Program-made: the position numbers and the translations under genes
The notes under the pieces: model-generated
Databases searched by the model: none
What the model was told of the DNA's origin: nothing
The model's input: the letters and a program-made list of their open reading frames with translations, nothing else
Virus record (IMG/VR): IMGVR_UViG_3300040801_001654
Span: 1-45,808 of that record
Length of the DNA stretch: 45,808 nt
Source: a virus
Strand: one strand, 5' to 3'
Shown: positions 1 through 45,808 of the stretch, piece by piece
Position numbering within the stretch: the stretch's first letter is position 1
Layout: every line of letters starts with the position of its first letter

Positions 1-117
1 CCACAAACGACGAGCTATTAGAAAAGTTATTACTTCAGTATGGTAAGCAAAGCCAGCCCAAGGTTGGTGTGTTTAACCGCATATTAGCCCCCTTAACAGG
101 GGTAGGTTCTGCTATAG
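1..117. repeat. 117-bp terminal direct repeat, identical to 45692..45808 (closure overlap of a circular or terminally redundant genome)
   Basis: Read base by base: ccacaaacgacgagc...ggttctgctatag occurs at both ends of the window. Confidence 0.95.
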
Positions 118-3100
118 ATGCATACTATGATGCAAAGTTTGAAGATAAAAACACTAATATATTGAATATCTTAAAGAACTATGGTAAGAATGTATTACAG
201 GGTTTTGGTACCCTAGTTACGGGTAAGTCTTATGAAAACCTAGAGGGTATGTCGGAGCTGTTGGATAAAACCAACCCAGCCTGGAAGTATAGTGGACTAG
301 GAGCCAGTCCTTGGGGTAGAATGGGTGTTGATATAGCAGCAGGGTTGGTAACAGACCCATTAACATACGCCAGTTTTGGGGCAACAGCCCTTAAACCAGG
401 GGTGGTCGATGATGTATTAAGAGGGGTAACAGGTGGAGGAGTTTCAGACGATGTAATTAAGGCTATTGCCTCTAAAGGTGGCACCATAGATGATGCAACT
501 AAGGCAGTGCTTAACACGCTAGGTCAGGAGACGGCAGACCAGTTTTATAAGGGAGTCCTTTCACAGGTAGGTAAGGATACCGCTAAAAAGGGTGCACTTA
601 AGTTCCTCGGTCAGACGGTAACAGAATCTCCTAAGGCAGTGAAGGCGGCTAAGTGGGTGGTAGACCCATTGAGTTCTTCACTAGGATTAATGGATAAGGG
701 AGCGGCTAAGTATGCACCAAAAGCTAGGAATGCTATGTTAGAAATGTTCAATCCTAAGAAGTTAGCAGAGGAGAGTGGAGTAGCAGGGTTAGCGGATGTA
801 ATGGAACAATACAATAGGAAGAAGGGTTCTGTTATGAAGACCGCAGCTGGTCAGTTACAAGAGGCTGGGATAATAAACTCTTATAAGAATATACCTAAGG
901 AATATAGGGGTGAACTCAACGAGCTTATTGAGAAGAGCCTTGTAGCATTTGAACAGGGTGAGGAGGCCCAGGAATTACTTAAGAGGAAGGACGAAATCAT
1001 TCCTGCCCTTGAGCAATTTATGGGAGACTACCCAACTACAACACTAGACGACATATTCCCAGAAGGACCGTTTGCTATCTCACGTGGTAGACCAGACCAG
1101 ATGACGTTTGATGACATAATACTAAGTAGACCAGCAGAGCTTATGGACGAAATAAGAACGAGGGGTGGACAGCTATCCTTTGAATCACTAGATGCCCTTG
1201 GACTGGAGGACCTAGCTAAGAAGGCTGATATAGAGCAGGCTCCTATAGATGAAATAATGAAGACACTAAGCCCTACACAGCAGGACATTATAACTAAGTT
1301 GTTATCAGAAAAGGGTGGCTATGAAGGAAACTTTGAAAAGTATATTGGAAATCTTACAGGTAAGAAAGGTATTCAGATGTCTTTACCAGAGGATGTGCCA
1401 GACAGCGTCAGGAAATTCTTGGAGGACTACACTGAGTTCCAGGCTGGAAAAACAGGACAGTTACAGAAGCTCGGGCTACCCGTTATAGACCCAAGAGAAC
1501 AGGGGTATCTACATAGGGCACCATCTGAGGTAAGGGAGAGATTTTTTAAAAAATATCTGCGTAAAGAACTGGGTAAGGAGGGAATAGAGAAGGTTTTAAA
1601 TGATAAGAGAATAGTTAAAGAACTTCAGAAGGATGGTAAGGTTCCAGTTGAGGTGTTGAGAAAGGTACTGGGAGAGGATGCAACAGGACTGTTTAAAAAA
1701 TATAGTCTTGGGGAATTTGGCGAGGCAATAGCAGGGGGTGGGGCTGGTAAGGATAGAATATTCCCTACTTTTGAGGCTGCTAAGGCCGCAGGTTTAGTTT
1801 ACTCGGATGAGCCAATAGAAGATATCTTTAAGCAGACTATACGACAGGACGAACAGATGTTGGCAGCCAGGGCGGTCAATGATATGATGAAGCTAGAGAG
1901 GCCTAACGGTGCACCGCTATTTTTAGACAAGCCACAAGGGTTACAAACAACACCAGTCACTATACCAGGGTCAGACTTTGGCAAAATGTATACAGACAGT
2001 AAGACCGCCAAGATAGCAGAAGATTACGTTGCCAAGTTCACTAAGGATGAGGGGCTGGAGACTATAATGACACAGTTTGATAAGGCACAGTCTTATTGGA
2101 AGAGGTGGGTTACTGGTGAAGGTCCTAACGTAGTAGGCTATCACGCAAGGAATGCTATTGACGACAATATTAGAATGGTGTTGGACGGACACAACGTAGC
2201 CAGGTTACCAGAGCACTACTCAATAGCGGATGACCTGTTTAAGTATGAGGAGTTAGCAGAGAAGGTAGGCTTTGAGGAGGCAAACAGGGTGTTTGATTCT
2301 AGTAGGGTAGACCAATTCTATAAGAGAATGGGTATGGATGTGGAGAATGGAGCAGAGAAGCTCTGGAGGGATATGATAGAGAACGGAGTATACGCAGACG
2401 TAACACAGAGTACCTCACAGATGGGTAAGGGCGTTGATGAGATACTTGGTGAGCTAACTGGTGTGAGTGTGGGTAAGAGACCCGATTGGTATGAGAAGAT
2501 ACTAACCTTGGATGGTAAACTACCTAAGAGAGAACAAGCCTCTAGAATAGCACACTATCTAGACACCTTTGAGAAGACTGGTAGTGTAAGTGAAGGTGTT
2601 GAAGCAGTTAAGAGGGTACTGTTTAACTATAATGAATTAACTAAAGCAGAGCAACAGGTGTTCAAGAGAATAATACCTTTCTATGGGTTTGCTAAGAACA
2701 ACTTACTCTTTTATTTACAAACATTAAAGGACAACCCAGAGAAGTTGGCAAGATTCTCTAATGTAATTGAAGGATTACAGAGTGGGTCACAGAGTTTGTA
2801 TGGAGAAGAGTGGGAGGCTATGCCTGACTATATGAAAGAACAGTTTACAGTACCATTTGGTAAGACACCAGAGGGGGAACTCAAGGTGTTCGGCGGATTA
2901 CGACCCAGCTTTGAGGCACTCAGCGACTTTATGCCAAGCCAGTGGGGTAACCTACTCGGACCAGCACCTACTATGGGGGTAGAAGCAATGACTGGTAAGG
3001 ACCTATTTACTGGACAGGAGCTTATGGAGATGACTTCGGGTGGTAGGTATAGAGACTACCCACAGTGGATGAAAGACCTACTAGGGTATAAGGAGTTTGA

Positions 3101-3434
3101 GACTGGTAAGGCAGGGCAGGAGTATACAAAGAGGATGGTCAGCCCAGAGAGGAGATATATATTTGAGGGACTACCTGGAATATCAAATCTCTTTACTTCA
3201 ATAGGAAGAACAGGTGCTGCACTCAACCAGGAGGAGTCTTGGGATAAGATTAGAGACTTGACAAGAAGCCAATTTCCTGCTAAAATATATAAGCAAAATA
3301 TAGAGGATGCTCTCGAGATGGAAGAGAGGGGTAAGTATGATGAACTTTATAAGCTCCTCCAACGCAAGGGTATTGCGGATGTATACAAAAGTTTCTATAT
3401 ACCTAAGGGCCTGAGGGAGGAATTATTAAAGTAA
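69..3434 (+). CDS. Very large virion-associated protein (putative internal/ejection protein). The true start is ATG 45664 across the junction, giving about 1153 aa.
   Basis: Longest ORF in the window. Its frame is open from base 3 and in frame with ATG 45664 through the 117-bp overlap. It sits after LysM and Gln/Gly-rich virion proteins and before the lysis genes. No catalytic motif recognised. Confidence 0.85.
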   Translation: MFNRILAPLTGVGSAIDAYYDAKFEDKNTNILNILKNYGKNVLQGFGTLVTGKSYENLEGMSELLDKTNPAWKYSGLGASPWGRMGVDIAAGLVTDPLTYASFGATALKPGVVDDVLRGVTGGGVSDDVIKAIASKGGTIDDATKAVLNTLGQETADQFYKGVLSQVGKDTAKKGALKFLGQTVTESPKAVKAAKWVVDPLSSSLGLMDKGAAKYAPKARNAMLEMFNPKKLAEESGVAGLADVMEQYNRKKGSVMKTAAGQLQEAGIINSYKNIPKEYRGELNELIEKSLVAFEQGEEAQELLKRKDEIIPALEQFMGDYPTTTLDDIFPEGPFAISRGRPDQMTFDDIILSRPAELMDEIRTRGGQLSFESLDALGLEDLAKKADIEQAPIDEIMKTLSPTQQDIITKLLSEKGGYEGNFEKYIGNLTGKKGIQMSLPEDVPDSVRKFLEDYTEFQAGKTGQLQKLGLPVIDPREQGYLHRAPSEVRERFFKKYLRKELGKEGIEKVLNDKRIVKELQKDGKVPVEVLRKVLGEDATGLFKKYSLGEFGEAIAGGGAGKDRIFPTFEAAKAAGLVYSDEPIEDIFKQTIRQDEQMLAARAVNDMMKLERPNGAPLFLDKPQGLQTTPVTIPGSDFGKMYTDSKTAKIAEDYVAKFTKDEGLETIMTQFDKAQSYWKRWVTGEGPNVVGYHARNAIDDNIRMVLDGHNVARLPEHYSIADDLFKYEELAEKVGFEEANRVFDSSRVDQFYKRMGMDVENGAEKLWRDMIENGVYADVTQSTSQMGKGVDEILGELTGVSVGKRPDWYEKILTLDGKLPKREQASRIAHYLDTFEKTGSVSEGVEAVKRVLFNYNELTKAEQQVFKRIIPFYGFAKNNLLFYLQTLKDNPEKLARFSNVIEGLQSGSQSLYGEEWEAMPDYMKEQFTVPFGKTPEGELKVFGGLRPSFEALSDFMPSQWGNLLGPAPTMGVEAMTGKDLFTGQELMEMTSGGRYRDYPQWMKDLLGYKEFETGKAGQEYTKRMVSPERRYIFEGLPGISNLFTSIGRTGAALNQEESWDKIRDLTRSQFPAKIYKQNIEDALEMEERGKYDELYKLLQRKGIADVYKSFYIPKGLREELLK

Positions 3435-3445
3435 CACAACATATT

Positions 3446-3697
3446 ATGAACGAATCAGAACTTGCCACATTAATGGCTACAGTGAGAAATATAGAGAAAG
3501 AAGTGGCCGAGTTAAAGGTTACGGTGAGGGAGAGTTATCAAACTAAAGAGGGTTCTATAAACTTAAGGACCGTAGTGGAACAGAACTGTAAAGATATTAA
3601 AGAGATACAGGGTAACCTCTCAAAGGCGGTATGGATAGTACTTAGTGCTGTCATGACTGCAGTAATATATTTGGTCATTAGAAATGGAGGCGGATAG
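3446..3697 (+). CDS. XhlA-like lysis-associated membrane protein (coiled coil plus C-terminal TM)
   Basis: 83 aa. N-terminal coiled coil (LATLMATVRNIEKEVAELKV) and a single C-terminal TM (VWIVLSAVMTAVIYLVI). First gene of the lysis cluster. Confidence 0.45.
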   Translation: MNESELATLMATVRNIEKEVAELKVTVRESYQTKEGSINLRTVVEQNCKDIKEIQGNLSKAVWIVLSAVMTAVIYLVIRNGGG

Positions 3698-3698
3698 A

Positions 3699-4145
3699 AT
3701 GTGTGAAGACAGATATAATAATAAGTTTAATAGCTGGGCGCTTAACTTTTTGGTTGTTGTAGTCACTGGGCTATTAGCTTTGGTATTATATTGGCACTTA
3801 AGGGACTATAATATTATAGAGTATAACATAGAACGTATTGAAATGGTGAAGGATGAATATGTGGTAGGAGAACCCCTGTCATACAGGTTGTCCTTCTGTA
3901 AAGAGGGCGACTTAGAGGCTACGGTTTTAAGATATGTTAAGGATACCGTAATATATTCCTACCCAGAGACAACCTCAAGTTTTGAGGAAGGGTGTAGTGA
4001 TTTTATAAGTACCAGTACATTGACACCTAATGTTCCTGAAGGGGAATATAGGTATGAGAACACTATTATTTATCACGTGAACCCTATTAAAACAGTAAAG
4101 TACACTATAGAATCAGAGCCATTTAAAATCACTAATCCTAATTGA
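3699..4145 (+). CDS. Type II membrane-anchored protein, function unknown (lysis cluster)
   Basis: ATG 3699 has GGAGG 8 nt upstream, whereas the ORF-track start 3684 overlaps the previous gene. N-terminal TM WALNFLVVVVTGLLALVLYW. Confidence 0.6.
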   Translation: MCEDRYNNKFNSWALNFLVVVVTGLLALVLYWHLRDYNIIEYNIERIEMVKDEYVVGEPLSYRLSFCKEGDLEATVLRYVKDTVIYSYPETTSSFEEGCSDFISTSTLTPNVPEGEYRYENTIIYHVNPIKTVKYTIESEPFKITNPN

Positions 4146-4805
4146 ATGACCCTATTAGACTTAATGAAGAACTTTGGTACGCAGACGGTTAATGGATACC
4201 AAGTTCCTGGAAACCCCTCACCAGCACTACCTGCCTGGTACGAAAGCCCAAAGAAAAGACATAAATCATACCCAGATTATTATACAAAGACAATAGGAAA
4301 TGAGTGGACACCAGCCCCATTTGCGGAGGGTGCCCCTGAAAATGTAATGGATTTTTATAATAAATATAGATATAACTCGAACGGAGCAGGTACATTTGAG
4401 AGCCCACTTAACCCAGAATATATACAAGTGTTATGGAACGAAATAAATCAACAAGCACCAGACCTCTCAAATAACAATAAATTAGCATTTTTAGAAACAA
4501 TGCTTAGTATGACGCACCTGGAATCACATGGTGGCTATGATGCTGGGTGGCAACCAAGAAAAACAAATGTTTGGAATATGGGATATAATGGTAAGAACCC
4601 CTCACTAAGTTATGACCCAGAGTCTATTCAAGAAATGGCAGACTTTGAGGTGGAGCGTGCTATGAATAGATTTGGAATGTTAAAAAACAAGGGGATGTCA
4701 GATGAGGCTCTGCGCCTGTATACTCCCGATATGTCCCCCGAGGATTATAGAAAGTATATGAATACCTGGCATACCATAACTGGAATAAGAACGCCTTGGG
4801 AATAA
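4146..4805 (+). CDS. Hypothetical protein (lysis cluster)
   Basis: 219-aa ORF. ATG abuts the upstream TGA. No motif recognised. Confidence 0.6.
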   Translation: MTLLDLMKNFGTQTVNGYQVPGNPSPALPAWYESPKKRHKSYPDYYTKTIGNEWTPAPFAEGAPENVMDFYNKYRYNSNGAGTFESPLNPEYIQVLWNEINQQAPDLSNNNKLAFLETMLSMTHLESHGGYDAGWQPRKTNVWNMGYNGKNPSLSYDPESIQEMADFEVERAMNRFGMLKNKGMSDEALRLYTPDMSPEDYRKYMNTWHTITGIRTPWE

Positions 4806-4815
4806 TTACAGGACA

Positions 4816-4844
4816 TTGACATCAGATTTAATTTGTGTTAAAAT
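4816..4844 (+). promoter_or_regulatory. sigma70-type promoter TTGACA-N17-TAAAAT, 5 nt before ATG 4850
   Basis: TTGACA 4816-4821, 17-nt spacer, TAAAAT 4839-4844. No SD between the -10 box and the ATG. Confidence 0.6.
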
Positions 4845-4849
4845 AATAC

Positions 4850-5932
4850 ATGGCTAAATTAGGGAACCCTTTTGGAAAAGGAAATAGAGTTTTTATAACA
4901 CAGACCTATCACGGTAGCGCTAATACAGCGATAGATTGTTATGGTGCTACATACCAAGCCAACCTACCAGTATACGCAATAGCAGACGGACAGATTATTA
5001 AAGCTAGTACAGGTAGTGGGAGTTGGTGTGCATTAAAGCCAGACAATTCTGACATAACTATATGGTATGTACACGTATACAACTGGTTGAAGATAGGAAC
5101 AAGGGTTAAGAAAGGACAAAGGATATGTGAGATAGCACCTAAAAGTAAGAACGGTGGGTACCCAGAGCACCTACACCTAGGACTTACACCTAAAGGGGAG
5201 CACTTTATAATGAATTACTTTGATAGAGTAATCCCCTTTAGAACTAAGTATAGTGATATTAAAAGAAGCTGGTTTAAGGGAGACGGAACCCTAGACTGGA
5301 GTAAGTTTAAGGATTTAAGTTATACTAATAATATTATGGGAAAAGTAAGTAAAGGAAAAAACTATGAGTTCACTAACTCAGACAAATTAAATGTTAGGGA
5401 CAAACCTAACGGAGGTTTGGTCTTACAATTACCAGAGAATAAGAAAGCAGTAGCCTTAGCACTCACAGATGGAGTGAAGGATGGTGATTTTATCTGGAAC
5501 TTATACGCAGGCTGTGGATGGGGTGGTTGGATGGCAGAGAATTGGAGTAAAGAAACAAGTAGAAAAGTTACCGACATAAATGGAAAGGATGTTACAGTTT
5601 CCGACTGTTCTAAGCAAGAACAAAGGATACAGGAATTAGAGCAAGGTATAAAGATACTAGAAGAGGAAATCACACCCCTTAGAATGGCGCTAAGAGCCTC
5701 AGAGGAGGGTACTAGGCTGGCACTTGAGAGGGTGGAATTATTGGAGGCTAACCTAGAGGAGAGGGAGAAGGAATTACAGGAGATTGAGATAGCGTATGAT
5801 AGGGTTAAGGATGAGAGAGACAGGTTTGAAGCAGAGAAGAATGAGCTGTTGATGCACGGCACACTAGCCAGTGCTACGACAGGTGAGATATTTGCTGAAA
5901 TATGGAGACGTATAACACGTTCTATAAAGTAG
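4850..5932 (+). CDS. Endolysin: M23 (LytM-type) metallopeptidase plus SH3b-like domain plus C-terminal coiled coil
   Basis: YHGSANTAID...PVYAIADGQII...WYVHV...GTRVKKGQRI...GYPEHLHLG matches the M23 pattern including HxH. Central NVRDKPNGG...VLQL is SH3-like. The last ~100 aa are heptad-rich E/L/R coiled coil. Confidence 0.8.
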   Translation: MAKLGNPFGKGNRVFITQTYHGSANTAIDCYGATYQANLPVYAIADGQIIKASTGSGSWCALKPDNSDITIWYVHVYNWLKIGTRVKKGQRICEIAPKSKNGGYPEHLHLGLTPKGEHFIMNYFDRVIPFRTKYSDIKRSWFKGDGTLDWSKFKDLSYTNNIMGKVSKGKNYEFTNSDKLNVRDKPNGGLVLQLPENKKAVALALTDGVKDGDFIWNLYAGCGWGGWMAENWSKETSRKVTDINGKDVTVSDCSKQEQRIQELEQGIKILEEEITPLRMALRASEEGTRLALERVELLEANLEEREKELQEIEIAYDRVKDERDRFEAEKNELLMHGTLASATTGEIFAEIWRRITRSIK

Positions 5933-6007
5933 GCTTAAATTATTAGTAACCTTATTATTAAAACTTTTGATAGTGTAGGTACAATATTAAGAAAGGAACA
6001 AAAGAGG

Positions 6008-6097
6008 GTGGATAGAATATTAAACATAATATCGTATGTCAACTTATTAGTATTTGTTATTGTTATGTTACTTAAATTTATTTTATCAAAGGTATGA
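6008..6097 (+). CDS. Possible 29-aa hydrophobic peptide translationally coupled to the holin
   Basis: GTG 6008. Stop TGA overlaps ATG 6094 (ATGA). Sequence is almost all hydrophobic (LLVFVIVMLLKFIL). Below the ORF-track cutoff and the RBS is weak. Confidence 0.25.
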   Translation: MDRILNIISYVNLLVFVIVMLLKFILSKV

Positions 6098-6321
6098 CAG
6101 AAATAACCAGACAAGAGAGGCTGGATTTTGCAGGGGCTAAAGTCCTTAAGGCTTTAAAGTGGATAGTACTTTCAGGTACTGCCACATTCTTCCTAACAGG
6201 TGTCGTTGACATCGTTGCGGAGATACAGTTACCATACTGGGCAACCCTAATGGTATACTTAGTTATTAATACCACAATCTACGGTATTGCTGAGTATGTT
6301 AAGGGTCACAACGGAGAATAA
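6094..6321 (+). CDS. Putative holin (two TM segments)
   Basis: 75 aa with two hydrophobic spans (WIVLSGTATFFLTGVVDIV, WATLMVYLVINTTIYGIA). Adjacent to the endolysin. Confidence 0.5.
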   Translation: MTEITRQERLDFAGAKVLKALKWIVLSGTATFFLTGVVDIVAEIQLPYWATLMVYLVINTTIYGIAEYVKGHNGE

Positions 6322-6342
6322 ATAACTTAAAGAAATACACTT

Positions 6343-7302
6343 ATGCCAGAGAAAGGATTATATACTGGTCCAGACGAATCTAGTTTCAAAAGTGATAGAG
6401 AGGTTAAATTAGAAGCAATAAGGAGTGGAACGTTTCAGTGGGAGGGTCAGTCAGACCTAGAAGAAATAAGAAGGAGAAGTTTTGAAGAGTGGCAGGGAGA
6501 GGTACTTAGGAGGAAGGAGAGTAGAGAGGACCTACAGGGGATACCTGAGGTTCAAAGAATTAATTTCAATGGAAAGGAGCCAGTAACTCTGGCATTATTA
6601 GGGGATGTGCACGCAGGTGCAGACAACTGTGACTATGAGTTGTTCGGAGAGACTATAGAGCTTATAAAGAATGACCCACAGGTTAAGGCTGTACTTATGG
6701 GGGATTTAATAGACGCATTCTTTTGGAACCAAGCACTCCAAGGGGATATGTTAAACCATAATGAACAGCTACATTACATGCAGTCAGCACTAGATGCAAT
6801 AGACGGAGAGATAGTTGGTGCATTCAAAGGCAATCATGAAAGGTGGTCGGAGAAAACAACAGTAAGTCCGTTGTATTATAAGTGGATAGAAAAATACGGT
6901 ACGCCCTACTTTGAGGGTAAGGGTATCTTGCAGATAAACTTTCCCAAGGTTATGTATAACCTAGAGGGTAGTCATAGATTTCCAGGCCATAGTATGTATA
7001 ACGATAACCACCCTCAGATGAGGGAGGCACGCTTTGGTAATCAGGGGTTAGATATATATGTAAGTGGTCACACTCATAAGAAGAGTTACCACACACAGTA
7101 TATTAATGTACAAAATGAGAGGATACAACAACACTATATTAACGTTGGTTCATTTAAAGGACACGATGGATATGGTGCTGATAAGGGGTATGACCCATTT
7201 AAAGATGACCAGTTAGGTGCTGTGTTTATAACGCTAGACCCTAACACTAAGGCTGTTGATGTTGATATGAGTTTAGAGCAGGTGTTTAATAGATTAAATT
7301 AA
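6343..7302 (+). CDS. Calcineurin-like metallophosphoesterase
   Basis: Motif series LLGDVHAG / LMGDLID / GNHE / SGHTHK. Confidence 0.8.
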   Translation: MPEKGLYTGPDESSFKSDREVKLEAIRSGTFQWEGQSDLEEIRRRSFEEWQGEVLRRKESREDLQGIPEVQRINFNGKEPVTLALLGDVHAGADNCDYELFGETIELIKNDPQVKAVLMGDLIDAFFWNQALQGDMLNHNEQLHYMQSALDAIDGEIVGAFKGNHERWSEKTTVSPLYYKWIEKYGTPYFEGKGILQINFPKVMYNLEGSHRFPGHSMYNDNHPQMREARFGNQGLDIYVSGHTHKKSYHTQYINVQNERIQQHYINVGSFKGHDGYGADKGYDPFKDDQLGAVFITLDPNTKAVDVDMSLEQVFNRLN

Positions 7303-7355
7303 TTCAATATAAGTATGGTAACTCGACAAAAATGTGAGGTATATAGTCGTGGGTC

Positions 7356-7385
7356 TTGACAAGAACCTATAGTGTGTGGTATACT
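7356..7385 (+). promoter_or_regulatory. sigma70-type promoter TTGACA-N18-TATACT with CTATAG in the spacer
   Basis: TTGACA 7356-7361, TATACT 7380-7385, CCTATAGT at 7366-7373. Confidence 0.55.
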
Positions 7386-7413
7386 CTATGTATTAAATTC
7401 ATATTATATACAA

Positions 7414-7893
7414 ATGAGTAAAAGAAATAAGAAGGGGCAGTTTGTTAGGACAAACGGCTCCACAAAAAGAAAGAGGGTACAGTATAAGGGCTCCCATATG
7501 CACAGGTATCAAAGAAAGTTCTGTGAAGAGTTAAAGATTAATAAAATTCCAAAAGGCTTTGTGGTTCATCACATAGATGGAGACCCAACAAATGATGACA
7601 TAGAAAATCTTGCTCTTATGACCCATACAGCACATAATAATATACACCCTAAGGACAGACCTATATGGAATAAGGGATTAACAGTAGAAACTAGTGATAA
7701 GTGGAGAAAGACAATTGAAAAGGCACAGGAGAGTAGAGAGGAACACTTCTTCCCACTCTTTAGGGAGACATTCCTTCTTAGAAAAGGAGGTATGACTCTA
7801 CAACAGATAGCTGACGAGCAGGGTATCTCTCGTAGACAGGTATCTGACAGATTAAATAGATACCACGAACTAAAAGAAAAATATGAGAACTAA
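7414..7893 (+). CDS. Free-standing HNH endonuclease with C-terminal HTH (homing-endonuclease type)
   Basis: HHIDGDPTNDDIENLALMTHTAHNNIH is an HNH motif. C-terminal GMTLQQIADEQGISRRQVSDRL is an HTH. ATG 7414 chosen because the track start 7372 lies inside the promoter. Confidence 0.75.
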   Translation: MSKRNKKGQFVRTNGSTKRKRVQYKGSHMHRYQRKFCEELKINKIPKGFVVHHIDGDPTNDDIENLALMTHTAHNNIHPKDRPIWNKGLTVETSDKWRKTIEKAQESREEHFFPLFRETFLLRKGGMTLQQIADEQGISRRQVSDRLNRYHELKEKYEN

Positions 7894-8022
7894 GGAACCT
7901 CAATGTACACCCGCACCTGTCAAGAGACAGCGTTGTGAGGTGTACTCGTAGCGAGAGTTGTTGGATTCATCCGACCATTACGCCAGTGGAATAACGGCAA
8001 GCAGGCTGAATTCAAAGACCGA

Positions 8023-8062
8023 AAAGTTTTCAAGAGAGGGGAACAGGACTAAGCCTATGTGT
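8023..8062. terminator. 9-bp GC hairpin at the convergence of the two arms (possible bidirectional terminator)
   Basis: AGAGAGGGG (8023-8031) pairs with CCCCTCTCT (8054-8062). Located between the + arm end (7893) and the - arm end (8084). The loop is long (22 nt) and the U-tracts are weak. Confidence 0.35.
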
Positions 8063-8083
8063 GCCCCTCTCTTAGGCTCTTCT

Positions 8084-8332
8084 TCAGATTGGTACTGTAT
8101 CGTTTCCATACATTTGATGGTGTTCTCTGTGGCATTCAGCACACAATAATACAGTATTCTCTGGTGAGTTAGTACCACCTCGGCACTTGTTTAGTATATG
8201 GTGTACTTCAAGACGATTATGTTTCGTCTCTGTCCTTCCACACAAGTGGCAACGGTGGTTGTAACGTTCGTGAACCCTCTTCTTCCATCCCTTCTTGTCT
8301 CGCTTCTTGCGTCGCTTCGACACCGTGTTCAC
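8084..8332 (-). CDS. HNH endonuclease
   Basis: CHLCG...EVHHI...GGTN...LLCAECH signature. GTG start lies directly after an in-frame TAG. Confidence 0.7.
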   Translation of the reverse strand: MNTVSKRRKKRDKKGWKKRVHERYNHRCHLCGRTETKHNRLEVHHILNKCRGGTNSPENTVLLCAECHREHHQMYGNDTVPI

Positions 8333-8450
8333 CTACCTTTCTAAGGTGGTATAATTTGTTCTCGATTGCACATCTTAAACAAACCGTAAAGAATGGTGAT
8401 TGGGTTGTTCTGAATAGTACCTTGGTATTACCACAAAATACGCACTTCAT
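8217..8450 (-). CDS. Small zinc-ribbon ORF whose 3' part overlaps the HNH ORF out of frame
   Basis: AGGAGG SD upstream of ATG 8450. CVFCG...CLRC zinc ribbon in the first 39 aa. The last 38 codons overlap 8084..8332 and look unlike protein. Confidence 0.5.
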   Translation of the reverse strand: MKCVFCGNTKVLFRTTQSPFFTVCLRCAIENKLYHLRKVGEHGVEATQEARQEGMEEEGSRTLQPPLPLVWKDRDET

Positions 8451-8512
8451 TTTAAACCTCCTGTATTGTAAAGAGCCTCGAGTTAAAAACTCGTAAAGGG
8501 GAGTACCCCTTA

Positions 8513-8989
8513 CTAGCCTTCAACCAAATCCCTTAGATTGTGTGGTTTATAGTCTGTTCCCTCATAGTAGATGGGTATGTGTTTATCCGAAACAGGCTCT
8601 CCCTTCCCGTGTGTATGCCCGTGAATATTATAATCTATGTTCTCTCCTATTTCCTCTGGTCTATGGCTAAACCACACTCTCTTACCAAATCTCTCAAACA
8701 AGAACCCATTACACACAGCGGTAAAACCCATATCATAATAAGTATTGTCTGTTCTTGAGTCGTGGTTACCCTTAACTAATATACGGACACGACCATAGGG
8801 GCTCAAGTCCTCTACTCTACCAAGTTCAACATCCCCTAGGTGTATTAGTACATCGTCTTCTTTAATATACTCTTTAAGATTATTAAGTATTAATTCCTCA
8901 AAACCCTCTGGTCTATGGCCGACCCTTACTAACATTCCGTGTCCGAAATGTGTGTCGGCTATGACCCATACATTATTCTCCATCCTCAT
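8513..8989 (-). CDS. Metallophosphoesterase (small, MPP family)
   Basis: VIADTHFGH / HLGDV / GNHD / GHTHG motif series. Confidence 0.8.
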   Translation of the reverse strand: MRMENNVWVIADTHFGHGMLVRVGHRPEGFEELILNNLKEYIKEDDVLIHLGDVELGRVEDLSPYGRVRILVKGNHDSRTDNTYYDMGFTAVCNGFLFERFGKRVWFSHRPEEIGENIDYNIHGHTHGKGEPVSDKHIPIYYEGTDYKPHNLRDLVEG

Positions 8990-9419
8990 AGAGGGTGTTA
9001 ACTATTCTGCTTATACAGGGCTGGCTTATGCCATATTTCTTAGACAGCTCTACCTGTGTAGCACCGTTTCTATACTCCTCTGTTATTTTAAGGTCTCTCT
9101 CATAGTTCCTTCTTGTACTACCCATCTCATCTTTAATGATATCACTTATATTACTTCTACTTGTCTTAAATTCTATGGCTAAATCTGCCATAGTAACACC
9201 TGCTATCCACCCTGATACTATATCGTCGGTGTGTTCACGTAGTCTTCTCATCCTCTGAGACGCCTTGTGACCAGCGTGTTGGGTCTTCATACCTTTCCAA
9301 GCTTTCATACCCCTTAGCTTCTGGTACACAGCCTCACGTGTAACATTATTCTCCTCTGCTATCTCTGTTACTGGTACTCCTTCCATATATTTCTTTGCTA
9401 TTGTTTGTTTTGTCCACAT
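8973..9419 (-). CDS. DNA-binding protein with three HTH repeats (candidate transcription regulator)
   Basis: Three sigma-region-4/Hin-like HTH units: VPVTEIAEENNVTREAVYQKL, VTMADLAIEFKTSRSNISDII, ATQVELSKKYGISQPCISRIV. Confidence 0.55.
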   Translation of the reverse strand: MWTKQTIAKKYMEGVPVTEIAEENNVTREAVYQKLRGMKAWKGMKTQHAGHKASQRMRRLREHTDDIVSGWIAGVTMADLAIEFKTSRSNISDIIKDEMGSTRRNYERDLKITEEYRNGATQVELSKKYGISQPCISRIVNTLYEDGE

Positions 9420-9420
9420 A

Positions 9421-9600
9421 TTATCCGTTAGTTAATTTAAATAATTTTTCTTTGTTTATATATCCGTAATCCCTAGGTTCTGTTACGAAAGTCCTCTTTC
9501 CACATATGTCACACACACCCTCATGCCAAGTTGATATTCCACACTCTTTGTTTCCGTATTTTTTACCACACTCTGCACATATCCACACTATCTTCTCCAT
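9421..9600 (-). CDS. 59-aa zinc-ribbon protein (below the ORF-track cutoff)
   Basis: I translated it by hand: MEKIVWICAECGKKYGNKECGISTWHEGVCDICGKRTF...NG*. CxxC..C / C..CxxC pattern. Fills the gap between 9419 and 9626. Confidence 0.55.
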   Translation of the reverse strand: MEKIVWICAECGKKYGNKECGISTWHEGVCDICGKRTFVTEPRDYGYINKEKLFKLTNG

Positions 9601-9625
9601 ATTACTTATTGTCTTTTAATTTAGA

Positions 9626-10111
9626 TTACGTTCCACTTACATTGGCTCTTATAGAGTTGTCTACTAAGGACTTAACCTTGGTCTGTGAGAAAGATATAAG
9701 TCTTTCACAGTCCTTATATAAATCATTTAGTAATCTACTCTCATACCTAGCCTGTAACTCCTTCTTCTTTAACTCATCACACTCCTTCTCTGCCAATTCC
9801 CCTGCCATTTTATCTGTCATCTTCTCCCCACTCTGCTTTAACTCTAGGTACTTATCCCTTACCGACATATCATACTCCTCTTTACTAGCCTCAGATACTA
9901 GAATAGCAAAGTCTTTTAAGTCGGACAGGTTGTCCATTATCTTAGCAAGTGTGAATATGTGGTCGACTAGACTATCCATATCCCACTCATTAACTGGTCG
10001 TTCCTCTATCCTACGTTTTATTTCAAAGATTTTATTAAGAGTTTCGTTAGTCTCTTTCTCTTCCTCCCACTCTAGGTTGGCGTCAATAGAGAACTCCTTT
10101 GCCTTAATCAT
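9626..10111 (-). CDS. Acidic coiled-coil protein, function unknown
   Basis: 161-aa ORF co-directional with the operon. The antisense 205-aa ORF is Ser/Leu-rich and looks like an artefact. Confidence 0.65.
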   Translation of the reverse strand: MIKAKEFSIDANLEWEEEKETNETLNKIFEIKRRIEERPVNEWDMDSLVDHIFTLAKIMDNLSDLKDFAILVSEASKEEYDMSVRDKYLELKQSGEKMTDKMAGELAEKECDELKKKELQARYESRLLNDLYKDCERLISFSQTKVKSLVDNSIRANVSGT

Positions 10112-10406
10112 ATCTCTTCTTGTTTATTTTATATATTCCACTGTGTAGTCCTATCTTCTCTGCCTCGGCTGGGTTATTCTCTACCCACCTGTGACACTCA
10201 CTACATAGCCACACTGTATCCTCCTCCGTACCACCTGTACTCCTCTTGACCACGTGGTGGCTCTCTAATTGGATGTTGGGATAGGTGTCATTCCTTCCAC
10301 ACCTAGCACACTCCCTCTCCCACAGCCCAAAGAGTCCAGACTGTTCTTTCTTCTCCCTCTTTACAGTCTTGTTTATCGTCACTTCCTGTTTTAATTTGCT
10401 TATCAT
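10104..10406 (-). CDS. HNH endonuclease
   Basis: CARCG...LESHHVV...GGTEE...WLCSECHRWVENN. Confidence 0.7.
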   Translation of the reverse strand: MISKLKQEVTINKTVKREKKEQSGLFGLWERECARCGRNDTYPNIQLESHHVVKRSTGGTEEDTVWLCSECHRWVENNPAEAEKIGLHSGIYKINKKRYD

Positions 10407-10692
10407 CTATTCCTAATAGTTTACAGAACTCATCATCGGCATACTTATTAAGGTTACGATGGTCTCTCCTCCTTATATTCCCATTCTTATAGTAAAGGGG
10501 AAAGTAATATGTAACCTCAACCTCATACCACTCACTGTCAACTATCTCCTGTGGTTTCAATTTAGACACCTTTTCCTTCCACTCCTTATACTCTTTAGAA
10601 GGATACCTCCTCCCACCCCTCCCTTGTTTAAGGGCGTGGTTAGATGTTGGAGGCAATCCTTTAACTTCAAACTTCACTAGTTCTTTTTTCAT
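10303..10692 (-). CDS. rusA: RusA-type Holliday-junction resolvase (the C-terminus appears to continue in the HNH frame)
   Basis: GLPPTSNHAL...RRRDHRNLNKYADDEFCKLLGIDDKQI matches the RusA pattern. The tail after DDKQI is atypical in this frame. Confidence 0.7.
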   Translation of the reverse strand: MKKELVKFEVKGLPPTSNHALKQGRGGRRYPSKEYKEWKEKVSKLKPQEIVDSEWYEVEVTYYFPLYYKNGNIRRRDHRNLNKYADDEFCKLLGIDDKQIKTGSDDKQDCKEGEERTVWTLWAVGEGVC

Positions 10693-10693
10693 A

Positions 10694-10810
10694 TTATATT
10701 ATATCACCTCTCTCTTTTCTTGTCAAGTGTTTCTCAGCCCTATCCTCTAGTTCCCCAAGTAACCACACTATTAGGGCACTGAAAGGCCAGGTGATACCAT
10801 ACAGCATCAT
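10694..10810 (-). CDS. Possible 38-aa membrane peptide
   Basis: ATG overlaps the upstream TAA (TAATG). One TM (ITWPFSALIVWLLG). Competes with the promoter reading of the same bases. Confidence 0.25.
   Translation of the reverse strand: MMLYGITWPFSALIVWLLGELEDRAEKHLTRKERGDII
10698..10726 (-). promoter_or_regulatory. sigma70-type promoter TTGACA-N17-TATAAT, 5 nt before the rusA ATG
   Basis: Minus strand reads cacTTGACAagaaaagagagaggtgaTATAATataatATG. Confidence 0.4.
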
Positions 10811-11016
10811 TAGAATAATACGCCACATAATTCCCTAAGTATAGCAAACACTACCATACCTACTATATAATAAATTAAAGCGATTGTTCTAATGTACTCA
10901 TCTAAATGCTTGTATGCTTTATCATTTCTCTTTAGGTTGGCGAAGAGGACTACTGCCTCTCTCTTAAACCTAGCCCACCTAAATATGTTTATCTTTCTTA
11001 TTAGTTTCTTTAACAT
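10810..11016 (-). CDS. Small membrane protein
   Basis: 68 aa with a C-terminal TM (IALIYYIVGMVVFAIL). Confidence 0.5.
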   Translation of the reverse strand: MLKKLIRKINIFRWARFKREAVVLFANLKRNDKAYKHLDEYIRTIALIYYIVGMVVFAILRELCGVLF

Positions 11017-11022
11017 ATTCTT

Positions 11023-11349
11023 TTATATACAATTTAAATCCTCATCTACGTACTGCTCTGCTATTATCTTTAACGACTCATCTTTCTTCTCCCTCATAAA
11101 GGGTGGTATGGGTGGACCTGAGCCATCATAGTAATCCTCCTCACTATCACGCCTCCACATAGCCTCTACCTCTGCCTCTAGCCTACGCATAACCTCAGGG
11201 TCTAGACCCCCTATGTTAATGGGTAGGTTATCTGGATAGGTTGCCCCACTTGAGAATCCATTTTCTAGTATCTCTATTATACCACCGTCATCAGTTAGTA
11301 CCTCTTCAGTACCATCATTATGAACTATAGTTGCTCTTGGTCTTGGCAT
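11023..11349 (-). CDS. Hypothetical protein
   Basis: 108-aa ORF in the operon orientation. No motif recognised. Confidence 0.55.
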   Translation of the reverse strand: MPRPRATIVHNDGTEEVLTDDGGIIEILENGFSSGATYPDNLPINIGGLDPEVMRRLEAEVEAMWRRDSEEDYYDGSGPPIPPFMREKKDESLKIIAEQYVDEDLNCI

Positions 11350-11930
11350 TTATCTTCCTTAAATAATTTATCTATCCACTCATCTGTGTAATCTAGTTCT
11401 TCTATCTCATAAGAACCATCCACTTGAAAGACTACAACTGCGAGGGGCAACTCTCTCTGTAGAGCGTACCTATACATACTCAACTGGTACTTAACCTTTC
11501 GTATCTTACTTGAACTACGCTTATAGTTACCCCTCCACGCACCATAGGTCTTCCAGTCCATCAGGTATTCTTTATCCTTATACTTTACAAGACCATCATA
11601 AGTTCCTGCGTATAGGTACTCATCACAATACACAGTCTCTTCTGCTTTTAATATCTCATACTTATCCATAAAGTCTTGTACCCCTTTGTATAATCCCTCC
11701 TCATTCTTACCTACTATAGGTGGGTCAAGGAACTCTGTATCCCTGACCCTATTATTTATCCAACTAGATACCTTAGTACCTATAGAGGAAGAGAGGGTGG
11801 TAACATCACTCGGCCTGTATCCATTCTCTTCACACCATCTCTTAAAAGATTCTTTGTTAAACGGAAACAGTTTACTTATTAAACTTGTAACCGAACAGTA
11901 CTTCTTATTGCCTCTCTCATAGTATCTCAT
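11325..11930 (-). CDS. PD-(D/E)XK family nuclease (RecB/Cas4/lambda-exo-like)
   Basis: GTYDGLV ... YLMDWKT gives a D...(D/E)xK arrangement. GGGAGGA SD upstream. Confidence 0.6.
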   Translation of the reverse strand: MRYYERGNKKYCSVTSLISKLFPFNKESFKRWCEENGYRPSDVTTLSSSIGTKVSSWINNRVRDTEFLDPPIVGKNEEGLYKGVQDFMDKYEILKAEETVYCDEYLYAGTYDGLVKYKDKEYLMDWKTYGAWRGNYKRSSSKIRKVKYQLSMYRYALQRELPLAVVVFQVDGSYEIEELDYTDEWIDKLFKEDKCQDQEQL

Positions 11931-11946
11931 CTTCCTCCCTGTTAAA

Positions 11947-12360
11947 TTAAAATGGTAGGTCGTTCTCTAAGTCTATCTCCTCATCAGGGTCGTTCCTTAT
12001 CTTACCCTTAGGTTTATTCTCTAGTCTTTCAATCTTTTCCTTAAGTTCTTTATTCTCTTTTTCTAACTCCTCAATCTCTTGCTTAAGGTTTCTTCTTGGT
12101 AGTTCAAAGTTCCACCAATCTCCGTCGTGAATTATCTTACCTGATATCTCAGTACCCTCATCCCAGTCATCAGTAACATTATCAAAGTCTAGCATTGACA
12201 ATCTACCATTGAACTCCATGTCATCTATACAGTTACTGTCCACCTCAAGTAGTACTTTCTTAAAAGGATTACCGTTCTTCGTTACCAACGGCGACCCATC
12301 TTTCTTAGTATTGTACGTACTAATACTCTCTATCTTAACATCTTTAATATTGTATTCCAT
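11947..12360 (-). CDS. Putative single-stranded DNA-binding protein (SSB-like acidic tip)
   Basis: C-terminus DPDEEIDLENDLPF resembles the bacterial SSB DDDIPF tip. The N-terminal ~90 aa are beta-rich. Lies in the recombination/replication block. Confidence 0.4.
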   Translation of the reverse strand: MEYNIKDVKIESISTYNTKKDGSPLVTKNGNPFKKVLLEVDSNCIDDMEFNGRLSMLDFDNVTDDWDEGTEISGKIIHDGDWWNFELPRRNLKQEIEELEKENKELKEKIERLENKPKGKIRNDPDEEIDLENDLPF

Positions 12361-12664
12361 TTTCTTTTAATAAGTCTCTTAATTTATATATTTCTTCTGA
12401 GGCTTTCTTTAACTTAACCTCATATTCTTTAGCAAGTTTTACTTGTAACTTACTAAGCACCTCTGACTGCCCATCAGATATCTCTGCTTGTAGTTTATCA
12501 AAGTAGTCATTGGCTACTAACTTCATTTGTTTCATGAGGGTTCTATGAACCTCCTCCCAGTCTTCATCTGAAGTATCAAACTCTAACTCAAGCCCAACCT
12601 CCTCGTTGGAGAAGGATATCCCCTCAATTGGGGCTTTGATAAAGAATCTTGGTTTGATTACCAT
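12344..12664 (-). CDS. Hypothetical protein
   Basis: 106-aa ORF in the operon orientation. Confidence 0.55.
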   Translation of the reverse strand: MVIKPRFFIKAPIEGISFSNEEVGLELEFDTSDEDWEEVHRTLMKQMKLVANDYFDKLQAEISDGQSEVLSKLQVKLAKEYEVKLKKASEEIYKLRDLLKENGIQY

Positions 12665-12681
12665 AATAGTTTACTAACAAT

Positions 12682-12960
12682 TTATATAATGCCCATCTCC
12701 TCGGCACACACAGGGCACAGTCCATTAATGAGTATTATCTCTGGCGTGTCAGCACCACACCGACTACACCTACCCATTTCATTCTCAGGTACTTCTTCAT
12801 AGCCACAATTGTCGCAGATGAGGAAGTCGCTTGAGTTTCTCCAAACCATATCAGAGCCACACTCTGGACATATGTCTGGGTCTATCTGGTCGTACTCTAC
12901 CCACGAACCGTCTCCACCTCGGACACCGTTCTCATCGTACCCATAAGGTATGTTCTCCAT
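12682..12960 (-). CDS. Double zinc-ribbon protein
   Basis: CPECG...CDNCG and CSRCG...CPVC. Confidence 0.6.
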   Translation of the reverse strand: MENIPYGYDENGVRGGDGSWVEYDQIDPDICPECGSDMVWRNSSDFLICDNCGYEEVPENEMGRCSRCGADTPEIILINGLCPVCAEEMGII

Positions 12961-12987
12961 ATCTTTTATAATTATAATTTATATAAT

Positions 12988-13011
12988 GGGGTGGTATTAA
13001 GACCCCACCCC
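12988..13011 (-). terminator. Hairpin terminator ending the amidoligase/ATP-grasp operon
   Basis: GGGGTGG (12988-12994) pairs with CCACCCC (13005-13011), 33 nt past the ATP-grasp stop. On the minus strand it is followed by the A/U-rich AUUAUAUAAAUU. Confidence 0.5.
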
Positions 13012-13043
13012 TTAGGTCTTGCTGTATTAAGCCTGCGACTAGG

Positions 13044-13946
13044 CTAGAAGTTTATAGACGTTTCGGTCTTAAACTCAAAGTCATAATTTAATTCGTTCAA
13101 CTCTCTGTGTTTCCATACATAATGTCTTGCCTTAGTATCCTCTGGTATATTCATATGTCTGGTTTCGTTTGTCATAAGTAACCAATCGAAGTACTCAGCG
13201 TACCTCTCTGCTGTGTATCCCTCTAAGCGTGGCGAAGTATTAACCTCACACACTACTGCTTTTGGCAGACTAGAGTTCAATGGGTCAGCCATTATATCCA
13301 CAGCACCGAAGTCCATGCCCAGCACCTCGATTGTTTTAACAGCAAGGTCTACTATATCCTTCCTGTATTGTTTCCAAGGTATTACCTCAAACGCATAGCC
13401 ATTGTCATGACTCCAGTTCTCTCCACGTGTCTCAGAAGTTTGGACTTTCTGTTGGACTATGAGAACCTTGCCATGACCAACGTGTACTCTATACTCGGTA
13501 GTCTTTGGATAGAACCTTGAGAAGTAAGGGTTCTCCATACTGGTAACCTTACCCCTATTACTCAAGAGTTCTGTTATATTATTAAAGAGCAAAAAGTCCT
13601 TACCTTTCTGATGAAAGGCAGGTCTTACCACAATGGGAAAATCAGTAGCACAAATAGTACCGACTGGTTCTGGGGTGGGTATTCCCCTTTCATATAGGTA
13701 TTCCCTACACCTTTTCTTATTACTCACAAGCCTTATCTTCTCAGCCCTGTTGTATTCTATAACTGGGTTGGTATCTATACTGGTAGTACAACCCCACCTA
13801 ATTATAATCCTACTATCAGGGTCTGGTTCATTGTTAAACCTATGCCTACTTAGTCTATACCAAGCAGGTTCTAAACCATTCTTCATCTTACTGAGTAGTT
13901 CTTCTATTGAACTCCTACTTGTTGTTTTAGTTATTACTGTATTCAT
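13044..13946 (-). CDS. ATP-grasp ligase (RimK-like)
   Basis: FPIVVRPAFHQKGKDFLLF, TEYRVHVGHGKVL and DFGAVDIM...VVCEVNTSP match the ATP-grasp/RimK pattern. Confidence 0.75.
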   Translation of the reverse strand: MNTVITKTTSRSSIEELLSKMKNGLEPAWYRLSRHRFNNEPDPDSRIIIRWGCTTSIDTNPVIEYNRAEKIRLVSNKKRCREYLYERGIPTPEPVGTICATDFPIVVRPAFHQKGKDFLLFNNITELLSNRGKVTSMENPYFSRFYPKTTEYRVHVGHGKVLIVQQKVQTSETRGENWSHDNGYAFEVIPWKQYRKDIVDLAVKTIEVLGMDFGAVDIMADPLNSSLPKAVVCEVNTSPRLEGYTAERYAEYFDWLLMTNETRHMNIPEDTKARHYVWKHRELNELNYDFEFKTETSINF

Positions 13947-13947
13947 A

Positions 13948-15726
13948 TTATTCCTCCACTAAGTTAGCAAAATACCCATAATCTCTCACACCTATCGGTG
14001 CTAGGGTATTATATATTCCTCCCACACTTCTCTCTTTCTGTTGTTCTGCTATAGCCAAGGCTTTCCTCTCGAACACCTTGTCCTTATCAATCTTTATCTT
14101 TGGTACAGTTATAGTCCTTCTAACTTTCTTTCCCTCTATTATCAGAGCATCTCTATCTAAGTAGTTAGCGAAGTCTATAAATCCCTTAGCCCTTTCCTTA
14201 ATTTTGTCTTTACTTATTCTCTCATTGAGTAGTTTGTATAACTTACTGTCTTCATTTAACAATTCCTCTCCCACTTTTATTATATCAGTCTGTTTGTTCT
14301 TGAGTATATATTCTAGTATCCTAGTTCTGAATAGTAATTGTTTCTTATTCTTAACAGCAGGAAATATCCTAAACTCTAGGGTGTTCCTAGTTATATTCAA
14401 CGCCTGTCTATGACCACTATCTATATAACAATCCTTCTCCTTAGCCTCACAGTATTCGTTCATAGCCCTGTCTGGGTACAAACTATATAGTAGTGGAAGA
14501 TACCCTCTTATATCTAAGAGTATCTCATGTGGTGTCCTCTCTGTGTCTGATATATGTATATGACCACCACACCTCTCACTTACCTGAGCCTCTAAGAGCG
14601 ATTCTAAGGGTGTTAAAATATCCTCGAGGATATCTATATCCAATGGTAACACTGGACTTACCAGTTCAAATCCTGACTCATCTAATGAGCCATCTCTTTC
14701 TGCTACCCACCCTGTATTCTTAAGTAATGACCTATTAACTATCTTTCTCCTTGCTGTAACATCTTCTTTCTCTACTTCATAACCTATCTTATACCTACTG
14801 TTATCACTCATATCTTGTCTGCCTATACCAGCGTGGTATTCTAAGATACCCCTTATATTACTGCACCTAGGACACACAAGTTCGTATTCATTTTCAAGTG
14901 TAGTACCACAACCCCTACAGCGTGGTCTACTATTACACTCCTTACATACATTTCTCCCACCCACACTCACTATATCATCTATCAATGTCATCTTACCACA
15001 GTTAGAACACTCCACATACTTATGCCTACACAATGGACATATAGTTTTCGAACCTAGTATAACCTCATCACAACCCTGACACTTCTTATCTACAAGTTCA
15101 TCACCTAGTAATTCTTTTAGTATATCGTACACCTTTTTATCTATTGATATACTCTTACCGAAGAACCTTGAATAAGCCCATGCGTAGTGGTCTTTGTTTC
15201 GGTTAGTCATTGACTTCCCCTCTCCCATTAACGCTGGTATTATTAAGGTATCCCTTTCAGCACAAGAGTATTCATCACCATTTATCACTGCCTCAAGCCA
15301 ATAGTATTCCTCATCATCAAAATCATTTATATCATTTCTTAAAGCAATCCTACTATCATACTCTGCCAACCTCTCGGTTATCCTCTCCACTGCTAGTTCT
15401 AACGGATTACTACCTGAGATATAGAACCTACTTGCCACACCCCAGTACACGAACTTCGTATTCCCTCCTATAGTTAGTATCTCTGTATCAAGTTCTTCTA
15501 CTCTTGATATCAAGGTGTCCACTCCTAACTGTTCGTGTTTAACCTTATCCTTATACAAGTTTACGAACTCTATATATATATCTGAGGTTGAGGTGTTATC
15601 AGCCAAGTACATATTAACCCTACGAATATCCTCCACTATAGGTAGCACTACGACCTTAGCATAATGGTCTAAGAGTTTACCAGCCACCTCATCTTTAAAC
15701 TCCTGACTTAACTTCTCGTACTCCAT
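13948..15726 (-). CDS. Amidoligase paralogue 2: N-terminal domain of unknown function plus three zinc ribbons plus a GS-like amidoligase domain
   Basis: CQGC..CPLC / CSNCG..CKEC / CRGCG..CPRC, then YKIGYEVEKED, ERDGSLDESGFELVSPVLPL, CGGHIHIS, LEFRIFPAV. Confidence 0.7.
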   Translation of the reverse strand: MEYEKLSQEFKDEVAGKLLDHYAKVVVLPIVEDIRRVNMYLADNTSTSDIYIEFVNLYKDKVKHEQLGVDTLISRVEELDTEILTIGGNTKFVYWGVASRFYISGSNPLELAVERITERLAEYDSRIALRNDINDFDDEEYYWLEAVINGDEYSCAERDTLIIPALMGEGKSMTNRNKDHYAWAYSRFFGKSISIDKKVYDILKELLGDELVDKKCQGCDEVILGSKTICPLCRHKYVECSNCGKMTLIDDIVSVGGRNVCKECNSRPRCRGCGTTLENEYELVCPRCSNIRGILEYHAGIGRQDMSDNSRYKIGYEVEKEDVTARRKIVNRSLLKNTGWVAERDGSLDESGFELVSPVLPLDIDILEDILTPLESLLEAQVSERCGGHIHISDTERTPHEILLDIRGYLPLLYSLYPDRAMNEYCEAKEKDCYIDSGHRQALNITRNTLEFRIFPAVKNKKQLLFRTRILEYILKNKQTDIIKVGEELLNEDSKLYKLLNERISKDKIKERAKGFIDFANYLDRDALIIEGKKVRRTITVPKIKIDKDKVFERKALAIAEQQKERSVGGIYNTLAPIGVRDYGYFANLVEE

Positions 15727-15747
15727 AACTTTAAGATTATAATTTAA

Positions 15748-16785
15748 CTAACTCGGTAGGTAGAACTTGAGTATGCTCTCAAACTTAGCCCACTTACCAC
15801 TATTTATATCAACTTGTTTACCCTCTACTATCAAATCATTTACCTCATTTAATTCATCTAAACAGTTAAAGCATAACGGATAACCCCACTGGGTTATACC
15901 AGCATCTTCCTCAACCTCGTCTATTTCACAGCCACACCCCTCGCAGAATATATCCTTATTATTCTCATATAGTTTCTGATAACTAGACCACGGATATTCC
16001 TCCTCATACTTATCCTCCCAACTATCATCTTCAAAATCACTGTAGTAAGAGGGATACCTCTGCTTGTAGCAATTACTTTTAACAAGTGTTGTATCTTTCT
16101 TATACTTTATCTCCTTAGGTTCTCCTATCATCTTGCCTTTCATATCTAACACCACCAGTGTATCGTTTGTGAATTCAAATGGTTCTTCCTCTGAATTGTA
16201 GTGTCCAGCCACAAACTCCAGCACATCTTTCATTGAACTGAACATTATCATACCCAACTTTTCCATTGTTAAACAATACAGTGGATTATCATGCCTACTC
16301 ACATATATTCTATCTTCGTTCTTATCCCACGCTATAAAGTTAGCACTGCCCTTAATTTCTTTTAGCATATCCCAATTCTTTTCCTGAACTATCGGTATAA
16401 GTACCTCACTATCCACCTCATACTCATAGTCTAACTTCTTAGCAATCTCCTTATGATTGCTTATCACACCATTATGAACTAAAAAGGTATCCTTTCTATT
16501 TAATGGGTGTGCGTTGCGTTCATTTACCTCTCCAGTTGTAGCCAATCTAGTATGACCAAGCCACAAATCACCCTCAACTTGTCTGAACTTCTTTCTCTTT
16601 AAGAACTGACTTGCTGGTATGGTATCCTTGAACAGAGAATGGGTTTCGCTATCCTTATCAACTACCAGCACACCAGTACTATCCCTACCTCTGCTTTCAT
16701 TTGCTAATACTAAGGACTTGAATATCCTCTTAGCAACTTCTCGGTTTTCTGGTTTAACATTTAACATACCTGCTATTCCACACAT
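15748..16785 (-). CDS. Class-II (Ntn) glutamine amidotransferase with a C-terminal zinc ribbon
   Basis: MCGIAGML supplies the Cys1 nucleophile. Also RGRDSTG, GHTRLATTG..NERNAHP, LVHNGVISN. C-terminal CEGCGC...CFNC. Confidence 0.85.
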   Translation of the reverse strand: MCGIAGMLNVKPENREVAKRIFKSLVLANESRGRDSTGVLVVDKDSETHSLFKDTIPASQFLKRKKFRQVEGDLWLGHTRLATTGEVNERNAHPLNRKDTFLVHNGVISNHKEIAKKLDYEYEVDSEVLIPIVQEKNWDMLKEIKGSANFIAWDKNEDRIYVSRHDNPLYCLTMEKLGMIMFSSMKDVLEFVAGHYNSEEEPFEFTNDTLVVLDMKGKMIGEPKEIKYKKDTTLVKSNCYKQRYPSYYSDFEDDSWEDKYEEEYPWSSYQKLYENNKDIFCEGCGCEIDEVEEDAGITQWGYPLCFNCLDELNEVNDLIVEGKQVDINSGKWAKFESILKFYLPS

Positions 16786-16808
16786 ATTTGTTTAGTCCTC
16801 AGTTTAAT

Positions 16809-17999
16809 TTATTTATTTAGTATTTCTTCAACCTCATCAGGTCTTATCTCTAGCATAATATCATCTATATCCCTAGCGTATCTGACTATGTTAGAATAGA
16901 ACTCCTTGTAGGTTATGTTGTAAGTATCAAGATGTGTCTTAACAATCTTTCTTAACCTATCACTATCACTCAATTCTTGTAATCCCTGTTCAACTGTTGT
17001 AGCCTTGTGTGATAACATATACTTGAGTAATCTAAATCTATTCATCAAGTCCTCCTTATCTCTAGGTGGGTCAAATATCCTGAACTCCAATCCACTGCCC
17101 TGATAACTTCCCCTCTTACTAAGGGCGTATCTTCCAGCCTGTTTATATATATTCTTATTCTTAGGTTCGCAATAATGGTTCGCTGTTCTTTTAGGAAACA
17201 GAGCATATATCATTGGTAAATACCCAGCCATATCATCTATAAGTTCGTCAGGCGTTCTGTACTTGTCTGACACTGTCATATGACCACCACAGTTATCTGA
17301 ATAACTTGTGTTTATCAGTTGGTTCAGCAACCCCTTGCTAAACAGTTCATCTAAATACCCTATCTTTAAGGGGTATATAGGACTAACAGCCTCAAATCCC
17401 CAATCATAATCTAACGAGGCATCTTCCTCCATAACCCAGCCAGTTTTATCTAATAAGTCATACTTATCCACCTCATCTTTAAAATACTCATCTTCTCTCT
17501 CCAGTTCAACCCCTACAGCATATCTATAACCCCCTGTAAGATTATCCCTACCCTTACCACTATGATAACTAAATGTATTATTGCTTTTATCATGTTCGTT
17601 GTAACAATCTTCACAGTAAGTACAATCATCTCTCTCAGAATAACATAAGTTATCAATATGCGTAGTCCAGCCACAATCTTCACAACTACCATAACTATCA
17701 CAATAGCAATCTTCACACACCCTATCATCTTCACTATCAATGTAATATGTGCAATCCGTTTGAACCCACTCATCACAATGAAAGCATTGAGTATAGTGTT
17801 TATTTAAACAGTTATCACATACATATCCACCATTGTCAACATATGTCATATCATCAGTTAAGTGATATTCTCCACACTCCAGACACTTGCTAACACACTC
17901 ATCACAAAATTGTTCACCATCAATTTCTATAAAGGTTATGTTTATATTGCTATCAAAGACCCCACCACAATTAACGCACTCTAGTTTTATGTCTTTCAT
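16809..17999 (-). CDS. Amidoligase paralogue 1: four tandem zinc ribbons plus a GS-like amidoligase domain
   Basis: Four CxxC(G)-N17-25-CxxC units in aa 1-135, then YAVGVELEREDE, EEDASLDYDWGFEAVSPIYPL, CGGHMTVS, GLEFRIFDPP. Confidence 0.7.
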   Translation of the reverse strand: MKDIKLECVNCGGVFDSNINITFIEIDGEQFCDECVSKCLECGEYHLTDDMTYVDNGGYVCDNCLNKHYTQCFHCDEWVQTDCTYYIDSEDDRVCEDCYCDSYGSCEDCGWTTHIDNLCYSERDDCTYCEDCYNEHDKSNNTFSYHSGKGRDNLTGGYRYAVGVELEREDEYFKDEVDKYDLLDKTGWVMEEDASLDYDWGFEAVSPIYPLKIGYLDELFSKGLLNQLINTSYSDNCGGHMTVSDKYRTPDELIDDMAGYLPMIYALFPKRTANHYCEPKNKNIYKQAGRYALSKRGSYQGSGLEFRIFDPPRDKEDLMNRFRLLKYMLSHKATTVEQGLQELSDSDRLRKIVKTHLDTYNITYKEFYSNIVRYARDIDDIMLEIRPDEVEEILNK

Positions 18000-18183
18000 A
18001 ACATCTAAAATTATAACTTAGTCGCTTTTAACTTAACACAGTTTTATACCCCCTACACTAACAAATTATATTGTATATGAAACACCAAAAGTACCCCTGA
18101 CCTATTCAATATATTTAGCCAGTATCCCATAATCCAATGTATAATTATATTGTATTATGAGAATTCTTATTCTATACCCTTAG

Positions 18184-18199
18184 TGTTTCATATGAAACA
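18184..18199. promoter_or_regulatory. Perfect 16-bp palindrome TGTTTCATATGAAACA in the operon leader (operator or RNA hairpin)
   Basis: Read directly. A half-site copy ATATGAAACA lies at 18075-18084. Both sit between the promoter (18229-18257) and ATG 17999. Confidence 0.4.
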
Positions 18200-18228
18200 T
18201 TATCTTTTACCTCTCAACTATCTGATAC

Positions 18229-18257
18229 AGTATATCATAACTGTACCAAACTGTCAA
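18229..18257 (-). promoter_or_regulatory. sigma70-type promoter TTGACA-N17-TATACT driving the amidoligase operon
   Basis: Minus strand reads TTGACAgtttggtacagttatgaTATACTgtat. It shares the 16-nt ttatgatatactgtat with the promoter at 18642-18670. Confidence 0.65.
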
Positions 18258-18277
18258 TATCCTATAGTTATCCGATA

Positions 18278-18583
18278 CTATAGGTCGTATCCCAATCCAT
18301 ACCCTTCTAAAATACATGTACCATGATATATAGCCTGTCGCCTTACATCATCACTATCCTTGCTATGTGTATATACCTCCTTGTAATCATACACATTATC
18401 TATTACTGTATAATCTAAGATTTTACCATTTAAAACCTTAGCAACAGCGTAATTATCCTCAATGATATACAGCCTATATATACCTCTCTTAGTTTGGTCG
18501 ATAGCGTTATCTCTAAAGAAACTAAGACTATACGGGCTAACCTTTTCATTGAGTAAACTACCGAAGTAATCTACTTTTCTCAT
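18278..18583 (-). CDS. Early protein, function unknown
   Basis: 101-aa ORF downstream of two tandem promoters. Confidence 0.6.
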   Translation of the reverse strand: MRKVDYFGSLLNEKVSPYSLSFFRDNAIDQTKRGIYRLYIIEDNYAVAKVLNGKILDYTVIDNVYDYKEVYTHSKDSDDVRRQAIYHGTCILEGYGLGYDL

Positions 18584-18641
18584 AATGAAAGAGATTAAAA
18601 TTATTTAGTTGTACTATCACACTTATTGAAAAGTGTAATAC

Positions 18642-18670
18642 AGTATATCATAATTGAAAGTAATTGTCAA
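18642..18670 (-). promoter_or_regulatory. sigma70-type promoter TTGACA-N17-TATACT
   Basis: Minus strand reads TTGACAattactttcaattatgaTATACTgtat. Confidence 0.65.
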
Positions 18671-18722
18671 GTACATTATGATATATTGTAAAACAGCCTT
18701 TTTCTCTTAACTTTCTAACCCC

Positions 18723-18751
18723 ATTATACAGGAAGTGTAATCAGGTGTCAA
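18723..18751 (-). promoter_or_regulatory. sigma70-type promoter TTGACA-N17-TATAAT (in tandem with 18642-18670)
   Basis: Minus strand reads TTGACAcctgattacacttcctgTATAAT. Confidence 0.6.
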
Positions 18752-18834
18752 GTATAATTTTAGACTTGTAGTATTACACACTACAGGCTTAATTGTCAGG
18801 TTTAAATGTACTATAGGTTAGTATCCTATATAGT

Positions 18835-18856
18835 GAGCCTATAGTTGTATAGGCTC
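18835..18856 (-). terminator. Hairpin GAGCCTATA-gttg-TATAGGCTC, 13 nt past the stop of 18870..19076
   Basis: 9-bp perfect stem and 4-nt loop. No U-tract, so it may be a processing or stability element rather than a classical terminator. Confidence 0.35.
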
Positions 18857-18869
18857 ATACTATAAGATA

Positions 18870-19076
18870 TTATCTCAACTCTGATATATCAATATCAGGC
18901 TGGTAATCATCATCATCTACTATCTCAAGAATATCCTTAGATAGTACACTAAGAGGCTCGTTTAGGCTTTCATACTCCTCAATCCACGCCTCATACTCCT
19001 CATCAGTTATAGGATATTCAATGTCCTCAATTGATAATATACCCTCAATACCCTCAGAGATTAAATAATTATCCAT
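18870..19076 (-). CDS. Highly acidic early protein (DNA-mimic / anti-restriction candidate)
   Basis: 68 aa with about 23 D/E against 2 K/R. Lies in the early promoter region. Confidence 0.55.
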   Translation of the reverse strand: MDNYLISEGIEGILSIEDIEYPITDEEYEAWIEEYESLNEPLSVLSKDILEIVDDDDYQPDIDISELR

Positions 19077-19134
19077 ATTACTATAGGATAAAGTTAAATA
19101 AGTTGTAAAGAACTATAGGTTATTAGCCTATATA

Positions 19135-19160
19135 CAGAGCCTATAACTAGATAGGCTCTG
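19135..19160 (-). terminator. Hairpin CAGAGCCTAT-aactag-ATAGGCTCTG, 11 nt past the stop of 19172..19495
   Basis: 10-bp perfect stem. Shares the GAGCCTAT core with the hairpin at 18835. Confidence 0.35.
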
Positions 19161-19171
19161 ACTATAGGATA

Positions 19172-19495
19172 CTACTCGATATATGCTATATCGTTTATAT
19201 AGTACATAATAGCCTCTTGTTTCATCTCTGCTTTGAGGTCTAAGGCTATCTTAATTACTTGTTCAACCTCATCATCTGATAGGCTTTCACACCTACTAAC
19301 AAGTCTTATAGTATTCTCTACTATAAGTTGCTCATTATTGGCTATATAATAGCCTTTACCCTCTATTCTATCACAACCCCCAAACAGTTTAGATAGACTA
19401 TAGGCTATATCCTCTACATATTCACTATTATCTATAGGCTCATCTAAGCCTATAGTAGAGGGAACTACTATTGAAACACTATAGGGTAGTTTCAT
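19172..19495 (-). CDS. Early protein, function unknown
   Basis: 107-aa ORF downstream of the promoter at 19556-19584. Confidence 0.6.
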   Translation of the reverse strand: MKLPYSVSIVVPSTIGLDEPIDNSEYVEDIAYSLSKLFGGCDRIEGKGYYIANNEQLIVENTIRLVSRCESLSDDEVEQVIKIALDLKAEMKQEAIMYYINDIAYIE

Positions 19496-19555
19496 ATCTT
19501 TAAAATTATTAAATTATATAAAGAGCCTCAAGCCTTTTAGTTGCCTGACTATACC

Positions 19556-19584
19556 AATATACAATGAGGCATGGTAGAAGTCAA
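19556..19584 (-). promoter_or_regulatory. sigma70-type promoter TTGACT-N17-TATATT
   Basis: Minus strand reads TTGACTtctaccatgcctcattgTATATT. Confidence 0.5.
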
Positions 19585-19592
19585 GAAGATAA

Positions 19593-19622
19593 TTGTTATA
19601 GGTCTAGTTGCTCTGGTATAAT
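19593..19622 (+). promoter_or_regulatory. Orphan rightward promoter TTGTTA-N18-(TGg)TATAAT facing an ORF-free stretch
   Basis: TTGTTA 19593-19598. Extended -10 TGgTATAAT 19614-19622. Back to back with the leftward promoter at 19556-19584. Confidence 0.4.
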
Positions 19623-19796
19623 ATAATGATAATATAGCCTTGTAAAAAGTAAATTGAATATACAAGAATAATATTATAGGCTCATGTTTTCAAGTATATC
19701 ACCAGTTTAAAAGACTTTTAGCATAGAGTACACTATAGGCTAGTAGTTATTTTCGCCAATCACCCCTGCTCACTATAGGTCTATATACATAATAAT

Positions 19797-19863
19797 ACCC
19801 TATAGTAATACTACTCATACCAGAGATTGAAAGTTTTACTATGGGTCGTTTGGGGTTACCCCT
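19797..19863 (+). repeat. Copy A of a ~67-nt tripartite unit CCTATAGTAA..GAGATTGAAA..GGGGTT
   Basis: cCCTATAGTAAtactactcataccaGAGATTGAAAgttttactatgggtcgtttGGGGTTacccc. Followed by TTATTTTT. Confidence 0.5.
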
Positions 19864-19907
19864 TATTTTTGCCTATAGTAAAGCACTATCACCCTATTAT
19901 ATAATGT

Positions 19908-19975
19908 ATCCTATAGTAAAGGGGGGGTACGACACCGAGATTGAAATTTCCCAGGGGGGCGGGGTTCCACCCTGT
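19908..19975 (+). repeat. Copy B of the tripartite unit
   Basis: tCCTATAGTAAagggggggtacgacaccGAGATTGAAAtttcccaggggggcGGGGTTccaccc. Confidence 0.5.
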
Positions 19976-19998
19976 TAATACGGGACAATTGGCACCTA

Positions 19999-20013
19999 TG
20001 TACGCACACTATG
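19999..20013. promoter_or_regulatory. Operator-like direct repeat TGTACGCACA(c)TATGG, copy 1 (copy 2 at 20051-20065 lies inside the RHH promoter spacer)
   Basis: The two copies are 52 nt apart, and copy 2 fills the spacer of the promoter at 20043-20071. Confidence 0.4.
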
Positions 20014-20042
20014 GGGTAAAAGTTATATAGGGCGAGTAGGTA

Positions 20043-20071
20043 TTGCGCTTTGTACGCACATATGGTATAAT
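20043..20071 (+). promoter_or_regulatory. Promoter TTGCGC-N17-(TGg)TATAAT for the RHH gene
   Basis: TTGCGC 20043-20048, TGgTATAAT 20063-20071, then AAGGGG RBS and ATG 20100. Confidence 0.5.
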
Positions 20072-20099
20072 AGGTTATTAACTTATAAGGGGTATTGGT

Positions 20100-20297
20100 A
20101 TGAAGGAGAGCAGGGTACATTTGCGCACAGAGCCTACAGTAAAGAGGTTGTGGGAGAGGGAGGCTGAGAAGCGTCATTTAACGTTGAGTGAGTTTATACA
20201 CGAGGCTGTGAGGGAGTATATAGAGTTTGGTAATGTAAGGGTGAAGAAGGAGGCAGTGGGGAATGCGCCAAAAAAGCACGTAACCTATTTTAAGTAG
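20100..20297 (+). CDS. Ribbon-helix-helix (CopG/Arc/ParD-like) DNA-binding protein
   Basis: SRVHLRTEP (beta strand) - TVKRLWEREAEKRH (helix) - LTLSEFIHEAVREYI (helix). It is the only rightward gene inside the leftward arm. Confidence 0.6.
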   Translation: MKESRVHLRTEPTVKRLWEREAEKRHLTLSEFIHEAVREYIEFGNVRVKKEAVGNAPKKHVTYFK

Positions 20298-20439
20298 GTT
20301 GTATCATAGGGAGTAGTAGTAGTAGAATAAGGGAGAGTAGCACTGCCATGCCCAGTTTACGTGGGCTATCCAGTAGGTGTATAAACACGGGTACTAGGAC
20401 TAGTAGTACGAACGCTTGTATCATTAATGTTCTTTTCAT
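20290..20439 (-). CDS. Possible 49-aa two-TM peptide
   Basis: Hand translation: MKRTLMIQAFVLLVLVPVFIHLLDSPRKLGMAVLLSLILLLLLPMIQPT*. Its 3' end overlaps the RHH 3' end by 8 nt. No SD. Confidence 0.3.
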   Translation of the reverse strand: MKRTLMIQAFVLLVLVPVFIHLLDSPRKLGMAVLLSLILLLLLPMIQPT

Positions 20440-20456
20440 AATAATAAAGGTTTAAT

Positions 20457-20594
20457 TTATTTACGACTTTTAAACGCCACCACAGGAATCATTAGGATGA
20501 CTATGGTAAACACTAGCAGTCCCCACGAGAAGTCTGTTTGGGCTCCCCCCAGGGTAGCGTAGTAGTGTTGTCGTTCTGCTTGGTAGGTAGTCAT
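20457..20594 (-). CDS. Possible 45-aa single-TM peptide coupled to the exonuclease gene
   Basis: ATG overlaps the exonuclease stop (TAATG). TM segment WGLLVFTIVILMIPVVAF. Confidence 0.35.
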   Translation of the reverse strand: MTTYQAERQHYYATLGGAQTDFSWGLLVFTIVILMIPVVAFKSRK

Positions 20595-21361
20595 TAGCCT
20601 CTTGAATCCATATAATTTAAATCAGGATTACGGTATATCTTGCGCCCTTTAGTCCACCCTCCGCAATCCAGGCATTGGTATCGTTTACGTTTACCTGTCT
20701 TAGTAGCGTAGAATCCTCCTTTACGCAGGTTGTGAGACCCACACTTAGGGCAGCATTCAGGCTGGTCGTCTATTACGGCTAGACTTGGGTGATTACTCAT
20801 CCACGGTCTTAGCTCGTAGTAGAGGTCTTCTAGTGCTTCAACGTCTGCTTTACAATAGTCTTTCATATGGTCCCAGTCTTTTCTAACTCCATTAAGGCAT
20901 CCTTTAATAACTTCTATGCCTCCCATATCTTCTTTTAAGCGAAGGTCCATAGTCTTACAAAGGTGCTTAAGGCTGTTAGAAGAGAACCCAGCGACTCTAC
21001 GAGCCACTTTAAGGGTGTCTACTGTAGAGCTAGGCTTAGGTGGTTCCATTTTATGGTACATCATTCTAGCGTGCGCCTTTTTAATATCATATCTATCTCC
21101 ATTATGGGCTACCAGTATGTCTGCTTCATTGAATAGTTCGTGTAGTTTCTCCACTACGTGTATATCGTTATTAACTCCTGGTTCCCAGTCCTCAAAATCA
21201 TCCTGTCCTATAACGTGGGGTATCTTAGCGTCCGCCCACTTGTATGCGAAGCATAGTATCTGCCAGTCTTCCACTACATCTATAGCGTCTGACTTCCACA
21301 ATCTCCAGTTGTAGCTGATTATAGGGCTTATCTCAATATCAAAGAATAGTATTTTAGCCAT
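20594..21361 (-). CDS. RNase H-fold 3'-5' exonuclease (DnaQ/PolB-exo-like) with a C-terminal zinc ribbon
   Basis: Start moved to MAKILFFDIEISP (ExoI DxE). HNGDRYD is ExoII-like and YCKADVEAL is ExoIII-like. C-terminal CPKCG...CLDCG. Confidence 0.7.
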   Translation of the reverse strand: MAKILFFDIEISPIISYNWRLWKSDAIDVVEDWQILCFAYKWADAKIPHVIGQDDFEDWEPGVNNDIHVVEKLHELFNEADILVAHNGDRYDIKKAHARMMYHKMEPPKPSSTVDTLKVARRVAGFSSNSLKHLCKTMDLRLKEDMGGIEVIKGCLNGVRKDWDHMKDYCKADVEALEDLYYELRPWMSNHPSLAVIDDQPECCPKCGSHNLRKGGFYATKTGKRKRYQCLDCGGWTKGRKIYRNPDLNYMDSRG

Positions 21362-21602
21362 TATTTTGTTCCTGTAAGAGTTTAATAAACTCCTTAGCGT
21401 CTTTAATCCTCTCAAATACCATAGGGTGTTCATTCCACCTTTCTGACACCACCACTCTTTCTTCCACACGCTTATTAAACAGACCACCAACAACTATGTT
21501 TTCTATAACGGCTGGCCTGTAATGCTCTACCTTATAGCCCCAACTATCAAAAACCCAGTTCCTCTTACTAAGGGGCACTTTTTTAATTCTCCAATCTTTC
21601 AT
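21354..21602 (-). CDS. Hypothetical protein
   Basis: 82-aa ORF. Its stop overlaps the next ATG (ATGGCTAA). Confidence 0.55.
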   Translation of the reverse strand: MKDWRIKKVPLSKRNWVFDSWGYKVEHYRPAVIENIVVGGLFNKRVEERVVVSERWNEHPMVFERIKDAKEFIKLLQEQNNG

Positions 21603-21628
21603 AACAATCCTTTTAAAAGTTAAATCCG

Positions 21629-21701
21629 TGGAGACGGGAGGAGTTGAACCTCCGTTTAAGCCGTTCGGTATAAAGCCCTGGCTTACTTACCCGTCGTCCC
21701 C
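21629..21701 (-). ncRNA. 73-nt tRNA-like domain: 7-bp acceptor stem with G3:U70 and a canonical T-arm; D and anticodon arms are degenerate
   Basis: Minus strand reads GGGGACG-N41-GGAGG-UUCAACU-CCUCC-CGUCUCC-A. All 7 acceptor pairs form, including G3:U70. The length is exactly tRNA-sized. The best anticodon-arm fold has only 4 of 5 pairs (loop AUACCGA). Confidence 0.5.
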
Positions 21702-21994
21702 GCTCTAGAGAGGGACCCGAACACTTTCCGTGTGTCTGTGCCTCTAGGGCTAATCTCTTTGACTAGGGCTTGCATCATTTTACGTCGCTATGAAACGCCT
21801 CGTAAGAGGAACATCGCCTACGACGGAGCACGTCTTTACCCTTGGTCCCTCACTGGAACGGGGGCTATTCCCCACGGTTCCATTTATTCAGCTCCCTTCT
21901 AAGTCTCCACTTTCTTAGTACAGGGAGGTTTTTTAAGAACGTTCTACCCAAGAGCATTTCCTCAAACTCTAACAGGTAGGTGGAGTCCATCCAG
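21629..21994 (-). ncRNA. GC-rich structured noncoding RNA of about 366 nt, ending in a tRNA-like domain (tmRNA-like or novel)
   Basis: No ORF on either strand in an otherwise tightly packed operon. GC is visibly higher than in the flanks. Several strong helices are present: GGAAC(C)G(U)GGGG/CCCCCGUUCC at 21855-21881 and the long-range GAGGGACC/GGUCCCUC between 21844-21851 and 21710-21717. The 3' end has a T-arm and acceptor stem. Confidence 0.55.
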
Positions 21995-22363
21995 CTACTC
22001 ACTAGCTTCTTCTGTTGTTTCCTCTTCCTCTTCTTCATTTTCTTGGGGCGTAATATCTATAAGTATTTCTTTCACATCTAAACCCTTTATCTTCTTAATA
22101 GCTTCACTTATATCCTTATCAATTTCCTTCTGCTTTTCTTTCAAGACTTTAATAAGTCTTCTCTTGGCTGGTCCTGCGGTTTTAAACATATCCTCTTGAG
22201 AAACCCCATAGGACTGACCTGTCTGGTAAACTATTTTAACCTCATCTTCTATTGTAGTAACAACTATGCCTGTTACTTCGGCTTTGATTACCTGTGCATT
22301 TCTTAAGTCTGCTGAAGGGTAATACACTATATCTCCCAGATTAAACTTGTTTGTTATTTTCAC
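21995..22363 (-). CDS. Hypothetical protein with an acidic tail
   Basis: 122-aa ORF with a GTG start. C-terminal sequence ENEEEEEETTEEASE. Confidence 0.55.
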   Translation of the reverse strand: MKITNKFNLGDIVYYPSADLRNAQVIKAEVTGIVVTTIEDEVKIVYQTGQSYGVSQEDMFKTAGPAKRRLIKVLKEKQKEIDKDISEAIKKIKGLDVKEILIDITPQENEEEEEETTEEASE

Positions 22364-22381
22364 TATCGTGTATAACTAAAA

Positions 22382-22522
22382 TTATTTACTCACCTCGGCT
22401 TTCGCCTTCTTAACGTAATCTCTTAGTATCGTAACCTCGGCTCTAAGAGTAGCCACCTCCAACTGTAGCTCTTCGACCATTGCTATCAGGCCGTCCTTCT
22501 TCAGTGTCTTTAAATTATCCAT
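22382..22522 (-). CDS. 46-aa coiled-coil peptide (below the ORF-track cutoff)
   Basis: GAGGAAAG SD, then ATG 22522. Sequence: MDNLKTLKKDGLIAMVEELQLEVATLRAEVTILRDYVKKAKAEVSK*. Confidence 0.45.
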   Translation of the reverse strand: MDNLKTLKKDGLIAMVEELQLEVATLRAEVTILRDYVKKAKAEVSK

Positions 22523-22551
22523 ACTTTCCTCAATTAATTTAACTATAATAT

Positions 22552-22580
22552 ATTCTACCATATCTATAACTAAATGTCAA
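22552..22580 (-). promoter_or_regulatory. sigma70-type promoter TTGACA-N17-TAGAAT
   Basis: Minus strand reads cctatagtaataaacacTTGACAtttagttatagatatggTAGAAT. A CTATAG lies 10 nt upstream of the -35 box. Confidence 0.55.
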
Positions 22581-22590
22581 GTGTTTATTA

Positions 22591-23856
22591 CTATAGGTCA
22601 AACATTTGGTGAAGAGTATCCTCTCTGTCCTCATCTTCTGGCTCTTCCACGCGAACTATAGGGTTCCCTGCTGTAATCCTACCACCTGGGAAAGTTATCT
22701 TACAATATATTTCACCTCCCCTACCAGTTCTATTTTTAACCACGTCTAGTATAAAGTCCTCTGTAAACTCCCCCTTTTCATCCTTCTCACGCACAATCTT
22801 TATAGCTACATCTGCTACCTGACCTATCTCTCCTGCCCCCTTAAAGCCGTACACGCCCCCTGCGGCCCCCTTTTGGGACTCATTACTTATCTGAGAGAGT
22901 AGCATAGTACAGCAGTTAAGTTCTTTGGCAAGCTCCTGCATCTTGGTTGAGACTCTGCTTATAACCTCATAATTACTACTAGACTTCTTATCCTGTACAA
23001 GCTGAATAAAGTCTAGAAACAGTACCCCTATATGCCCATTAGCACTTTCCACCCTTGCCTGGCTTACTATATCGGATATATCATATGTAGAATCATATAT
23101 ACGTAAGGTCTTATCCTCAAGGTGTTTTTTAATCCTATCCATTTCTTTTTTAACAATCTCTTCATTACAGGTTTTAGACAGCTCATAAACCCCTAGGTCC
23201 ACCCTTTCTCCAATAAGCCTGTCTAGTATATCCTCTTTCTTCATTTCTAGGGTGAACACTACTACCCTTTCTCCCATGTCTAGTACCTGGTTAATCATAT
23301 TAGTCATAAAAAACGACTTACCAAAGGCATTATAACCACCCACAACCCAGACTTTAGAGGGCCTAAATCCTGAGGTAACCTTATCTAGAAGGTTAATACC
23401 CGTTGACAATCCAAGAAGGCCCCTGTCTGCACCAAGCCTATTCTCTTCGTAGTGCTTAAGATAATCCTCATAGACACTTTTACTGTTAACAATCGTATCC
23501 CTGGAGTACTCAATAGCACCCTCTAGGTCTCCATTAGAAAATAGCTCCTCTGCCTTTTGCTTACGGTATTCTCTAACAAACTCCTTAACATCCTTCTCAT
23601 GAATCCACCCCTCATACTTACTTGTGTCGGTTATTAAGCTTGCGGTCTCAGAGGCCTTGAGACCTGCCACCTTACGTAAGGCTCCCCAATCCTGATTCTT
23701 AAACTCAAATCCCTGCTTAAGAGCCCTGATAACCTTTTTATCAACGTAGTCTTTGAACATCTCCTCATTTAAAAGTGAATAAAACTCGGGCTTATAACCC
23801 CTTGAAAGCAAGGCAACAACTATGCGTCTCTCTCTTTCTATCTCTTTAAAATCCAT
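22591..23856 (-). CDS. dnaB: DnaB-family replicative helicase
   Basis: GGYNAFGKSFFMTN is Walker A and VLFLDFIQL is Walker B-like. The LLSQISNESQK and NRTGRGG segments and the 421-aa length are typical of the family. Confidence 0.8.
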   Translation of the reverse strand: MDFKEIERERRIVVALLSRGYKPEFYSLLNEEMFKDYVDKKVIRALKQGFEFKNQDWGALRKVAGLKASETASLITDTSKYEGWIHEKDVKEFVREYRKQKAEELFSNGDLEGAIEYSRDTIVNSKSVYEDYLKHYEENRLGADRGLLGLSTGINLLDKVTSGFRPSKVWVVGGYNAFGKSFFMTNMINQVLDMGERVVVFTLEMKKEDILDRLIGERVDLGVYELSKTCNEEIVKKEMDRIKKHLEDKTLRIYDSTYDISDIVSQARVESANGHIGVLFLDFIQLVQDKKSSSNYEVISRVSTKMQELAKELNCCTMLLSQISNESQKGAAGGVYGFKGAGEIGQVADVAIKIVREKDEKGEFTEDFILDVVKNRTGRGGEIYCKITFPGGRITAGNPIVRVEEPEDEDREDTLHQMFDL

Positions 23857-23873
23857 TAAAAATATTACTAAAT

Positions 23874-24524
23874 TTATGTAATAACGGGCCTAGGCTTTCT
23901 TTTGCTATCCTTTAGGTTCCCATCCTCTATACCCCTCCTAACCCAGTTACGGGCAAATGCCTTATAATCTTTATATCTCTTTCCCTTAGACTTCAGCCAG
24001 TCCGTCATTTTTTCAAGCTCCTTTGTTACCACATCCTCACTAAGGCTAAACTTCTCCACTAATTCTCTTTTAAATGAATCTTGTGAGAGGACCGAAGGTC
24101 CCTCTCTCTTCTTATCATTCTTTTCATTCTTATTATTCTTGTATGTGTTACTCTGCTGTTCCTCTGCTGTTACTCTGCTGTTACTTTTGCTGTTCACCTT
24201 TTGGTAGTCATCCCAATTTAAGATTGTTATAACGGTGAATTTAGTGGTTGTCTCTTGTTCAATTTGTTGTTCCATTTCGAGGTACTTTAGAATCTTGTAC
24301 ACCTGACTAGGTGTTACACCTGTCGCCTTAGACAACTTTTTTCTCCCCGTTAAAAGCTGTCCACTTTTAAGAGTTTGTTTCTTACTGTTCCATATGAAGG
24401 AAGACTCTTCGTGGTTAGCCATTAAGAGGAGGTGTATCCATACGTTCATATAGTCTGGTCTATCAGCGATAGGGTTATCCAGTAACTTTCGTGATAGTTT
24501 TATCCAGCCTTGTTGTTTACTCAT
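23874..24524 (-). CDS. Replication initiator / helicase-loader-like protein (winged-helix N-terminus, DnaD/phage O-like)
   Basis: GWIKLSRKLLDNPI...NVWIHLLLMANH...LKSGQLLTGRKKLSKATGVTPSQVYKILKYLE is a wHTH. Directly upstream of dnaB, and contains iterons. Confidence 0.55.
   Translation of the reverse strand: MSKQQGWIKLSRKLLDNPIADRPDYMNVWIHLLLMANHEESSFIWNSKKQTLKSGQLLTGRKKLSKATGVTPSQVYKILKYLEMEQQIEQETTTKFTVITILNWDDYQKVNSKSNSRVTAEEQQSNTYKNNKNEKNDKKREGPSVLSQDSFKRELVEKFSLSEDVVTKELEKMTDWLKSKGKRYKDYKAFARNWVRRGIEDGNLKDSKRKPRPVIT
24152..24195. repeat. Four 11-bp direct repeats (TCTGCTGTTcC/aC), a candidate origin iteron set inside the initiator gene
   Basis: tctgctgttcc tctgctgttac tctgctgttac ttttgctgttc, with strict 11-nt spacing. 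An AT-rich tract lies at 24105-24145 next to it. Confidence 0.5.
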
Positions 24525-24783
24525 TTTTCTTGCTGTCTGGATAAGTTAGTCCGTGATATTCCTCTCTGATTTTCAACTCACCAAAGAGGCTCTTTTGGAC
24601 AGTCATTACTTTTTCATACATTTCCTCAAGTTCTCTTGGACTTGCCGTCTCAACATTACAGCTTTCTTCGATTACCTTTAACCTATATGACAGCCTGGGG
24701 ATGAATGAGAGTCTGTCTAGTAGTTTGATTATGTCTACGTATGTACCCAGTTTACCTCTCTCTATTGCTTTTTTATTATTCAT
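24517..24783 (-). CDS. Hypothetical protein (first gene of the leftward replication operon)
   Basis: 88-aa ORF. AGGAAC RBS-like sequence upstream. Confidence 0.55.
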   Translation of the reverse strand: MNNKKAIERGKLGTYVDIIKLLDRLSFIPRLSYRLKVIEESCNVETASPRELEEMYEKVMTVQKSLFGELKIREEYHGLTYPDSKKNE

Positions 24784-24917
24784 TATTATTGTTCCTAATC
24801 TTGTAGGGGGGTAGGAATTTAGCGAAACCTACCCGCCCACAGGATTATCTAAATATTACTAGAGGGACAGTACTAAATTTTTTTGTTATGAAATCCGCTA
24901 AATTTAATTATGCTACC

Positions 24918-24946
24918 ATTGTACCATATTGGAAATCGTTTGTCAA
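24918..24946 (-). promoter_or_regulatory. Leftward promoter TTGACA-N17-TACAAT
   Basis: Minus strand reads TTGACAaacgatttccaatatggTACAAT. Confidence 0.55.
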
Positions 24947-24949
24947 GGC

Positions 24950-24979
24950 TTGACATACTATAGGCTTATATGGTATAAT
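24950..24979 (+). promoter_or_regulatory. Rightward promoter TTGACA-N18-(TGg)TATAAT for the packaging/late arm
   Basis: TTGACA 24950-24955, CTATAG in the spacer, TATAAT 24974-24979. ATG 24989 is 10 nt downstream. Confidence 0.6.
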
Positions 24980-24988
24980 GTAAGCAGT

Positions 24989-25510
24989 ATGGAGAAAGAC
25001 ATTAAACCAGACAATGCAGAGGGTGTAGCCCACTTGGCTGCAGCAGAGGCACCAGTGCGTGCCGTTATTTTAGCAGACTTACCTAAATCGGAGAGAGACA
25101 CTATACTAGAGGGTCTCATTGAATCTGCTATGATGATGGGGTTAATTGAGACTGACCAGATAAGGGACTGGTTAGGGCTAGAGAGTGTAGGAACTAAATC
25201 AATTAATTACATGATTGATAGGGTAACGGAGAAGTGGCTAGACGAAACAGAGGATGTTTATGAGTTTGCTAAGACACAGCGTGTTACACAGATAAAGAAA
25301 TCTTGGGAAGAAGTGAGAAACTGTGAGAGGTTATTCAAAGAAGCAGAGACTACAAATGAGAAGGTTAAGATAAAGAAGCTCCAGTTGGAGTGGATGCAGT
25401 ATATATCTAAGCTAGCCTTGGTAGATAAGATGGTTGAAGCGGCAACACCAGATATGCAGATAGTTGTTAATGGTGGGTTGTCCATAGAGGAGGATAGAGA
25501 TGGCGACTAA
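24989..25510 (+). CDS. Putative small terminase subunit
   Basis: 173 aa, immediately upstream of and overlapping terL by 11 nt. The call is positional only. The track start 24929 lies inside the promoter. Confidence 0.45.
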   Translation: MEKDIKPDNAEGVAHLAAAEAPVRAVILADLPKSERDTILEGLIESAMMMGLIETDQIRDWLGLESVGTKSINYMIDRVTEKWLDETEDVYEFAKTQRVTQIKKSWEEVRNCERLFKEAETTNEKVKIKKLQLEWMQYISKLALVDKMVEAATPDMQIVVNGGLSIEEDRDGD

Positions 25511-26885
25511 TGTTAATCTATGGACAGTTGACCATGGGCAGGGCAAAGTAACGGGAGAACCCCACGAAGGACAGAAGGATATTATGTCTTCTGATGCTAG
25601 GTTTAAAGTAGTTGTATGTGGAAGGAGGTGGGGTAAGTCCTTTTTTGCTGTTGTGACGCTCTTAACAGAGGCACTAAACAACCCAGGTGGACTGTATTGG
25701 TATATAGGTCCTACCTATAGGCAAGCGAAGAACATTGCGTGGAGAATGTTGTTATCAAGAATAAAGCTTTTTCCTAAATATTTCCAGGACAAATGCCATA
25801 TAGAAAAGAATAACCTTATTGTAGAACTGCCCAATGGCTCTATTATAGAGTTAAAGGGGGCACAGGACCACGACAGTCTTGTTGGTTCTGGACTCAATGG
25901 GGTTGTACTAGACGAGTATGCAATGGACATCTACGGAAATTCACCTGTATGGAAAGAAGCCATTAGACCCGCCCTATCAGATAAGATGGGGTGGGCTATC
26001 TTTATATCTACACCACGTGGGTATAATCACTTCTATGACTTATACGACTATGCTTGTCACCACGAGAATGAGGGTTGGCAGGCTTGGAAGATGCCAACAG
26101 AGACAAACCCTTATATATCAAAAAAAGAACTAGAGGCTGCTAGGAGAGAAGTGGGTAGTGATATGTATTCTCAGGAGTATGAGGCAGACTTTAGAAAGAG
26201 GAGTGGATTGGTTTATAAGGAGTTTGAGAGGGATAAACACGTAATAGAACCTATGAATCCAGCTGATATTCCTAGTAGGTGGAATTTAGAGGTGGGTTTA
26301 GACTTTGGAACTTCACACCCAACGGCTGCAATATTTGTCTTATTTGACCACGTTAATGATATAGCCTATGTAGTGGATGAACACTACGAGAGTGAGTGGA
26401 CAACAGAGAGACACCTACAATCTATTGTTACTAAAGAGAATAAGTGGCTTATGAACCTTAGAAAGAAGACACCTAAAAGGGTGGGGGACAGTCAGGCTAA
26501 GCAGGTTTTACTAGACTATGCTAAGGCAGGGTACCCAGTAACGCCTACACCAAAGGGTAGGGACAGTGTTATGGCGGGAATAAGTGAGGTAAGAAAGAGA
26601 CTTATAAAGGATATTGTTATTAATAAACCCAAGTTGTTCATATGTAATAACTGTGAGAATACTATAAGGGAATTTGAAAACTACTCTTGGCAGGGGTATA
26701 GGGATGACGCTATAGAGGTAGATGAGAGAATGAGATTAGCTACAAAAGGACAGGATGCACCAAAGAAAGTCTTTGATGATGCTATGGATGCCCTCAGGTA
26801 TGTGATACAGTATCACTCGGCTGGGGACACCCAGGGTGTTATTAGACATCCACGGGCTGCCAGAAACCCGATAACTGGCTTTTAA
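25500..26885 (+). CDS. terL: Terminase large subunit
   Basis: VVCGRRWGKSFFAV is Walker A and GVVLDEYA is Walker B. The C-terminal LDFGTSHP...DD segment is RNase H-like nuclease. Strong GAGGAGGA SD. Confidence 0.85.
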   Translation: MATNVNLWTVDHGQGKVTGEPHEGQKDIMSSDARFKVVVCGRRWGKSFFAVVTLLTEALNNPGGLYWYIGPTYRQAKNIAWRMLLSRIKLFPKYFQDKCHIEKNNLIVELPNGSIIELKGAQDHDSLVGSGLNGVVLDEYAMDIYGNSPVWKEAIRPALSDKMGWAIFISTPRGYNHFYDLYDYACHHENEGWQAWKMPTETNPYISKKELEAARREVGSDMYSQEYEADFRKRSGLVYKEFERDKHVIEPMNPADIPSRWNLEVGLDFGTSHPTAAIFVLFDHVNDIAYVVDEHYESEWTTERHLQSIVTKENKWLMNLRKKTPKRVGDSQAKQVLLDYAKAGYPVTPTPKGRDSVMAGISEVRKRLIKDIVINKPKLFICNNCENTIREFENYSWQGYRDDAIEVDERMRLATKGQDAPKKVFDDAMDALRYVIQYHSAGDTQGVIRHPRAARNPITGF

Positions 26886-26904
26886 ATTTATTTATATATA
26901 TAAC

Positions 26905-27546
26905 ATGAAGGTAAGAGTAAAGAACAACCGACTAGCTCTAGAGGGGCATCTTAAGAACCTCGAGGAGGCTTCAGACGAAGAGCTTAGGAAGGTAGCCGCC
27001 AAATATCAAATAGGGTGGCAAACATTCATAGAGAAGGAAGTACCCGTACAATCGAGGGGTATTACCAAAATGAGGACTGAACAAGTGGTTCAGCCCAAGA
27101 GCAGAAAACAGCTCGAAGACGAGATTAGGAAGAGGTTAACTATAACTTTATATGTTCCTAAAGAATACTGGACAAAAGAGCAAGAGGAAGCCTTTACTGG
27201 TAATGACCTTATGAATGAGAAGGACATTAACAGGGAGAGGGAAGTTAAGAAGGCTGCTGGTATAATGCAGGTTATTCCACCTTTTGAGGACGTTGGTGAT
27301 AAGGTTGCGGAAGCAAGAATGTTAGGAGAACTAACAGAAGACCAATGGGAATACTTTAAAGACCAGTTTAATTATAAGATTAAAAGGGTTAAAGACGATG
27401 AGGGTAAGGTTATAGGTAAGAAGAAGAACTATGTACATAGACTAATGGCAGTTGAGTACATACCAGAAAATGAAAAGGACCAGGAGAGGTTGGATAAAGA
27501 GAACGAGAAGGAAGAGGAGAAAAAATCTAAATCAAAAAAGAAGTAA
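26905..27546 (+). CDS. Hypothetical charged protein (Lys-rich C-terminus)
   Basis: 213-aa ORF between terL and the portal gene. Confidence 0.6.
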   Translation: MKVRVKNNRLALEGHLKNLEEASDEELRKVAAKYQIGWQTFIEKEVPVQSRGITKMRTEQVVQPKSRKQLEDEIRKRLTITLYVPKEYWTKEQEEAFTGNDLMNEKDINREREVKKAAGIMQVIPPFEDVGDKVAEARMLGELTEDQWEYFKDQFNYKIKRVKDDEGKVIGKKKNYVHRLMAVEYIPENEKDQERLDKENEKEEEKKSKSKKK

Positions 27547-27548
27547 CA

Positions 27549-27764
27549 ATGGACAAGATAGAATTAAAAGACGTCGTAAATGAGGTTAGAGAGTTCAGTT
27601 TAAAAAATTTTCCTGCTACCCCAGAGCTTAGGGCGTTGGAAAACATATTTGAAGAGATGGTTTTCGGTGAAATTACCATTAAAATCATTGATGGGAAGAT
27701 AGAATCGATGCAAGTCACCCATAATTACAAGCCTATAGTTGACAAAGAGAACGAAATGGTGTAA
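27549..27764 (+). CDS. Hypothetical protein
   Basis: 71-aa ORF, tightly packed. Confidence 0.5.
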   Translation: MDKIELKDVVNEVREFSLKNFPATPELRALENIFEEMVFGEITIKIIDGKIESMQVTHNYKPIVDKENEMV

Positions 27765-27767
27765 AAT
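27739..27767 (+). promoter_or_regulatory. Promoter TTGACA-N17-TAAAAT upstream of the portal gene
   Basis: gcCTATAGTTGACAaagagaacgaaatggtgTAAAAT. A CTATAG abuts the -35 box. Confidence 0.5.
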
Positions 27768-27798
27768 AGGGTAGATGAATTAAATATTATAAAAAATT

Positions 27799-30135
27799 AT
27801 GGCTAAAATATTAAGTGAGAGTCTCTTAGAATACCTAGACGGGCCTTCTGAGGACTATAATGCAGACTATAAGGTCTGGGCAAATAAAGAAGAGTGGAAG
27901 TTAGTAGGAAAAATTAGGTCTAGGATACAGGAGATGTATAATGCTAGACAAAATACCTGCTACCTCATAAACTATGATGGTTCAAAGAGCTGGGATGCTC
28001 ACTGGAACCTATTGGAGAAGGATTACTTGATGTATTCGGAGTTCGGTAACGAAGACGACTGGAGGAGTAACCTTAAGTCTAGTATTGCTTACAGAACTAT
28101 AGCATCTTTAGATTCTAAAGAGAGAAAACAAGAAGTAGACTTTATGGTTGAGGCGAGTAATGAGTCTGACGAGTCTAAGGGTAGGGCTATTGTATATAGG
28201 TATATGTATGAGGACTACTTTAGAAGAAACCCAGACATAAGATACAAATTCTTAGAGGTTTCTAAGAGGGCAAAGATATTTGGAACTTCAATAGCGTATA
28301 TACCCTATACGATTAAGATGCGCAAGGTTTCTATGCCAGAAGTTACGGACGTAAGTGAGGATGATATAAAAAATGGTGAGTTACCAGAGATAGAATATAA
28401 GGACAAGTATATTGTGGATTATGAGGATGCTGATTTACTACCCTGGAATATACAAGACTTTTACGTAGACCCTAATGCAAGAAGTATACACGGTACGGAC
28501 CACCCAGCAACAGACGTGGCTGGTATATTATACGTTACAGAGTCTCAGGTTAGAATGATGTTTCAAGGAGACCCTGCAGTTAAGAACCTTGATAAGATTA
28601 AATCAAACAACGACCAGTCTTACGCTTCACCATTTTTCTCCCCCCCTAGGGATACCGAGAGGGGCTACGGAGAATTGGTTTATTACTACAATGTAGAGAC
28701 GGACAGTGAGGTTATCATGTATGGGGATGTTCTACTTAAAGAGGGTCCTATTCCTTATCAGGATAAGAAGATTCCCTTTGTAGACTTTAGGTTTATCAAA
28801 CATCCAGGACATTTTTATGGAATGGGGGTTGGTGATATAACTATACAGCAGTCTTCAGAGGAGTCTGCACTTAAGAACTCTAGACTAGACAGGGTTAAGT
28901 TTACAACTACACCTCCTACATTTGTTGGAGCAACAATCTTTGGAGATGTTGATGACCAGTGGGATACTATGGAACCTAATATGTTGGTTAAGGTTGGTGA
29001 CGTAAGCCAGGTTAAACCACTAGAGTTTCCACCTATTCCTTTTGATTCTTTCAGAATTTCTGAAGAGCTTAAGGATGAGGCTGTTATGAATACAGGTATT
29101 AACCCACACGGTATGTCACTACCAATGAGCTCAACACCAGCAACCAATACTATTGCAATGAAAGAAACCGCCAGTGATATGGCAAATATGTATGCAGACA
29201 ACTTGATGGAGGGTATGGGACATTGGGGAGAACTACTTGGTAGTAGGTTCTCACAGTTCTATTCAACACCTTCAAGGAAGTCTTCATTGGAGTATGATAA
29301 GAAGGAAATGAGAAAATTAAGACTAGAGGATATAGACCTTTATAAAGACGACGATGGTAATTATAACTACAGAGAAGTTAAAGGTTCTAAAATTATTCCA
29401 CTAGAAAAGGAAATGTTTAACTGGGACGGTGAGCCTAGAATATATGTTAACCCCGACTTTATAGCTCCTTTATCAGGAACCTATAGAATGAGGAAAGCGC
29501 AAGAGGTACTACCTCAGTTAGTACAATTAGCTGGAGATAGGGGAATGCCTATGGCTAACGGAGCACCAGCAGTTATTGATATAAGAAAACTCGTAAGGTG
29601 GTTCTTGGAGGAGATGGAAATGTCTGACCAAGACTTAATCCTTGATGAGGATGAGGATAGAATAGAAGAGATTAAAGAGGCACAAGAACAACAGCTTAAG
29701 ATGCAAGATGGTGAACAGGTGGCGGGAATACCAGGTGAACCACTAGCGCATAGGTATACACACGCCGTTGAGTTAAGGAGACTTAACGATGCAATAGGTT
29801 CTGAGGACTATCAATTGATAGTACAATCCCCAGACCCACAGATGCAGGCGTTTGTAGTAGCAATGGATGAATATAGAAAACAATTGACAGAGCACTTGAG
29901 GTTAGATAACCTCCTTCAGCAGGATGCCCCAGAAGCCTCTGTGGCAGATTCTGACGCCGTTTCACAGGCAATGAGCGGTGGAATGGGGGGTGGTATGCAA
30001 ATGCCACGTAACAACGCAGTTAACATTCCCACGGTAAGTGGTAACCAAGGGTTGCCTAACCAGGGTGGAATGCCCGTACCTAATAAGATGGGTGTAGAGG
30101 ATGTAACTGGACAGATAGCAGGTACAGCAATTTAA
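27799..30135 (+). CDS. Portal protein
   Basis: 778 aa. Lies after the terminase and before the scaffold and capsid genes. C-terminal Gly/Met/Gln-rich tail. The call rests on position and size. Confidence 0.65.
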   Translation: MAKILSESLLEYLDGPSEDYNADYKVWANKEEWKLVGKIRSRIQEMYNARQNTCYLINYDGSKSWDAHWNLLEKDYLMYSEFGNEDDWRSNLKSSIAYRTIASLDSKERKQEVDFMVEASNESDESKGRAIVYRYMYEDYFRRNPDIRYKFLEVSKRAKIFGTSIAYIPYTIKMRKVSMPEVTDVSEDDIKNGELPEIEYKDKYIVDYEDADLLPWNIQDFYVDPNARSIHGTDHPATDVAGILYVTESQVRMMFQGDPAVKNLDKIKSNNDQSYASPFFSPPRDTERGYGELVYYYNVETDSEVIMYGDVLLKEGPIPYQDKKIPFVDFRFIKHPGHFYGMGVGDITIQQSSEESALKNSRLDRVKFTTTPPTFVGATIFGDVDDQWDTMEPNMLVKVGDVSQVKPLEFPPIPFDSFRISEELKDEAVMNTGINPHGMSLPMSSTPATNTIAMKETASDMANMYADNLMEGMGHWGELLGSRFSQFYSTPSRKSSLEYDKKEMRKLRLEDIDLYKDDDGNYNYREVKGSKIIPLEKEMFNWDGEPRIYVNPDFIAPLSGTYRMRKAQEVLPQLVQLAGDRGMPMANGAPAVIDIRKLVRWFLEEMEMSDQDLILDEDEDRIEEIKEAQEQQLKMQDGEQVAGIPGEPLAHRYTHAVELRRLNDAIGSEDYQLIVQSPDPQMQAFVVAMDEYRKQLTEHLRLDNLLQQDAPEASVADSDAVSQAMSGGMGGGMQMPRNNAVNIPTVSGNQGLPNQGGMPVPNKMGVEDVTGQIAGTAI

Positions 30136-30151
30136 TTTAGTATTTAGTATT

Positions 30152-30400
30152 ATGAGCAGAAAGGCAGAACAAAAAGCAGCTCGAAAAAGAATAGCTGAAA
30201 TGACTAAAACAGAGGGGTGGGTAGACTTCAAAAAACTATTACCCGAGTATGTGAACAGTATTTATCAAGAGATTATGTTAGCTGATAAGGCAGACCCAGA
30301 CTTGATGGCAGCCTTGTCATATAAGCTTAAATACAGTGTTCAGGTTATGACAGTACTCTTCGATGAGTGTGAGAAAATGAGAGAGGACCTTGACAACTAG
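30152..30400 (+). CDS. Hypothetical protein
   Basis: 82-aa ORF. Confidence 0.5.
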   Translation: MSRKAEQKAARKRIAEMTKTEGWVDFKKLLPEYVNSIYQEIMLADKADPDLMAALSYKLKYSVQVMTVLFDECEKMREDLDN

Positions 30401-30419
30401 GTGCGTCCTATAGTATAAT
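30390..30419 (+). promoter_or_regulatory. Promoter TTGACA-N18-TATAAT for the scaffold/capsid genes
   Basis: TTGACA 30390-30395, CCTATAG directly abutting TATAAT 30414-30419. Confidence 0.6.
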
Positions 30420-30442
30420 GTAGGTAGACAGAAGATTATTAG

Positions 30443-30484
30443 GTTGGTTGTACAATAACAACCAACTTATATAGCCTTTTGGCT
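30443..30484 (+). promoter_or_regulatory. Structured 5' leader: a 9-bp hairpin plus a short AGCC-tttt-GGCT hairpin
   Basis: GTTGGTTGT (30443-30451) pairs with ACAACCAAC (30458-30466). AGCC (30473-30476) pairs with GGCT (30481-30484), followed by GTTT. Confidence 0.4.
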
Positions 30485-30508
30485 GTTTAAATTCTTTAAT
30501 AATATAAT

Positions 30509-31408
30509 ATGGCAGAAGTAGAACAAAACACTTCGGACCCCTTAGAGGAGACTCAAGTTGAGGAACCCAAGGTAACTCCAGAAGAAACTACAGAACCTTC
30601 CCCCACCCCTGAGAGTGGTAACGAAGGAGTACAAGAAGAGTCTCAGGAACAAGAGAATGTCGACTGGAAGAAGAGATACAGCGACAGTTCACGTGAGGCG
30701 TCTAAGTTTAAAGAGACAGCCGAGCAAAACCAGAAAGAGTTACTAACATTTGTAACTCGTAACAGGGACACTTTTGAGCAATACGTTGATTCGAAAGGCC
30801 TCCCTCCTATGGAGAAGGAGCGTTATATGAATATCTATGATACTCAGATAGCTCCAAGTGCAAATGCTTCCACAAGTGAAGCAGCCAAGGGAGTAACAGG
30901 CGAACTTGAATCAGGTAGTTCTCCATCCAAAGAGCAGGCTGCTCCTAATAAGCCTGTCGACCCCGTAAGGCAGTCGTGGATGAACAGAATGGACATGCAA
31001 GAGAGGGAAAAGATTGAGGAGCAATCGAAGGCAACAATGGAATTTTTTGAGAGAGAAGAAAATAAGGCTTTGCCTTATAATATTCAAGAAGCCATTAGGT
31101 CAACCGCTGCGATGTTGGACCAAGAGTTTGGTTACAAGCCAGCAGATGCCCTATCGGTGGCGAGAAAGAGACTATTAGAGCCAGAGGCTTTGAGAGATGA
31201 AGGCTACAACCAGGGAGTCAAAGATTCTATGGTAGGCGGTGTGAATCGAGGATTCACAGGTAGTAATGCTAAAGAGAAAGAGCAGATTAAACTACCCGCC
31301 AAAGATGAGGCTTATGTTTCATTTGAAATCCAGAGAAAAGGGCTCAAGGGAGATGAAGCCGAAAAATATAGAAAAGCATACGCCGAGAGATTGGCAATGA
31401 AAAACTAG
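30509..31408 (+). CDS. Putative scaffolding protein
   Basis: 299 aa, acidic, helix-rich and low-complexity. Located between the portal and capsid genes. Confidence 0.5.
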   Translation: MAEVEQNTSDPLEETQVEEPKVTPEETTEPSPTPESGNEGVQEESQEQENVDWKKRYSDSSREASKFKETAEQNQKELLTFVTRNRDTFEQYVDSKGLPPMEKERYMNIYDTQIAPSANASTSEAAKGVTGELESGSSPSKEQAAPNKPVDPVRQSWMNRMDMQEREKIEEQSKATMEFFEREENKALPYNIQEAIRSTAAMLDQEFGYKPADALSVARKRLLEPEALRDEGYNQGVKDSMVGGVNRGFTGSNAKEKEQIKLPAKDEAYVSFEIQRKGLKGDEAEKYRKAYAERLAMKN

Positions 31409-31430
31409 TTAATTTAAGAACAATGCAACA

Positions 31431-31967
31431 ATGTTTATTGTTAAATATGCAGATGGTGCATCTAGCAGGCCATACGAAAGAATACCAGTATTAAATAGTG
31501 GTGTTGTCTTTTTTAATGGTCCTGTTAAGTTAGTCGCAGGTGGTGTTGATGGTGCAGACGCAGTTTCAGATTCTATTTATGGACTCTGTAAAGGTGTTAT
31601 GATGGAGGGTGGAAGTACCCCATTAGAGAATGCACTTGATGATTCACACGACGGAACACTAACCTCTACAAACTTCACAGCCGCTTCAGATAACCAAACT
31701 GTTGAGACTGTTGTAGCTTTAGTAGAGCCAATTTTGCCTGGTGATATAATCAGGGCAGAAATGGATAACACCCTCGGAACCACAACTGGTTCAAATTTAG
31801 TAGGGTATTATGTAGATGTATTAACATCGGATGAGAGAAAGCTCGATGAGAGTAATACTCACGCAACAAACCAGCTCCAATTTTTAATAGTTGGGCAACC
31901 AGGAAAGGGTAACTATGTAGATGTTAAACTGGTAGAAAACCAGATGAACGGAAACGTAGGAGGCTAA
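31431..31967 (+). CDS. Head-module protein (decoration or accessory candidate)
   Basis: 178-aa ORF directly upstream of the capsid gene. No motif recognised. Confidence 0.5.
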   Translation: MFIVKYADGASSRPYERIPVLNSGVVFFNGPVKLVAGGVDGADAVSDSIYGLCKGVMMEGGSTPLENALDDSHDGTLTSTNFTAASDNQTVETVVALVEPILPGDIIRAEMDNTLGTTTGSNLVGYYVDVLTSDERKLDESNTHATNQLQFLIVGQPGKGNYVDVKLVENQMNGNVGG

Positions 31968-32006
31968 TCCTATACGAATATTTAAATTTAATGTTTATTT
32001 GTAATC

Positions 32007-33008
32007 ATGGCTATGAATACAGGTAGCAAGCCAGAGCTAACAGCACCAGGAGTTGAGGTTTGGATTCAAGAAGAAGCTGACAATGTAATGATAGATTCAT
32101 TACTCAGTAAAGTATTTACTGTTGAAACAACCAGTAGATTATATGAAGACGACTCAAGTTGGGCTGGAATAGACTACCCAGAATTAGTTGGGGAGGCTGC
32201 AAGTTCACCAGAAGACGACCTATTAATAGGTTATACCTGGAGGTATGAACTAAATACATATAAGAGAAAGATGGCTATAACCAGCCTACTTAACAAGACT
32301 GACTTATATAGTATTGCGAAGGCTGAAGAGATGTCTAGAGAGCTAGCTAAGAAAGCTGCTCAGGGTAGAGAAATTAATGCGTTCTCTGTTCTTAGAAATG
32401 CATTTGATTCTGATTATGTATATGGCGACGGAATGCCATTAATCTCCGTACAGCACCCTCGAAAGGATGGTGGCTCTGCACAGAGAAATACATTTTTAGA
32501 TGGCGTACAAGACTCTTTGTCTTATGACGCACTTAAAGACCTTGAAGATGTAATGTATGAGGTTTTCTCTAACAAGGGAATTCCTCTAAGCATCGGTTTA
32601 GATTCTAAACTAATGTTGATTGTAACCCCTTACAATAGGGAACAAGCACTACAAATCGCAGAGGCAGATATGATTCCAGGAAGTGTTGACGAGTCCGTTA
32701 ACTACTTCAAAGGTAGAAACCTTGATGTCTTAGTATGTCCTTATATTAGTTGGAGATTTGCTTACACCACTGGTGAAACAAGCTCTACTGATAGGGCCAC
32801 CTATGACGAAAGATTCTTTCTTATTGACCCTTCATTTGCTAAGAAGATGTTGAAGTTTAAACAACTTCAGAACTTCGAAGTGAAAGCTTGGGAAGATGAG
32901 GATACCGACGTTATGTATGCTAAGGTAGCAGACGTATACGCTTACGGAATCTCAGGTTGGTTCGGAATAGTAGGTTCACTCGGAGACGGGACAACTTACA
33001 CCAGCTAA
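32007..33008 (+). CDS. Major capsid protein
   Basis: 333 aa. Follows the scaffold gene and has a hairpin after its stop. The call rests on position and size; I cannot verify the fold. Confidence 0.65.
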   Translation: MAMNTGSKPELTAPGVEVWIQEEADNVMIDSLLSKVFTVETTSRLYEDDSSWAGIDYPELVGEAASSPEDDLLIGYTWRYELNTYKRKMAITSLLNKTDLYSIAKAEEMSRELAKKAAQGREINAFSVLRNAFDSDYVYGDGMPLISVQHPRKDGGSAQRNTFLDGVQDSLSYDALKDLEDVMYEVFSNKGIPLSIGLDSKLMLIVTPYNREQALQIAEADMIPGSVDESVNYFKGRNLDVLVCPYISWRFAYTTGETSSTDRATYDERFFLIDPSFAKKMLKFKQLQNFEVKAWEDEDTDVMYAKVADVYAYGISGWFGIVGSLGDGTTYTS

Positions 33009-33026
33009 TCATGGTAAGGTTTTTGG

Positions 33027-33045
33027 GGGTGTACCTTAAACACCC
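33027..33045 (+). terminator. Hairpin after the capsid gene (GGGTGT-accttaa-ACACCC)
   Basis: 6-bp stem 19 nt past the stop. A T-run precedes the stem rather than following it, so its role is uncertain. Confidence 0.25.
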
Positions 33046-33119
33046 TCACCCGAATAACTAAGTTGACTTCACGGGAAAATGAAGGAAAACAGATTAGTTT
33101 AATTTAAAAGAATACTAAA

Positions 33120-33737
33120 ATGAGTGATAGATTTCACACATCACAACCAATTGATTGTGGTGGATTAAAAATAAATGGTACTGAGGTTATTACCTCAGCA
33201 GGTGCTATTACAGCTGACATACAGGCTACAGCGGGTTCTATTGATACAGCAGAGTTAGCAGATGACGCTATTACTGCTGCAAAGATTGACGATGGTGCAG
33301 TAGGTAGTGCAGCTATAGCTGACAGTGTATTAAAGGTTGATAAAGTAACCTTAACCGCTGACGAAATAGTAGGGACAGACGCTGGTGACATAGGTCATGC
33401 AAGTGGAGCAACCCTAGTAGCCGCACCAGGAGCAGGTAAAGTATTAGAGTTCGTTAGCGCAGTATTATCATATACACACGACACAGCCGACTATACAGGC
33501 GGTGGTGATGATAACGTAATTCAATTGGGTACAACTACAGTAAGTCCAGCAATCGCTGGGGCAGACCTCTTAGAGGCCTCTGGAGATAAGATAGCTCAAG
33601 TTACCGCTTTAGGTGACGCAGATGTAGCATTAACTGCTAACTCTACGCTTAACCTACACGGTACAGCTTTAACGCAACCAGGTACAGCAGCAGGTACACT
33701 AGACGTATTTATTACATATAGAGTACATACGTTATAA
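33120..33737 (+). CDS. Ala/Gly/Thr-rich virion protein with short (A)I(T)..KI.DGAV-type repeats
   Basis: SAGAITADIQATAGSIDTAELADDAITAAKIDDGAVGSAAIADSVL. Confidence 0.6.
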   Translation: MSDRFHTSQPIDCGGLKINGTEVITSAGAITADIQATAGSIDTAELADDAITAAKIDDGAVGSAAIADSVLKVDKVTLTADEIVGTDAGDIGHASGATLVAAPGAGKVLEFVSAVLSYTHDTADYTGGGDDNVIQLGTTTVSPAIAGADLLEASGDKIAQVTALGDADVALTANSTLNLHGTALTQPGTAAGTLDVFITYRVHTL

Positions 33738-33766
33738 GACAGGATTTAAGATATAAATAGAATACA

Positions 33767-34141
33767 ATGAGAAAAGTTATAAAAGTTTTAGACGAAGTAA
33801 CTGCAACAACCACAGCAAATCCTGTTAATATTCTAGGAGCTAAAAGGGTCACTCTCTTATGTAAGAGAGCTGACCATAGCTCTGGAAGTTCTACGTTCAC
33901 CGCTCAGGTGGGTGTAGGTACTGACCTGGCTGATTACAAGAGGTGGGACTCCAATGTTACACACACGAATGTTCAGTACGACACGTCGGTCGATGAGTTG
34001 GTGCTTAGTGCAGACGGAGTTGACTTTCTTTCAATGAGTCCTAAGGACATATTTGAAGTAATACAGGTTAAGGTAACAGAGGCTACTGATGGAACACACA
34101 GTGCTTGGTTAATAATAGATTATGAAGACGATAATAAATAA
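33767..34141 (+). CDS. Virion-module protein
   Basis: 124-aa ORF. Confidence 0.55.
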   Translation: MRKVIKVLDEVTATTTANPVNILGAKRVTLLCKRADHSSGSSTFTAQVGVGTDLADYKRWDSNVTHTNVQYDTSVDELVLSADGVDFLSMSPKDIFEVIQVKVTEATDGTHSAWLIIDYEDDNK

Positions 34142-34159
34142 GTTAATTAATATACAATA

Positions 34160-34711
34160 ATGGCTTTAACACAAACTTGGGAATTACAAGGTACGGCAGA
34201 CACAACCATAGAGGCAACTGATTTGATTCAGTTCTCTGATGGAACCTTTGACAACCCAATAACAGTGAGTTCCTATAATGACGGAACACACGTAAGAAGC
34301 TCAGGTGGTGCTGACGACTCTGACGGTAATACTCCTAACAATGTAAAATATATTGCTAGTGGTACAGGAGACTGGGGAGATGGTACGGAGTCTTTGACTT
34401 CAATCACAGATGGTGAGTGTACACTTAAGCTCACGGTAAGTGAGTCTTCAAGTATTACAGTAACTGACATAAGTTTTTATGCTTATGATGGTTCTACCAC
34501 AACCAATGCACCCTCAGGAATGACGGTTCAGGCATTTGAGAGTGGAGACTCAGCTTGGACACAGATACACGGCTCAGGGAATGCACTGTCAGTAACTGAC
34601 AGCGATACACCTGCAACAGACCACTACTTCTATATAGGTCTTAGTGCAAGTCCTTCTAGTGTAGGGGTTAAGAGTGCTAACAAGGTAAGAGTAGAGTTTA
34701 CTTACCAATAA
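34160..34711 (+). CDS. Virion-module protein
   Basis: 183-aa ORF. Confidence 0.55.
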   Translation: MALTQTWELQGTADTTIEATDLIQFSDGTFDNPITVSSYNDGTHVRSSGGADDSDGNTPNNVKYIASGTGDWGDGTESLTSITDGECTLKLTVSESSSITVTDISFYAYDGSTTTNAPSGMTVQAFESGDSAWTQIHGSGNALSVTDSDTPATDHYFYIGLSASPSSVGVKSANKVRVEFTYQ

Positions 34712-34746
34712 AATAGAATTTAATTTATAACATCTGGGGAGAGGTT

Positions 34747-35184
34747 ATGACATTACCAGAGAACAAGGTACATTTCGCTGTTGGTTTATCTAACGGAGAC
34801 AATTTAATAGAAGGAGAAGGAATACTTCTTAAAGTTGATGGGGAGGATTCTCCCTGGCACAAACTCCAAAAATATATTCAAGATAAAGACCTAGAGATTA
34901 GGTCTATGTCGCTTTACTCTAAGACAGAGGTAGGTAACAGACACTATCACTTACCCAACGCAAGTCCTAAGTTTAAAGGAGAAGCTCCTAAGGGGTTTAA
35001 ATTCTTTAGGTGGGTTGCTATGGAGGGTTTAGCAGGAGAGACTTTAGTAGAGCACTATGCAGTTGCTGAAGCTATTTTTGAGGATTACAAGGCACAATTA
35101 TGGGTCAGTGAATTAGACCCAGACAAGTGTTGGGTAAATTTGGTTCAGAATAAAGGTGGCAGAAAAGAAACAGCAGGGAGCTAA
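34747..35184 (+). CDS. Virion-module protein
   Basis: 145-aa ORF with a GGGGAGAGG SD. Confidence 0.6.
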   Translation: MTLPENKVHFAVGLSNGDNLIEGEGILLKVDGEDSPWHKLQKYIQDKDLEIRSMSLYSKTEVGNRHYHLPNASPKFKGEAPKGFKFFRWVAMEGLAGETLVEHYAVAEAIFEDYKAQLWVSELDPDKCWVNLVQNKGGRKETAGS

Positions 35185-37807
35185 GATATCAATTAAAGAC
35201 TTTAAATTAAAAGAGGACTCTCAGTCCTTATATAAAGTTGTTAAAAACAACCCTAAAGATAAGATAGAAGTAGAGTTAGGAGATAGTAAAGACTCCTCAA
35301 AAATATATCCTCAAGCGAAGATTATGCGTTGGAATAATGAGGTTAATCTGTCAGTTAGGTATAAAGATGACGATACAGACCCAGAAGTTAAGTCAGAAGG
35401 TGGTATTCTTAAATGGGTTAAACCTGACAAAGAAGTTCATATTTACGAGAAGCCAGAGGTAGCAGAGGATGGTGGACTTGAGATAGAGGTTGTTTTAAAA
35501 GAAAAACCTGTTAGTAATGTAGTAGAGTTTTCTGTTGAAACAAATGGGTTGGACTTTTTCTATCAGCCAGAATTAGAAGATAGTGAAGTAGAGGAGATTG
35601 TTAAAAGAGAAAAAATATCTATTGAAGAGGCAAAGAGGAAGTGTAGACCAGAAAATGTGGTTGGTTCTTACGCTGTATATTACACAGAGAAACAAGGGAA
35701 TTATCCTGATGTTGAATATAAGACAGGTAAGTTTTGTCATATATACAGACCCAAAGTAACAGATGCAGAAGGTAAAGAGGTGTGGGGTGAGTTAAATATA
35801 GACGAAGATAAGGGTATTTTAACTGTAACTATTGACCAGAAGTTTTTAGATACTGCTATCTATCCTATATTGGTTGACCCTACCTTTGGATATACAAGTG
35901 AAGGGGGGAGTTATGACGGTAGTGATGGAGAAGATGTTATGAGGGGGTCAGAGGGCACATCAGCTAATAGTGGAACAGTAGACAAGGTTTCAGTATATTT
36001 GGCACCTGGACCATCAGATACTAGTTGGAAGCCAATTATATTGAACTCTAGCCACGAAATAATTTCAGACGGTATTGGTGATGTTGCTAATTTCGGGTAT
36101 GGTGGACCAAGTTGGAATGATTTACCGTATACTACAAACCCATCTATTAGTGCGACAGACTATTATATTTGTTGGATTCGTGATGGTTACCAGCAAACTG
36201 AAGTTTGGTATGATACGGGCTCATATGGTGATGGATTCAAAGATACAGGGAACAGTTATTCTTCGCCTACAGACCCAACGGTTGATACTACTAATAAAAT
36301 CCACTCCATCTATGCCACCTATACAGAATCGGCAAGTGGAACTGAAGCAGATAGTGAACGAAGTCTTTATATAGAGGGTTGTAATACTGATGATTCGGAA
36401 AGGGGTTTATATATACAAGGGCAGAGTAGTAGTAATTCCGAAATGAGTTTATATTTAGAAGGGTCACCTGTAACTAGCGAACGTTCTCTATATATTAAGG
36501 GTGTTGATACAAGCAACTCGGAAAGAACTCTATATATGCAAGGACAATTAACTAATAACTCAGAGCGAGGACTCTATACGGAAGGTCAGATTTCTAGTAA
36601 TTCAGAGAGGGGTCTGTATTTAAGTGGAATTGATACAAGCAGTTCGGAGGGGTTATTATACATACAAGGACGAAGCTCAAATACTTCGGAACATAATATA
36701 TATATAGAAGGGTGTATTGGTAGTAATTCTGAAAGAGGAATATATATTGCAGGTAAACCAGCATCATCAGAAAGGGGTTTATACTTAATAGGCCAAACTT
36801 GGGGTGAGAGAGGTCTATATATAGAAGGTGAGGGAGGAGGAAACTCTGAGAGGGGTCTTTATATTAAGGGCATAGATACTGCAATCTCAGAGAGAAACCT
36901 TTATACCCAGGGTAAGTTAGAAGATACTTTGGAGAGAGGGCTATATACTAAAGGAGTTGCTTATAGTGAGTTAGAGAGGAAGTTATATATCCAGGGTAAA
37001 ATATCTACCAGCTCCGAACATGGATTATATATATCTGGTAAGATTAGTGAAGACTCTGAAAGAGGGTTATATATATGGGGAAAGAAGACCTCTTTGTCCG
37101 AGAGGCACTTATACTTAGAGGGTCAGCCAGTTACAGGAGAGAGGGGTCTCTATATAGAAGGTTTTGATACGGGTAATAGTGAGAGAGGTTTATACATACA
37201 GGGTAAACTCACTTCTAGTAGTGAGAGGTCTTTATATACTTGGGGTTCTAATAAGGGTAGTTCTGAGAGGAGCCTATATATATGGGGAGCTAATACATCT
37301 CAATTAGAGAGAAATATATATATACAGGGTAAGATACTAGGAGATTCGGAGAGGGGGTTATACCTACAGGGTGGACTTCCTGGGGATAGTGAGAGGACTT
37401 TATACTTAGAGGGAAAGATTAGTACCAGTTCAGAGAGACAGCTATATGCCTGGGGTATAGATACGGGTAGTTCAACAAGAAACTTATATATACAGGGTCA
37501 GAGTACAGGAAATTCAGAGAGAACCCTATACATAGAGGGGCGTATATTAGGGGACTCTGAGAGAGGTATATACATAAAGGGAATAGACACAGGTTACTCG
37601 GTAAGAGGTTTATACATAAAAGGTTCTGTCTGGTATGAGAGGGGAATTTATACCCTCGGTGGATACCCCTTGTGGACTGATAATACAACATCGGTTGCTA
37701 GTGAACTATCAGACAACTCTACAGAAACCAGCACGGAATGGGTTGACAAATCTGTAGAATATGGTACAATATATAGTAAGGAGACAACTACTGTGAGTCC
37801 TGGCTAG
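35156..37807 (+). CDS. Tail fibre/spike protein with a 437-aa tandem-repeat shaft
   Basis: 883-aa ORF with a GTG start that overlaps the previous gene by 29 nt. The C-terminal half consists of SER(G)LYI.G repeats. Confidence 0.75.
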   Translation: MAEKKQQGAKISIKDFKLKEDSQSLYKVVKNNPKDKIEVELGDSKDSSKIYPQAKIMRWNNEVNLSVRYKDDDTDPEVKSEGGILKWVKPDKEVHIYEKPEVAEDGGLEIEVVLKEKPVSNVVEFSVETNGLDFFYQPELEDSEVEEIVKREKISIEEAKRKCRPENVVGSYAVYYTEKQGNYPDVEYKTGKFCHIYRPKVTDAEGKEVWGELNIDEDKGILTVTIDQKFLDTAIYPILVDPTFGYTSEGGSYDGSDGEDVMRGSEGTSANSGTVDKVSVYLAPGPSDTSWKPIILNSSHEIISDGIGDVANFGYGGPSWNDLPYTTNPSISATDYYICWIRDGYQQTEVWYDTGSYGDGFKDTGNSYSSPTDPTVDTTNKIHSIYATYTESASGTEADSERSLYIEGCNTDDSERGLYIQGQSSSNSEMSLYLEGSPVTSERSLYIKGVDTSNSERTLYMQGQLTNNSERGLYTEGQISSNSERGLYLSGIDTSSSEGLLYIQGRSSNTSEHNIYIEGCIGSNSERGIYIAGKPASSERGLYLIGQTWGERGLYIEGEGGGNSERGLYIKGIDTAISERNLYTQGKLEDTLERGLYTKGVAYSELERKLYIQGKISTSSEHGLYISGKISEDSERGLYIWGKKTSLSERHLYLEGQPVTGERGLYIEGFDTGNSERGLYIQGKLTSSSERSLYTWGSNKGSSERSLYIWGANTSQLERNIYIQGKILGDSERGLYLQGGLPGDSERTLYLEGKISTSSERQLYAWGIDTGSSTRNLYIQGQSTGNSERTLYIEGRILGDSERGIYIKGIDTGYSVRGLYIKGSVWYERGIYTLGGYPLWTDNTTSVASELSDNSTETSTEWVDKSVEYGTIYSKETTTVSPG
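36353..37663 (+). repeat. About 32 in-frame tandem repeats of 36-42 nt (consensus peptide SERGLYIxGxxxxx)
   Basis: Counted by eye in the translation, from SERSLYIEGCNTDD to ERGIYTLGG. Confidence 0.9.
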
Positions 37808-37854
37808 GAGGATGAAGAGGTTGATTCAACAGATAATTTTACTAATGAATACTA

Positions 37855-39474
37855 ATGGCAAAAAGCCTTAATAGAGAAAAATATACGATGCGAAGGTACG
37901 ACCTTATGGGTAGTATGAAGCAATCTACTAACCCCTTTCTTATGAACGACAACGAGTTTACTTATTTAAGAAATATATCTTACGACGAGATAGGTTCTGT
38001 TAGTAAGGACGGAGGGTATACTCAGCTTGGTGCTGACCTAGACGCTTCGGGAGCTATTGATTTACTGCACGATTATGTTGATTCGGACGGACAGCATAAT
38101 CTTTTGGCAATATCTAATGGTAAGATTTATAAGTATGACTCAGGTTCTTGGACAGAGATAACTCAGTTTAACGACTGGGTCACAGACAGTGAGGCAGATG
38201 CTGACACCACCTCTGGTTCTGAAAGGGTTTTGTATTTAGAGGGGGACGGGAGTTTGTTTACTGCAGACACAAAAAGTTCGGCTGTTAATAGAAATGGAAC
38301 GGCTTATATAATAAACGAGCTGGACGGATTGTGGTATACGGATGGTAACTCAATGACCTCCGTTAAAATAGATAATGGAGGCTCAGAGGTGTTGGCAAAG
38401 TATATGACCGTGGTAAATGGAGAACTCTATATTGCAAATTGTTCTGGGGTACACAGTGCAAACAACGTGGTTTATACCGCAGGTGGTGGACAAACCTTTT
38501 ATGTACCTTCGGAGGAGGACCATGACACATACGCCACAACCAACAACATAATAACGGTTAATGATGCAATAACAGGTATAACAGGATTCCAAGGTACGGT
38601 TATATTCTTTACGGAGGAGTCTATGTATCTCTTTAACCCACAGAATGCCGAGGTTGTAGAGATAGCAAGTATAGGGTGTACAGACCATAATTCTATACAG
38701 GAAATTAATGGAGTTTTATATTGGATTAACAGGGATGGTGTATACAGGTTTAATGGGGAAAATATTCCAGAACTTATATCACTACCAATAGTAAACTGGG
38801 CCACCAATTCTTTATGGAGACTTATAGATGGGGGAAGTTGGGGAGACAACCCAGCAGTTAGCTTTGAGGGTAAGTATATGGTTTATGTAGGAGATATGGC
38901 AGGTACTATGCCAGGAGACACGGGTGCGTTGTCAGATATAGTGCTGGTATATGATACATATAGAGATGTGTGGTACTTTTTGACAGACTATCCAGTAAGG
39001 TTAATGACCAGGTTTGTTAATAGTGACGGCAACTTAAGGTTAATGATGGGAAGTAAGGATGAGGCGGCAGTGTTCCAAAAGGGCTATACTTATACCTCAG
39101 ACGGGAGCGCTATAACGATGGTTGTAAGAACAAAATACTTTAACTTTGATATGCCTGAGAACGAAAAGGTTTTCAGTGATTTCTTGGCTACATATAGGCC
39201 AGAGGGGGAGTCAGAAAAATACTTAACGGTTAAGATTGCTACCAATGGTACTAACAATTATGAGGAAATTATAGGGAGTACTACCAATACTAAATTAGAA
39301 CTAGATGGGGTTGCAGGAACAGAGTTTCAGTTAGAGAGAGCTGCCCTTAAAGGAACAAGGGGTAGGACATTGTCTTATGAGTTTAGCAATAGTGACTCAG
39401 GAGTCAATGTGACCCTATTAGGGTATACACAACAGTACAGGTACATGAATAATAATATGAACTTTTCAGGATAA
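37855..39474 (+). CDS. Tail structural protein (nozzle/tubular or baseplate-like)
   Basis: 539-aa ORF in the tail module. No motif recognised. Confidence 0.55.
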   Translation: MAKSLNREKYTMRRYDLMGSMKQSTNPFLMNDNEFTYLRNISYDEIGSVSKDGGYTQLGADLDASGAIDLLHDYVDSDGQHNLLAISNGKIYKYDSGSWTEITQFNDWVTDSEADADTTSGSERVLYLEGDGSLFTADTKSSAVNRNGTAYIINELDGLWYTDGNSMTSVKIDNGGSEVLAKYMTVVNGELYIANCSGVHSANNVVYTAGGGQTFYVPSEEDHDTYATTNNIITVNDAITGITGFQGTVIFFTEESMYLFNPQNAEVVEIASIGCTDHNSIQEINGVLYWINRDGVYRFNGENIPELISLPIVNWATNSLWRLIDGGSWGDNPAVSFEGKYMVYVGDMAGTMPGDTGALSDIVLVYDTYRDVWYFLTDYPVRLMTRFVNSDGNLRLMMGSKDEAAVFQKGYTYTSDGSAITMVVRTKYFNFDMPENEKVFSDFLATYRPEGESEKYLTVKIATNGTNNYEEIIGSTTNTKLELDGVAGTEFQLERAALKGTRGRTLSYEFSNSDSGVNVTLLGYTQQYRYMNNNMNFSG

Positions 39475-40511
39475 TGGTATCTGGAATATACGACAGTAAA
39501 GGAAAGCCGATTAAGACGACTTTTCCTACAATAGAAAATAGAATGTATGATACCGTTATAGGTTCTTTAGATGTGGCTTCAAAAGCAGGTGCCCCTGCTA
39601 CAGGTGGAAAGGGAGTACTCGAGAACAGGGTAGGGCAGAGTACTTTTATAGGAACGATTAGTGTAAAGGATAACGGGGGCACTGAAAAGGTTCGCATGGG
39701 TAAAATAGGCGTAGGGGAGTGGGGCTTAACGGTGTATGATGGTAACCTTATTGGTGGAACTATAGAGATAGGAGATGGGGACGATTCGTTCTTTGCAGAT
39801 GAAACAGGTATATGGGCAGGGGATGAGGATTTTGATGATGCACCATTTAGTGTTGATATGCAGGGTAACCTAATAGCCACTAGTGGAACTATAGGGGACT
39901 TTACCATAGAAAGTGATAGGTTGTATGGAGGAACTTTGTCAACTGCAAGGACTGTGTCGGCAGGTAGTACTGGTGTTATAATGGATACGGCAGGGCTAAG
40001 GGGTTATGACTCTGTATTGGGAAAGACCTTTGATTTGCCAACAGATGGCAGTGCGCCAGAGTTTAGTAGTGGTATAATTAAAGAGACTATATTTGAATTA
40101 CAAACGAGTTCAATTATTAGGACGTCAGAAACTGTAGGGGATGGTACCTCAGACAGTGATGGTGTGTTAATGAATGACACTGGTATATACGCCTGTACTA
40201 CTAACCAGAGCCTAGCCAATGCTAACGTAAAAATACTAGCATCAGGTGAGGCTACGTTTAGTGGTAGTGTCAAGGGTGGTATGACAGACTTTATGACTGG
40301 CACGGGGTATTTCTTAGGAGAGAGTGGCGGTGTATATAAATTCAGTATTGGTGACCCTAGTGGTAATCACCTATCTTGGGATGATGAGTACTTAAGGGTA
40401 AAGGGTAATATAGAGCTTACGTCACCACTAACTAACATAGGTTATGCGTTCGCCAGTTTACCAATACCACCAACAACGGTAGGGTTTAATAGTCCAAGTA
40501 GTAATAGTTAA
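39474..40511 (+). CDS. Tail fibre-like protein
   Basis: 345 aa, Gly/Thr/Ser-rich. ATG overlaps the upstream stop (TAATG). Confidence 0.55.
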   Translation: MVSGIYDSKGKPIKTTFPTIENRMYDTVIGSLDVASKAGAPATGGKGVLENRVGQSTFIGTISVKDNGGTEKVRMGKIGVGEWGLTVYDGNLIGGTIEIGDGDDSFFADETGIWAGDEDFDDAPFSVDMQGNLIATSGTIGDFTIESDRLYGGTLSTARTVSAGSTGVIMDTAGLRGYDSVLGKTFDLPTDGSAPEFSSGIIKETIFELQTSSIIRTSETVGDGTSDSDGVLMNDTGIYACTTNQSLANANVKILASGEATFSGSVKGGMTDFMTGTGYFLGESGGVYKFSIGDPSGNHLSWDDEYLRVKGNIELTSPLTNIGYAFASLPIPPTTVGFNSPSSNS

Positions 40512-40527
40512 TATTTAATAAGAGAAG

Positions 40528-42669
40528 ATGGCAAATTTAATATACAGTTATACAAGTTATACAGCAGACCTTTACTTCTATGGGTCTTCGGTTAAATCTG
40601 CACAGTCCTTTACTGTACCTTCTGGGTATACGAGGATTGCTTATGTACAGTTATACCAGAAAAGAGTTGGTTCTCCAGGGTATACGGAAAGGGTGGGTAT
40701 TCACAGTAATTCTGGTGGGAGACCTGGTACAGAGCTTATAGGAATTAATGTGAGTACTAATAGTTTAAGTACCTCACTCACTTGGAATACTTATAACTTC
40801 TCGGACTGTACCGTAACTCCAGGTGGTACATATCACGTTAATGCGGGACCGTTTGGTCCAAGTTCAAGTAATATTATTGAATGTAGTTATGGTACCACAG
40901 GTAGTGGCTTATCTCTTTACTACTACGATAGTGGTTCTTATTCTTGGCATACTAATTATGGTTCTTATGATAATATGCTTGTTAAGGTATACGGCTATGG
41001 GCCCCCAGCAAGTTTAGGTGCTACTACTACTAGCAGTGTTGGAGAGACAAGCTTCTATGCCTCCTCAAGTGTGGGGAATGATATGGGTGCGAGTGTGTCA
41101 GAAAGAGGTTTCTGTTATTCTACGAGTGATACAACCCCTGACACAGGAGACTCTAAAAAGGTTGTAGGTTCTGGAACAGGTAGTTTTGGGTCCACAATTA
41201 CGGGTCTTTCTGCAGGTGTAACTTATTATATTAGAAGTTATGCCATTAACGCAGCGGGTACAACTTACGGTGCTGTTAAAACACAGACTACGGATACTAA
41301 TCCACCCAGTGTAACAACTGGTTCAGTTAGTAATTTAGACAAGTTCTCTGCTACAGTATCAGGTGAGGTAACCAGTGCACACGGAGCAACAGTAACTACT
41401 AGGGGTATATGTTATAACACGAGTGGTACACCTACCACCTCAAGTTCTAAGGTTTCCAGCGGTAGTGGTGTAGGTTCTTATTCTTGTAATCTTACAAGCC
41501 TAAGCGCGAACACTACTTACTACGCAAGGGCATATGCTACCAACAGTCAGGGTACTAGTTATGGTGGACAGATTTCTTTTACCACACTAAAGGCTGCCCC
41601 AACAGTAACAACCTCTTCAGTAACCAACCTCCTTGATGTGACGGCCACACTTGGTGGTAATGTTACAGATACAGGGGGGAGTACTGTTACAGAAAGGGGT
41701 GTGGTTTATGCTACTTCGTCAAACCCCACCACGTCTGATAATAAACTTGATACTACGGGTACAACAGGTTCTTACACGGTTAATGCTACAGGTTTAACGC
41801 CTGCTACTACCTACCACTGTAGGGCCTATGCTATTAATGCTTATGGTACTGCATACGGTAGTGACGTAGAGTTTACTTCAGAGCCAACAGAACCAAGTTC
41901 ACTAGATATTGAGATAACAGGTAAGACCACCTCAACACTTACATGGACAAAAGGAACAGGTGCAGACACAACGGTTGTTAGGAGAGCTACTGGCTCTTAC
42001 CCAACAGGACCCACAAATGGAACAGGGGTATACAGTGGTTCGGGTGTCACAACCAATGATACAGGACTCACCGCAGGGACAACCTACTACTATAGGATTT
42101 GGTCTTTAGACGGTGCCAGTAATTACAGTACTGATTACGATTCGGCTACAGACACTACGGACTACGCCTTTACTAACCCAACAAATGCATACAGTGATAA
42201 CAGCACCTATACTACAGCACCAGCTAATGACGATAGTATATATATAAAGCTTAGCAAGGATGGTGGAACTACCTGGCATAATGAAATAGAGGCAACCCTG
42301 CCAGCAGCTAACGGAGAGGTTACCTTTGGGGACGAAGATGAGGAGTTGTGGGGGTATACGTGGACAGGAGACGATGTGGATGATACAAGCTTTGCTATGA
42401 TGGTAACGGTAGGTTCAGATAAAACGTCCTACCATATTCTAGAGGATTTTGGGTTCTCAATTACAAGTACGTACATTCTTACGGGAATAGAGGTGGTGGT
42501 TAAGGGGTATTTTGACACGGACACTGCTTATATAGACCACGTTAAAATGAAAATACATTATGGTACTAGTGTCCTTCCAATAGTAGCAGGGACACAGGCG
42601 TATGACAGCACTAATAATACTATGGTATTCTATGACGGAACGCAGTGGCAGAAGGTGGCAACGGTATAA
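40528..42669 (+). CDS. Receptor-binding-type tail protein (three Ig-like repeats plus an FN3-like domain)
   Basis: 713 aa with three ~97-aa repeats carrying the pattern V.ERG..Y.TS..P......K......G.GS....L.GL.....YY.R.YA.N..GT.YG. A TWT...YYYRIW FN3-like unit follows. Confidence 0.65.
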   Translation: MANLIYSYTSYTADLYFYGSSVKSAQSFTVPSGYTRIAYVQLYQKRVGSPGYTERVGIHSNSGGRPGTELIGINVSTNSLSTSLTWNTYNFSDCTVTPGGTYHVNAGPFGPSSSNIIECSYGTTGSGLSLYYYDSGSYSWHTNYGSYDNMLVKVYGYGPPASLGATTTSSVGETSFYASSSVGNDMGASVSERGFCYSTSDTTPDTGDSKKVVGSGTGSFGSTITGLSAGVTYYIRSYAINAAGTTYGAVKTQTTDTNPPSVTTGSVSNLDKFSATVSGEVTSAHGATVTTRGICYNTSGTPTTSSSKVSSGSGVGSYSCNLTSLSANTTYYARAYATNSQGTSYGGQISFTTLKAAPTVTTSSVTNLLDVTATLGGNVTDTGGSTVTERGVVYATSSNPTTSDNKLDTTGTTGSYTVNATGLTPATTYHCRAYAINAYGTAYGSDVEFTSEPTEPSSLDIEITGKTTSTLTWTKGTGADTTVVRRATGSYPTGPTNGTGVYSGSGVTTNDTGLTAGTTYYYRIWSLDGASNYSTDYDSATDTTDYAFTNPTNAYSDNSTYTTAPANDDSIYIKLSKDGGTTWHNEIEATLPAANGEVTFGDEDEELWGYTWTGDDVDDTSFAMMVTVGSDKTSYHILEDFGFSITSTYILTGIEVVVKGYFDTDTAYIDHVKMKIHYGTSVLPIVAGTQAYDSTNNTMVFYDGTQWQKVATV
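41008..41880 (+). repeat. Three tandem ~97-aa domain repeats within the tail protein
   Basis: Aligned by eye: ...ERGFCYSTSDTTP..TYYIRSYAINAAGTTYG / ...TRGICYNTSGTPT..TYYARAYATNSQGTSYG / ...ERGVVYATSSNPT..TYHCRAYAINAYGTAYG. Confidence 0.8.
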
Positions 42670-42674
42670 GAGAC

Positions 42675-42703
42675 TTGACAAAAAGCTCGAAATGTAGTAA
42701 TAT
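42675..42703 (+). promoter_or_regulatory. Promoter TTGACA-N17-TAATAT
   Basis: TTGACA 42675-42680 and TAATAT 42698-42703. Confidence 0.45.
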
Positions 42704-42728
42704 ATAAAATAAGCTAGTTTAAGATAAA

Positions 42729-43475
42729 ATGACACTCAGTGAAATCAGAAATGATGTTGGTTCTAAGATAAACCAATATAGCGATGAGACGGATACCTTT
42801 GTTGAGGGGTTTATAACAGAGACAGAGTTAGATAGGTGGATTAACCAAACCTTTGAAGAACTCTATATGTGGTATGCCTTAGCAAATAAGGGTAGATTCT
42901 CTACCAAGGCTACTGTTGATACAGTGGAAGACCAGGGAGTATATACTTTTGGTGGTGATGCTACCGACCTACTTGCCGTAGAAAGCGTGGGCATAAAGTA
43001 TTCTTCAGACGATGATTACTATAAGACCGCTTACCCTAACACTCCAAAAAGATTTTACTTAGAGGGAGGAGAAGAGGCAGCAGAAGGTGCCCCTATGTAC
43101 TTTGAAAGACAGATATACGACAGTGTAAATGAGGAGTATGTATTAGCAATAGAGTTTCCAGAGGACTGTATACCAGACACAGCCGTTACAGACGGACTTC
43201 AAATGTGGTATATTGAGAGACCACCAGAGCTATCAGGAGACACAGACGAACCACAAAAGTTACCTAAAGAACTACACAAATACATAGTAATAGGAGCTTC
43301 AATACCAGCCCTGGAAAAGATGGGTGAGTATGACCAGGCTGCTTATTTAGAGGGAAAGTTTAACACCAAGGTTAAATCGTTCTTTATACAGGACCAGACT
43401 AAAACAGCTAAGGGGGTTAAAGTTGTTAAACCAACAAGGGAAAGCATTAATAAGTTTTATAAGAGAATACGATAA
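42729..43475 (+). CDS. Virion-module protein
   Basis: 248-aa ORF. Confidence 0.6.
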   Translation: MTLSEIRNDVGSKINQYSDETDTFVEGFITETELDRWINQTFEELYMWYALANKGRFSTKATVDTVEDQGVYTFGGDATDLLAVESVGIKYSSDDDYYKTAYPNTPKRFYLEGGEEAAEGAPMYFERQIYDSVNEEYVLAIEFPEDCIPDTAVTDGLQMWYIERPPELSGDTDEPQKLPKELHKYIVIGASIPALEKMGEYDQAAYLEGKFNTKVKSFFIQDQTKTAKGVKVVKPTRESINKFYKRIR

Positions 43476-44245
43476 TGGCAACTTATATAGTAAGAGGAGG
43501 AGATTCTTTAAGTAAAATAGCCAAGAAGCTAGGAATTAAGGGCGGATGGCCAGCACTTTATGAACAGAATAGAAAGGTAATAGGTAGTAACCCTAATTAT
43601 ATTAGACCAGGGTGGAAACTTAGTTACAACAGCCCATCCTCAGGGGGTACAACGACTTCTTCAGCGAGTTCAACAACAACTACCACAACAACCAAAGACT
43701 TGCCATCAACAGAGACAGGAAAGACAACTGCAGCTGCGGTAAAGGGAGGAGATAAAGAGTCCTTTTACAAGAAGTATGGAACACTAGAGGAGTTAACTCC
43801 AACGGCTATGTTCCAAGCATTTGGTGAGGAGAGAATAAACCCTGACCAATTGAGACAAGCGGTGTCTGGGGTAATAGATTATGACAGGAGCTTCGCAGCA
43901 GGCGGTGGTTATATGTCGGGGAGGATGCAGGCTGACAGACAGGCCTATATAAACAGTTTAGAGAGGGCTAGAAAGACAGCAGTGGACCAGTATGTACAAC
44001 AACAGAAGAAACAATACGCCGACTGGTATGGACAGCAGTTAAAGAACTATACTACAGCCAAGAACCCTACTGATTTCCAATTAGATGCATACGGAATAGA
44101 ATTACCAAGCACCTATAATCAGGAAACTTATAAACCAGAGACACAGTACAGCTACACATCACCGTTTCAGATGACAGATTTATTTAAATATGGCGGGTAT
44201 TCGGCACCTTCAGCAATGTATGGAATGCCAACGCCTATTAGTTAA
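43475..44245 (+). CDS. LysM-domain virion protein
   Basis: YIVRGGDSLSKIAKKLGI...LYEQNRKVIGSNPNYIRPGWKL is a LysM domain, followed by a Ser/Thr linker. Confidence 0.7.
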   Translation: MATYIVRGGDSLSKIAKKLGIKGGWPALYEQNRKVIGSNPNYIRPGWKLSYNSPSSGGTTTSSASSTTTTTTTKDLPSTETGKTTAAAVKGGDKESFYKKYGTLEELTPTAMFQAFGEERINPDQLRQAVSGVIDYDRSFAAGGGYMSGRMQADRQAYINSLERARKTAVDQYVQQQKKQYADWYGQQLKNYTTAKNPTDFQLDAYGIELPSTYNQETYKPETQYSYTSPFQMTDLFKYGGYSAPSAMYGMPTPIS

Positions 44246-44264
44246 TTTTTGATTTAATATTATT

Positions 44265-44984
44265 ATGAGTCCAGAAGAGCAGCTTCGCATATACGAGCAG
44301 GACACAAACGCTGAGGAGAACATTAGGAAAGCTATCACTGATGCTTATGGTGGTCTTGAATCAGAAATAGACCAGGTTCGTATGTATGAGAACGAACAAT
44401 TGCCAGGTTTTTATAATGCGTTTAGTGGATATGGAGGAGGAACTGGTGCAACAGACCTATCTCCAACAGCGTTATTACAGAGAGCTACAGGAGATGTAGC
44501 AAACCTAAGCACCACTGCACAGGTGGCGAGGGACGCTTTTGATATAAGGCGAGCAGGTATGGAAGACCTTATAGGTAGTGCATACAGACAGTGGCAACAA
44601 GGCTACGCAGGAGCACAGAGTGCTTATGATAGATGGTGGGCACAGCAACAGGCAGAGGAAGAGAAGAGAAGGTGGGAAGAACAGATGGCGTTAGAGAGAG
44701 CTAGACTAGCTAGAATGGGGAGTGGTGGAACACCAGGTATAGTTATACCAGACAACACCCCAGAAACACTTAGTGAGCAAGCCATAATGGATGCTTATAG
44801 AAAGTGGAATGAGGAAGTTTGGAATAAGGGTGCTAACGAGGCGCGGGATAGGCAGAATAGTAGTGCTAGTACGGGAGCATACTCTAGCCCAATACCTTTA
44901 TCAGGATATTCTAATTCAGCAACACCAGCGAGTACCCCATCAACAGGGTTTAATAAATATGTAAATAATTTTAGAGGATTGTAA
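44265..44984 (+). CDS. Virion-module protein (coiled/charged)
   Basis: 239-aa ORF. Confidence 0.55.
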   Translation: MSPEEQLRIYEQDTNAEENIRKAITDAYGGLESEIDQVRMYENEQLPGFYNAFSGYGGGTGATDLSPTALLQRATGDVANLSTTAQVARDAFDIRRAGMEDLIGSAYRQWQQGYAGAQSAYDRWWAQQQAEEEKRRWEEQMALERARLARMGSGGTPGIVIPDNTPETLSEQAIMDAYRKWNEEVWNKGANEARDRQNSSASTGAYSSPIPLSGYSNSATPASTPSTGFNKYVNNFRGL

Positions 44985-44985
44985 A

Positions 44986-45654
44986 ATGGCATTATCACCA
45001 CAAATACAACAATGGGCACAGACAGCAGAGGCACAGCCTTACCTAGCCCAAACAGTTCCTCAGTATTCAGGAATGGGAGGTTCAGGAATGGGAGGATACG
45101 GGGGTGGAATGGGAGGTAGTGATTATGGTTCCTATCTAAGAGAACTTATAAACACCAACCAAGCAAACCCACAGTTTCAACAGCAAATGTTGGGACAATA
45201 CTTAGATTACCAGAACCCAGCAAATCAACAGCAACTTGGGTACACGCAGAACCAGATGGAGCTAGGACAGAATGAGCTACTTTCATCAGTAGCCTTAAGC
45301 CTTATGAGTTCAGAAGACCCTGGTGCACAACAAAGGGGTTTGGCAATTTTAGACAGTATCTTTAGGGGCCAAGTGCCAGGATACAACGAGGCAGCTTCCC
45401 CAACAATAGACCAGTATGGTTACTATGATATGGTAAGACAGAACGCTTTGAACACATTACAGGAAATGGGTCAAACTGGGGCAGTAGACAGAGATATGCT
45501 TGAGTGGTACAACTTCTTAGCAAACGCTTCGGACGAGCAGATAGATTACTATGACCAACTCGAGGGTTCGGGTAAGGAAATCTTTAGAGTTAAGAATATC
45601 TTTAACCCTGATAAGTGGAGAAGGAATGAGACCCTAGGTTATTTTAATCAATAG
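44986..45654 (+). CDS. Gln- and Gly/Met-rich virion protein
   Basis: 222 aa. Contains GMGGSGMGGYGGGMGG and many Q-rich stretches. Confidence 0.55.
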   Translation: MALSPQIQQWAQTAEAQPYLAQTVPQYSGMGGSGMGGYGGGMGGSDYGSYLRELINTNQANPQFQQQMLGQYLDYQNPANQQQLGYTQNQMELGQNELLSSVALSLMSSEDPGAQQRGLAILDSIFRGQVPGYNEAASPTIDQYGYYDMVRQNALNTLQEMGQTGAVDRDMLEWYNFLANASDEQIDYYDQLEGSGKEIFRVKNIFNPDKWRRNETLGYFNQ

Positions 45655-45663
45655 GACTAGGAT

Positions 45664-45808
45664 ATGAGAATAGTAGATTTATCACGTAGCTCCACAAACG
45701 ACGAGCTATTAGAAAAGTTATTACTTCAGTATGGTAAGCAAAGCCAGCCCAAGGTTGGTGTGTTTAACCGCATATTAGCCCCCTTAACAGGGGTAGGTTC
45801 TGCTATAG
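45664..45808 (+). CDS. 5' end (48 codons) of the large protein, which continues at 1..3434
   Basis: ATG 45664 is in frame with the ORF at 69 through the terminal repeat, with no stop between them. Confidence 0.7.
   Translation, partial: MRIVDLSRSSTNDELLEKLLLQYGKQSQPKVGVFNRILAPLTGVGSAI
45692..45808. repeat. Second copy of the 117-bp terminal repeat
   Basis: Identical to 1..117. Confidence 0.95.

Follow-up and report, generated by a model that had tools for sequence, protein, structure and literature searches.

A four-gene cluster in an uncultured phage is probably (we put it at roughly 55%) a variant of the phage module that combines amidoligase, class-II glutamine amidotransferase (GATase-II) and ATP-grasp ligase; it would make and trim gamma-glutamyl-type amide bonds on an acceptor encoded elsewhere. 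The module type is known from a prediction made in 2009 and from more than 300 cultured-phage records, and what sets the present version apart is the duplication of the amidoligase, the clade-specific zinc ribbons and the absence of two genes. The window, by which we mean the whole stretch of DNA that was analysed, is a record of 45,808 nt with an exact 117 nt terminal direct repeat; thus, the genome is about 45,691 bp (~45.7 kb) in length. The cluster occupies 4,956 bp or 10.8% of it, in line with the 5 kb and 11% given in an earlier, sequence-only reading of this DNA. The features are as follows.

18229..18257, minus strand: sigma-70-type promoter-like site 5' of g1 (TTGACA-17-TGnTATACT; consensus match)
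18000..18228, minus strand: long 5' leader of g1 (predicted RNA structure, z = -3.64 versus shuffles)
16809..17999, minus strand: g1, amidoligase paralogue 1, 396 aa (zinc-ribbon array and GS/GCS2-type catalytic domain)
17604..17978, minus strand: N-terminal zinc-ribbon array of g1, eight CxxC, residues 8-132 (from the translation)
15748..16785, minus strand: g2, stand-alone class-II (Ntn, Cys1) glutamine amidotransferase, 345 aa, with a C-terminal zinc ribbon (C281-C308)
13948..15726, minus strand: g3, amidoligase paralogue 2, 592 aa (Pfam, AlphaFold model, Foldseek)
13044..13946, minus strand: g4, RimK/LysX/CphA-like ATP-grasp ligase, 300 aa (PHROG, profile, fold)
12988..13011, minus strand: G+C-rich hairpin after g4, a possible weak terminator or processing site (sequence and fold)
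12682..12960, minus strand: double zinc-ribbon protein, 92 aa, immediately downstream of the cluster

Operon layout and boundaries

The four genes are adjacent and co-directional, all on the minus strand; their coordinates agree exactly with those first read, and the intergenic gaps, given as 1-23 nt, measure 23, 21 and 1 nt. All four are under purifying selection (dN/dS 0.08-0.31, with the closest relative, L095, as reference). The operon is located inside a block of replication and recombination genes.

The promoter-like site 5' of g1 (18257-18229) matches the consensus at 11 of 12 positions, carries a TG extension and is flanked by two CCTATAG motifs, and a near-identical copy lies at 18670-18642. 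The consensus promoter claimed earlier is thus present as a site, but such matches are no more frequent in this region than chance predicts (24 found, 23 expected). The leader, estimated at ~220 nt, extends ~225 nt to the ATG of g1; it has no match in Rfam and can be aligned only in patches with the leaders of two relatives, L001 and L006. The hairpin that had been taken as the other bound of the operon is real, with a 7 bp G+C-rich stem and a 10 nt loop, but its status as a canonical terminator is not borne out: there is no U-run 3' of the stem, the terminator scan did not call it and its fold beats shuffles only modestly (z = -1.87). As a boundary of the operon we therefore consider it weak. 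Genes in the same direction carry on 3' of it, starting with the 92 aa double zinc-ribbon protein, whose Pfam matches are to generic zinc ribbons, every one below its cut-off. L001 and L006 have an ORF of similar size (95-105 aa) in the same place, a match in position and size only, and membership of this protein in the module is uncertain. To call the operon self-contained was an overstatement, given that the hairpin falls short of a canonical terminator and that relatives carry the same downstream genes.

Two amidoligases, an amidotransferase and an ATP-grasp ligase

Genes g1 and g3 encode paralogous ligases that have the glutamine-synthetase/GCS2 fold, and no acidic, His or Arg residue that is invariant in the family is missing from either. 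The motif series reported for both is present in the two translations (GVELERED, DASLDYDWGFEAVSPIYPL, CGGHM and LEFRIF in g1; GYEVEKED, DGSLDESGFELVSPVLPL, CGGHI and LEFRIF in g3). Their assignment as GS-like amidoligases holds: g3 scores 30.1 bits against Pfam Amidoligase_2 (5.9e-7; gathering cut-off 22), and g1, which alone has no match in Pfam, is its clear paralogue (BLASTP identity of 32% over 373 residues, E = 4e-52). Missing catalytic residues had been named as a ground for refutation; both proteins keep all the family-invariant residues, which number 17 in g1 by a 121-sequence family alignment.

The AF2 model of g3 (pLDDT 94.9) comprises a clade-specific N-domain (1-205) without relatives among 1.84e9 representatives, a zinc-ribbon array (C216-C288) and the GS/GCS2-type catalytic domain (~296-520). 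In Foldseek searches of the PDB it matches YbdK/GCS2 (2e-4), glutamine synthetases and gamma-glutamylmethylamide synthetase (GmaS); the modest scores (best E = 2e-4, TM 0.2-0.33) reflect a catalytic domain reduced to a minimal core within a 592 aa multi-domain model. A search of BFVD retrieves dozens of phage proteins labelled 'Amidoligase enzyme'. For g1, orthologues were found in L095 (dN/dS 0.08), L001 and L006. Of its eight CxxC pairs, the six from C39 to C132 are invariant across the four orthologues; the first two vary, and the N-terminal segment that bears them is missing from the L001 orthologue.

The product of g2 is an Ntn amidohydrolase of the Cys1 type; the residues that bind the alpha-amino and alpha-carboxylate groups of glutamine or of a gamma-glutamyl substrate are retained in its pocket. 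The protein begins MCGIAG, matches Pfam GATase_6 (1.8e-18) and GATase_7 (1.7e-13), and aligns with the N-domains of GlmS and PurF in the PDB sequences; it has no synthase domain. The class-II assignment made at first sight is confirmed by the intact Cys2 and Arg/Asn-Gly/Asp pocket, with C2, R80, N105, G106 and D125 invariant in 98 phage homologues. The zinc-ribbon cysteines are likewise invariant in orthologues.

The fourth protein is an ATP-grasp ligase, as had been proposed, and belongs to a branch whose characterized members attach Glu or Asp at a terminal carboxylate. It matches phrog_2599 (5.4e-27), and its AF2 model (pLDDT 93.9) is nearest in fold to RimK, ArgX/LysX and Ddl (TM 0.6-0.69). 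Profile comparison with the PDB gives cyanophycin synthetase (2.5e-11) and RimK (2.4e-9), and the family matches also include MptN, CofF, CphA and LysX. Residues K167, D217, E234 and N236 are invariant. Nevertheless, g4 falls far under the curated RimK-family cut-offs (31 bits versus 143; 14.6 versus 21).

Relatives and the core cassette

In nearly all of the ~80 IMG/VR viral loci surveyed, the amidoligase gene is directly followed by a GATase-II gene, and the pair also occurs on a plasmid-like contig with relaxase and ParM. No other gene cluster accompanies the pair in more than ~20% of these loci. The neighbourhood check suggested earlier finds the full order of amidoligase, GATase-II, amidoligase and ATP-grasp ligase in L095, L001 and L006 only (33-87% identity). 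Duplication of the amidoligase around one GATase has arisen independently at least three times. In the subfamily to which the amidoligases of the window belong, only 21 of the 72 scanned members of at least 480 aa reach Pfam PF12224 at E < 0.001.

A GGACT-like gene is present in 14 loci, either as a separate gene or, in three independent cases (L002, L056 and L124), as a gamma-glutamyl(amine) cyclotransferase domain fused to GATase-II; the L002 fusion matches Pfam GGACT at 2.9e-16. A known synthase domain is absent from all the long GATase-II partners. These fusions in related sequences point to gamma-glutamyl-amide chemistry, an argument borrowed from relatives, as the window itself has no GGACT-like gene.

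Among cultured phages, tblastn with g2 and g4 matches 346 and 301 records, respectively (LUZ24-like, phiEco32-like and others), and genes beside these relatives are annotated as COOH-NH2 ligase, amidoligase and gamma-glutamyl cyclotransferase; in Bas87 the last is annotated within the cluster. The rarity of the module had therefore been overstated, given its prediction by Iyer et al. and its annotation in hundreds of cultured phages. The accompanying claim that no phage version has a defined substrate or product agrees with our literature search, which turned up no paper defining an experimental substrate for the module.

Proposed pathway and alternatives

Beyond fold and active-site conservation, the pathway is inferred. 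The carboxylate that g1 and g3 would each phosphorylate is most probably the gamma-carboxylate of glutamate, which they would couple to an amine to give gamma-Glu-NH-R; that the two amidoligases catalyze two different ligation steps was put too firmly earlier, although it is plausible. The RimK-like g4 may then lengthen the free alpha-carboxylate by another amino acid, and g2 would hydrolyse gamma-glutamyl amides as an eraser or trimmer or, alternatively, supply ammonia from glutamine. Promoters of the host type would drive the module along with the leftward genes for replication and recombination. Since no conserved partner gene accompanies the amidoligase/GATase pair, the probable acceptor is a molecule of the host or one that is otherwise universal, for which we consider small amines such as a polyamine, and lysines or amines carried by a macromolecule, as candidates. 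The clade-specific zinc-ribbon arrays would be well suited to bringing g1, g2 and g3 into contact with a macromolecule or with one another. A ligase and a hydrolase acting on the same bond look futile unless the tag is transient or capped.

It is possible, although unlikely, that the cluster is instead a two-component glutamine-dependent amidotransferase, in which g2 splits free glutamine and passes the ammonia to an acyl-phosphate formed by g1 or g3 (net R-COOH to R-CONH2, for example on a peptide, on a precursor of the cell wall or on the carboxylate of a cofactor), with the addition of an amino acid by g4 as a step of its own. Consistent with this, g2 retains all of the class-II glutaminase machinery and is most similar in sequence to the glutaminase domains of GlmS, AsnB and PurF, and a single GATase is found between two amidoligases in several lineages; separate genes would also satisfy the need of a glutaminase for a free N-terminal Cys1. 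The order of amidoligase then GATase fits such a two-subunit enzyme and the gamma-glutamyl pathway equally well. However, the cyclotransferase that is fused to or accompanies GATase-II in relatives has no role in ammonia transfer, EgtC sets a precedent for a stand-alone class-II domain as a plain gamma-glutamyl hydrolase and, to our knowledge, no characterized class-II amidotransferase works with a separate GS-fold synthase.

We consider it rather improbable that the ligases attach glutamate or short peptides to a host or phage protein with g2 as the eraser, along the lines of RimK acting on ribosomal protein S6, of PafA/Dop pupylation or of tubulin-type glutamylation. The g4 relatives RimK, LysX and CphA all work on a protein or polymer C-terminus, and Iyer et al. 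(2009) are cited for a prediction of peptide tagging in related systems. All amidoligase family members have variable N-terminal extensions of 120-450 aa, and the C-terminus of some g3 orthologues resembles an SSB tip (...DLPF), suggesting that they dock to replication proteins. The zinc-ribbon arrays are conserved in orthologues, but they are clade-specific and missing from most of the family. Moreover, no conserved tag or carrier gene was found alongside the cassette in the ~80 loci, and the C-terminal -EE of g3, a candidate RimK-type substrate, is not conserved in orthologues whose loci also have the ATP-grasp gene.

Decoration of a modified phage base with an amino acid or amide, as protection against restriction, is very improbable. 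In viral metagenomes, Lee et al. (2021; PMC8989533) found that genes for thymidine hypermodification share loci with genes for amidoligase and amidotransferase; the operon is within the replication/recombination block, and zinc ribbons could bind nucleic acid. Nevertheless, scans against PHROG and Pfam that covered most ORFs of at least 90 aa in the window (five late-region ORFs excepted) reveal no 5-HMUDK, aGPT-Pplase, dUMP/dCMP hydroxymethylase, TET/JBP or other nucleotide-modifying gene, and the cassette occurs on the plasmid-like contig and in many phages not known for hypermodified DNA. An auxiliary gene set for nitrogen metabolism or a cell-wall-modifying superinfection exclusion, readings repeated in genome descriptions (PMC10580990, citing Iyer 2009 for phiEco32) and echoed by PHROG 'moron/AMG' labels, is hardly to be expected, since none of the four proteins is a housekeeping-enzyme equivalog (all curated cut-offs are missed widely) or shows evidence of a signal peptide or cell-wall binding, and the window has no PADLOC match.

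Comparison with known systems

The gamma-glutamyl pathway that we favour follows the logic of EgtA/EgtC, PuuA/PuuD and PafA/Dop, in which an ATP-dependent ligase of GS/GCS type makes a gamma-glutamyl amide and a Cys-nucleophile amidohydrolase later takes it off. The window shows no orthology to these systems. PuuD is a class-I GATase, and Pup or another tag protein is absent. EgtC is a stand-alone class-II GATase-like gamma-glutamyl hydrolase that acts after the GCS-type ligase EgtA; g2 is also such a stand-alone domain and matches it weakly. RimK, LysX/ArgX and the G-domain of cyanophycin synthetase, the best structural and profile matches of g4, share its fold and ATP/Mg2+ residues at an identity of only 16-18%, with scores far below curated family cut-offs. 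This likeness does not imply S6, LysW or cyanophycin as the substrate; the N-terminal 45 and C-terminal 40 residues of g4 are clade-specific.

The two-gene cassette of amidoligase and GATase-II that metagenomic phages and plasmid-like elements carry has the same catalytic motifs and order as g3 with g2 and g1 with g2, to which the window adds a second amidoligase and the ATP-grasp ligase. The phiEco32-/LUZ24-type cluster, which Iyer et al. (2009; Iyer, Abhiman, Burroughs & Aravind) predicted and for which UFV-P2, Bas87 and Klebsiella phage Asterion have annotated examples, consists of COOH-NH2 ligase, Amidoligase_2, GATase-II, RimK-like ATP-grasp ligase and gamma-glutamyl cyclotransferase. Both have a GS-superfamily amidoligase, a stand-alone class-II GATase and a RimK-like ATP-grasp ligase, and both adjoin primase/helicase and DNA-polymerase exonuclease genes. 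There are distinct differences. The first is in gene content: the window lacks the COOH-NH2 ligase and GGACT/GGCT, and its second GS-type ligase is a duplicated amidoligase. The second is in the amidoligases themselves, which belong to a different subfamily, as those of Bas87 and the Klebsiella phage give no match to them at E <= 10. The third is the zinc-ribbon modules, which g1, g2 and g3 bear and the other members do not.

Organization of the cluster

Four genes on the minus strand form the cluster, in the order amidoligase, class-II amidotransferase (GATase-II), amidoligase and RimK-like ATP-grasp ligase.

Genes of the cluster (coordinates, strand, description)
16809-17999, minus strand, g1, amidoligase, 396 aa
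15748-16785, minus strand, g2, class-II amidotransferase, 345 aa
13948-15726, minus strand, g3, amidoligase, 592 aa
13044-13946, minus strand, g4, RimK-like ATP-grasp ligase, 300 aa

The sequence-only reading had delimited these ORFs and described a motif series in the amidoligases; the ORFs are present as described and the series is found in the translations. The intergenic gaps from g1 to g4 are 23, 21 and 1 nt. The genes had also been described as a self-contained operon bounded by a consensus promoter and a hairpin, a claim that stands only in part. Upstream of g1, a TTGACA-17-TGnTATACT element at 18257-18229 matches the consensus at 11 of 12 positions, but promoter-like sites are, overall, no more numerous in the region than chance predicts. 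The hairpin at 12988-13011 is indeed present (7-bp stem, 10-nt loop), but it lacks a U-run, is only modestly stable (z = -1.87) and was not called by the terminator scan. Since the co-directional array also continues beyond it, self-containment is not established.

The region upstream of the operon has several further features. The promoter-like element occurs three times (18229-18257, 18642-18670 and 19693-19716), the second copy being near-identical and lying 413 nt upstream of the operon site. The g1 leader (18000-18222, minus strand) has a folding energy of -47.9 kcal/mol (z = -3.64 versus shuffled sequence). A riboswitch or known RNA in this 225-nt leader was considered and rejected: the structure is stable, but there is no Rfam match and conservation is poor across three relatives, the leaders of the homologous loci L001 and L006 being alignable with it in patches only. 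No Shine-Dalgarno sequence precedes g1, g3 or the gene for a 92-aa zinc-ribbon protein directly downstream of g4 (upstream of 17999, 15726 and 12960, minus strand), and all three share TTATAAT 11-13 nt 5' of the ATG; upstream of g2 and g4 lie GAGGA and GGAGGA. The TTATAAT elements could be internal promoters with very short leaders, or could reflect a duplicated upstream region.

The heptamer CCTATAG is found 32 times in the window, versus 12.9 +/- 4.3 expected. Half of the copies (16) fall within 1.65 kb (18261-19916), in a stretch of small early ORFs that immediately precedes the operon; two of the 16 flank the -35 element of the operon promoter-like site. Extended to (A)CACTATAGG, the motif is similar to the T7/SP6/K11-type promoter core, yet both orientations are present; the array may consist of operators or early promoters. 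A 91-nt direct repeat (18800-18890 and 19102-19192, 74% identity) carries an internal hairpin in each copy and precedes successive small ORFs. Where the small early genes give way to the DNA-polymerase exonuclease gene (19500-20600), the G+C content rises from 0.33 to 0.44 without a convincing ORF on either strand.

Genome context

An exact 117-nt terminal direct repeat (1-117 and 45692-45808) indicates a closed genome, circular or terminally redundant, of ~45,691 bp. The cluster occupies 10.8% of this ~45.7-kb genome, in agreement with the earlier estimate of ~11%. It lies inside a leftward replication and recombination block that also encodes RusA, a PD-(D/E)XK-type exonuclease, a probable SSB-like protein, a DNA-polymerase exonuclease subunit, DnaB and DnaD. 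PHROG and Pfam scans covered most window ORFs of at least 90 aa, except for five late-region ORFs (39474-40511, 42729-45654), and among the ORFs covered there were no nucleotide-hypermodification genes. The ORF at 20594-21493 is a homologue of the 'DNA polymerase exonuclease subunit' (phrog_403, 1e-77); the scanned ORFs of the whole genome yielded no polymerase catalytic subunit. The 92-aa zinc-ribbon protein was considered as a LysW-like carrier and rejected, having only generic sub-threshold zinc-ribbon matches and no acidic C-terminus.

Among INPHARED phages there is neither a near-identical DNA match to the operon nor a protein-level match to g3, and TerL identity to cultured phages does not exceed 36%. 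By these comparisons, no cultured phage is close to the window phage. Neither tRNAs nor Rfam families were found in the window, and with no tRNAs and such a divergent TerL, no host was assigned. L095, the closest relative, is a contig of 6.3 kb from the bin of a Thiopseudomonas MAG; as host evidence this is weak.

The amidoligases g1 and g3

The two amidoligases share 32% identity over 373 residues (E = 4e-52), in an alignment spanning both the Cys-rich N-terminal and the catalytic parts. g3 matches Pfam Amidoligase_2 (PF12224) with 30.1 bits at a gathering cut-off of 22, only residues 332-410 being aligned. g1 has no Pfam match on its own and is placed in the family because of its paralogy with g3 and its family-invariant residues. 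An alignment of 121 amidoligase sequences, g1 included, has 17 invariant positions, among them (g3 numbering) E317, E319, E321, D345, S347, G352, E354, C386, G387, G388, H389, R420, E451, R453, F455 and R467. The resulting ExE...E...H...ExR...R pattern is what a GS-type site forming acyl phosphates would need, and we infer the residue-by-residue mapping onto the metal and phosphate ligands of GS.

The AlphaFold2 model of g3 (pLDDT 94.9, pTM 0.82) has significant PDB neighbours only in the GS/GCS2 fold, namely YbdK (2e-4), glutamine synthetases and gamma-glutamylmethylamide synthetase; the TM-scores are low (0.2-0.33), owing to the multi-domain query. Because the amidoligase family profile found nothing significant among PDB sequences, the fold assignment rests on predicted structure. 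Searched against predicted viral structures, the model has dozens of matches to phage proteins that bear the name 'Amidoligase enzyme'; their sources are Pseudomonas phage tf, Cellulophaga phi14:2 and crAss-like phages as well as Cronobacter, Vibrio, Aeromonas and Arthrobacter phages. The gene neighbourhood by which Amidoligase_2 members are recognized, with a GATase-II-like or AIG2/GGCT gene close by, is found here in the form of g2 between g1 and g3. Taken together, the Pfam score of g3, the GS/GCS2-fold model, the paralogy and the invariant residues bear out the earlier identification of both proteins as GS-like amidoligases.

Zinc-ribbon arrays with 6-8 CxxC motifs are limited to the window's own clade. 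The N-terminal domain of g3 has no relatives among 1.84e9 representatives, and domain fusions in N-terminal extensions, considered as a substrate clue, were found in none of 72 amidoligase homologues. The C-terminus of g3, ...YGYFANLVEE, was considered as an S6-like substrate of g4 and rejected as a general rule, because orthologues accompanied by an ATP-grasp gene end in ...SSKKS, ...KNIK or ...DLPF. Several g3 orthologues of sister phages run past ...LVEE and end in ...VPLPF, ...ELPF or ...DLPF (proteins P0005, P0007 and P0014). A 137-aa ORF of the window (11947-12360, minus strand) ends in ...DEEIDLENDLPF, similar to the acidic C-terminal tip of SSB. The SSB-tip-like ends of the g3 orthologues suggest that these may dock to the same partner as SSB. 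A different tail, ...(S/D)LGA-COOH, is kept in many otherwise divergent phage amidoligases (for example at loci L014, L049, L067, L082 and L087, and in proteins P0029, P0031, P0033, P0034 and P0038).

The amidotransferase g2 and the ATP-grasp ligase g4

g2 is a stand-alone class-II GATase domain (Pfam GATase_6, 1.8e-18) whose PDB sequence matches are the N-domains of GlmS and PurF; it also gives a weak match to EgtC. It starts with MCGIAG, which places the catalytic Cys directly after the initiator Met. This C2 is invariant in 98 phage homologues, as are R80, N105, G106 and D125, which align with HTRWAT, HNG and TDTEV of GlmS. The invariant residues are the nucleophile, the oxyanion hole and the holders of the alpha-carboxylate and alpha-amino groups of glutamine or a gamma-glutamyl substrate; the pocket still recognizes a free alpha-amino acid moiety. 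A fused synthase or acceptor domain in the style of GlmS, PurF, AsnB or GltB is absent from g2, which has only ~115 extra residues, and no known synthase domain was found in any of the longer homologues. The C-terminal extension carries one conserved zinc ribbon. With the GATase_6 match and both Cys2 and the glutamine-pocket residues intact, g2 is the class-II amidotransferase that it had been taken for.

The assignment of g4 to the RimK-type/ATP-grasp enzymes holds for its fold and its ATP-Mg2+ residues (K167, D217, E234 and N236, all invariant), while the curated RimK cut-offs are missed. The AlphaFold2 model (pLDDT 93.9) has RimK, ArgX/LysX and Ddl as its nearest structures, with RimK, ArgX and LysX at TM 0.62-0.69, and the family profile matches the cyanophycin synthetase G-domain (2.5e-11) and RimK (2.4e-9) in the PDB. 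g4 scores below the curated RimK models TIGR00768 (31.3 vs 143.4 bits) and PF08443 (14.6 vs 21), and its NCBIfam matches to RimK, MptN, CofF, CphA and LysX all fall far under the cut-offs. g4 is a related branch and not an equivalog of any of these five.

Compared with L095, the four genes have dN/dS values of 0.08-0.31, and all are under purifying selection. The dS of g4 (13044-13946) against L095 4153-5055 is 0.24, whereas those of g1, g2 and g3 are 1.1-2.0; the low value may point to the ATP-grasp gene having been exchanged recently, or to an unusual codon constraint.

Distribution of the module

A profile search of IMG/VR found at least 198 loci with the amidoligase/GATase-II pair, 80 of which were fetched for inspection; in nearly all of the 80, the GATase-II gene directly follows the amidoligase gene. 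The pair also lies on a plasmid-like or conjugative contig (L009/L010, 8001-10120) with relaxase (LPD7) and ParM-like genes and an integrase, so the cassette is not restricted to phages. A conserved third partner was rejected: beyond the pair, no gene family occurs in more than about one-fifth of the loci, and those that do recur nearby are of a generic phage kind (GroEL, exonuclease, terminase, ERF and primase). The two-gene cassette thus forms the autonomous core, and the genes beside it do not encode its acceptor.

A second amidoligase follows the GATase in several lineages, and a neighbour-joining tree implies at least three independent duplications. The sequence-only reading had called for a search for the same four-gene order in other phages; the order was found, but only in the window's own clade (L095, L001 and L006), whereas the two-gene core is widespread. 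Identity to the window is 87% for g4 of L095, 48-66% for L001 and 33-42% for L006. Since synteny among these phages extends far outside the operon, the conserved gene order partly reflects shared ancestry.

Proposed chemistry

The cluster had been described as having no known substrate, and our literature search agrees: full texts on the amidoligase/GATase-II/ATP-grasp module offer genome annotations and a computational prediction reportedly made by Iyer and colleagues in 2009, with no defined substrate or product. Amidoligase and amidotransferase genes have been noted near thymidine-hypermodification genes, their function there being unknown (Lee et al., 2021; PMC8989533). Such a context was rejected for the window, where no 5-HMUDK, aGPT-Pplase, dUMP hydroxymethylase or TET/JBP was detected by PHROG and Pfam scans covering most ORFs of at least 90 aa. 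A defence-system identity was likewise rejected, with no PADLOC match for g1 to g4 or the 92-aa zinc-ribbon protein.

GATase-II is fused to a gamma-glutamyl(amine) cyclotransferase (GGACT) in three separate loci (L002 9344-11056, with a Pfam GGACT match of 2.9e-16, L056 8480-9526 and L124 8938-9996), and stand-alone cyclotransferases accompany the module in others. Both enzymes cleave gamma-glutamyl amides, and the fusions therefore narrow the chemistry to this class of compound. GS-fold ligases such as GS, GCS, PuuA and PafA characteristically activate the gamma-carboxylate of glutamate, and characterised precedents for pairing a GS/GCS ligase with a later-acting gamma-glutamyl hydrolase are EgtA/EgtC, PuuA/PuuD and PafA/Dop. 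The most economical reading is a ligase, an eraser or trimmer, and an extender. The amidoligases would make gamma-Glu-NH-R, GATase-II (elsewhere also GGACT) would trim or remove the gamma-glutamyl unit, and the RimK-like ligase would add to the free alpha-carboxylate, an extension that could shield the adduct from enzymes requiring a free carboxylate.

The main rival is that GATase-II and the amidoligase form a two-subunit glutamine-dependent amidotransferase. This would account for the strict amidoligase-then-GATase order, because Cys1 must stay N-terminal, but it leaves the cyclotransferase fusions unexplained.

Within the ligase, eraser and extender scheme, R may be a small amine, such as a host polyamine, or an amine on a macromolecule. 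A specific version of the latter, which we consider unlikely (roughly one chance in eight), has the zinc-ribbon-armed g1 and g3 together with the RimK-like ligase writing a short gamma/alpha-linked glutamyl (peptide) tag on a macromolecular amine, to be erased by the Cys1 amidohydrolase. A lysine in a host or replisome protein, or else a DNA base bearing an amine, would serve as the target. If true, the phage would encode a reversible glutamylation system of the Pup or tubulin kind, used for host takeover or defence evasion.

Comparison with known phage clusters

By tblastn, cultured-phage records match g4 in 301 cases and g2 in 346, mainly in LUZ24-like Pseudomonas and phiEco32-like Escherichia phages and also in Vibrio, Aeromonas, Cronobacter and Klebsiella phages. 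Thus, g2 and g4 reach cultured phages, whereas an amidoligase search of INPHARED with g3 does not. The annotated order in Bas87 and Klebsiella phage Asterion is COOH-NH2 ligase, amidoligase, GATase and RimK-like ligase, adjoining a primase/helicase gene; of the two records, only that of Bas87 annotates a gamma-glutamyl cyclotransferase as fifth gene, and UFV-P2 is a further cultured phage with an annotated cluster. An ATP-grasp profile scan of a genome collection found 43 mostly phage-sized contigs in many bacterial and some archaeal MAG bins. In about 30 of these, a GATase-II gene lies no more than a few kilobases away; the canonical COOH-NH2 ligase plus amidoligase is present in about 21.

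Among tailed-phage enzyme sets without a known substrate, the module is one of the most widespread: over 300 records of cultured phages, therapeutic Pseudomonas phages and E. coli BASEL phages among them, have g2/g4 relatives. Solving its function would reveal a new phage-host biochemical interaction. As the window phage is uncultured and has no assigned host, the cultured phiEco32-like and LUZ24-like relatives are the better experimental entry.

The window resembles the phiEco32-type cluster in having an amidoligase, GATase-II and a RimK-like ATP-grasp ligase beside replication genes. It differs in lacking the PF14395-type COOH-NH2 ligase, since phmmer with the Bas87 and Klebsiella queries matched no window ORF at E <= 10 but matched 21-23 other loci. 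It also lacks AIG2/GGACT, the GGACT HMM matching 14 loci other than the window, and its amidoligases and those of phiEco32-type phages fall into different subfamilies. The window is therefore a variant of a known, widespread phage module and not categorically new, distinguished by a duplicated amidoligase, zinc-ribbon arrays and the presence of neither COOH-NH2 ligase nor cyclotransferase. What it contributes is comparative information and not a new system: the amidoligase/GATase pair is the minimal unit, repeatedly elaborated by ligase duplication.

Follow-up and report, generated by a model that had tools for sequence, protein, structure and literature searches.

A phage cassette comprising a small protein gene, a structured core RNA and a tRNA-like domain with a conserved alanine identity mark

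Introduction

In jakobid mitochondria, tmRNA has been naturally cut down to an alanine-accepting tRNA-like domain with no tag template. In complete tmRNAs, the stop codon of the tag is located in the hairpin loop of helix 5. Some phages carry full-length tmRNA genes, including mycobacteriophages of cluster C and a marine methylophage (PMC9004378). Structured RNAs of another kind, the manA RNAs, self-assemble into cages (bioRxiv 10.64898/2026.07.01.735769).

Here we describe a cassette found in the whole 45,808-nt stretch of viral DNA that was analysed (the window). The phage is virulent-looking and its host is probably a Firmicute. On the minus strand, the cassette runs from a 57-aa protein gene (ORF57) through a hairpin at its stop codon (P0) and a core RNA to a tRNA-like domain (TLD). 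An initial annotation had treated the region as a single RNA of ~366 nt with a large 5' extension. This was overturned by comparison with relatives, in which a protein gene occupies the 5' third and the core and TLD are separable. Our overall reading, held tentatively and at a little under an even chance, is that the cassette yields several stable RNAs within an early/replication operon rather than one long RNA, with functions that we infer throughout. Its constant unit is best read as the small protein ORF57 plus the core RNA.

Table 1. Positions of the cassette features and their neighbours in the window
Feature	Position	Strand	Basis or remark
Sigma-70-like promoter, TTGACA-17-TAGAAT, extended TG	22552..22580	minus	consensus match only, 11/12 positions
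122-aa protein, acidic C-terminal tail	21995..22363	minus	always directly upstream of ORF57 (synteny)
ORF57, small basic 57-aa protein	21865..22038	minus	protein-level conservation in 14 variants
P0 hairpin GGAACCGUGGGG-AAUAG-CCCCCGUUCC, encloses ORF57 stop codon	21855..21881	minus	sequence
Core RNA, ~150 nt, closed by P1	21707..21854	minus	model R2, covariation
Core P1	21844-21854 with 21707-21717	minus	
Core P2, GGGU/GCCC	21838-21841 with 21747-21750	minus	
Pseudoknot 5' strand CGUG, in junction J2/3	21829..21832	minus	pairs with P6 loop
Core P3	21820-21825 with 21783-21788	minus	
Core P4, variable hairpin	about 21794-21813	minus	
Core P5	21774-21777 with 21760-21763	minus	
Core P6	21738-21741 with 21721-21724	minus	
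Pseudoknot 3' strand CACG, within 11-nt P6 loop GACACACGGAA	21729..21732	minus	
TLD, 73 nt	21629..21701	minus	sequence, Rfam tmRNA ends, model R1, covariation
TLD acceptor stem	21695-21701 with 21630-21636	minus	7 bp
TLD G3:U70	21699:21632	minus	acceptor stem
TLD segment between acceptor and T arm: 9-nt D-loop substitute, middle hairpin, AAC linker		minus	
TLD middle hairpin UAAGCC/GGCUUA, 17-nt loop		minus	
TLD T arm	21649-21653 / loop 21642-21648 / 21637-21641	minus	
TLD discriminator A73	21629	minus	
Downstream small ORF, 82 aa, variable	21354..21602	minus	comparison of relatives
DNA polymerase 3'-5' exonuclease subunit	20594..21493	minus	phrog_403 E = 1e-77; Pfam RNase_H_2

Results

A conserved small protein gene heads the cassette

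The region had been described as GC-rich and free of open reading frames. Its GC content is indeed 0.49, against 0.35-0.42 in the flanks. The second part of the description failed, as the 5' third is taken up by ORF57, which all relatives conserve as a protein. ORF57 is protein-coding, and its 14 variants differ by many synonymous changes. The 5' ~130 nt of the stretch first noted are part of this gene and hold no conserved RNA fold. RNAalifold gave only -2.4 kcal/mol for the coding part, with the covariation term acting as a penalty, indicating that no RNA structure is kept there; a nested hairpin proposed at 21888-21925 lies inside ORF57 and is not conserved as an RNA fold. The minimum free energy of the entire 379 nt was nothing unusual (z = -1.5).

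ORF57 starts in the +1 frame, within the codons for the acidic tail of the 122-aa protein. The protein is basic, rich in arginine and tryptophan, and has a conserved C-terminal domain (W-x-DS-x-YLL-x-FE...LLKNLP..R.WRL.R...KWNRE) whose end shows no degradation-tag-like sequence. Its family is tiny: a profile search found only ~7 small homologues among 1.84 billion representative proteins, and NCBIfam returned nothing for it. AF2 predicted two helices at low confidence (pLDDT 65), and no recognisable RNA-binding fold emerged from NCBIfam, the profile search or this low-confidence model. Pfam and PHROGs scans covered only the neighbouring proteins. The 122-aa protein had no Pfam, PHROG or NCBIfam match (23 protein clusters).

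The site at 22552..22580 is the nearest promoter-like site upstream of a 59-aa ORF, the 122-aa ORF, ORF57 and the RNAs. Downstream, the 82-aa ORF is swapped for other small ORFs or absent in relatives and falls outside the conserved unit, and the exonuclease gene, a conserved neighbour, was used as the anchor for locating relatives. The hairpin reported at 21855-21881 is present in the sequence, with the ORF57 stop codon (21865-21867) in its loop. Most variants have a hairpin of different sequence at this site, whose loop contains or adjoins the stop codon and for which RNAalifold gave partial support.

A structured core RNA follows ORF57

Both RNA folds, the core and the TLD, are backed by covariation on the minus strand. 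Their helices hold many G:U pairs, which would become A·C if read on the opposite strand; this places the RNA on the minus strand. Covariation in related contigs, proposed at the outset as a check, was found in the core at 24 of 43 pairs, a count inflated, like that of the TLD below, by shared ancestry since the variants all come from one narrow phage clade. Over the six helices and the pseudoknot, 95.9% of cells were paired, a value reached by none of 500 shuffles, and slid controls gave 32-45%. The long-range pair GAGGGACC/GGUCCCUC of the initial annotation is present and covaries in relatives. P2 is invariant and P3 changes at a single pair; these two helices are thus weakly tested. Read from the sequence, a hairpin GACG/CGUC could form in competition with P3. 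A covariance model of the core (R2) scored 126-186 bits at 15 loci.

The pseudoknot pairing is kept without exception, as CGUG/CACG in 11 variants, CAUG/CAUG in three (L051, L056 and L058) and CAUC/GAUG in one (L067). The three variants with CAUG/CAUG are mutually different in P1, P4 and the TLD despite this common pairing. The long junctions joining the helices are invariant, in 20-nt stretches. RNAs that combine long invariant junctions with a pseudoknot and a variable hairpin at the periphery have often turned out to be ribozymes, ligand sensors or ribonucleoprotein scaffolds.

A scan of the whole window at Rfam 15 gathering thresholds gave no match, and for the core permissive thresholds gave only noise (T-box 12.6, Tymo_tRNA-like 15.4 and CRISPR-DR37 16.2 bits). 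Y RNA-like (YrlA) RNAs, plant-virus tRNA-like structures and phi29 pRNA in Rfam 15 likewise did not match. Three-frame translation across relatives found no conserved reading frame in the core. Taken together, the core RNA is well supported as a structured family not described before, with a dedicated small protein.

With its closing helix, multi-helix junction, pseudoknot and invariant junction nucleotides, the core resembles riboswitch aptamers. It might be a cis-regulatory RNA for the downstream replication genes, acting as a riboswitch or through ORF57-dependent processive antitermination, with the TLD incidental. The position of the core in a long unidirectional operon, ~700 nt below a strong promoter-like site, would suit this role, as would the possible alternative to P3 and the basic, arginine/tryptophan-rich ORF57, for which N-like antitermination proteins provide a model. 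By contrast, no conserved terminator or RBS-sequestering platform follows P1 and terminator-like sites downstream are few. What lies 3' of P1 also varies by relative, being the TLD, a tRNA, a manA-like RNA or an AT-rich spacer, and the downstream gene differs as well. We consider cis-regulation unlikely.

The tRNA-like domain carries a conserved alanine identity mark

The 73-nt element of the initial annotation, with its 7-bp acceptor stem, G3:U70 and T arm, is present letter for letter on the minus strand at 21701-21629. It reads GGGGACG-N41-GGAGG-UUCAACU-CCUCC-CGUCUCC-A, with an acceptor stem that we take to be identical to that of B. subtilis tmRNA. CCA is not encoded. Most canonical tRNAs of related phages are likewise without an encoded CCA (tRNA-Ala of L056, L058 and L059; tRNA-Met of L043 and L058, with the tRNA-Met of L002 as the exception), and a CCA-less TLD is thus normal here.

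The Rfam tmRNA model aligned only the two ends of the TLD and scored 32.8 bits, where the threshold is 47. The match is nevertheless far above chance (E = 2e-11 in a search of 801 nt), and in a second variant the model also aligned both ends (35.4 bits). In one variant the tRNA model (21 bits) outscored the tmRNA model. The tmRNA_permuted model scored 13-14 bits on TLD variants, and any match to mt-tmRNA was outscored by the bacterial tmRNA model and hence unlisted; the TLD architecture fits mt-tmRNA. ARAGORN, run for tRNA and tmRNA with permuted forms included, made no call at the TLD, in the window or at the relatives' loci. A covariance model of the TLD (R1) built from 8 variants recovered the domain at 7 loci left out of model building and scored 83.7 bits in the window.

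Fifteen sequence variants of the TLD were compared from related phage contigs. Their acceptor and T arms were paired at 98-100%, and 15 of 17 pairs covary. Compensatory changes occur at 1:72, 4:69, 5:68, 6:67 and 7:66 and throughout the T stem, and only G2:C71 and G3:U70 never vary. These two pairs (15/15 each) and A73 (14/15; L064 has U73) make up the AlaRS identity set. Since G3:U70 stays constant while neighbouring pairs covary, alanine identity appears to be under selection. The TLD is a genuine tRNA-like RNA carrying a conserved alanine identity mark, as first proposed.

Other positions point towards tmRNA. Position 8 is A in 14 of the 15 variants, the last two bases ahead of the T arm are A-C in all of them, and a purine precedes these in 12. 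The data support the tRNA-like domain of tmRNA as the closest counterpart of the TLD, which in some variants is nearer to tmRNA than to tRNA. Judged on its sequence, this mini-tRNA is probably alanine-charged and tmRNA-like. There are also departures, with a mismatch at 6:67 or 7:66 in two variants, A1:U72 in six and G or C at T-loop position 55 in some. Together with U73, these could weaken charging or the binding of EF-Tu/SmpB. The phage proteins scanned included none that was SmpB-like, AlaRS-like or otherwise related to translation.

The smallest middle arm has 5 bp and a 6-nt loop, the largest 6 bp and an 18-nt loop; GNRA caps are frequent, and no anticodon is conserved across the 15 variants. 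When tested as a tRNA-Ala cloverleaf, the TLD had no NGC anticodon arm and a 9-nt linker in place of the D arm. The TLD is thus not an ordinary tRNA that escaped folding, given this variable arm and the empty ARAGORN result.

We also considered a missed ordinary or suppressor tRNA, or the remnant of an integration or attachment site at a host ssrA or tRNA gene. The 3' half of the TLD does resemble Firmicute tmRNA, and the middle loops CU-UUA-UA (window) and CU-CUA-UA (L001) look like nonsense anticodon loops. A nonsense-suppressor tRNA was rejected because the middle loop is unconserved, being a GNRA-capped stem or 6 nt in several variants; in addition, the long late-gene ORFs show no stop-codon recoding. 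An integration-site remnant was rejected because both acceptor strands exist and covary, unlike an attP copy of a gene 3' end, the proteins scanned included no integrase and the element lies mid-operon. Together these origins retain almost no likelihood.

Core and TLD are separable modules within one phage clade

About 16 sequence variants of the cassette were found in a single phage clade, from metagenome and read-archive assemblies, one of them labelled activated sludge. The region had no BLAST match among 50,697 GenBank phages. Scans of GTDB genomes for exact patterns returned only chance matches in coding DNA (L038-L042), looser IMG/VR pattern scans returned 14 chance matches (L012-L025), and further pattern scans found the same 3-4 known IMG/VR contigs only. 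The distant exonuclease relatives L004-L007 had neither core nor TLD. A literature search turned up no comparable tmRNA-like or tRNA-like alanine element in phages. One paper, on AcrIIIA1 and t(m)RNA fragments, was set aside because it deals with host RNA fragments, not a phage gene.

The core lies 30-49 nt past the ORF57 stop in every locus with an ORF57 homologue from which downstream DNA was recovered. In the window, P1 of the core ends 0-5 nt ahead of the TLD. In some relatives the two are separated by a tRNA-Met or a ~150-170-nt manA-like RNA, and the core and TLD are thus separable modules. The manA-like RNA is inserted in L051 and L056 and is not in the window. It aligned over its full length to RF01745 at 23.5 and 25.5 bits (gathering score 55.2), and both copies have the GUGNCUGAAUAA...UAAGG motif in common with manA. 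On this sequence evidence the insert is likely to be a distant manA relative. In L002 a tRNA-Met ends with CCA at 834 and the TLD begins at 835, and in L058 the spacer between tRNA and TLD is 1 nt.

The most divergent relative, L067, has the core and no TLD, indicating that the TLD is not essential to the ORF57/core unit. This absence agrees with the TLD being mere punctuation, that is, a handle for RNase P/RNase Z and a shield for the 3' end, freeing or stabilising an upstream RNA or mRNA, with its alanine mark inherited from an ancestral tRNA-Ala or tmRNA and now idle. The acceptance of a real tRNA-Met in the TLD slot, the abutment of the TLD on the CCA end of the L002 tRNA-Met and the free variation of the middle arm argue in the same direction. 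However, RNase P does not need G3:U70, yet G3:U70 and G2:C71 alone are fixed in the 15 variants. Under neutrality one would expect a G:U pair to change to G:C or A:U over time, as happens in P1 and P4 of the core. We consider punctuation unlikely as the sole role of the TLD.

Separability also bears on whether the whole is a degenerate, permuted or split tmRNA with its tag template in the core, as the idea of a reduced or rearranged tmRNA would have it. The tmRNA-like ends of the TLD, the long closing helix of the core, which recalls tmRNA helix P2, and the ORF57 stop codon in a hairpin loop, comparable to that of the tag in helix 5, all speak for it. By contrast, every frame of the core is shifted in P4 and J2/3, where relatives differ by 1-2-nt indels, which excludes a tag template there. 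Furthermore, the acceptor strands are only 36-41 nt apart, ARAGORN and the tmRNA_permuted model offered no support, the end of ORF57 is unlike a degradation tag and, in L002, an excisable tRNA parts the core from the TLD. A split or permuted tmRNA is effectively refuted.

Canonical tRNA-Ala(UGC) or tRNA-Met genes also lie near the locus in several relatives. Phages that face tRNA-cleaving defences are known to supplement their tRNAs, and the TLD, which keeps an acceptor identity without a decoding function, could be a decoy or sponge for a host factor acting on the acceptor end of tRNA-Ala or tmRNA. It would then protect host tRNA-Ala or phage translation. Candidate targets are acceptor-stem tRNases of defence or toxin systems, RNase R and aminoacyl-tRNA-dependent transferases; we know of none in these uncultured hosts. 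A decoy for a sequence-specific nuclease is unlikely because the acceptor sequence varies outside pairs 2-3. The present data do not separate a decoy from competition with SmpB or tmRNA, and we regard the decoy as quite improbable.

Discussion

Host RNase P would cut the operon transcript where the TLD begins and at any inserted tRNA, in keeping with the short distances between core, tRNA-Met and TLD given above. The cut would free the core with the base of P1 as its 3' end, and in L002 it would also produce the CCA terminus of the tRNA-Met adjoining the TLD. A host enzyme would then add CCA to the TLD and AlaRS would charge it with alanine, as the conserved identity pair suggests. Having no anticodon, the TLD cannot decode. 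Its apparent design is that of tmRNA, with usually A8, no D stem, R-A-C and a capped stump replacing helix P2, and it would therefore be expected to engage SmpB and EF-Tu. In this role it may compete with host tmRNA or act in rescue without a tag. For the core, the most likely role is that of a folded RNA working together with ORF57 in a small ribonucleoprotein. A link between the two RNAs, such as the core acting on the TLD or its charging, is possible; inspection by eye gave no consistent pairing of the TLD loop with the variable parts of the core.

In its fullest form, this proposal makes ORF57 and the core a new class of phage ribonucleoprotein or ribozyme and the TLD the first phage-encoded "tag-less tmRNA", using or blocking host SmpB rescue. 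We hold it as a possible but rather doubtful outcome. If the TLD is charged and SmpB-bound, it would be a natural minimal tmRNA of viral make. It would then offer direct access to the way phages cope with ribosome rescue, and would be nature's equivalent of the TLD constructs engineered for structural work. The cassette also shows that phages use tRNA-shaped elements as interchangeable slots, filled by tRNA-Met, a manA-like RNA or the TLD, which bears on the location of GOLLD, ROOL and manA next to tRNAs. With about 16 variants in one phage clade, the family is rare and its immediate reach limited.

Comparison with known systems

The TLD shares with bacterial tmRNA (RF00023) the G3:U70 pair in all variants, a GGGG-type 5' end in 9 of 15, A73 and A8 in 14 each, an unpaired D-loop substitute with a conserved GG, and R-A-C ahead of a UUCRAnU-type T arm. 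Both lack an anticodon, and in the TLD the replacement helix is simply capped, as in the truncated constructs co-crystallised with SmpB. Unlike bacterial tmRNA, the TLD has no mRNA-like domain, tag frame or PK1-PK4, with 36-41 nt between its acceptor strands. Its D-loop substitute is 5 nt shorter (9 nt, against about 14), CCA is not encoded and A1:U72 occurs in 6 of 15 variants. It also scores under the Rfam threshold and draws no ARAGORN call.

Jakobid mt-tmRNA and the TLD are both template-less tRNA-like domains. The likeness is one of architecture, the bacterial tmRNA model scoring higher, and the jakobid RNA is an organellar gene with a nuclear cognate SmpB whereas the TLD is phage-borne and lies beside another RNA. 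The full tmRNAs of phages are, like the TLD, phage-borne trans-translation elements, but they have tag templates and are detected by standard tools, whereas the TLD is the tRNA-like domain only.

The core resembles GOLLD, ROOL and manA in being phage-borne and highly structured, with invariant junctions and a place beside tRNA or tRNA-like genes, and a manA-like RNA lies within the same cassette in two relatives. It differs in having no sequence or structure match to these families in Rfam, in being smaller than GOLLD and ROOL, and in always being preceded by a dedicated small protein gene. Finally, MALAT1-mascRNA, mitochondrial tRNA punctuation and the stable RNAs of the phage T4 tRNA cluster also place a tRNA shape 3' of another RNA. 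Such a handle would recruit RNase P and so define the 3' end of the adjoining RNA. These handles do not keep an aminoacylation identity element, whereas in the TLD G3:U70 is the most conserved pair.

A small protein gene precedes the RNA

The initial annotation described 21629-21994 (minus strand) as one ORF-free, GC-rich structured RNA of about 366 nt. The GC content was as described (0.49 against 0.35-0.42 in the flanks). The stretch is not ORF-free: its 5' third is spanned by a 57-aa ORF (ORF57) and, across the 5' ~130 nt, is conserved as protein while synonymous changes abound. ORF57 (consensus W-x-DS-x-YLL-x-FE..LL.K..LLKNLP..R.WRL.R...KWNRE) is a gene, and its family is tiny, with neither detectable relatives nor a known fold. 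No conserved RNA structure was found in this part (alifold -2.4 kcal/mol with covariation penalty), leaving the nested hairpin proposed at 21888-21925 unsupported.

The start of ORF57 always falls among the acidic-tail codons of the upstream gene for a 122-aa protein, in the +1 frame. Its ATG has no good Shine-Dalgarno sequence ahead of it, and a +1 frameshift that fuses it to the 122-aa protein is possible. In every variant ORF57 opens within GAA/GAG-rich codons (21995-22038 in the window), giving a Lys/Arg-rich N-terminus. In most variants hairpin P0 has the ORF57 stop codon in or at its loop, and 30-49 nt separate the end of ORF57 from the invariant GAC of the downstream core RNA.

Nothing similar to the RNA region was found in GenBank phages, and GTDB genomes gave chance matches only. 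Relatives were gathered by three routes: the exonuclease protein as query, conserved DNA patterns, and the ORF57 and 122-aa protein families. Combined, these recovered about 16 distinct sequence variants of a single phage clade from metagenomes and read-archive assemblies (JGI, ENA and Logan records; one labelled activated sludge). In all relatives the genes run in the order DnaB - small ORF - 122-aa - ORF57 - RNA - (small ORF) - exonuclease.

The core is a new structured RNA family

The core contains blocks of 10 to 20 nt near-identical in all variants (AGACGUGCUCCGUCGUAGGC, UUCAUAGCGACGU, AAGCCCUAG.CAAAGAGAUUAGCCCU and GAC.CACGGAAAG). No reading frame is conserved through it and no Rfam family matched it. 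Its covariance model (R2) scored 126-186 bits at 15 loci, one of them outside the building set. When 15 variants were aligned under guidance of the model and fitted to it, 95.9% of cells paired and 24 of 43 pairs showed compensatory change; as one narrow clade supplied all variants, covariation counts here and below in part reflect shared ancestry. An unfitted MAFFT alignment still gave 91.7% pairing and 21 covarying pairs out of 39. None of 500 shuffles reached the observed values, and sliding the partners gave 32-45% pairing.

Covariation was found in closing helix P1 (10-17 bp; 11/13 pairs), variable hairpin P4 (5/7), P5 (2/4) and P6 (3/5). P3 varies once, from C:G to U:A in L067, the most divergent ORF57 locus, which also supplies the second covarying pseudoknot pair. 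P2 is invariant in all variants and hence unproven. A pseudoknot joining the P2-P3 junction to the P6 loop is supported by strict sequence covariation (CGUG/CACG in 11 variants, CAUG/CAUG in three, CAUC/GAUG in one). We think the three CAUG variants (L051, L056 and L058) are not one clade, since by eye P1, P4 and the tRNA-like domain differ among them. Pseudoknot, acceptor and T-stem changes likewise recur in dissimilar backgrounds, as judged by eye. Frequent G:U pairs assign the structure to the minus-strand transcript.

The tRNA-like domain resembles that of tmRNA

On re-reading, the final 73 nt (the TLD) matched the initial annotation exactly: GGGGACG-ACGGGUAAG-UAAGCC-(17 nt)-GGCUUA-AAC-GGAGG-UUCAACU-CCUCC-CGUCUCC-A. 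A covariance model (R1) built from the first eight variants found the TLD at the expected place in seven more loci (29.8-78.3 bits), gave a single match in the window and found none in distant exonuclease relatives. Of its 17 pairs, 15 covary among the 15 variants, in which 95% of cells are paired. Pairing in the T stem is complete (100%) and all five of its pairs covary, and acceptor pairs 1:72, 4:69, 5:68, 6:67 and 7:66 each show compensatory change. Only G2:C71 and G3:U70 never change. At the discriminator position 14 variants have A and one has U.

ARAGORN detected neither tRNA nor tmRNA throughout the window, and no Rfam family reached its gathering score. At permissive thresholds the Rfam tmRNA model matched 21626-21701 with 32.8 bits (threshold 47; E = 2e-11 for 801 nt searched), aligning both acceptor strands and the T arm with 36 nt standing for 326 model positions; other weak matches were noise. 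A tmRNA with a tag template, whether complete, permuted or split, was rejected on these negative detectors and the absence of a conserved frame. Readings as a Y-RNA-like RNA, T-box, plant-virus tRNA-like structure or phi29 pRNA were rejected too, since none of these models matched.

A linker of 8-9 nt that carries a conserved GG takes the place of the D arm. In the middle arm there is a covarying stem of 3-6 bp, frequently capped by a GNRA tetraloop (GUAA or GAAA), whose distal part ranges from a 6-nt loop (in L058, with a whole element of 59 nt) to 18 nt. Such variation indicates that the TLD has no anticodon. An ordinary or suppressor tRNA was rejected because the loop varies and late genes show no recoding. 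The window loop (21665-21680; CU-UUA-UA) differs from that of L001 only there (CU-CUA-UA); both look like nonsense-suppressor anticodon loops, probably by coincidence, as other variants differ. The TLD does not encode CCA, which is likewise absent from most of the canonical tRNAs in related phages.

Position 8 is A in 14/15 variants, and A-C, usually with a purine ahead, directly precedes the T arm. Both features are typical of tmRNA and not of tRNA. Given these, the acceptor and T-arm features, the linker and the capped middle arm, the TLD has the design of a tmRNA tRNA-like domain with helix P2 cut short and capped. An attP or ssrA remnant was rejected: both strands covary, the element sits mid-operon and no integrase was found among the window proteins scanned.

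The TLD is separable from ORF57 and the core

Core and TLD are 0-14 nt apart in most variants. In L002 and L058 a canonical tRNA-Met lies between them; in L002 its CCA end (834), the only one encoded among the relatives' canonical tRNAs, abuts TLD position 1 (835). L051 and L056 instead carry a structured element of ~150-170 nt, matching the manA RNA family over its full length at 23.5 and 25.5 bits, below the threshold of 55.2, and sharing GUGNCUGAAUAA...UAAGG. It would extend manA-like RNAs beyond marine cyanophages. In L067 the core (126 bits) has no TLD and runs directly into an AT-rich spacer, then the exonuclease gene. Thus, ORF57 and the core form the constant unit and the TLD is a frequent yet separable companion. 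The site acts like a slot that can take up tRNA-shaped as well as other structured RNAs. Four loci carry a tRNA-Ala(UGC) or tRNA-Met on the opposite strand, immediately after the exonuclease gene; neither this nor the cassette tRNA-Met is present in the window.

Genome setting

The window has the appearance of a phage genome that is complete or nearly so. Its minus-strand operon includes a DnaD-like loader, DnaB helicase, a 59-aa ORF and the 122-aa protein, ORF57, the RNA region, an 82-aa ORF and the DNA-polymerase exonuclease subunit, and further downstream holds a GATase/amidoligase/ATP-grasp cluster. This cluster resembles the phage amidoligase/ATP-grasp clusters for peptide modification reported by Iyer and Aravind. 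Genes for terminase, portal and lysis are on the plus strand. A Firmicute host is suggested by extended -10 promoters of Firmicute type, an XhlA-like lysis protein and the Firmicute-like tmRNA acceptor sequence.

An intergenic motif, (T)TTACTATAGG / CCTATAGTG, occurs in at least five copies. It is similar to the promoter core used by single-subunit (T7-type) RNA polymerases, or could represent origin repeats; among the window proteins scanned, none was identified as such a polymerase. A 65-aa plus-strand ORF has weak ribbon-helix-helix/TacA-like antitoxin similarity and locally reverses GC skew. Three HNH endonuclease genes are present.

Features of the window and of related loci (locus positions follow the colon)
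Feature	Position	Strand	Remark
Strong sigma-70-like promoter	22580-22552	minus	sequence match only
122-aa protein gene	21995-22363	minus	acidic tail
ORF57	21865-22038	minus	57 aa
Hairpin P0	21855-21881	minus	
Core RNA	21707-21854	minus	~150 nt; between P0 and TLD
TLD	21629-21701	minus	
65-aa ORF	20100-20297	plus	inside minus-strand operon
Repeated motif	19600-20030		intergenic
396-aa protein	16809-17999	minus	cluster 13044-17999; no assigned function
Class-II glutamine amidotransferase	15748-16785	minus	same cluster
Amidoligase_2-like protein	13948-15726	minus	same cluster; 592 aa
RimK-like ATP-grasp ligase	13044-13946	minus	same cluster
HNH endonuclease	7372-7893	plus	
HNH endonuclease	8084-8332	minus	
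HNH endonuclease	10104-10406	minus	
Cassette tRNA-Met	L002:760-834; L058:3155-3226		between core and TLD
manA-like element	L051:1394-1510; L056:3175-3322		between core and TLD
Core without TLD	L067:360-532		
tRNA-Ala(UGC) or tRNA-Met	L043:4225-4297; L056:4756-4828; L058:4486-4556; L059:4273-4344	minus	past exonuclease gene, opposite strand

Proposed function and relation to known RNAs

RNase P would cut the operon transcript at the TLD 5' end and at inserted tRNAs, freeing a core whose 3' end is the foot of P1. The core most likely acts as a folded RNA with ORF57, given its fixed short distance after a basic protein gene, its long invariant junctions and the pseudoknot. It may be a scaffold, a ribozyme, a sensor or an antitermination element. 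GOLLD and ROOL RNAs adjoin phage tRNAs. This, together with the self-assembly of manA RNAs into cages (bioRxiv 10.64898/2026.07.01.735769), makes self-assembly of the core a possibility.

The TLD would be CCA-tailed and then alanylated: G3:U70 is most conserved whilst its neighbours covary, which RNase P recognition does not explain. The established role of this wobble pair is to mark an RNA for alanyl-tRNA synthetase, an enzyme that takes no account of the anticodon. A tmRNA-shaped RNA that carries alanine but no anticodon would reach the ribosome only with SmpB, and our most specific proposal is hence that the TLD competes with host tmRNA or performs tag-less rescue. Alternatively, it may be a decoy for factors recognising the acceptor end of tRNA-Ala or tmRNA.

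The initial annotation was confirmed in part as observation and supported in part as interpretation: the TLD with its alanine mark stands, the ORF-free single RNA does not, and a reduced or rearranged tmRNA is rejected where it carries a tag template. The core RNA at this locus represents a new structured family and comes with its own dedicated small protein. The TLD differs from tmRNA in having no tag template and a score below threshold, and from tRNA-Ala in having neither D arm nor anticodon arm; it appears to be a natural tmRNA-like alanine mini-tRNA in phages.

Follow-up and report, generated by a model that had tools for sequence, protein, structure and literature searches.

The window analysed here, a 45,808-nt stretch of viral DNA (IMG/VR record IMGVR_UViG_3300040801_001654), encodes an 883-aa protein that is half composed of a short tandem repeat, which raises the question of what such an array is and what it does for the phage. 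Phage fibres set what a phage sticks to, and to our knowledge only a handful of repeat folds have been described for fibre shafts. The reading that we favour, at a probability of roughly 0.6, is that of a modular surface fibre, in which a beta-rich N-terminal module is followed by a 32-unit stalk and a short tail. Its gene travels in a mobile cassette with two partner genes, A and B, and the array is the joint at which heads are exchanged. The features of the locus are listed in Table 1.

Table 1. Features of the fibre locus (window coordinates).
Feature	Position	Strand	Remarks
Partner gene A, 183 aa, function-unassigned family	34160..34711	+	Upstream of array genes; 66 loci
Partner gene B, 145 aa, function-unassigned family	34747..35184	+	Always directly after A
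Fibre/stalk protein ORF, 883 aa	35156..37807	+	GTG start; 29-nt overlap with end of upstream gene
N-terminal module, aa 1-392, two predicted beta-rich domains ending '...HSIYATYTE'	35156..36331	+	AlphaFold2, 836 homologues
Repeat array, 32 units, aa 400-840	36353..37675	+	Consensus S-E-R-G-L-Y-I-x-G-x-x-(T/S)-x-x
Mosaic junction, unit 9 / unit 10 boundary	36724..36730	+	blastn resumes at 36724; unit-by-unit comparison
43-aa C-terminal tail, conserved motif WVDKSVEYGTIY	37676..37804	+	Common to P0124, P0126, P0132, P0134, L008 and L104 fibres
539-aa virion structural protein (phrog_3287), downstream of fibre gene	37855..39474	+	Syntenic in L103, L104, L105
Single unit 'SERVLYLEG' in ~30-aa insertion of 539-aa protein	38218..38244	+	Six-frame motif search

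Anchoring on [LI]Y..G delimited 32 consecutive units, of which 27 are 14 aa long, three 13 aa and two 12 aa. The tandem repeat described in the original prediction was thus confirmed, as was its share of the protein (441 of 883 residues), while the end coordinate given there, 37663, clipped the last unit by four residues and was moved to 37675. Within the 27 regular units Y6 and G9 are invariant, and near-invariance extends to L/I5 (27/27), E2 (26/27) and R3 (24/27). The loops of the array are rich in Ser, Gly and Thr. Residue autocorrelation at lag 14 was 0.42, compared to 0.088 ± 0.014 in 1000 shuffles, a periodicity far beyond chance (approximately 24 sd).

The DNA behind these units had been described as near-identical, which proved wrong. 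Pairwise nucleotide identity of the 42-nt units averaged 52% with a maximum of 71%, the longest exact word that units have in common was 15 nt, and identity at third codon positions was 41%. Tandem Repeats Finder detected no tandem repeat in the window DNA, even at a score of 30, so the periodicity exists at the protein level only. The conserved Ser of the units is encoded by both AGY and TCN codons, a divergence indicative of purifying selection at the protein level. The repeat is genuine and is maintained as a feature of the protein.

Comparison with L008, a relative of approximately 90% identity, revealed how the gene changes. Its flanks are 93% and 89% identical to the window at the nucleotide level, and its head is a different one (DUF2341/LamG). 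Units 10-32 of the window pair off with the last 23 units of L008, each with its counterpart at 71-100% identity, and the shorter units (12 and 13 aa) coincide in position; consequently, the recombination junction lies inside the array, the gene being collinear with L008 downstream of it and unrelated upstream. Across these 23 orthologous units, at ~89% nucleotide identity, there was no gain or loss of a unit. Since the DNA units are also not near-identical, length variation of the slippage type is not supported, and a slippage-prone contingency locus was rejected on the same grounds. From the suggestion that recombination could vary the length of the array, it holds that recombination within the array occurs; what it swaps is whole N-terminal heads. 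By this comparison, which provides clear evidence from near-identical phages, the array is a recombination joint for head exchange, and unit number is stable within orthologous stretches.

The exchanged parts are of the kind found in receptor-binding proteins, as array proteins carry modular carbohydrate-binding or enzymatic heads (LamG, DUF2341, CE4 deacetylase, LRR, CBM-like). The modular receptor-binding proteins of other phages, such as the T4, T7, lambdoid and lactococcal fibres, likewise swap modules horizontally between close phages at conserved joints, and they share lectin-like and enzymatic domains with the array proteins. In contrast to those fibres, it is the N-terminal head that is swapped here while the C-terminal array and tail are conserved, the joint is the repeat array itself, and two dedicated upstream genes travel along.

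Beyond the window, a census among 1.84 billion representatives returned 256 protein clusters at E ≤ 10−3. In the 140 proteins with at least three units, the number of units ranged from 3 to 56 (median 18), a median of 380 aa preceded the array, and the array ended no more than 80 aa from the C-terminus in 100. The usual order is a variable lectin-like or enzymatic head, then the array, then a short C-terminal tail; heads ahead of arrays comprise LamG/DUF2341, CE4 deacetylase, Gly_rich_2, FG-GAP, BspA-type LRR and CBM-like sandwiches. Several sequence dialects were distinguished, which have in common only R3, G9 and hydrophobic residues at positions 5 and 7. Position 6 (Tyr in the window, Lys or Glu elsewhere) and loop positions 10-14 vary among dialects, and position 6 is probably exposed. 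On the strength of this shared pattern, the repeat defines a real family.

None of the databases searched contained this family. The repeat region matched no Pfam family other than noise, even at E ≤ 10, nothing in PHROGs or NCBIfam, and no PDB chain at E ≤ 10, whether by sequence, by a 4-unit profile or by a full-alignment profile. The same databases (Pfam at both E ≤ 0.01 and E ≤ 10) held no family for the N-terminal module, gene A or gene B. The full 883-aa protein had no PHROG, Pfam or NCBIfam family, so that no annotated tail-fibre family was matched, and its sole match in an annotated phage was a hypothetical protein. Literature searches on fibre repeats of 14 residues and on phage DUF2341 returned nothing relevant. 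Judged by these comparisons, the 14-residue repeat is previously undescribed, in agreement with the earlier view that its type was unrecognised.

Genes A and B mark the surroundings of the array. All 36 loci ascertained through gene A with at least 2.9 kb of downstream sequence contained B and at least one array ORF downstream on the same strand, with none elsewhere. Conversely, A and/or B lay upstream of the array in all nine evaluable loci that were located through the array, by a degenerate DNA pattern. Gene A is 60-72% identical between unrelated phage backbones, A and B are 43-72% identical between loci with differing portal and capsid types, and only these two genes recur in all backbones. 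As judged from these loci, the array belongs to a cassette that moves horizontally and comprises A, B and one or two array proteins; in 10 of the 36, one array protein is short and another long. One may speculate that A and B serve the array specifically, either in its assembly or as structural partners. The idea that gene A encodes the beta-sandwich preceding the array as a stand-alone copy, both ending in ...(F/Y)TY(Q/E), was rejected (hhalign probability ≤ 0.2%).

Homing-endonuclease genes were observed inside the cassette in L008 and L105, and glycosyltransferase genes are often found near it. Together with the varying position of the cassette between backbones, both would also suit a moron-like accessory operon with non-virion products, possibly a secreted or cell-surface adhesin or enzyme of late infection. 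We regard such an operon as very unlikely, because the cassette is invariably found in late modules and on the strand of the structural genes, the repeat also occurs in tail-tip proteins, and the 539-aa virion structural protein has an insertion with a matching unit.

If the product is a surface fibre, the question is where on the virion it sits. Portal and adaptor of the window are of the SU10 type, and both here and in SU10-like relatives the array gene directly adjoins tail genes in the late structural module. The order in these relatives is fibre, 539-aa protein, 345-aa protein, a Collar/Gp10_C/fn3 receptor-binding-type protein and SU10 adaptor. Repeat-free proteins with the N-terminal module adjoin adaptor and nozzle-sized genes, and repeat units are present inside 'tail protein' families, including tail-tip proteins. 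The tail of SU10 (Kuravirus) consists of adaptor, nozzle, and long and short fibres, and its fibres have an N-terminal coiled coil and T4-like tips (PMC9509320). Like SU10, the window has a block of fibre and receptor-binding-type genes beside the adaptor, but its fibre protein has no detectable similarity to gp12, gp13 or gp16 of that phage. From gene context, a tail fibre is plausible, and the tail is a likelier location than the head.

A head or neck fibre, i.e., a capsid decoration or whisker with lectin-like heads projected from the capsid for surface or host adhesion, is a less probable but serious competitor. T4 Hoc, phi29 gp8.5 and SPP1 gp12 play such an adhesive role in their phages. 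Three siphophage backbones have the cassette among their head genes, at a distance from those for tape measure, Dit and Tal; its neighbours on either side are portal, Mu-F, protease and capsid genes or, alternatively, capsid and head-tail connector genes. This setting, seen in ~18 L001-like loci, suits a head or neck fibre equally well. One domain is also similar to the CBM of gp25, the capsid cement protein of A4; however, the CBM-like fold matches tail-tip and baseplate chains as well, and the A4 match was discarded as a location clue, being a generic CBM sandwich that is uninformative on head versus tail. The direct adjacency to tail genes in the window and SU10-like relatives and the units inside tail-tip proteins speak against a head location, and specific capsid binding by A and B is made less likely by their conservation alongside unrelated types of capsid protein.

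The single unit in the 539-aa protein was the only other motif match in the six-frame translation of the window, where 0.011 were expected. Its insertion was found in 4 of 24 members of the protein family, all four carrying a unit. In the two lineages compared, the dialect of the insertion matches that of the cognate fibre (SERVLYLEG with the LY-type, STRGIYVSG with the IY-type). These matched dialects, the unit-bearing insertions and the ten cassettes with both a short and a long array hint at a speculative and rather improbable extension, in which the repeat would be a self-recognising docking element. Long-array fibres would then co-assemble by beta-sheet extension onto virion-protein sockets, with A and B as dedicated assembly factors; candidate sockets are the insertion of the 539-aa protein and those tail-tip and N-module proteins that have 3-5 units. 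If docking were true, the cassette would be a portable plug-in fibre system, acquired whole by unrelated podophages and siphophages. A socket insertion as an obligatory component was rejected, since L105 has the cassette and the fibre tail without it.

AlphaFold2 predicted the N-terminal module with a pLDDT above 90 across aa 10-390. The module is widespread and joined to many different C-termini, its homologues far outnumbering the 57 found for the repeat part. Local fold matches to CBM-like beta-sandwiches were obtained for it; the low-confidence half dominated the Foldseek results for the full-length model, and the matches can only tentatively be assigned to one of the two domains. At the other end of these proteins, C-terminal motifs such as (K/R)YNGxxW x3 resemble fibre trimerisation hairpins.

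The array itself was modelled with lower confidence. Repeats reached a pLDDT of 30-60 in the full-length monomer and 65 in an 8-unit segment. Strand-turn-strand at period 14 appeared in both runs, consistently in four of the five models of the segment. These runs constitute neither a confident shaft nor evidence for disorder. A flexible, largely disordered low-complexity linker would fit the low full-length pLDDT and the composition of the loops. It is nevertheless highly improbable, given the strictly kept 14-residue phase, the conservation of R3, G9 and hydrophobic positions 5 and 7 across distant dialects, the Ser codon divergence, the recurrent predicted strands, and the strong coupling among loop positions 10-14 (Z up to 25). 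A beta-rich stalk is likely on the modelling evidence, and a stalk or shaft role fits the head-array-tail architecture and the strongly beta-type sequence pattern; the rigid, trimeric shaft of the original prediction would be one candidate form of it.

Covariation between units pointed to a period of two. Same-position covariation at position 11 had a Z of 6.1 at lag 2 compared to 0.5 at lag 1, no such signal was present at lag 1 or lag 3, and loop classes alternate along the array, being anticorrelated at lag 1. A three-unit period, which a triple beta-helix with a unit on each face would show, was rejected for want of a lag-3 signal. The hairpin register of the AlphaFold2 models (i+j=12) received no support (mean Z 0.41); the best antidiagonal, i+j=18, had a mean Z of 1.8, too weak to build on.

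The lag-2 coupling and loop alternation would also suit a monomeric two-sheet beta-solenoid, resembling a beta-roll rather than a trimeric shaft, with two 14-residue units per 28-residue coil and a length of ~8 nm. A face-to-face layout would oppose R3 to G9 and L5 to I7. Foldseek of the 8-unit model against the PDB gave a best E of ~1 with no fibre shaft listed, a weak negative given a monomer model of pLDDT 65, and the best, non-significant matches were beta-solenoids such as MpAFP (3p4g), hexapeptide-repeat proteins and CsgA. The RTX beta-roll (nonapeptide GGxGxDxUx) provides a precedent for two short repeats per coil of a two-sheet solenoid, which the lag-2 signal would allow; the likeness is an analogy only, as the array sequence is unrelated, lacks the Ca-binding Asp/Gly motif and has a 14- rather than 9-residue unit. 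Monomeric solenoids are usually modelled by AlphaFold2 at high confidence, whereas here pLDDT did not exceed ~65 even with a clean in-phase alignment. Each unit has only two conserved hydrophobic positions, and the C-terminal motifs look like trimerisation hairpins. Overall, we consider the solenoid unlikely.

Known shafts offer partial parallels. The triple beta-spiral of the adenovirus fibre and reovirus sigma1 is likewise built from a beta repeat of ~15 residues with a conserved Gly and alternating hydrophobics, and forms a long stalk between anchor and binding head whose length is set by copy number. In contrast, the array has a period of 14, an invariant Arg six residues ahead of the Gly, a two-unit super-period indicated by covariation, a position usually C-terminal to a variable head, and no sequence-family (Pfam, E ≤ 10) or fold match to the spiral. 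The left-handed parallel beta-roll of YadA-type trimeric autotransporter adhesins has a period of exactly 14, as do 27 of the 32 window units, and a similar order of head, stalk and C-terminal anchor; phage proteins annotated as YadA-like were weak fold matches in BFVD (E 6 × 10−5, very high rmsd). However, its motif is of the NSVAIG type, not xERxLYIxG, no Pfam YadA match was obtained, and one unit per YadA coil predicts coupling at lag 1, where the array signal is confined to lag 2.

For the modular surface fibre, these observations suggest the following arrangement. The ORF product would combine the two-domain beta-rich N-terminal module, a beta-type stalk of 32 units and the short conserved tail. 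The array would be an extended beta structure, probably oligomeric, that repeats structurally every two units (28 residues) and holds a carbohydrate-binding-type or enzymatic head off the virion, most likely from the tail. Heads are exchanged between phages at the array joint with the orthologous unit number unchanged, and A and B may assist as assembly factors or structural partners dedicated to the array.

The array would add one more uncharacterised repeat of the shaft type, and the A/B pair may represent fibre chaperones or partners of a new kind. If the stalk is a regular beta structure and can accommodate swapped heads and varied unit number, this would explain host-range modularity in this phage group, and the stalk might serve as an adjustable-length scaffold for engineering receptor-binding proteins in laboratory phages. 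All sequences with the repeat come so far from uncultured phages, and some contigs had been placed in bins with Patescibacteria/Saccharibacteria genomes.

The 883-residue protein encoded in the window carries 32 repeat units head to tail, 14 residues long in 27 cases, 13 in three and 12 in two. Numbered along the consensus SERGLYIxGxxxxx, the 27 regular units have invariant Y6 and G9, E2 in 26, R3 in 24 and L or I at position 5 in all; position 7 is I, L or T, and positions 8 and 10–14 are variable. Residue autocorrelation at lag 14 was 0.42, compared with 0.088 ± 0.014 in shuffles. The original prediction thus described the repeat correctly, with an array end four residues too short. Its claim of near-identical DNA units did not hold: Tandem Repeats Finder reported no repeat in the array DNA, nucleotide identity between 42-nt units averaged 52% (maximum 71%), the longest common word was 15 nt, and conserved serines used both AGY and TCN codons. 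The array is old, its phase being maintained by selection at the protein level.

Features of the window (nucleotide positions)
Feature	Position	Strand	Remark
SU10-type portal	27799-30135
205-aa gene	33120-33737		between capsid gene and gene A
124-aa gene	33767-34141		between capsid gene and gene A
gpT-like capsid protein	32007-33008
Gene A, 183 aa	34160-34711		directly upstream of repeat gene
Gene B, 145 aa	34747-35184		directly upstream of repeat gene
883-aa ORF	35156-37807	+
Repeat array, 32 units	36353-37675	+	residues 400-840
Single unit SERVLYLEG	38218-38244		inside 539-aa protein
713-aa protein	40528-42669		Ig/FN3-rich
SU10-type adaptor	42729-43475

As had been anticipated, the repeat type was not recognised in databases. 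Searches of Pfam, PHROGs and NCBIfam assigned the 883-aa protein to no family, and the repeat region gave only noise against Pfam at E ≤ 10. At the same threshold, no PDB chain was matched by the protein, a 46-sequence four-unit profile or the family alignment. The sole annotated-phage match was a hypothetical protein, covering the N-terminal part alone. The family of this repeat is undescribed, and in modular phage surface proteins it probably forms the stalk.

The N-terminal ~390 residues (N-module) had at least 836 relatives with C-termini of many kinds. The repeat region as sole query retrieved 57 proteins, many with different N-termini, including LamG + DUF2341, CE4 deacetylase, Gly_rich_2, FG-GAP and HINT. 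A profile built from the window's own units, searched against 1.84 billion proteins, matched 256 representative clusters at E ≤ 1e-3 and 124 at ≤ 1e-10. Dialects of the repeat include SERGLYIxG, SxRxIYTKG, xxRSAKITGKD and AERSAELHGED; common to them are R3 and G9, with position 5 small or hydrophobic and position 7 hydrophobic. Position 6 is Y, K or E depending on the dialect and is therefore probably exposed. Among 140 proteins with at least three units, the number of units ranged from 3 to 56 (median 18), a median of 380 residues preceded the array, and the array ended within 80 residues of the C-terminus in 100. The short segments that follow fall into a few recurring types: WVDKSVEYG (the window's), (K/R)YNGxxW x3, xPY..PY and WxxK. 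Typically, a variable globular head comes first, then the array and finally a short C-terminal tail.

Several members carry inserted or additional domains. In P0016 and P0041, a class I methyltransferase domain (PF08241/PF13649) lies mid N-module, which breaks after '...FxxQPxxT' and restarts at '...ENVxGSYAVY'. The array protein P0124, whose C-terminal tail is that of the window's protein, has its small beta-sandwich interrupted by a HINT/intein-type insertion (PF07591, PF14890) immediately ahead of the '...IKVYYTE' strand, which precedes the array. In many loci, long-array proteins occur alongside a recurrent short-array protein (P0004-P0006, L008:5692-6768, L105:5873-6847) composed of a head domain, 2–6 units and a ~150-aa C-terminal domain (Pfam AF_1625_C, PF27237).

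Comparison with the related locus L008 established the array as a joint for head exchange. L008 is 93% identical in nucleotide sequence to the window over 30001-35139 and 89% over 36724-39582. Between these blocks lies a single fused gene in the window but three ORFs in L008. These encode a 355-aa protein in which a small sandwich is joined to three units and an AF_1625_C-type domain, a LAGLIDADG endonuclease, and a 962-aa protein that has 38 units behind a DUF2341/LamG head. Each of window units 10–32 has its counterpart among the final 23 units of the L008 protein (71–100% identity), in the same order and with irregular 12- and 13-residue units at identical places, whereas units 1–9 show only background unit-to-unit similarity to the 15 upstream L008 units. 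The junction therefore lies inside the array, at about nt 36724. It had been suggested that recombination between near-identical DNA units could vary the length of the array; this is unsupported, since the units have diverged and their number is stable where the two arrays are orthologous, and it is the whole head that differs. As the structural genes are common to both phages, the virion-proximal end would more likely be the conserved part, made up of C-terminal array and tail, than the head.

The repeat travels with two genes, A and B. Their products are 43–72% identical to the pair just before repeat-protein genes in four other contigs with unrelated backbones (SPP1-type or Phage_portal-type portals, P22-like or SU10-type capsids, tape-measure-bearing tails). 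Gene A retrieved 57 viral loci; in each of the 36 that extend at least 2.9 kb downstream, A was followed by B and one or two same-strand array ORFs, and none of the 36 had arrays elsewhere. Among loci found independently of A, with a degenerate DNA pattern for two units, A and/or B was present in 9 of 9 with enough upstream sequence; the remaining loci were truncated. Clustering of neighbouring ORFs showed that A and B alone recur across backbones. Repeat-free N-module proteins lacked A and B upstream, so the pair is tied to the array and not to the N-module. Neither gene has relatives in Pfam, PHROGs, NCBIfam or PDB, and no relationship was detectable between A and B or between either and the pre-array sandwich.

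Downstream of the repeat gene, the window encodes in order a 539-aa virion structural protein (phrog_3287), a 345-aa protein, the 713-aa protein and the adaptor. SU10-like relatives have the same order, with Collar and Gp10_C domains in the counterpart of the 713-aa protein (L103, L104); repeat-free N-module proteins adjoin adaptor and nozzle-sized genes, and SU10 fibres are attached to the adaptor and nozzle (PMC9509320). Together these observations favour a tail location in the window's phage. A head or neck fibre is the alternative, argued mainly from siphophage contigs, where the cassette (A, B and array genes) lies within the head-gene block; however, 3–5 units also occur inside members of 'tail protein' families, including the L001 distal tail protein encoded after the tape-measure gene. 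The predicted trimeric rigid tail-fibre shaft is a reasonable, though unproven, reading of the array.

The 713-aa protein also gave three partial matches to the NCBIfam model for arabinan endo-1,5-alpha-L-arabinosidase BT0360 (E 6e-24, far below cut-off) and weak FN3 matches, both probably reflecting shared Ig-like repeats. The 205-aa and 124-aa genes do not belong to the mobile cassette and are conserved in SU10-like relatives only (64% and 33% identity in L002); over 45 residues, the 205-aa product weakly matches a PHROG annotated 'tail fiber protein'.

The single unit in the 539-aa protein was the only further motif match in the six-frame translation of the window (0.011 expected). Of 24 family members, 4 have the ~30-residue insertion that contains it. 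In the two more distant of these the insertion reads STRGIYVSG, and the fibre adjacent to one of them uses the S.R.IY..G dialect; the window's own fibre belongs to the SERxLY type. Loop and fibre dialects thus agree in both lineages, which may be treated only as a lead. The insertion is not obligatory: it is missing from a relative that shares the cassette and the fibre tail.

Full-length AlphaFold2 modelling (113 sequences) gave two beta-rich domains with pLDDT >90 over residues 10–390 and values of just 30–60 in the repeats. Foldseek returned local matches (probability 1.0) to CBM-like sandwiches, a generic fold given that the matches span the CBM-bearing cement protein gp25 of cyanophage A4 and tail-tip and baseplate chains. 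When eight units were modelled separately, from 50 segments aligned in phase without gaps, the result was 11-residue strands with 3-residue turns at unit positions 12–14 (pLDDT 65, pTM 0.51). The best PDB matches of this monomer model were non-significant beta-solenoids, with no fibre shafts among them. Such modest confidence for so regular a beta repeat suggests that the fold may depend on oligomerisation or partners. Covariation over 2,650 units was very strong within loop positions 10–14 and gave no support to the AlphaFold2 register. Same-position coupling was present at lag 2 (position 11, Z 6.1) and absent at lags 1 and 3, and two loop classes tended to alternate (lag-1 autocorrelation −0.07 vs null +0.065 ± 0.02). 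Both results indicate a probable structural period of two units, as would fit an antiparallel meander or a solenoid with two units in each coil. This period argues against a YadA-like arrangement with one unit per coil and a three-sided helix with one unit per face.

Only four bins of cellular genomes contained gene A, on contigs of phage size: two were Saccharibacteria/Patescibacteria (L065 and L067 among the genome contigs), and the others Fermentibacteria and a gammaproteobacterium. One N-module homologue was labelled Kerfeldbacteria. Because phage contigs are not reliably binned, these labels give no more than a weak clue to the host of this phage group.

Homing-endonuclease ORFs occur within the cassette, of LAGLIDADG type between two array genes (L008:6800-7180) and of HNH/NUMOD3 type between A and B (L105:4787-5428), and may promote mobility or mosaicism. 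Glycosyltransferase, epimerase and aminotransferase genes recur near the structural genes of cassette- or N-module-bearing phages (L001:2384-6325, L004:1724-3118, L005:605-1759, L006:473-1138 and 11820-12371, L007:959-2934); virion glycosylation, perhaps on the Ser/Thr-rich repeat loops, is a possibility.
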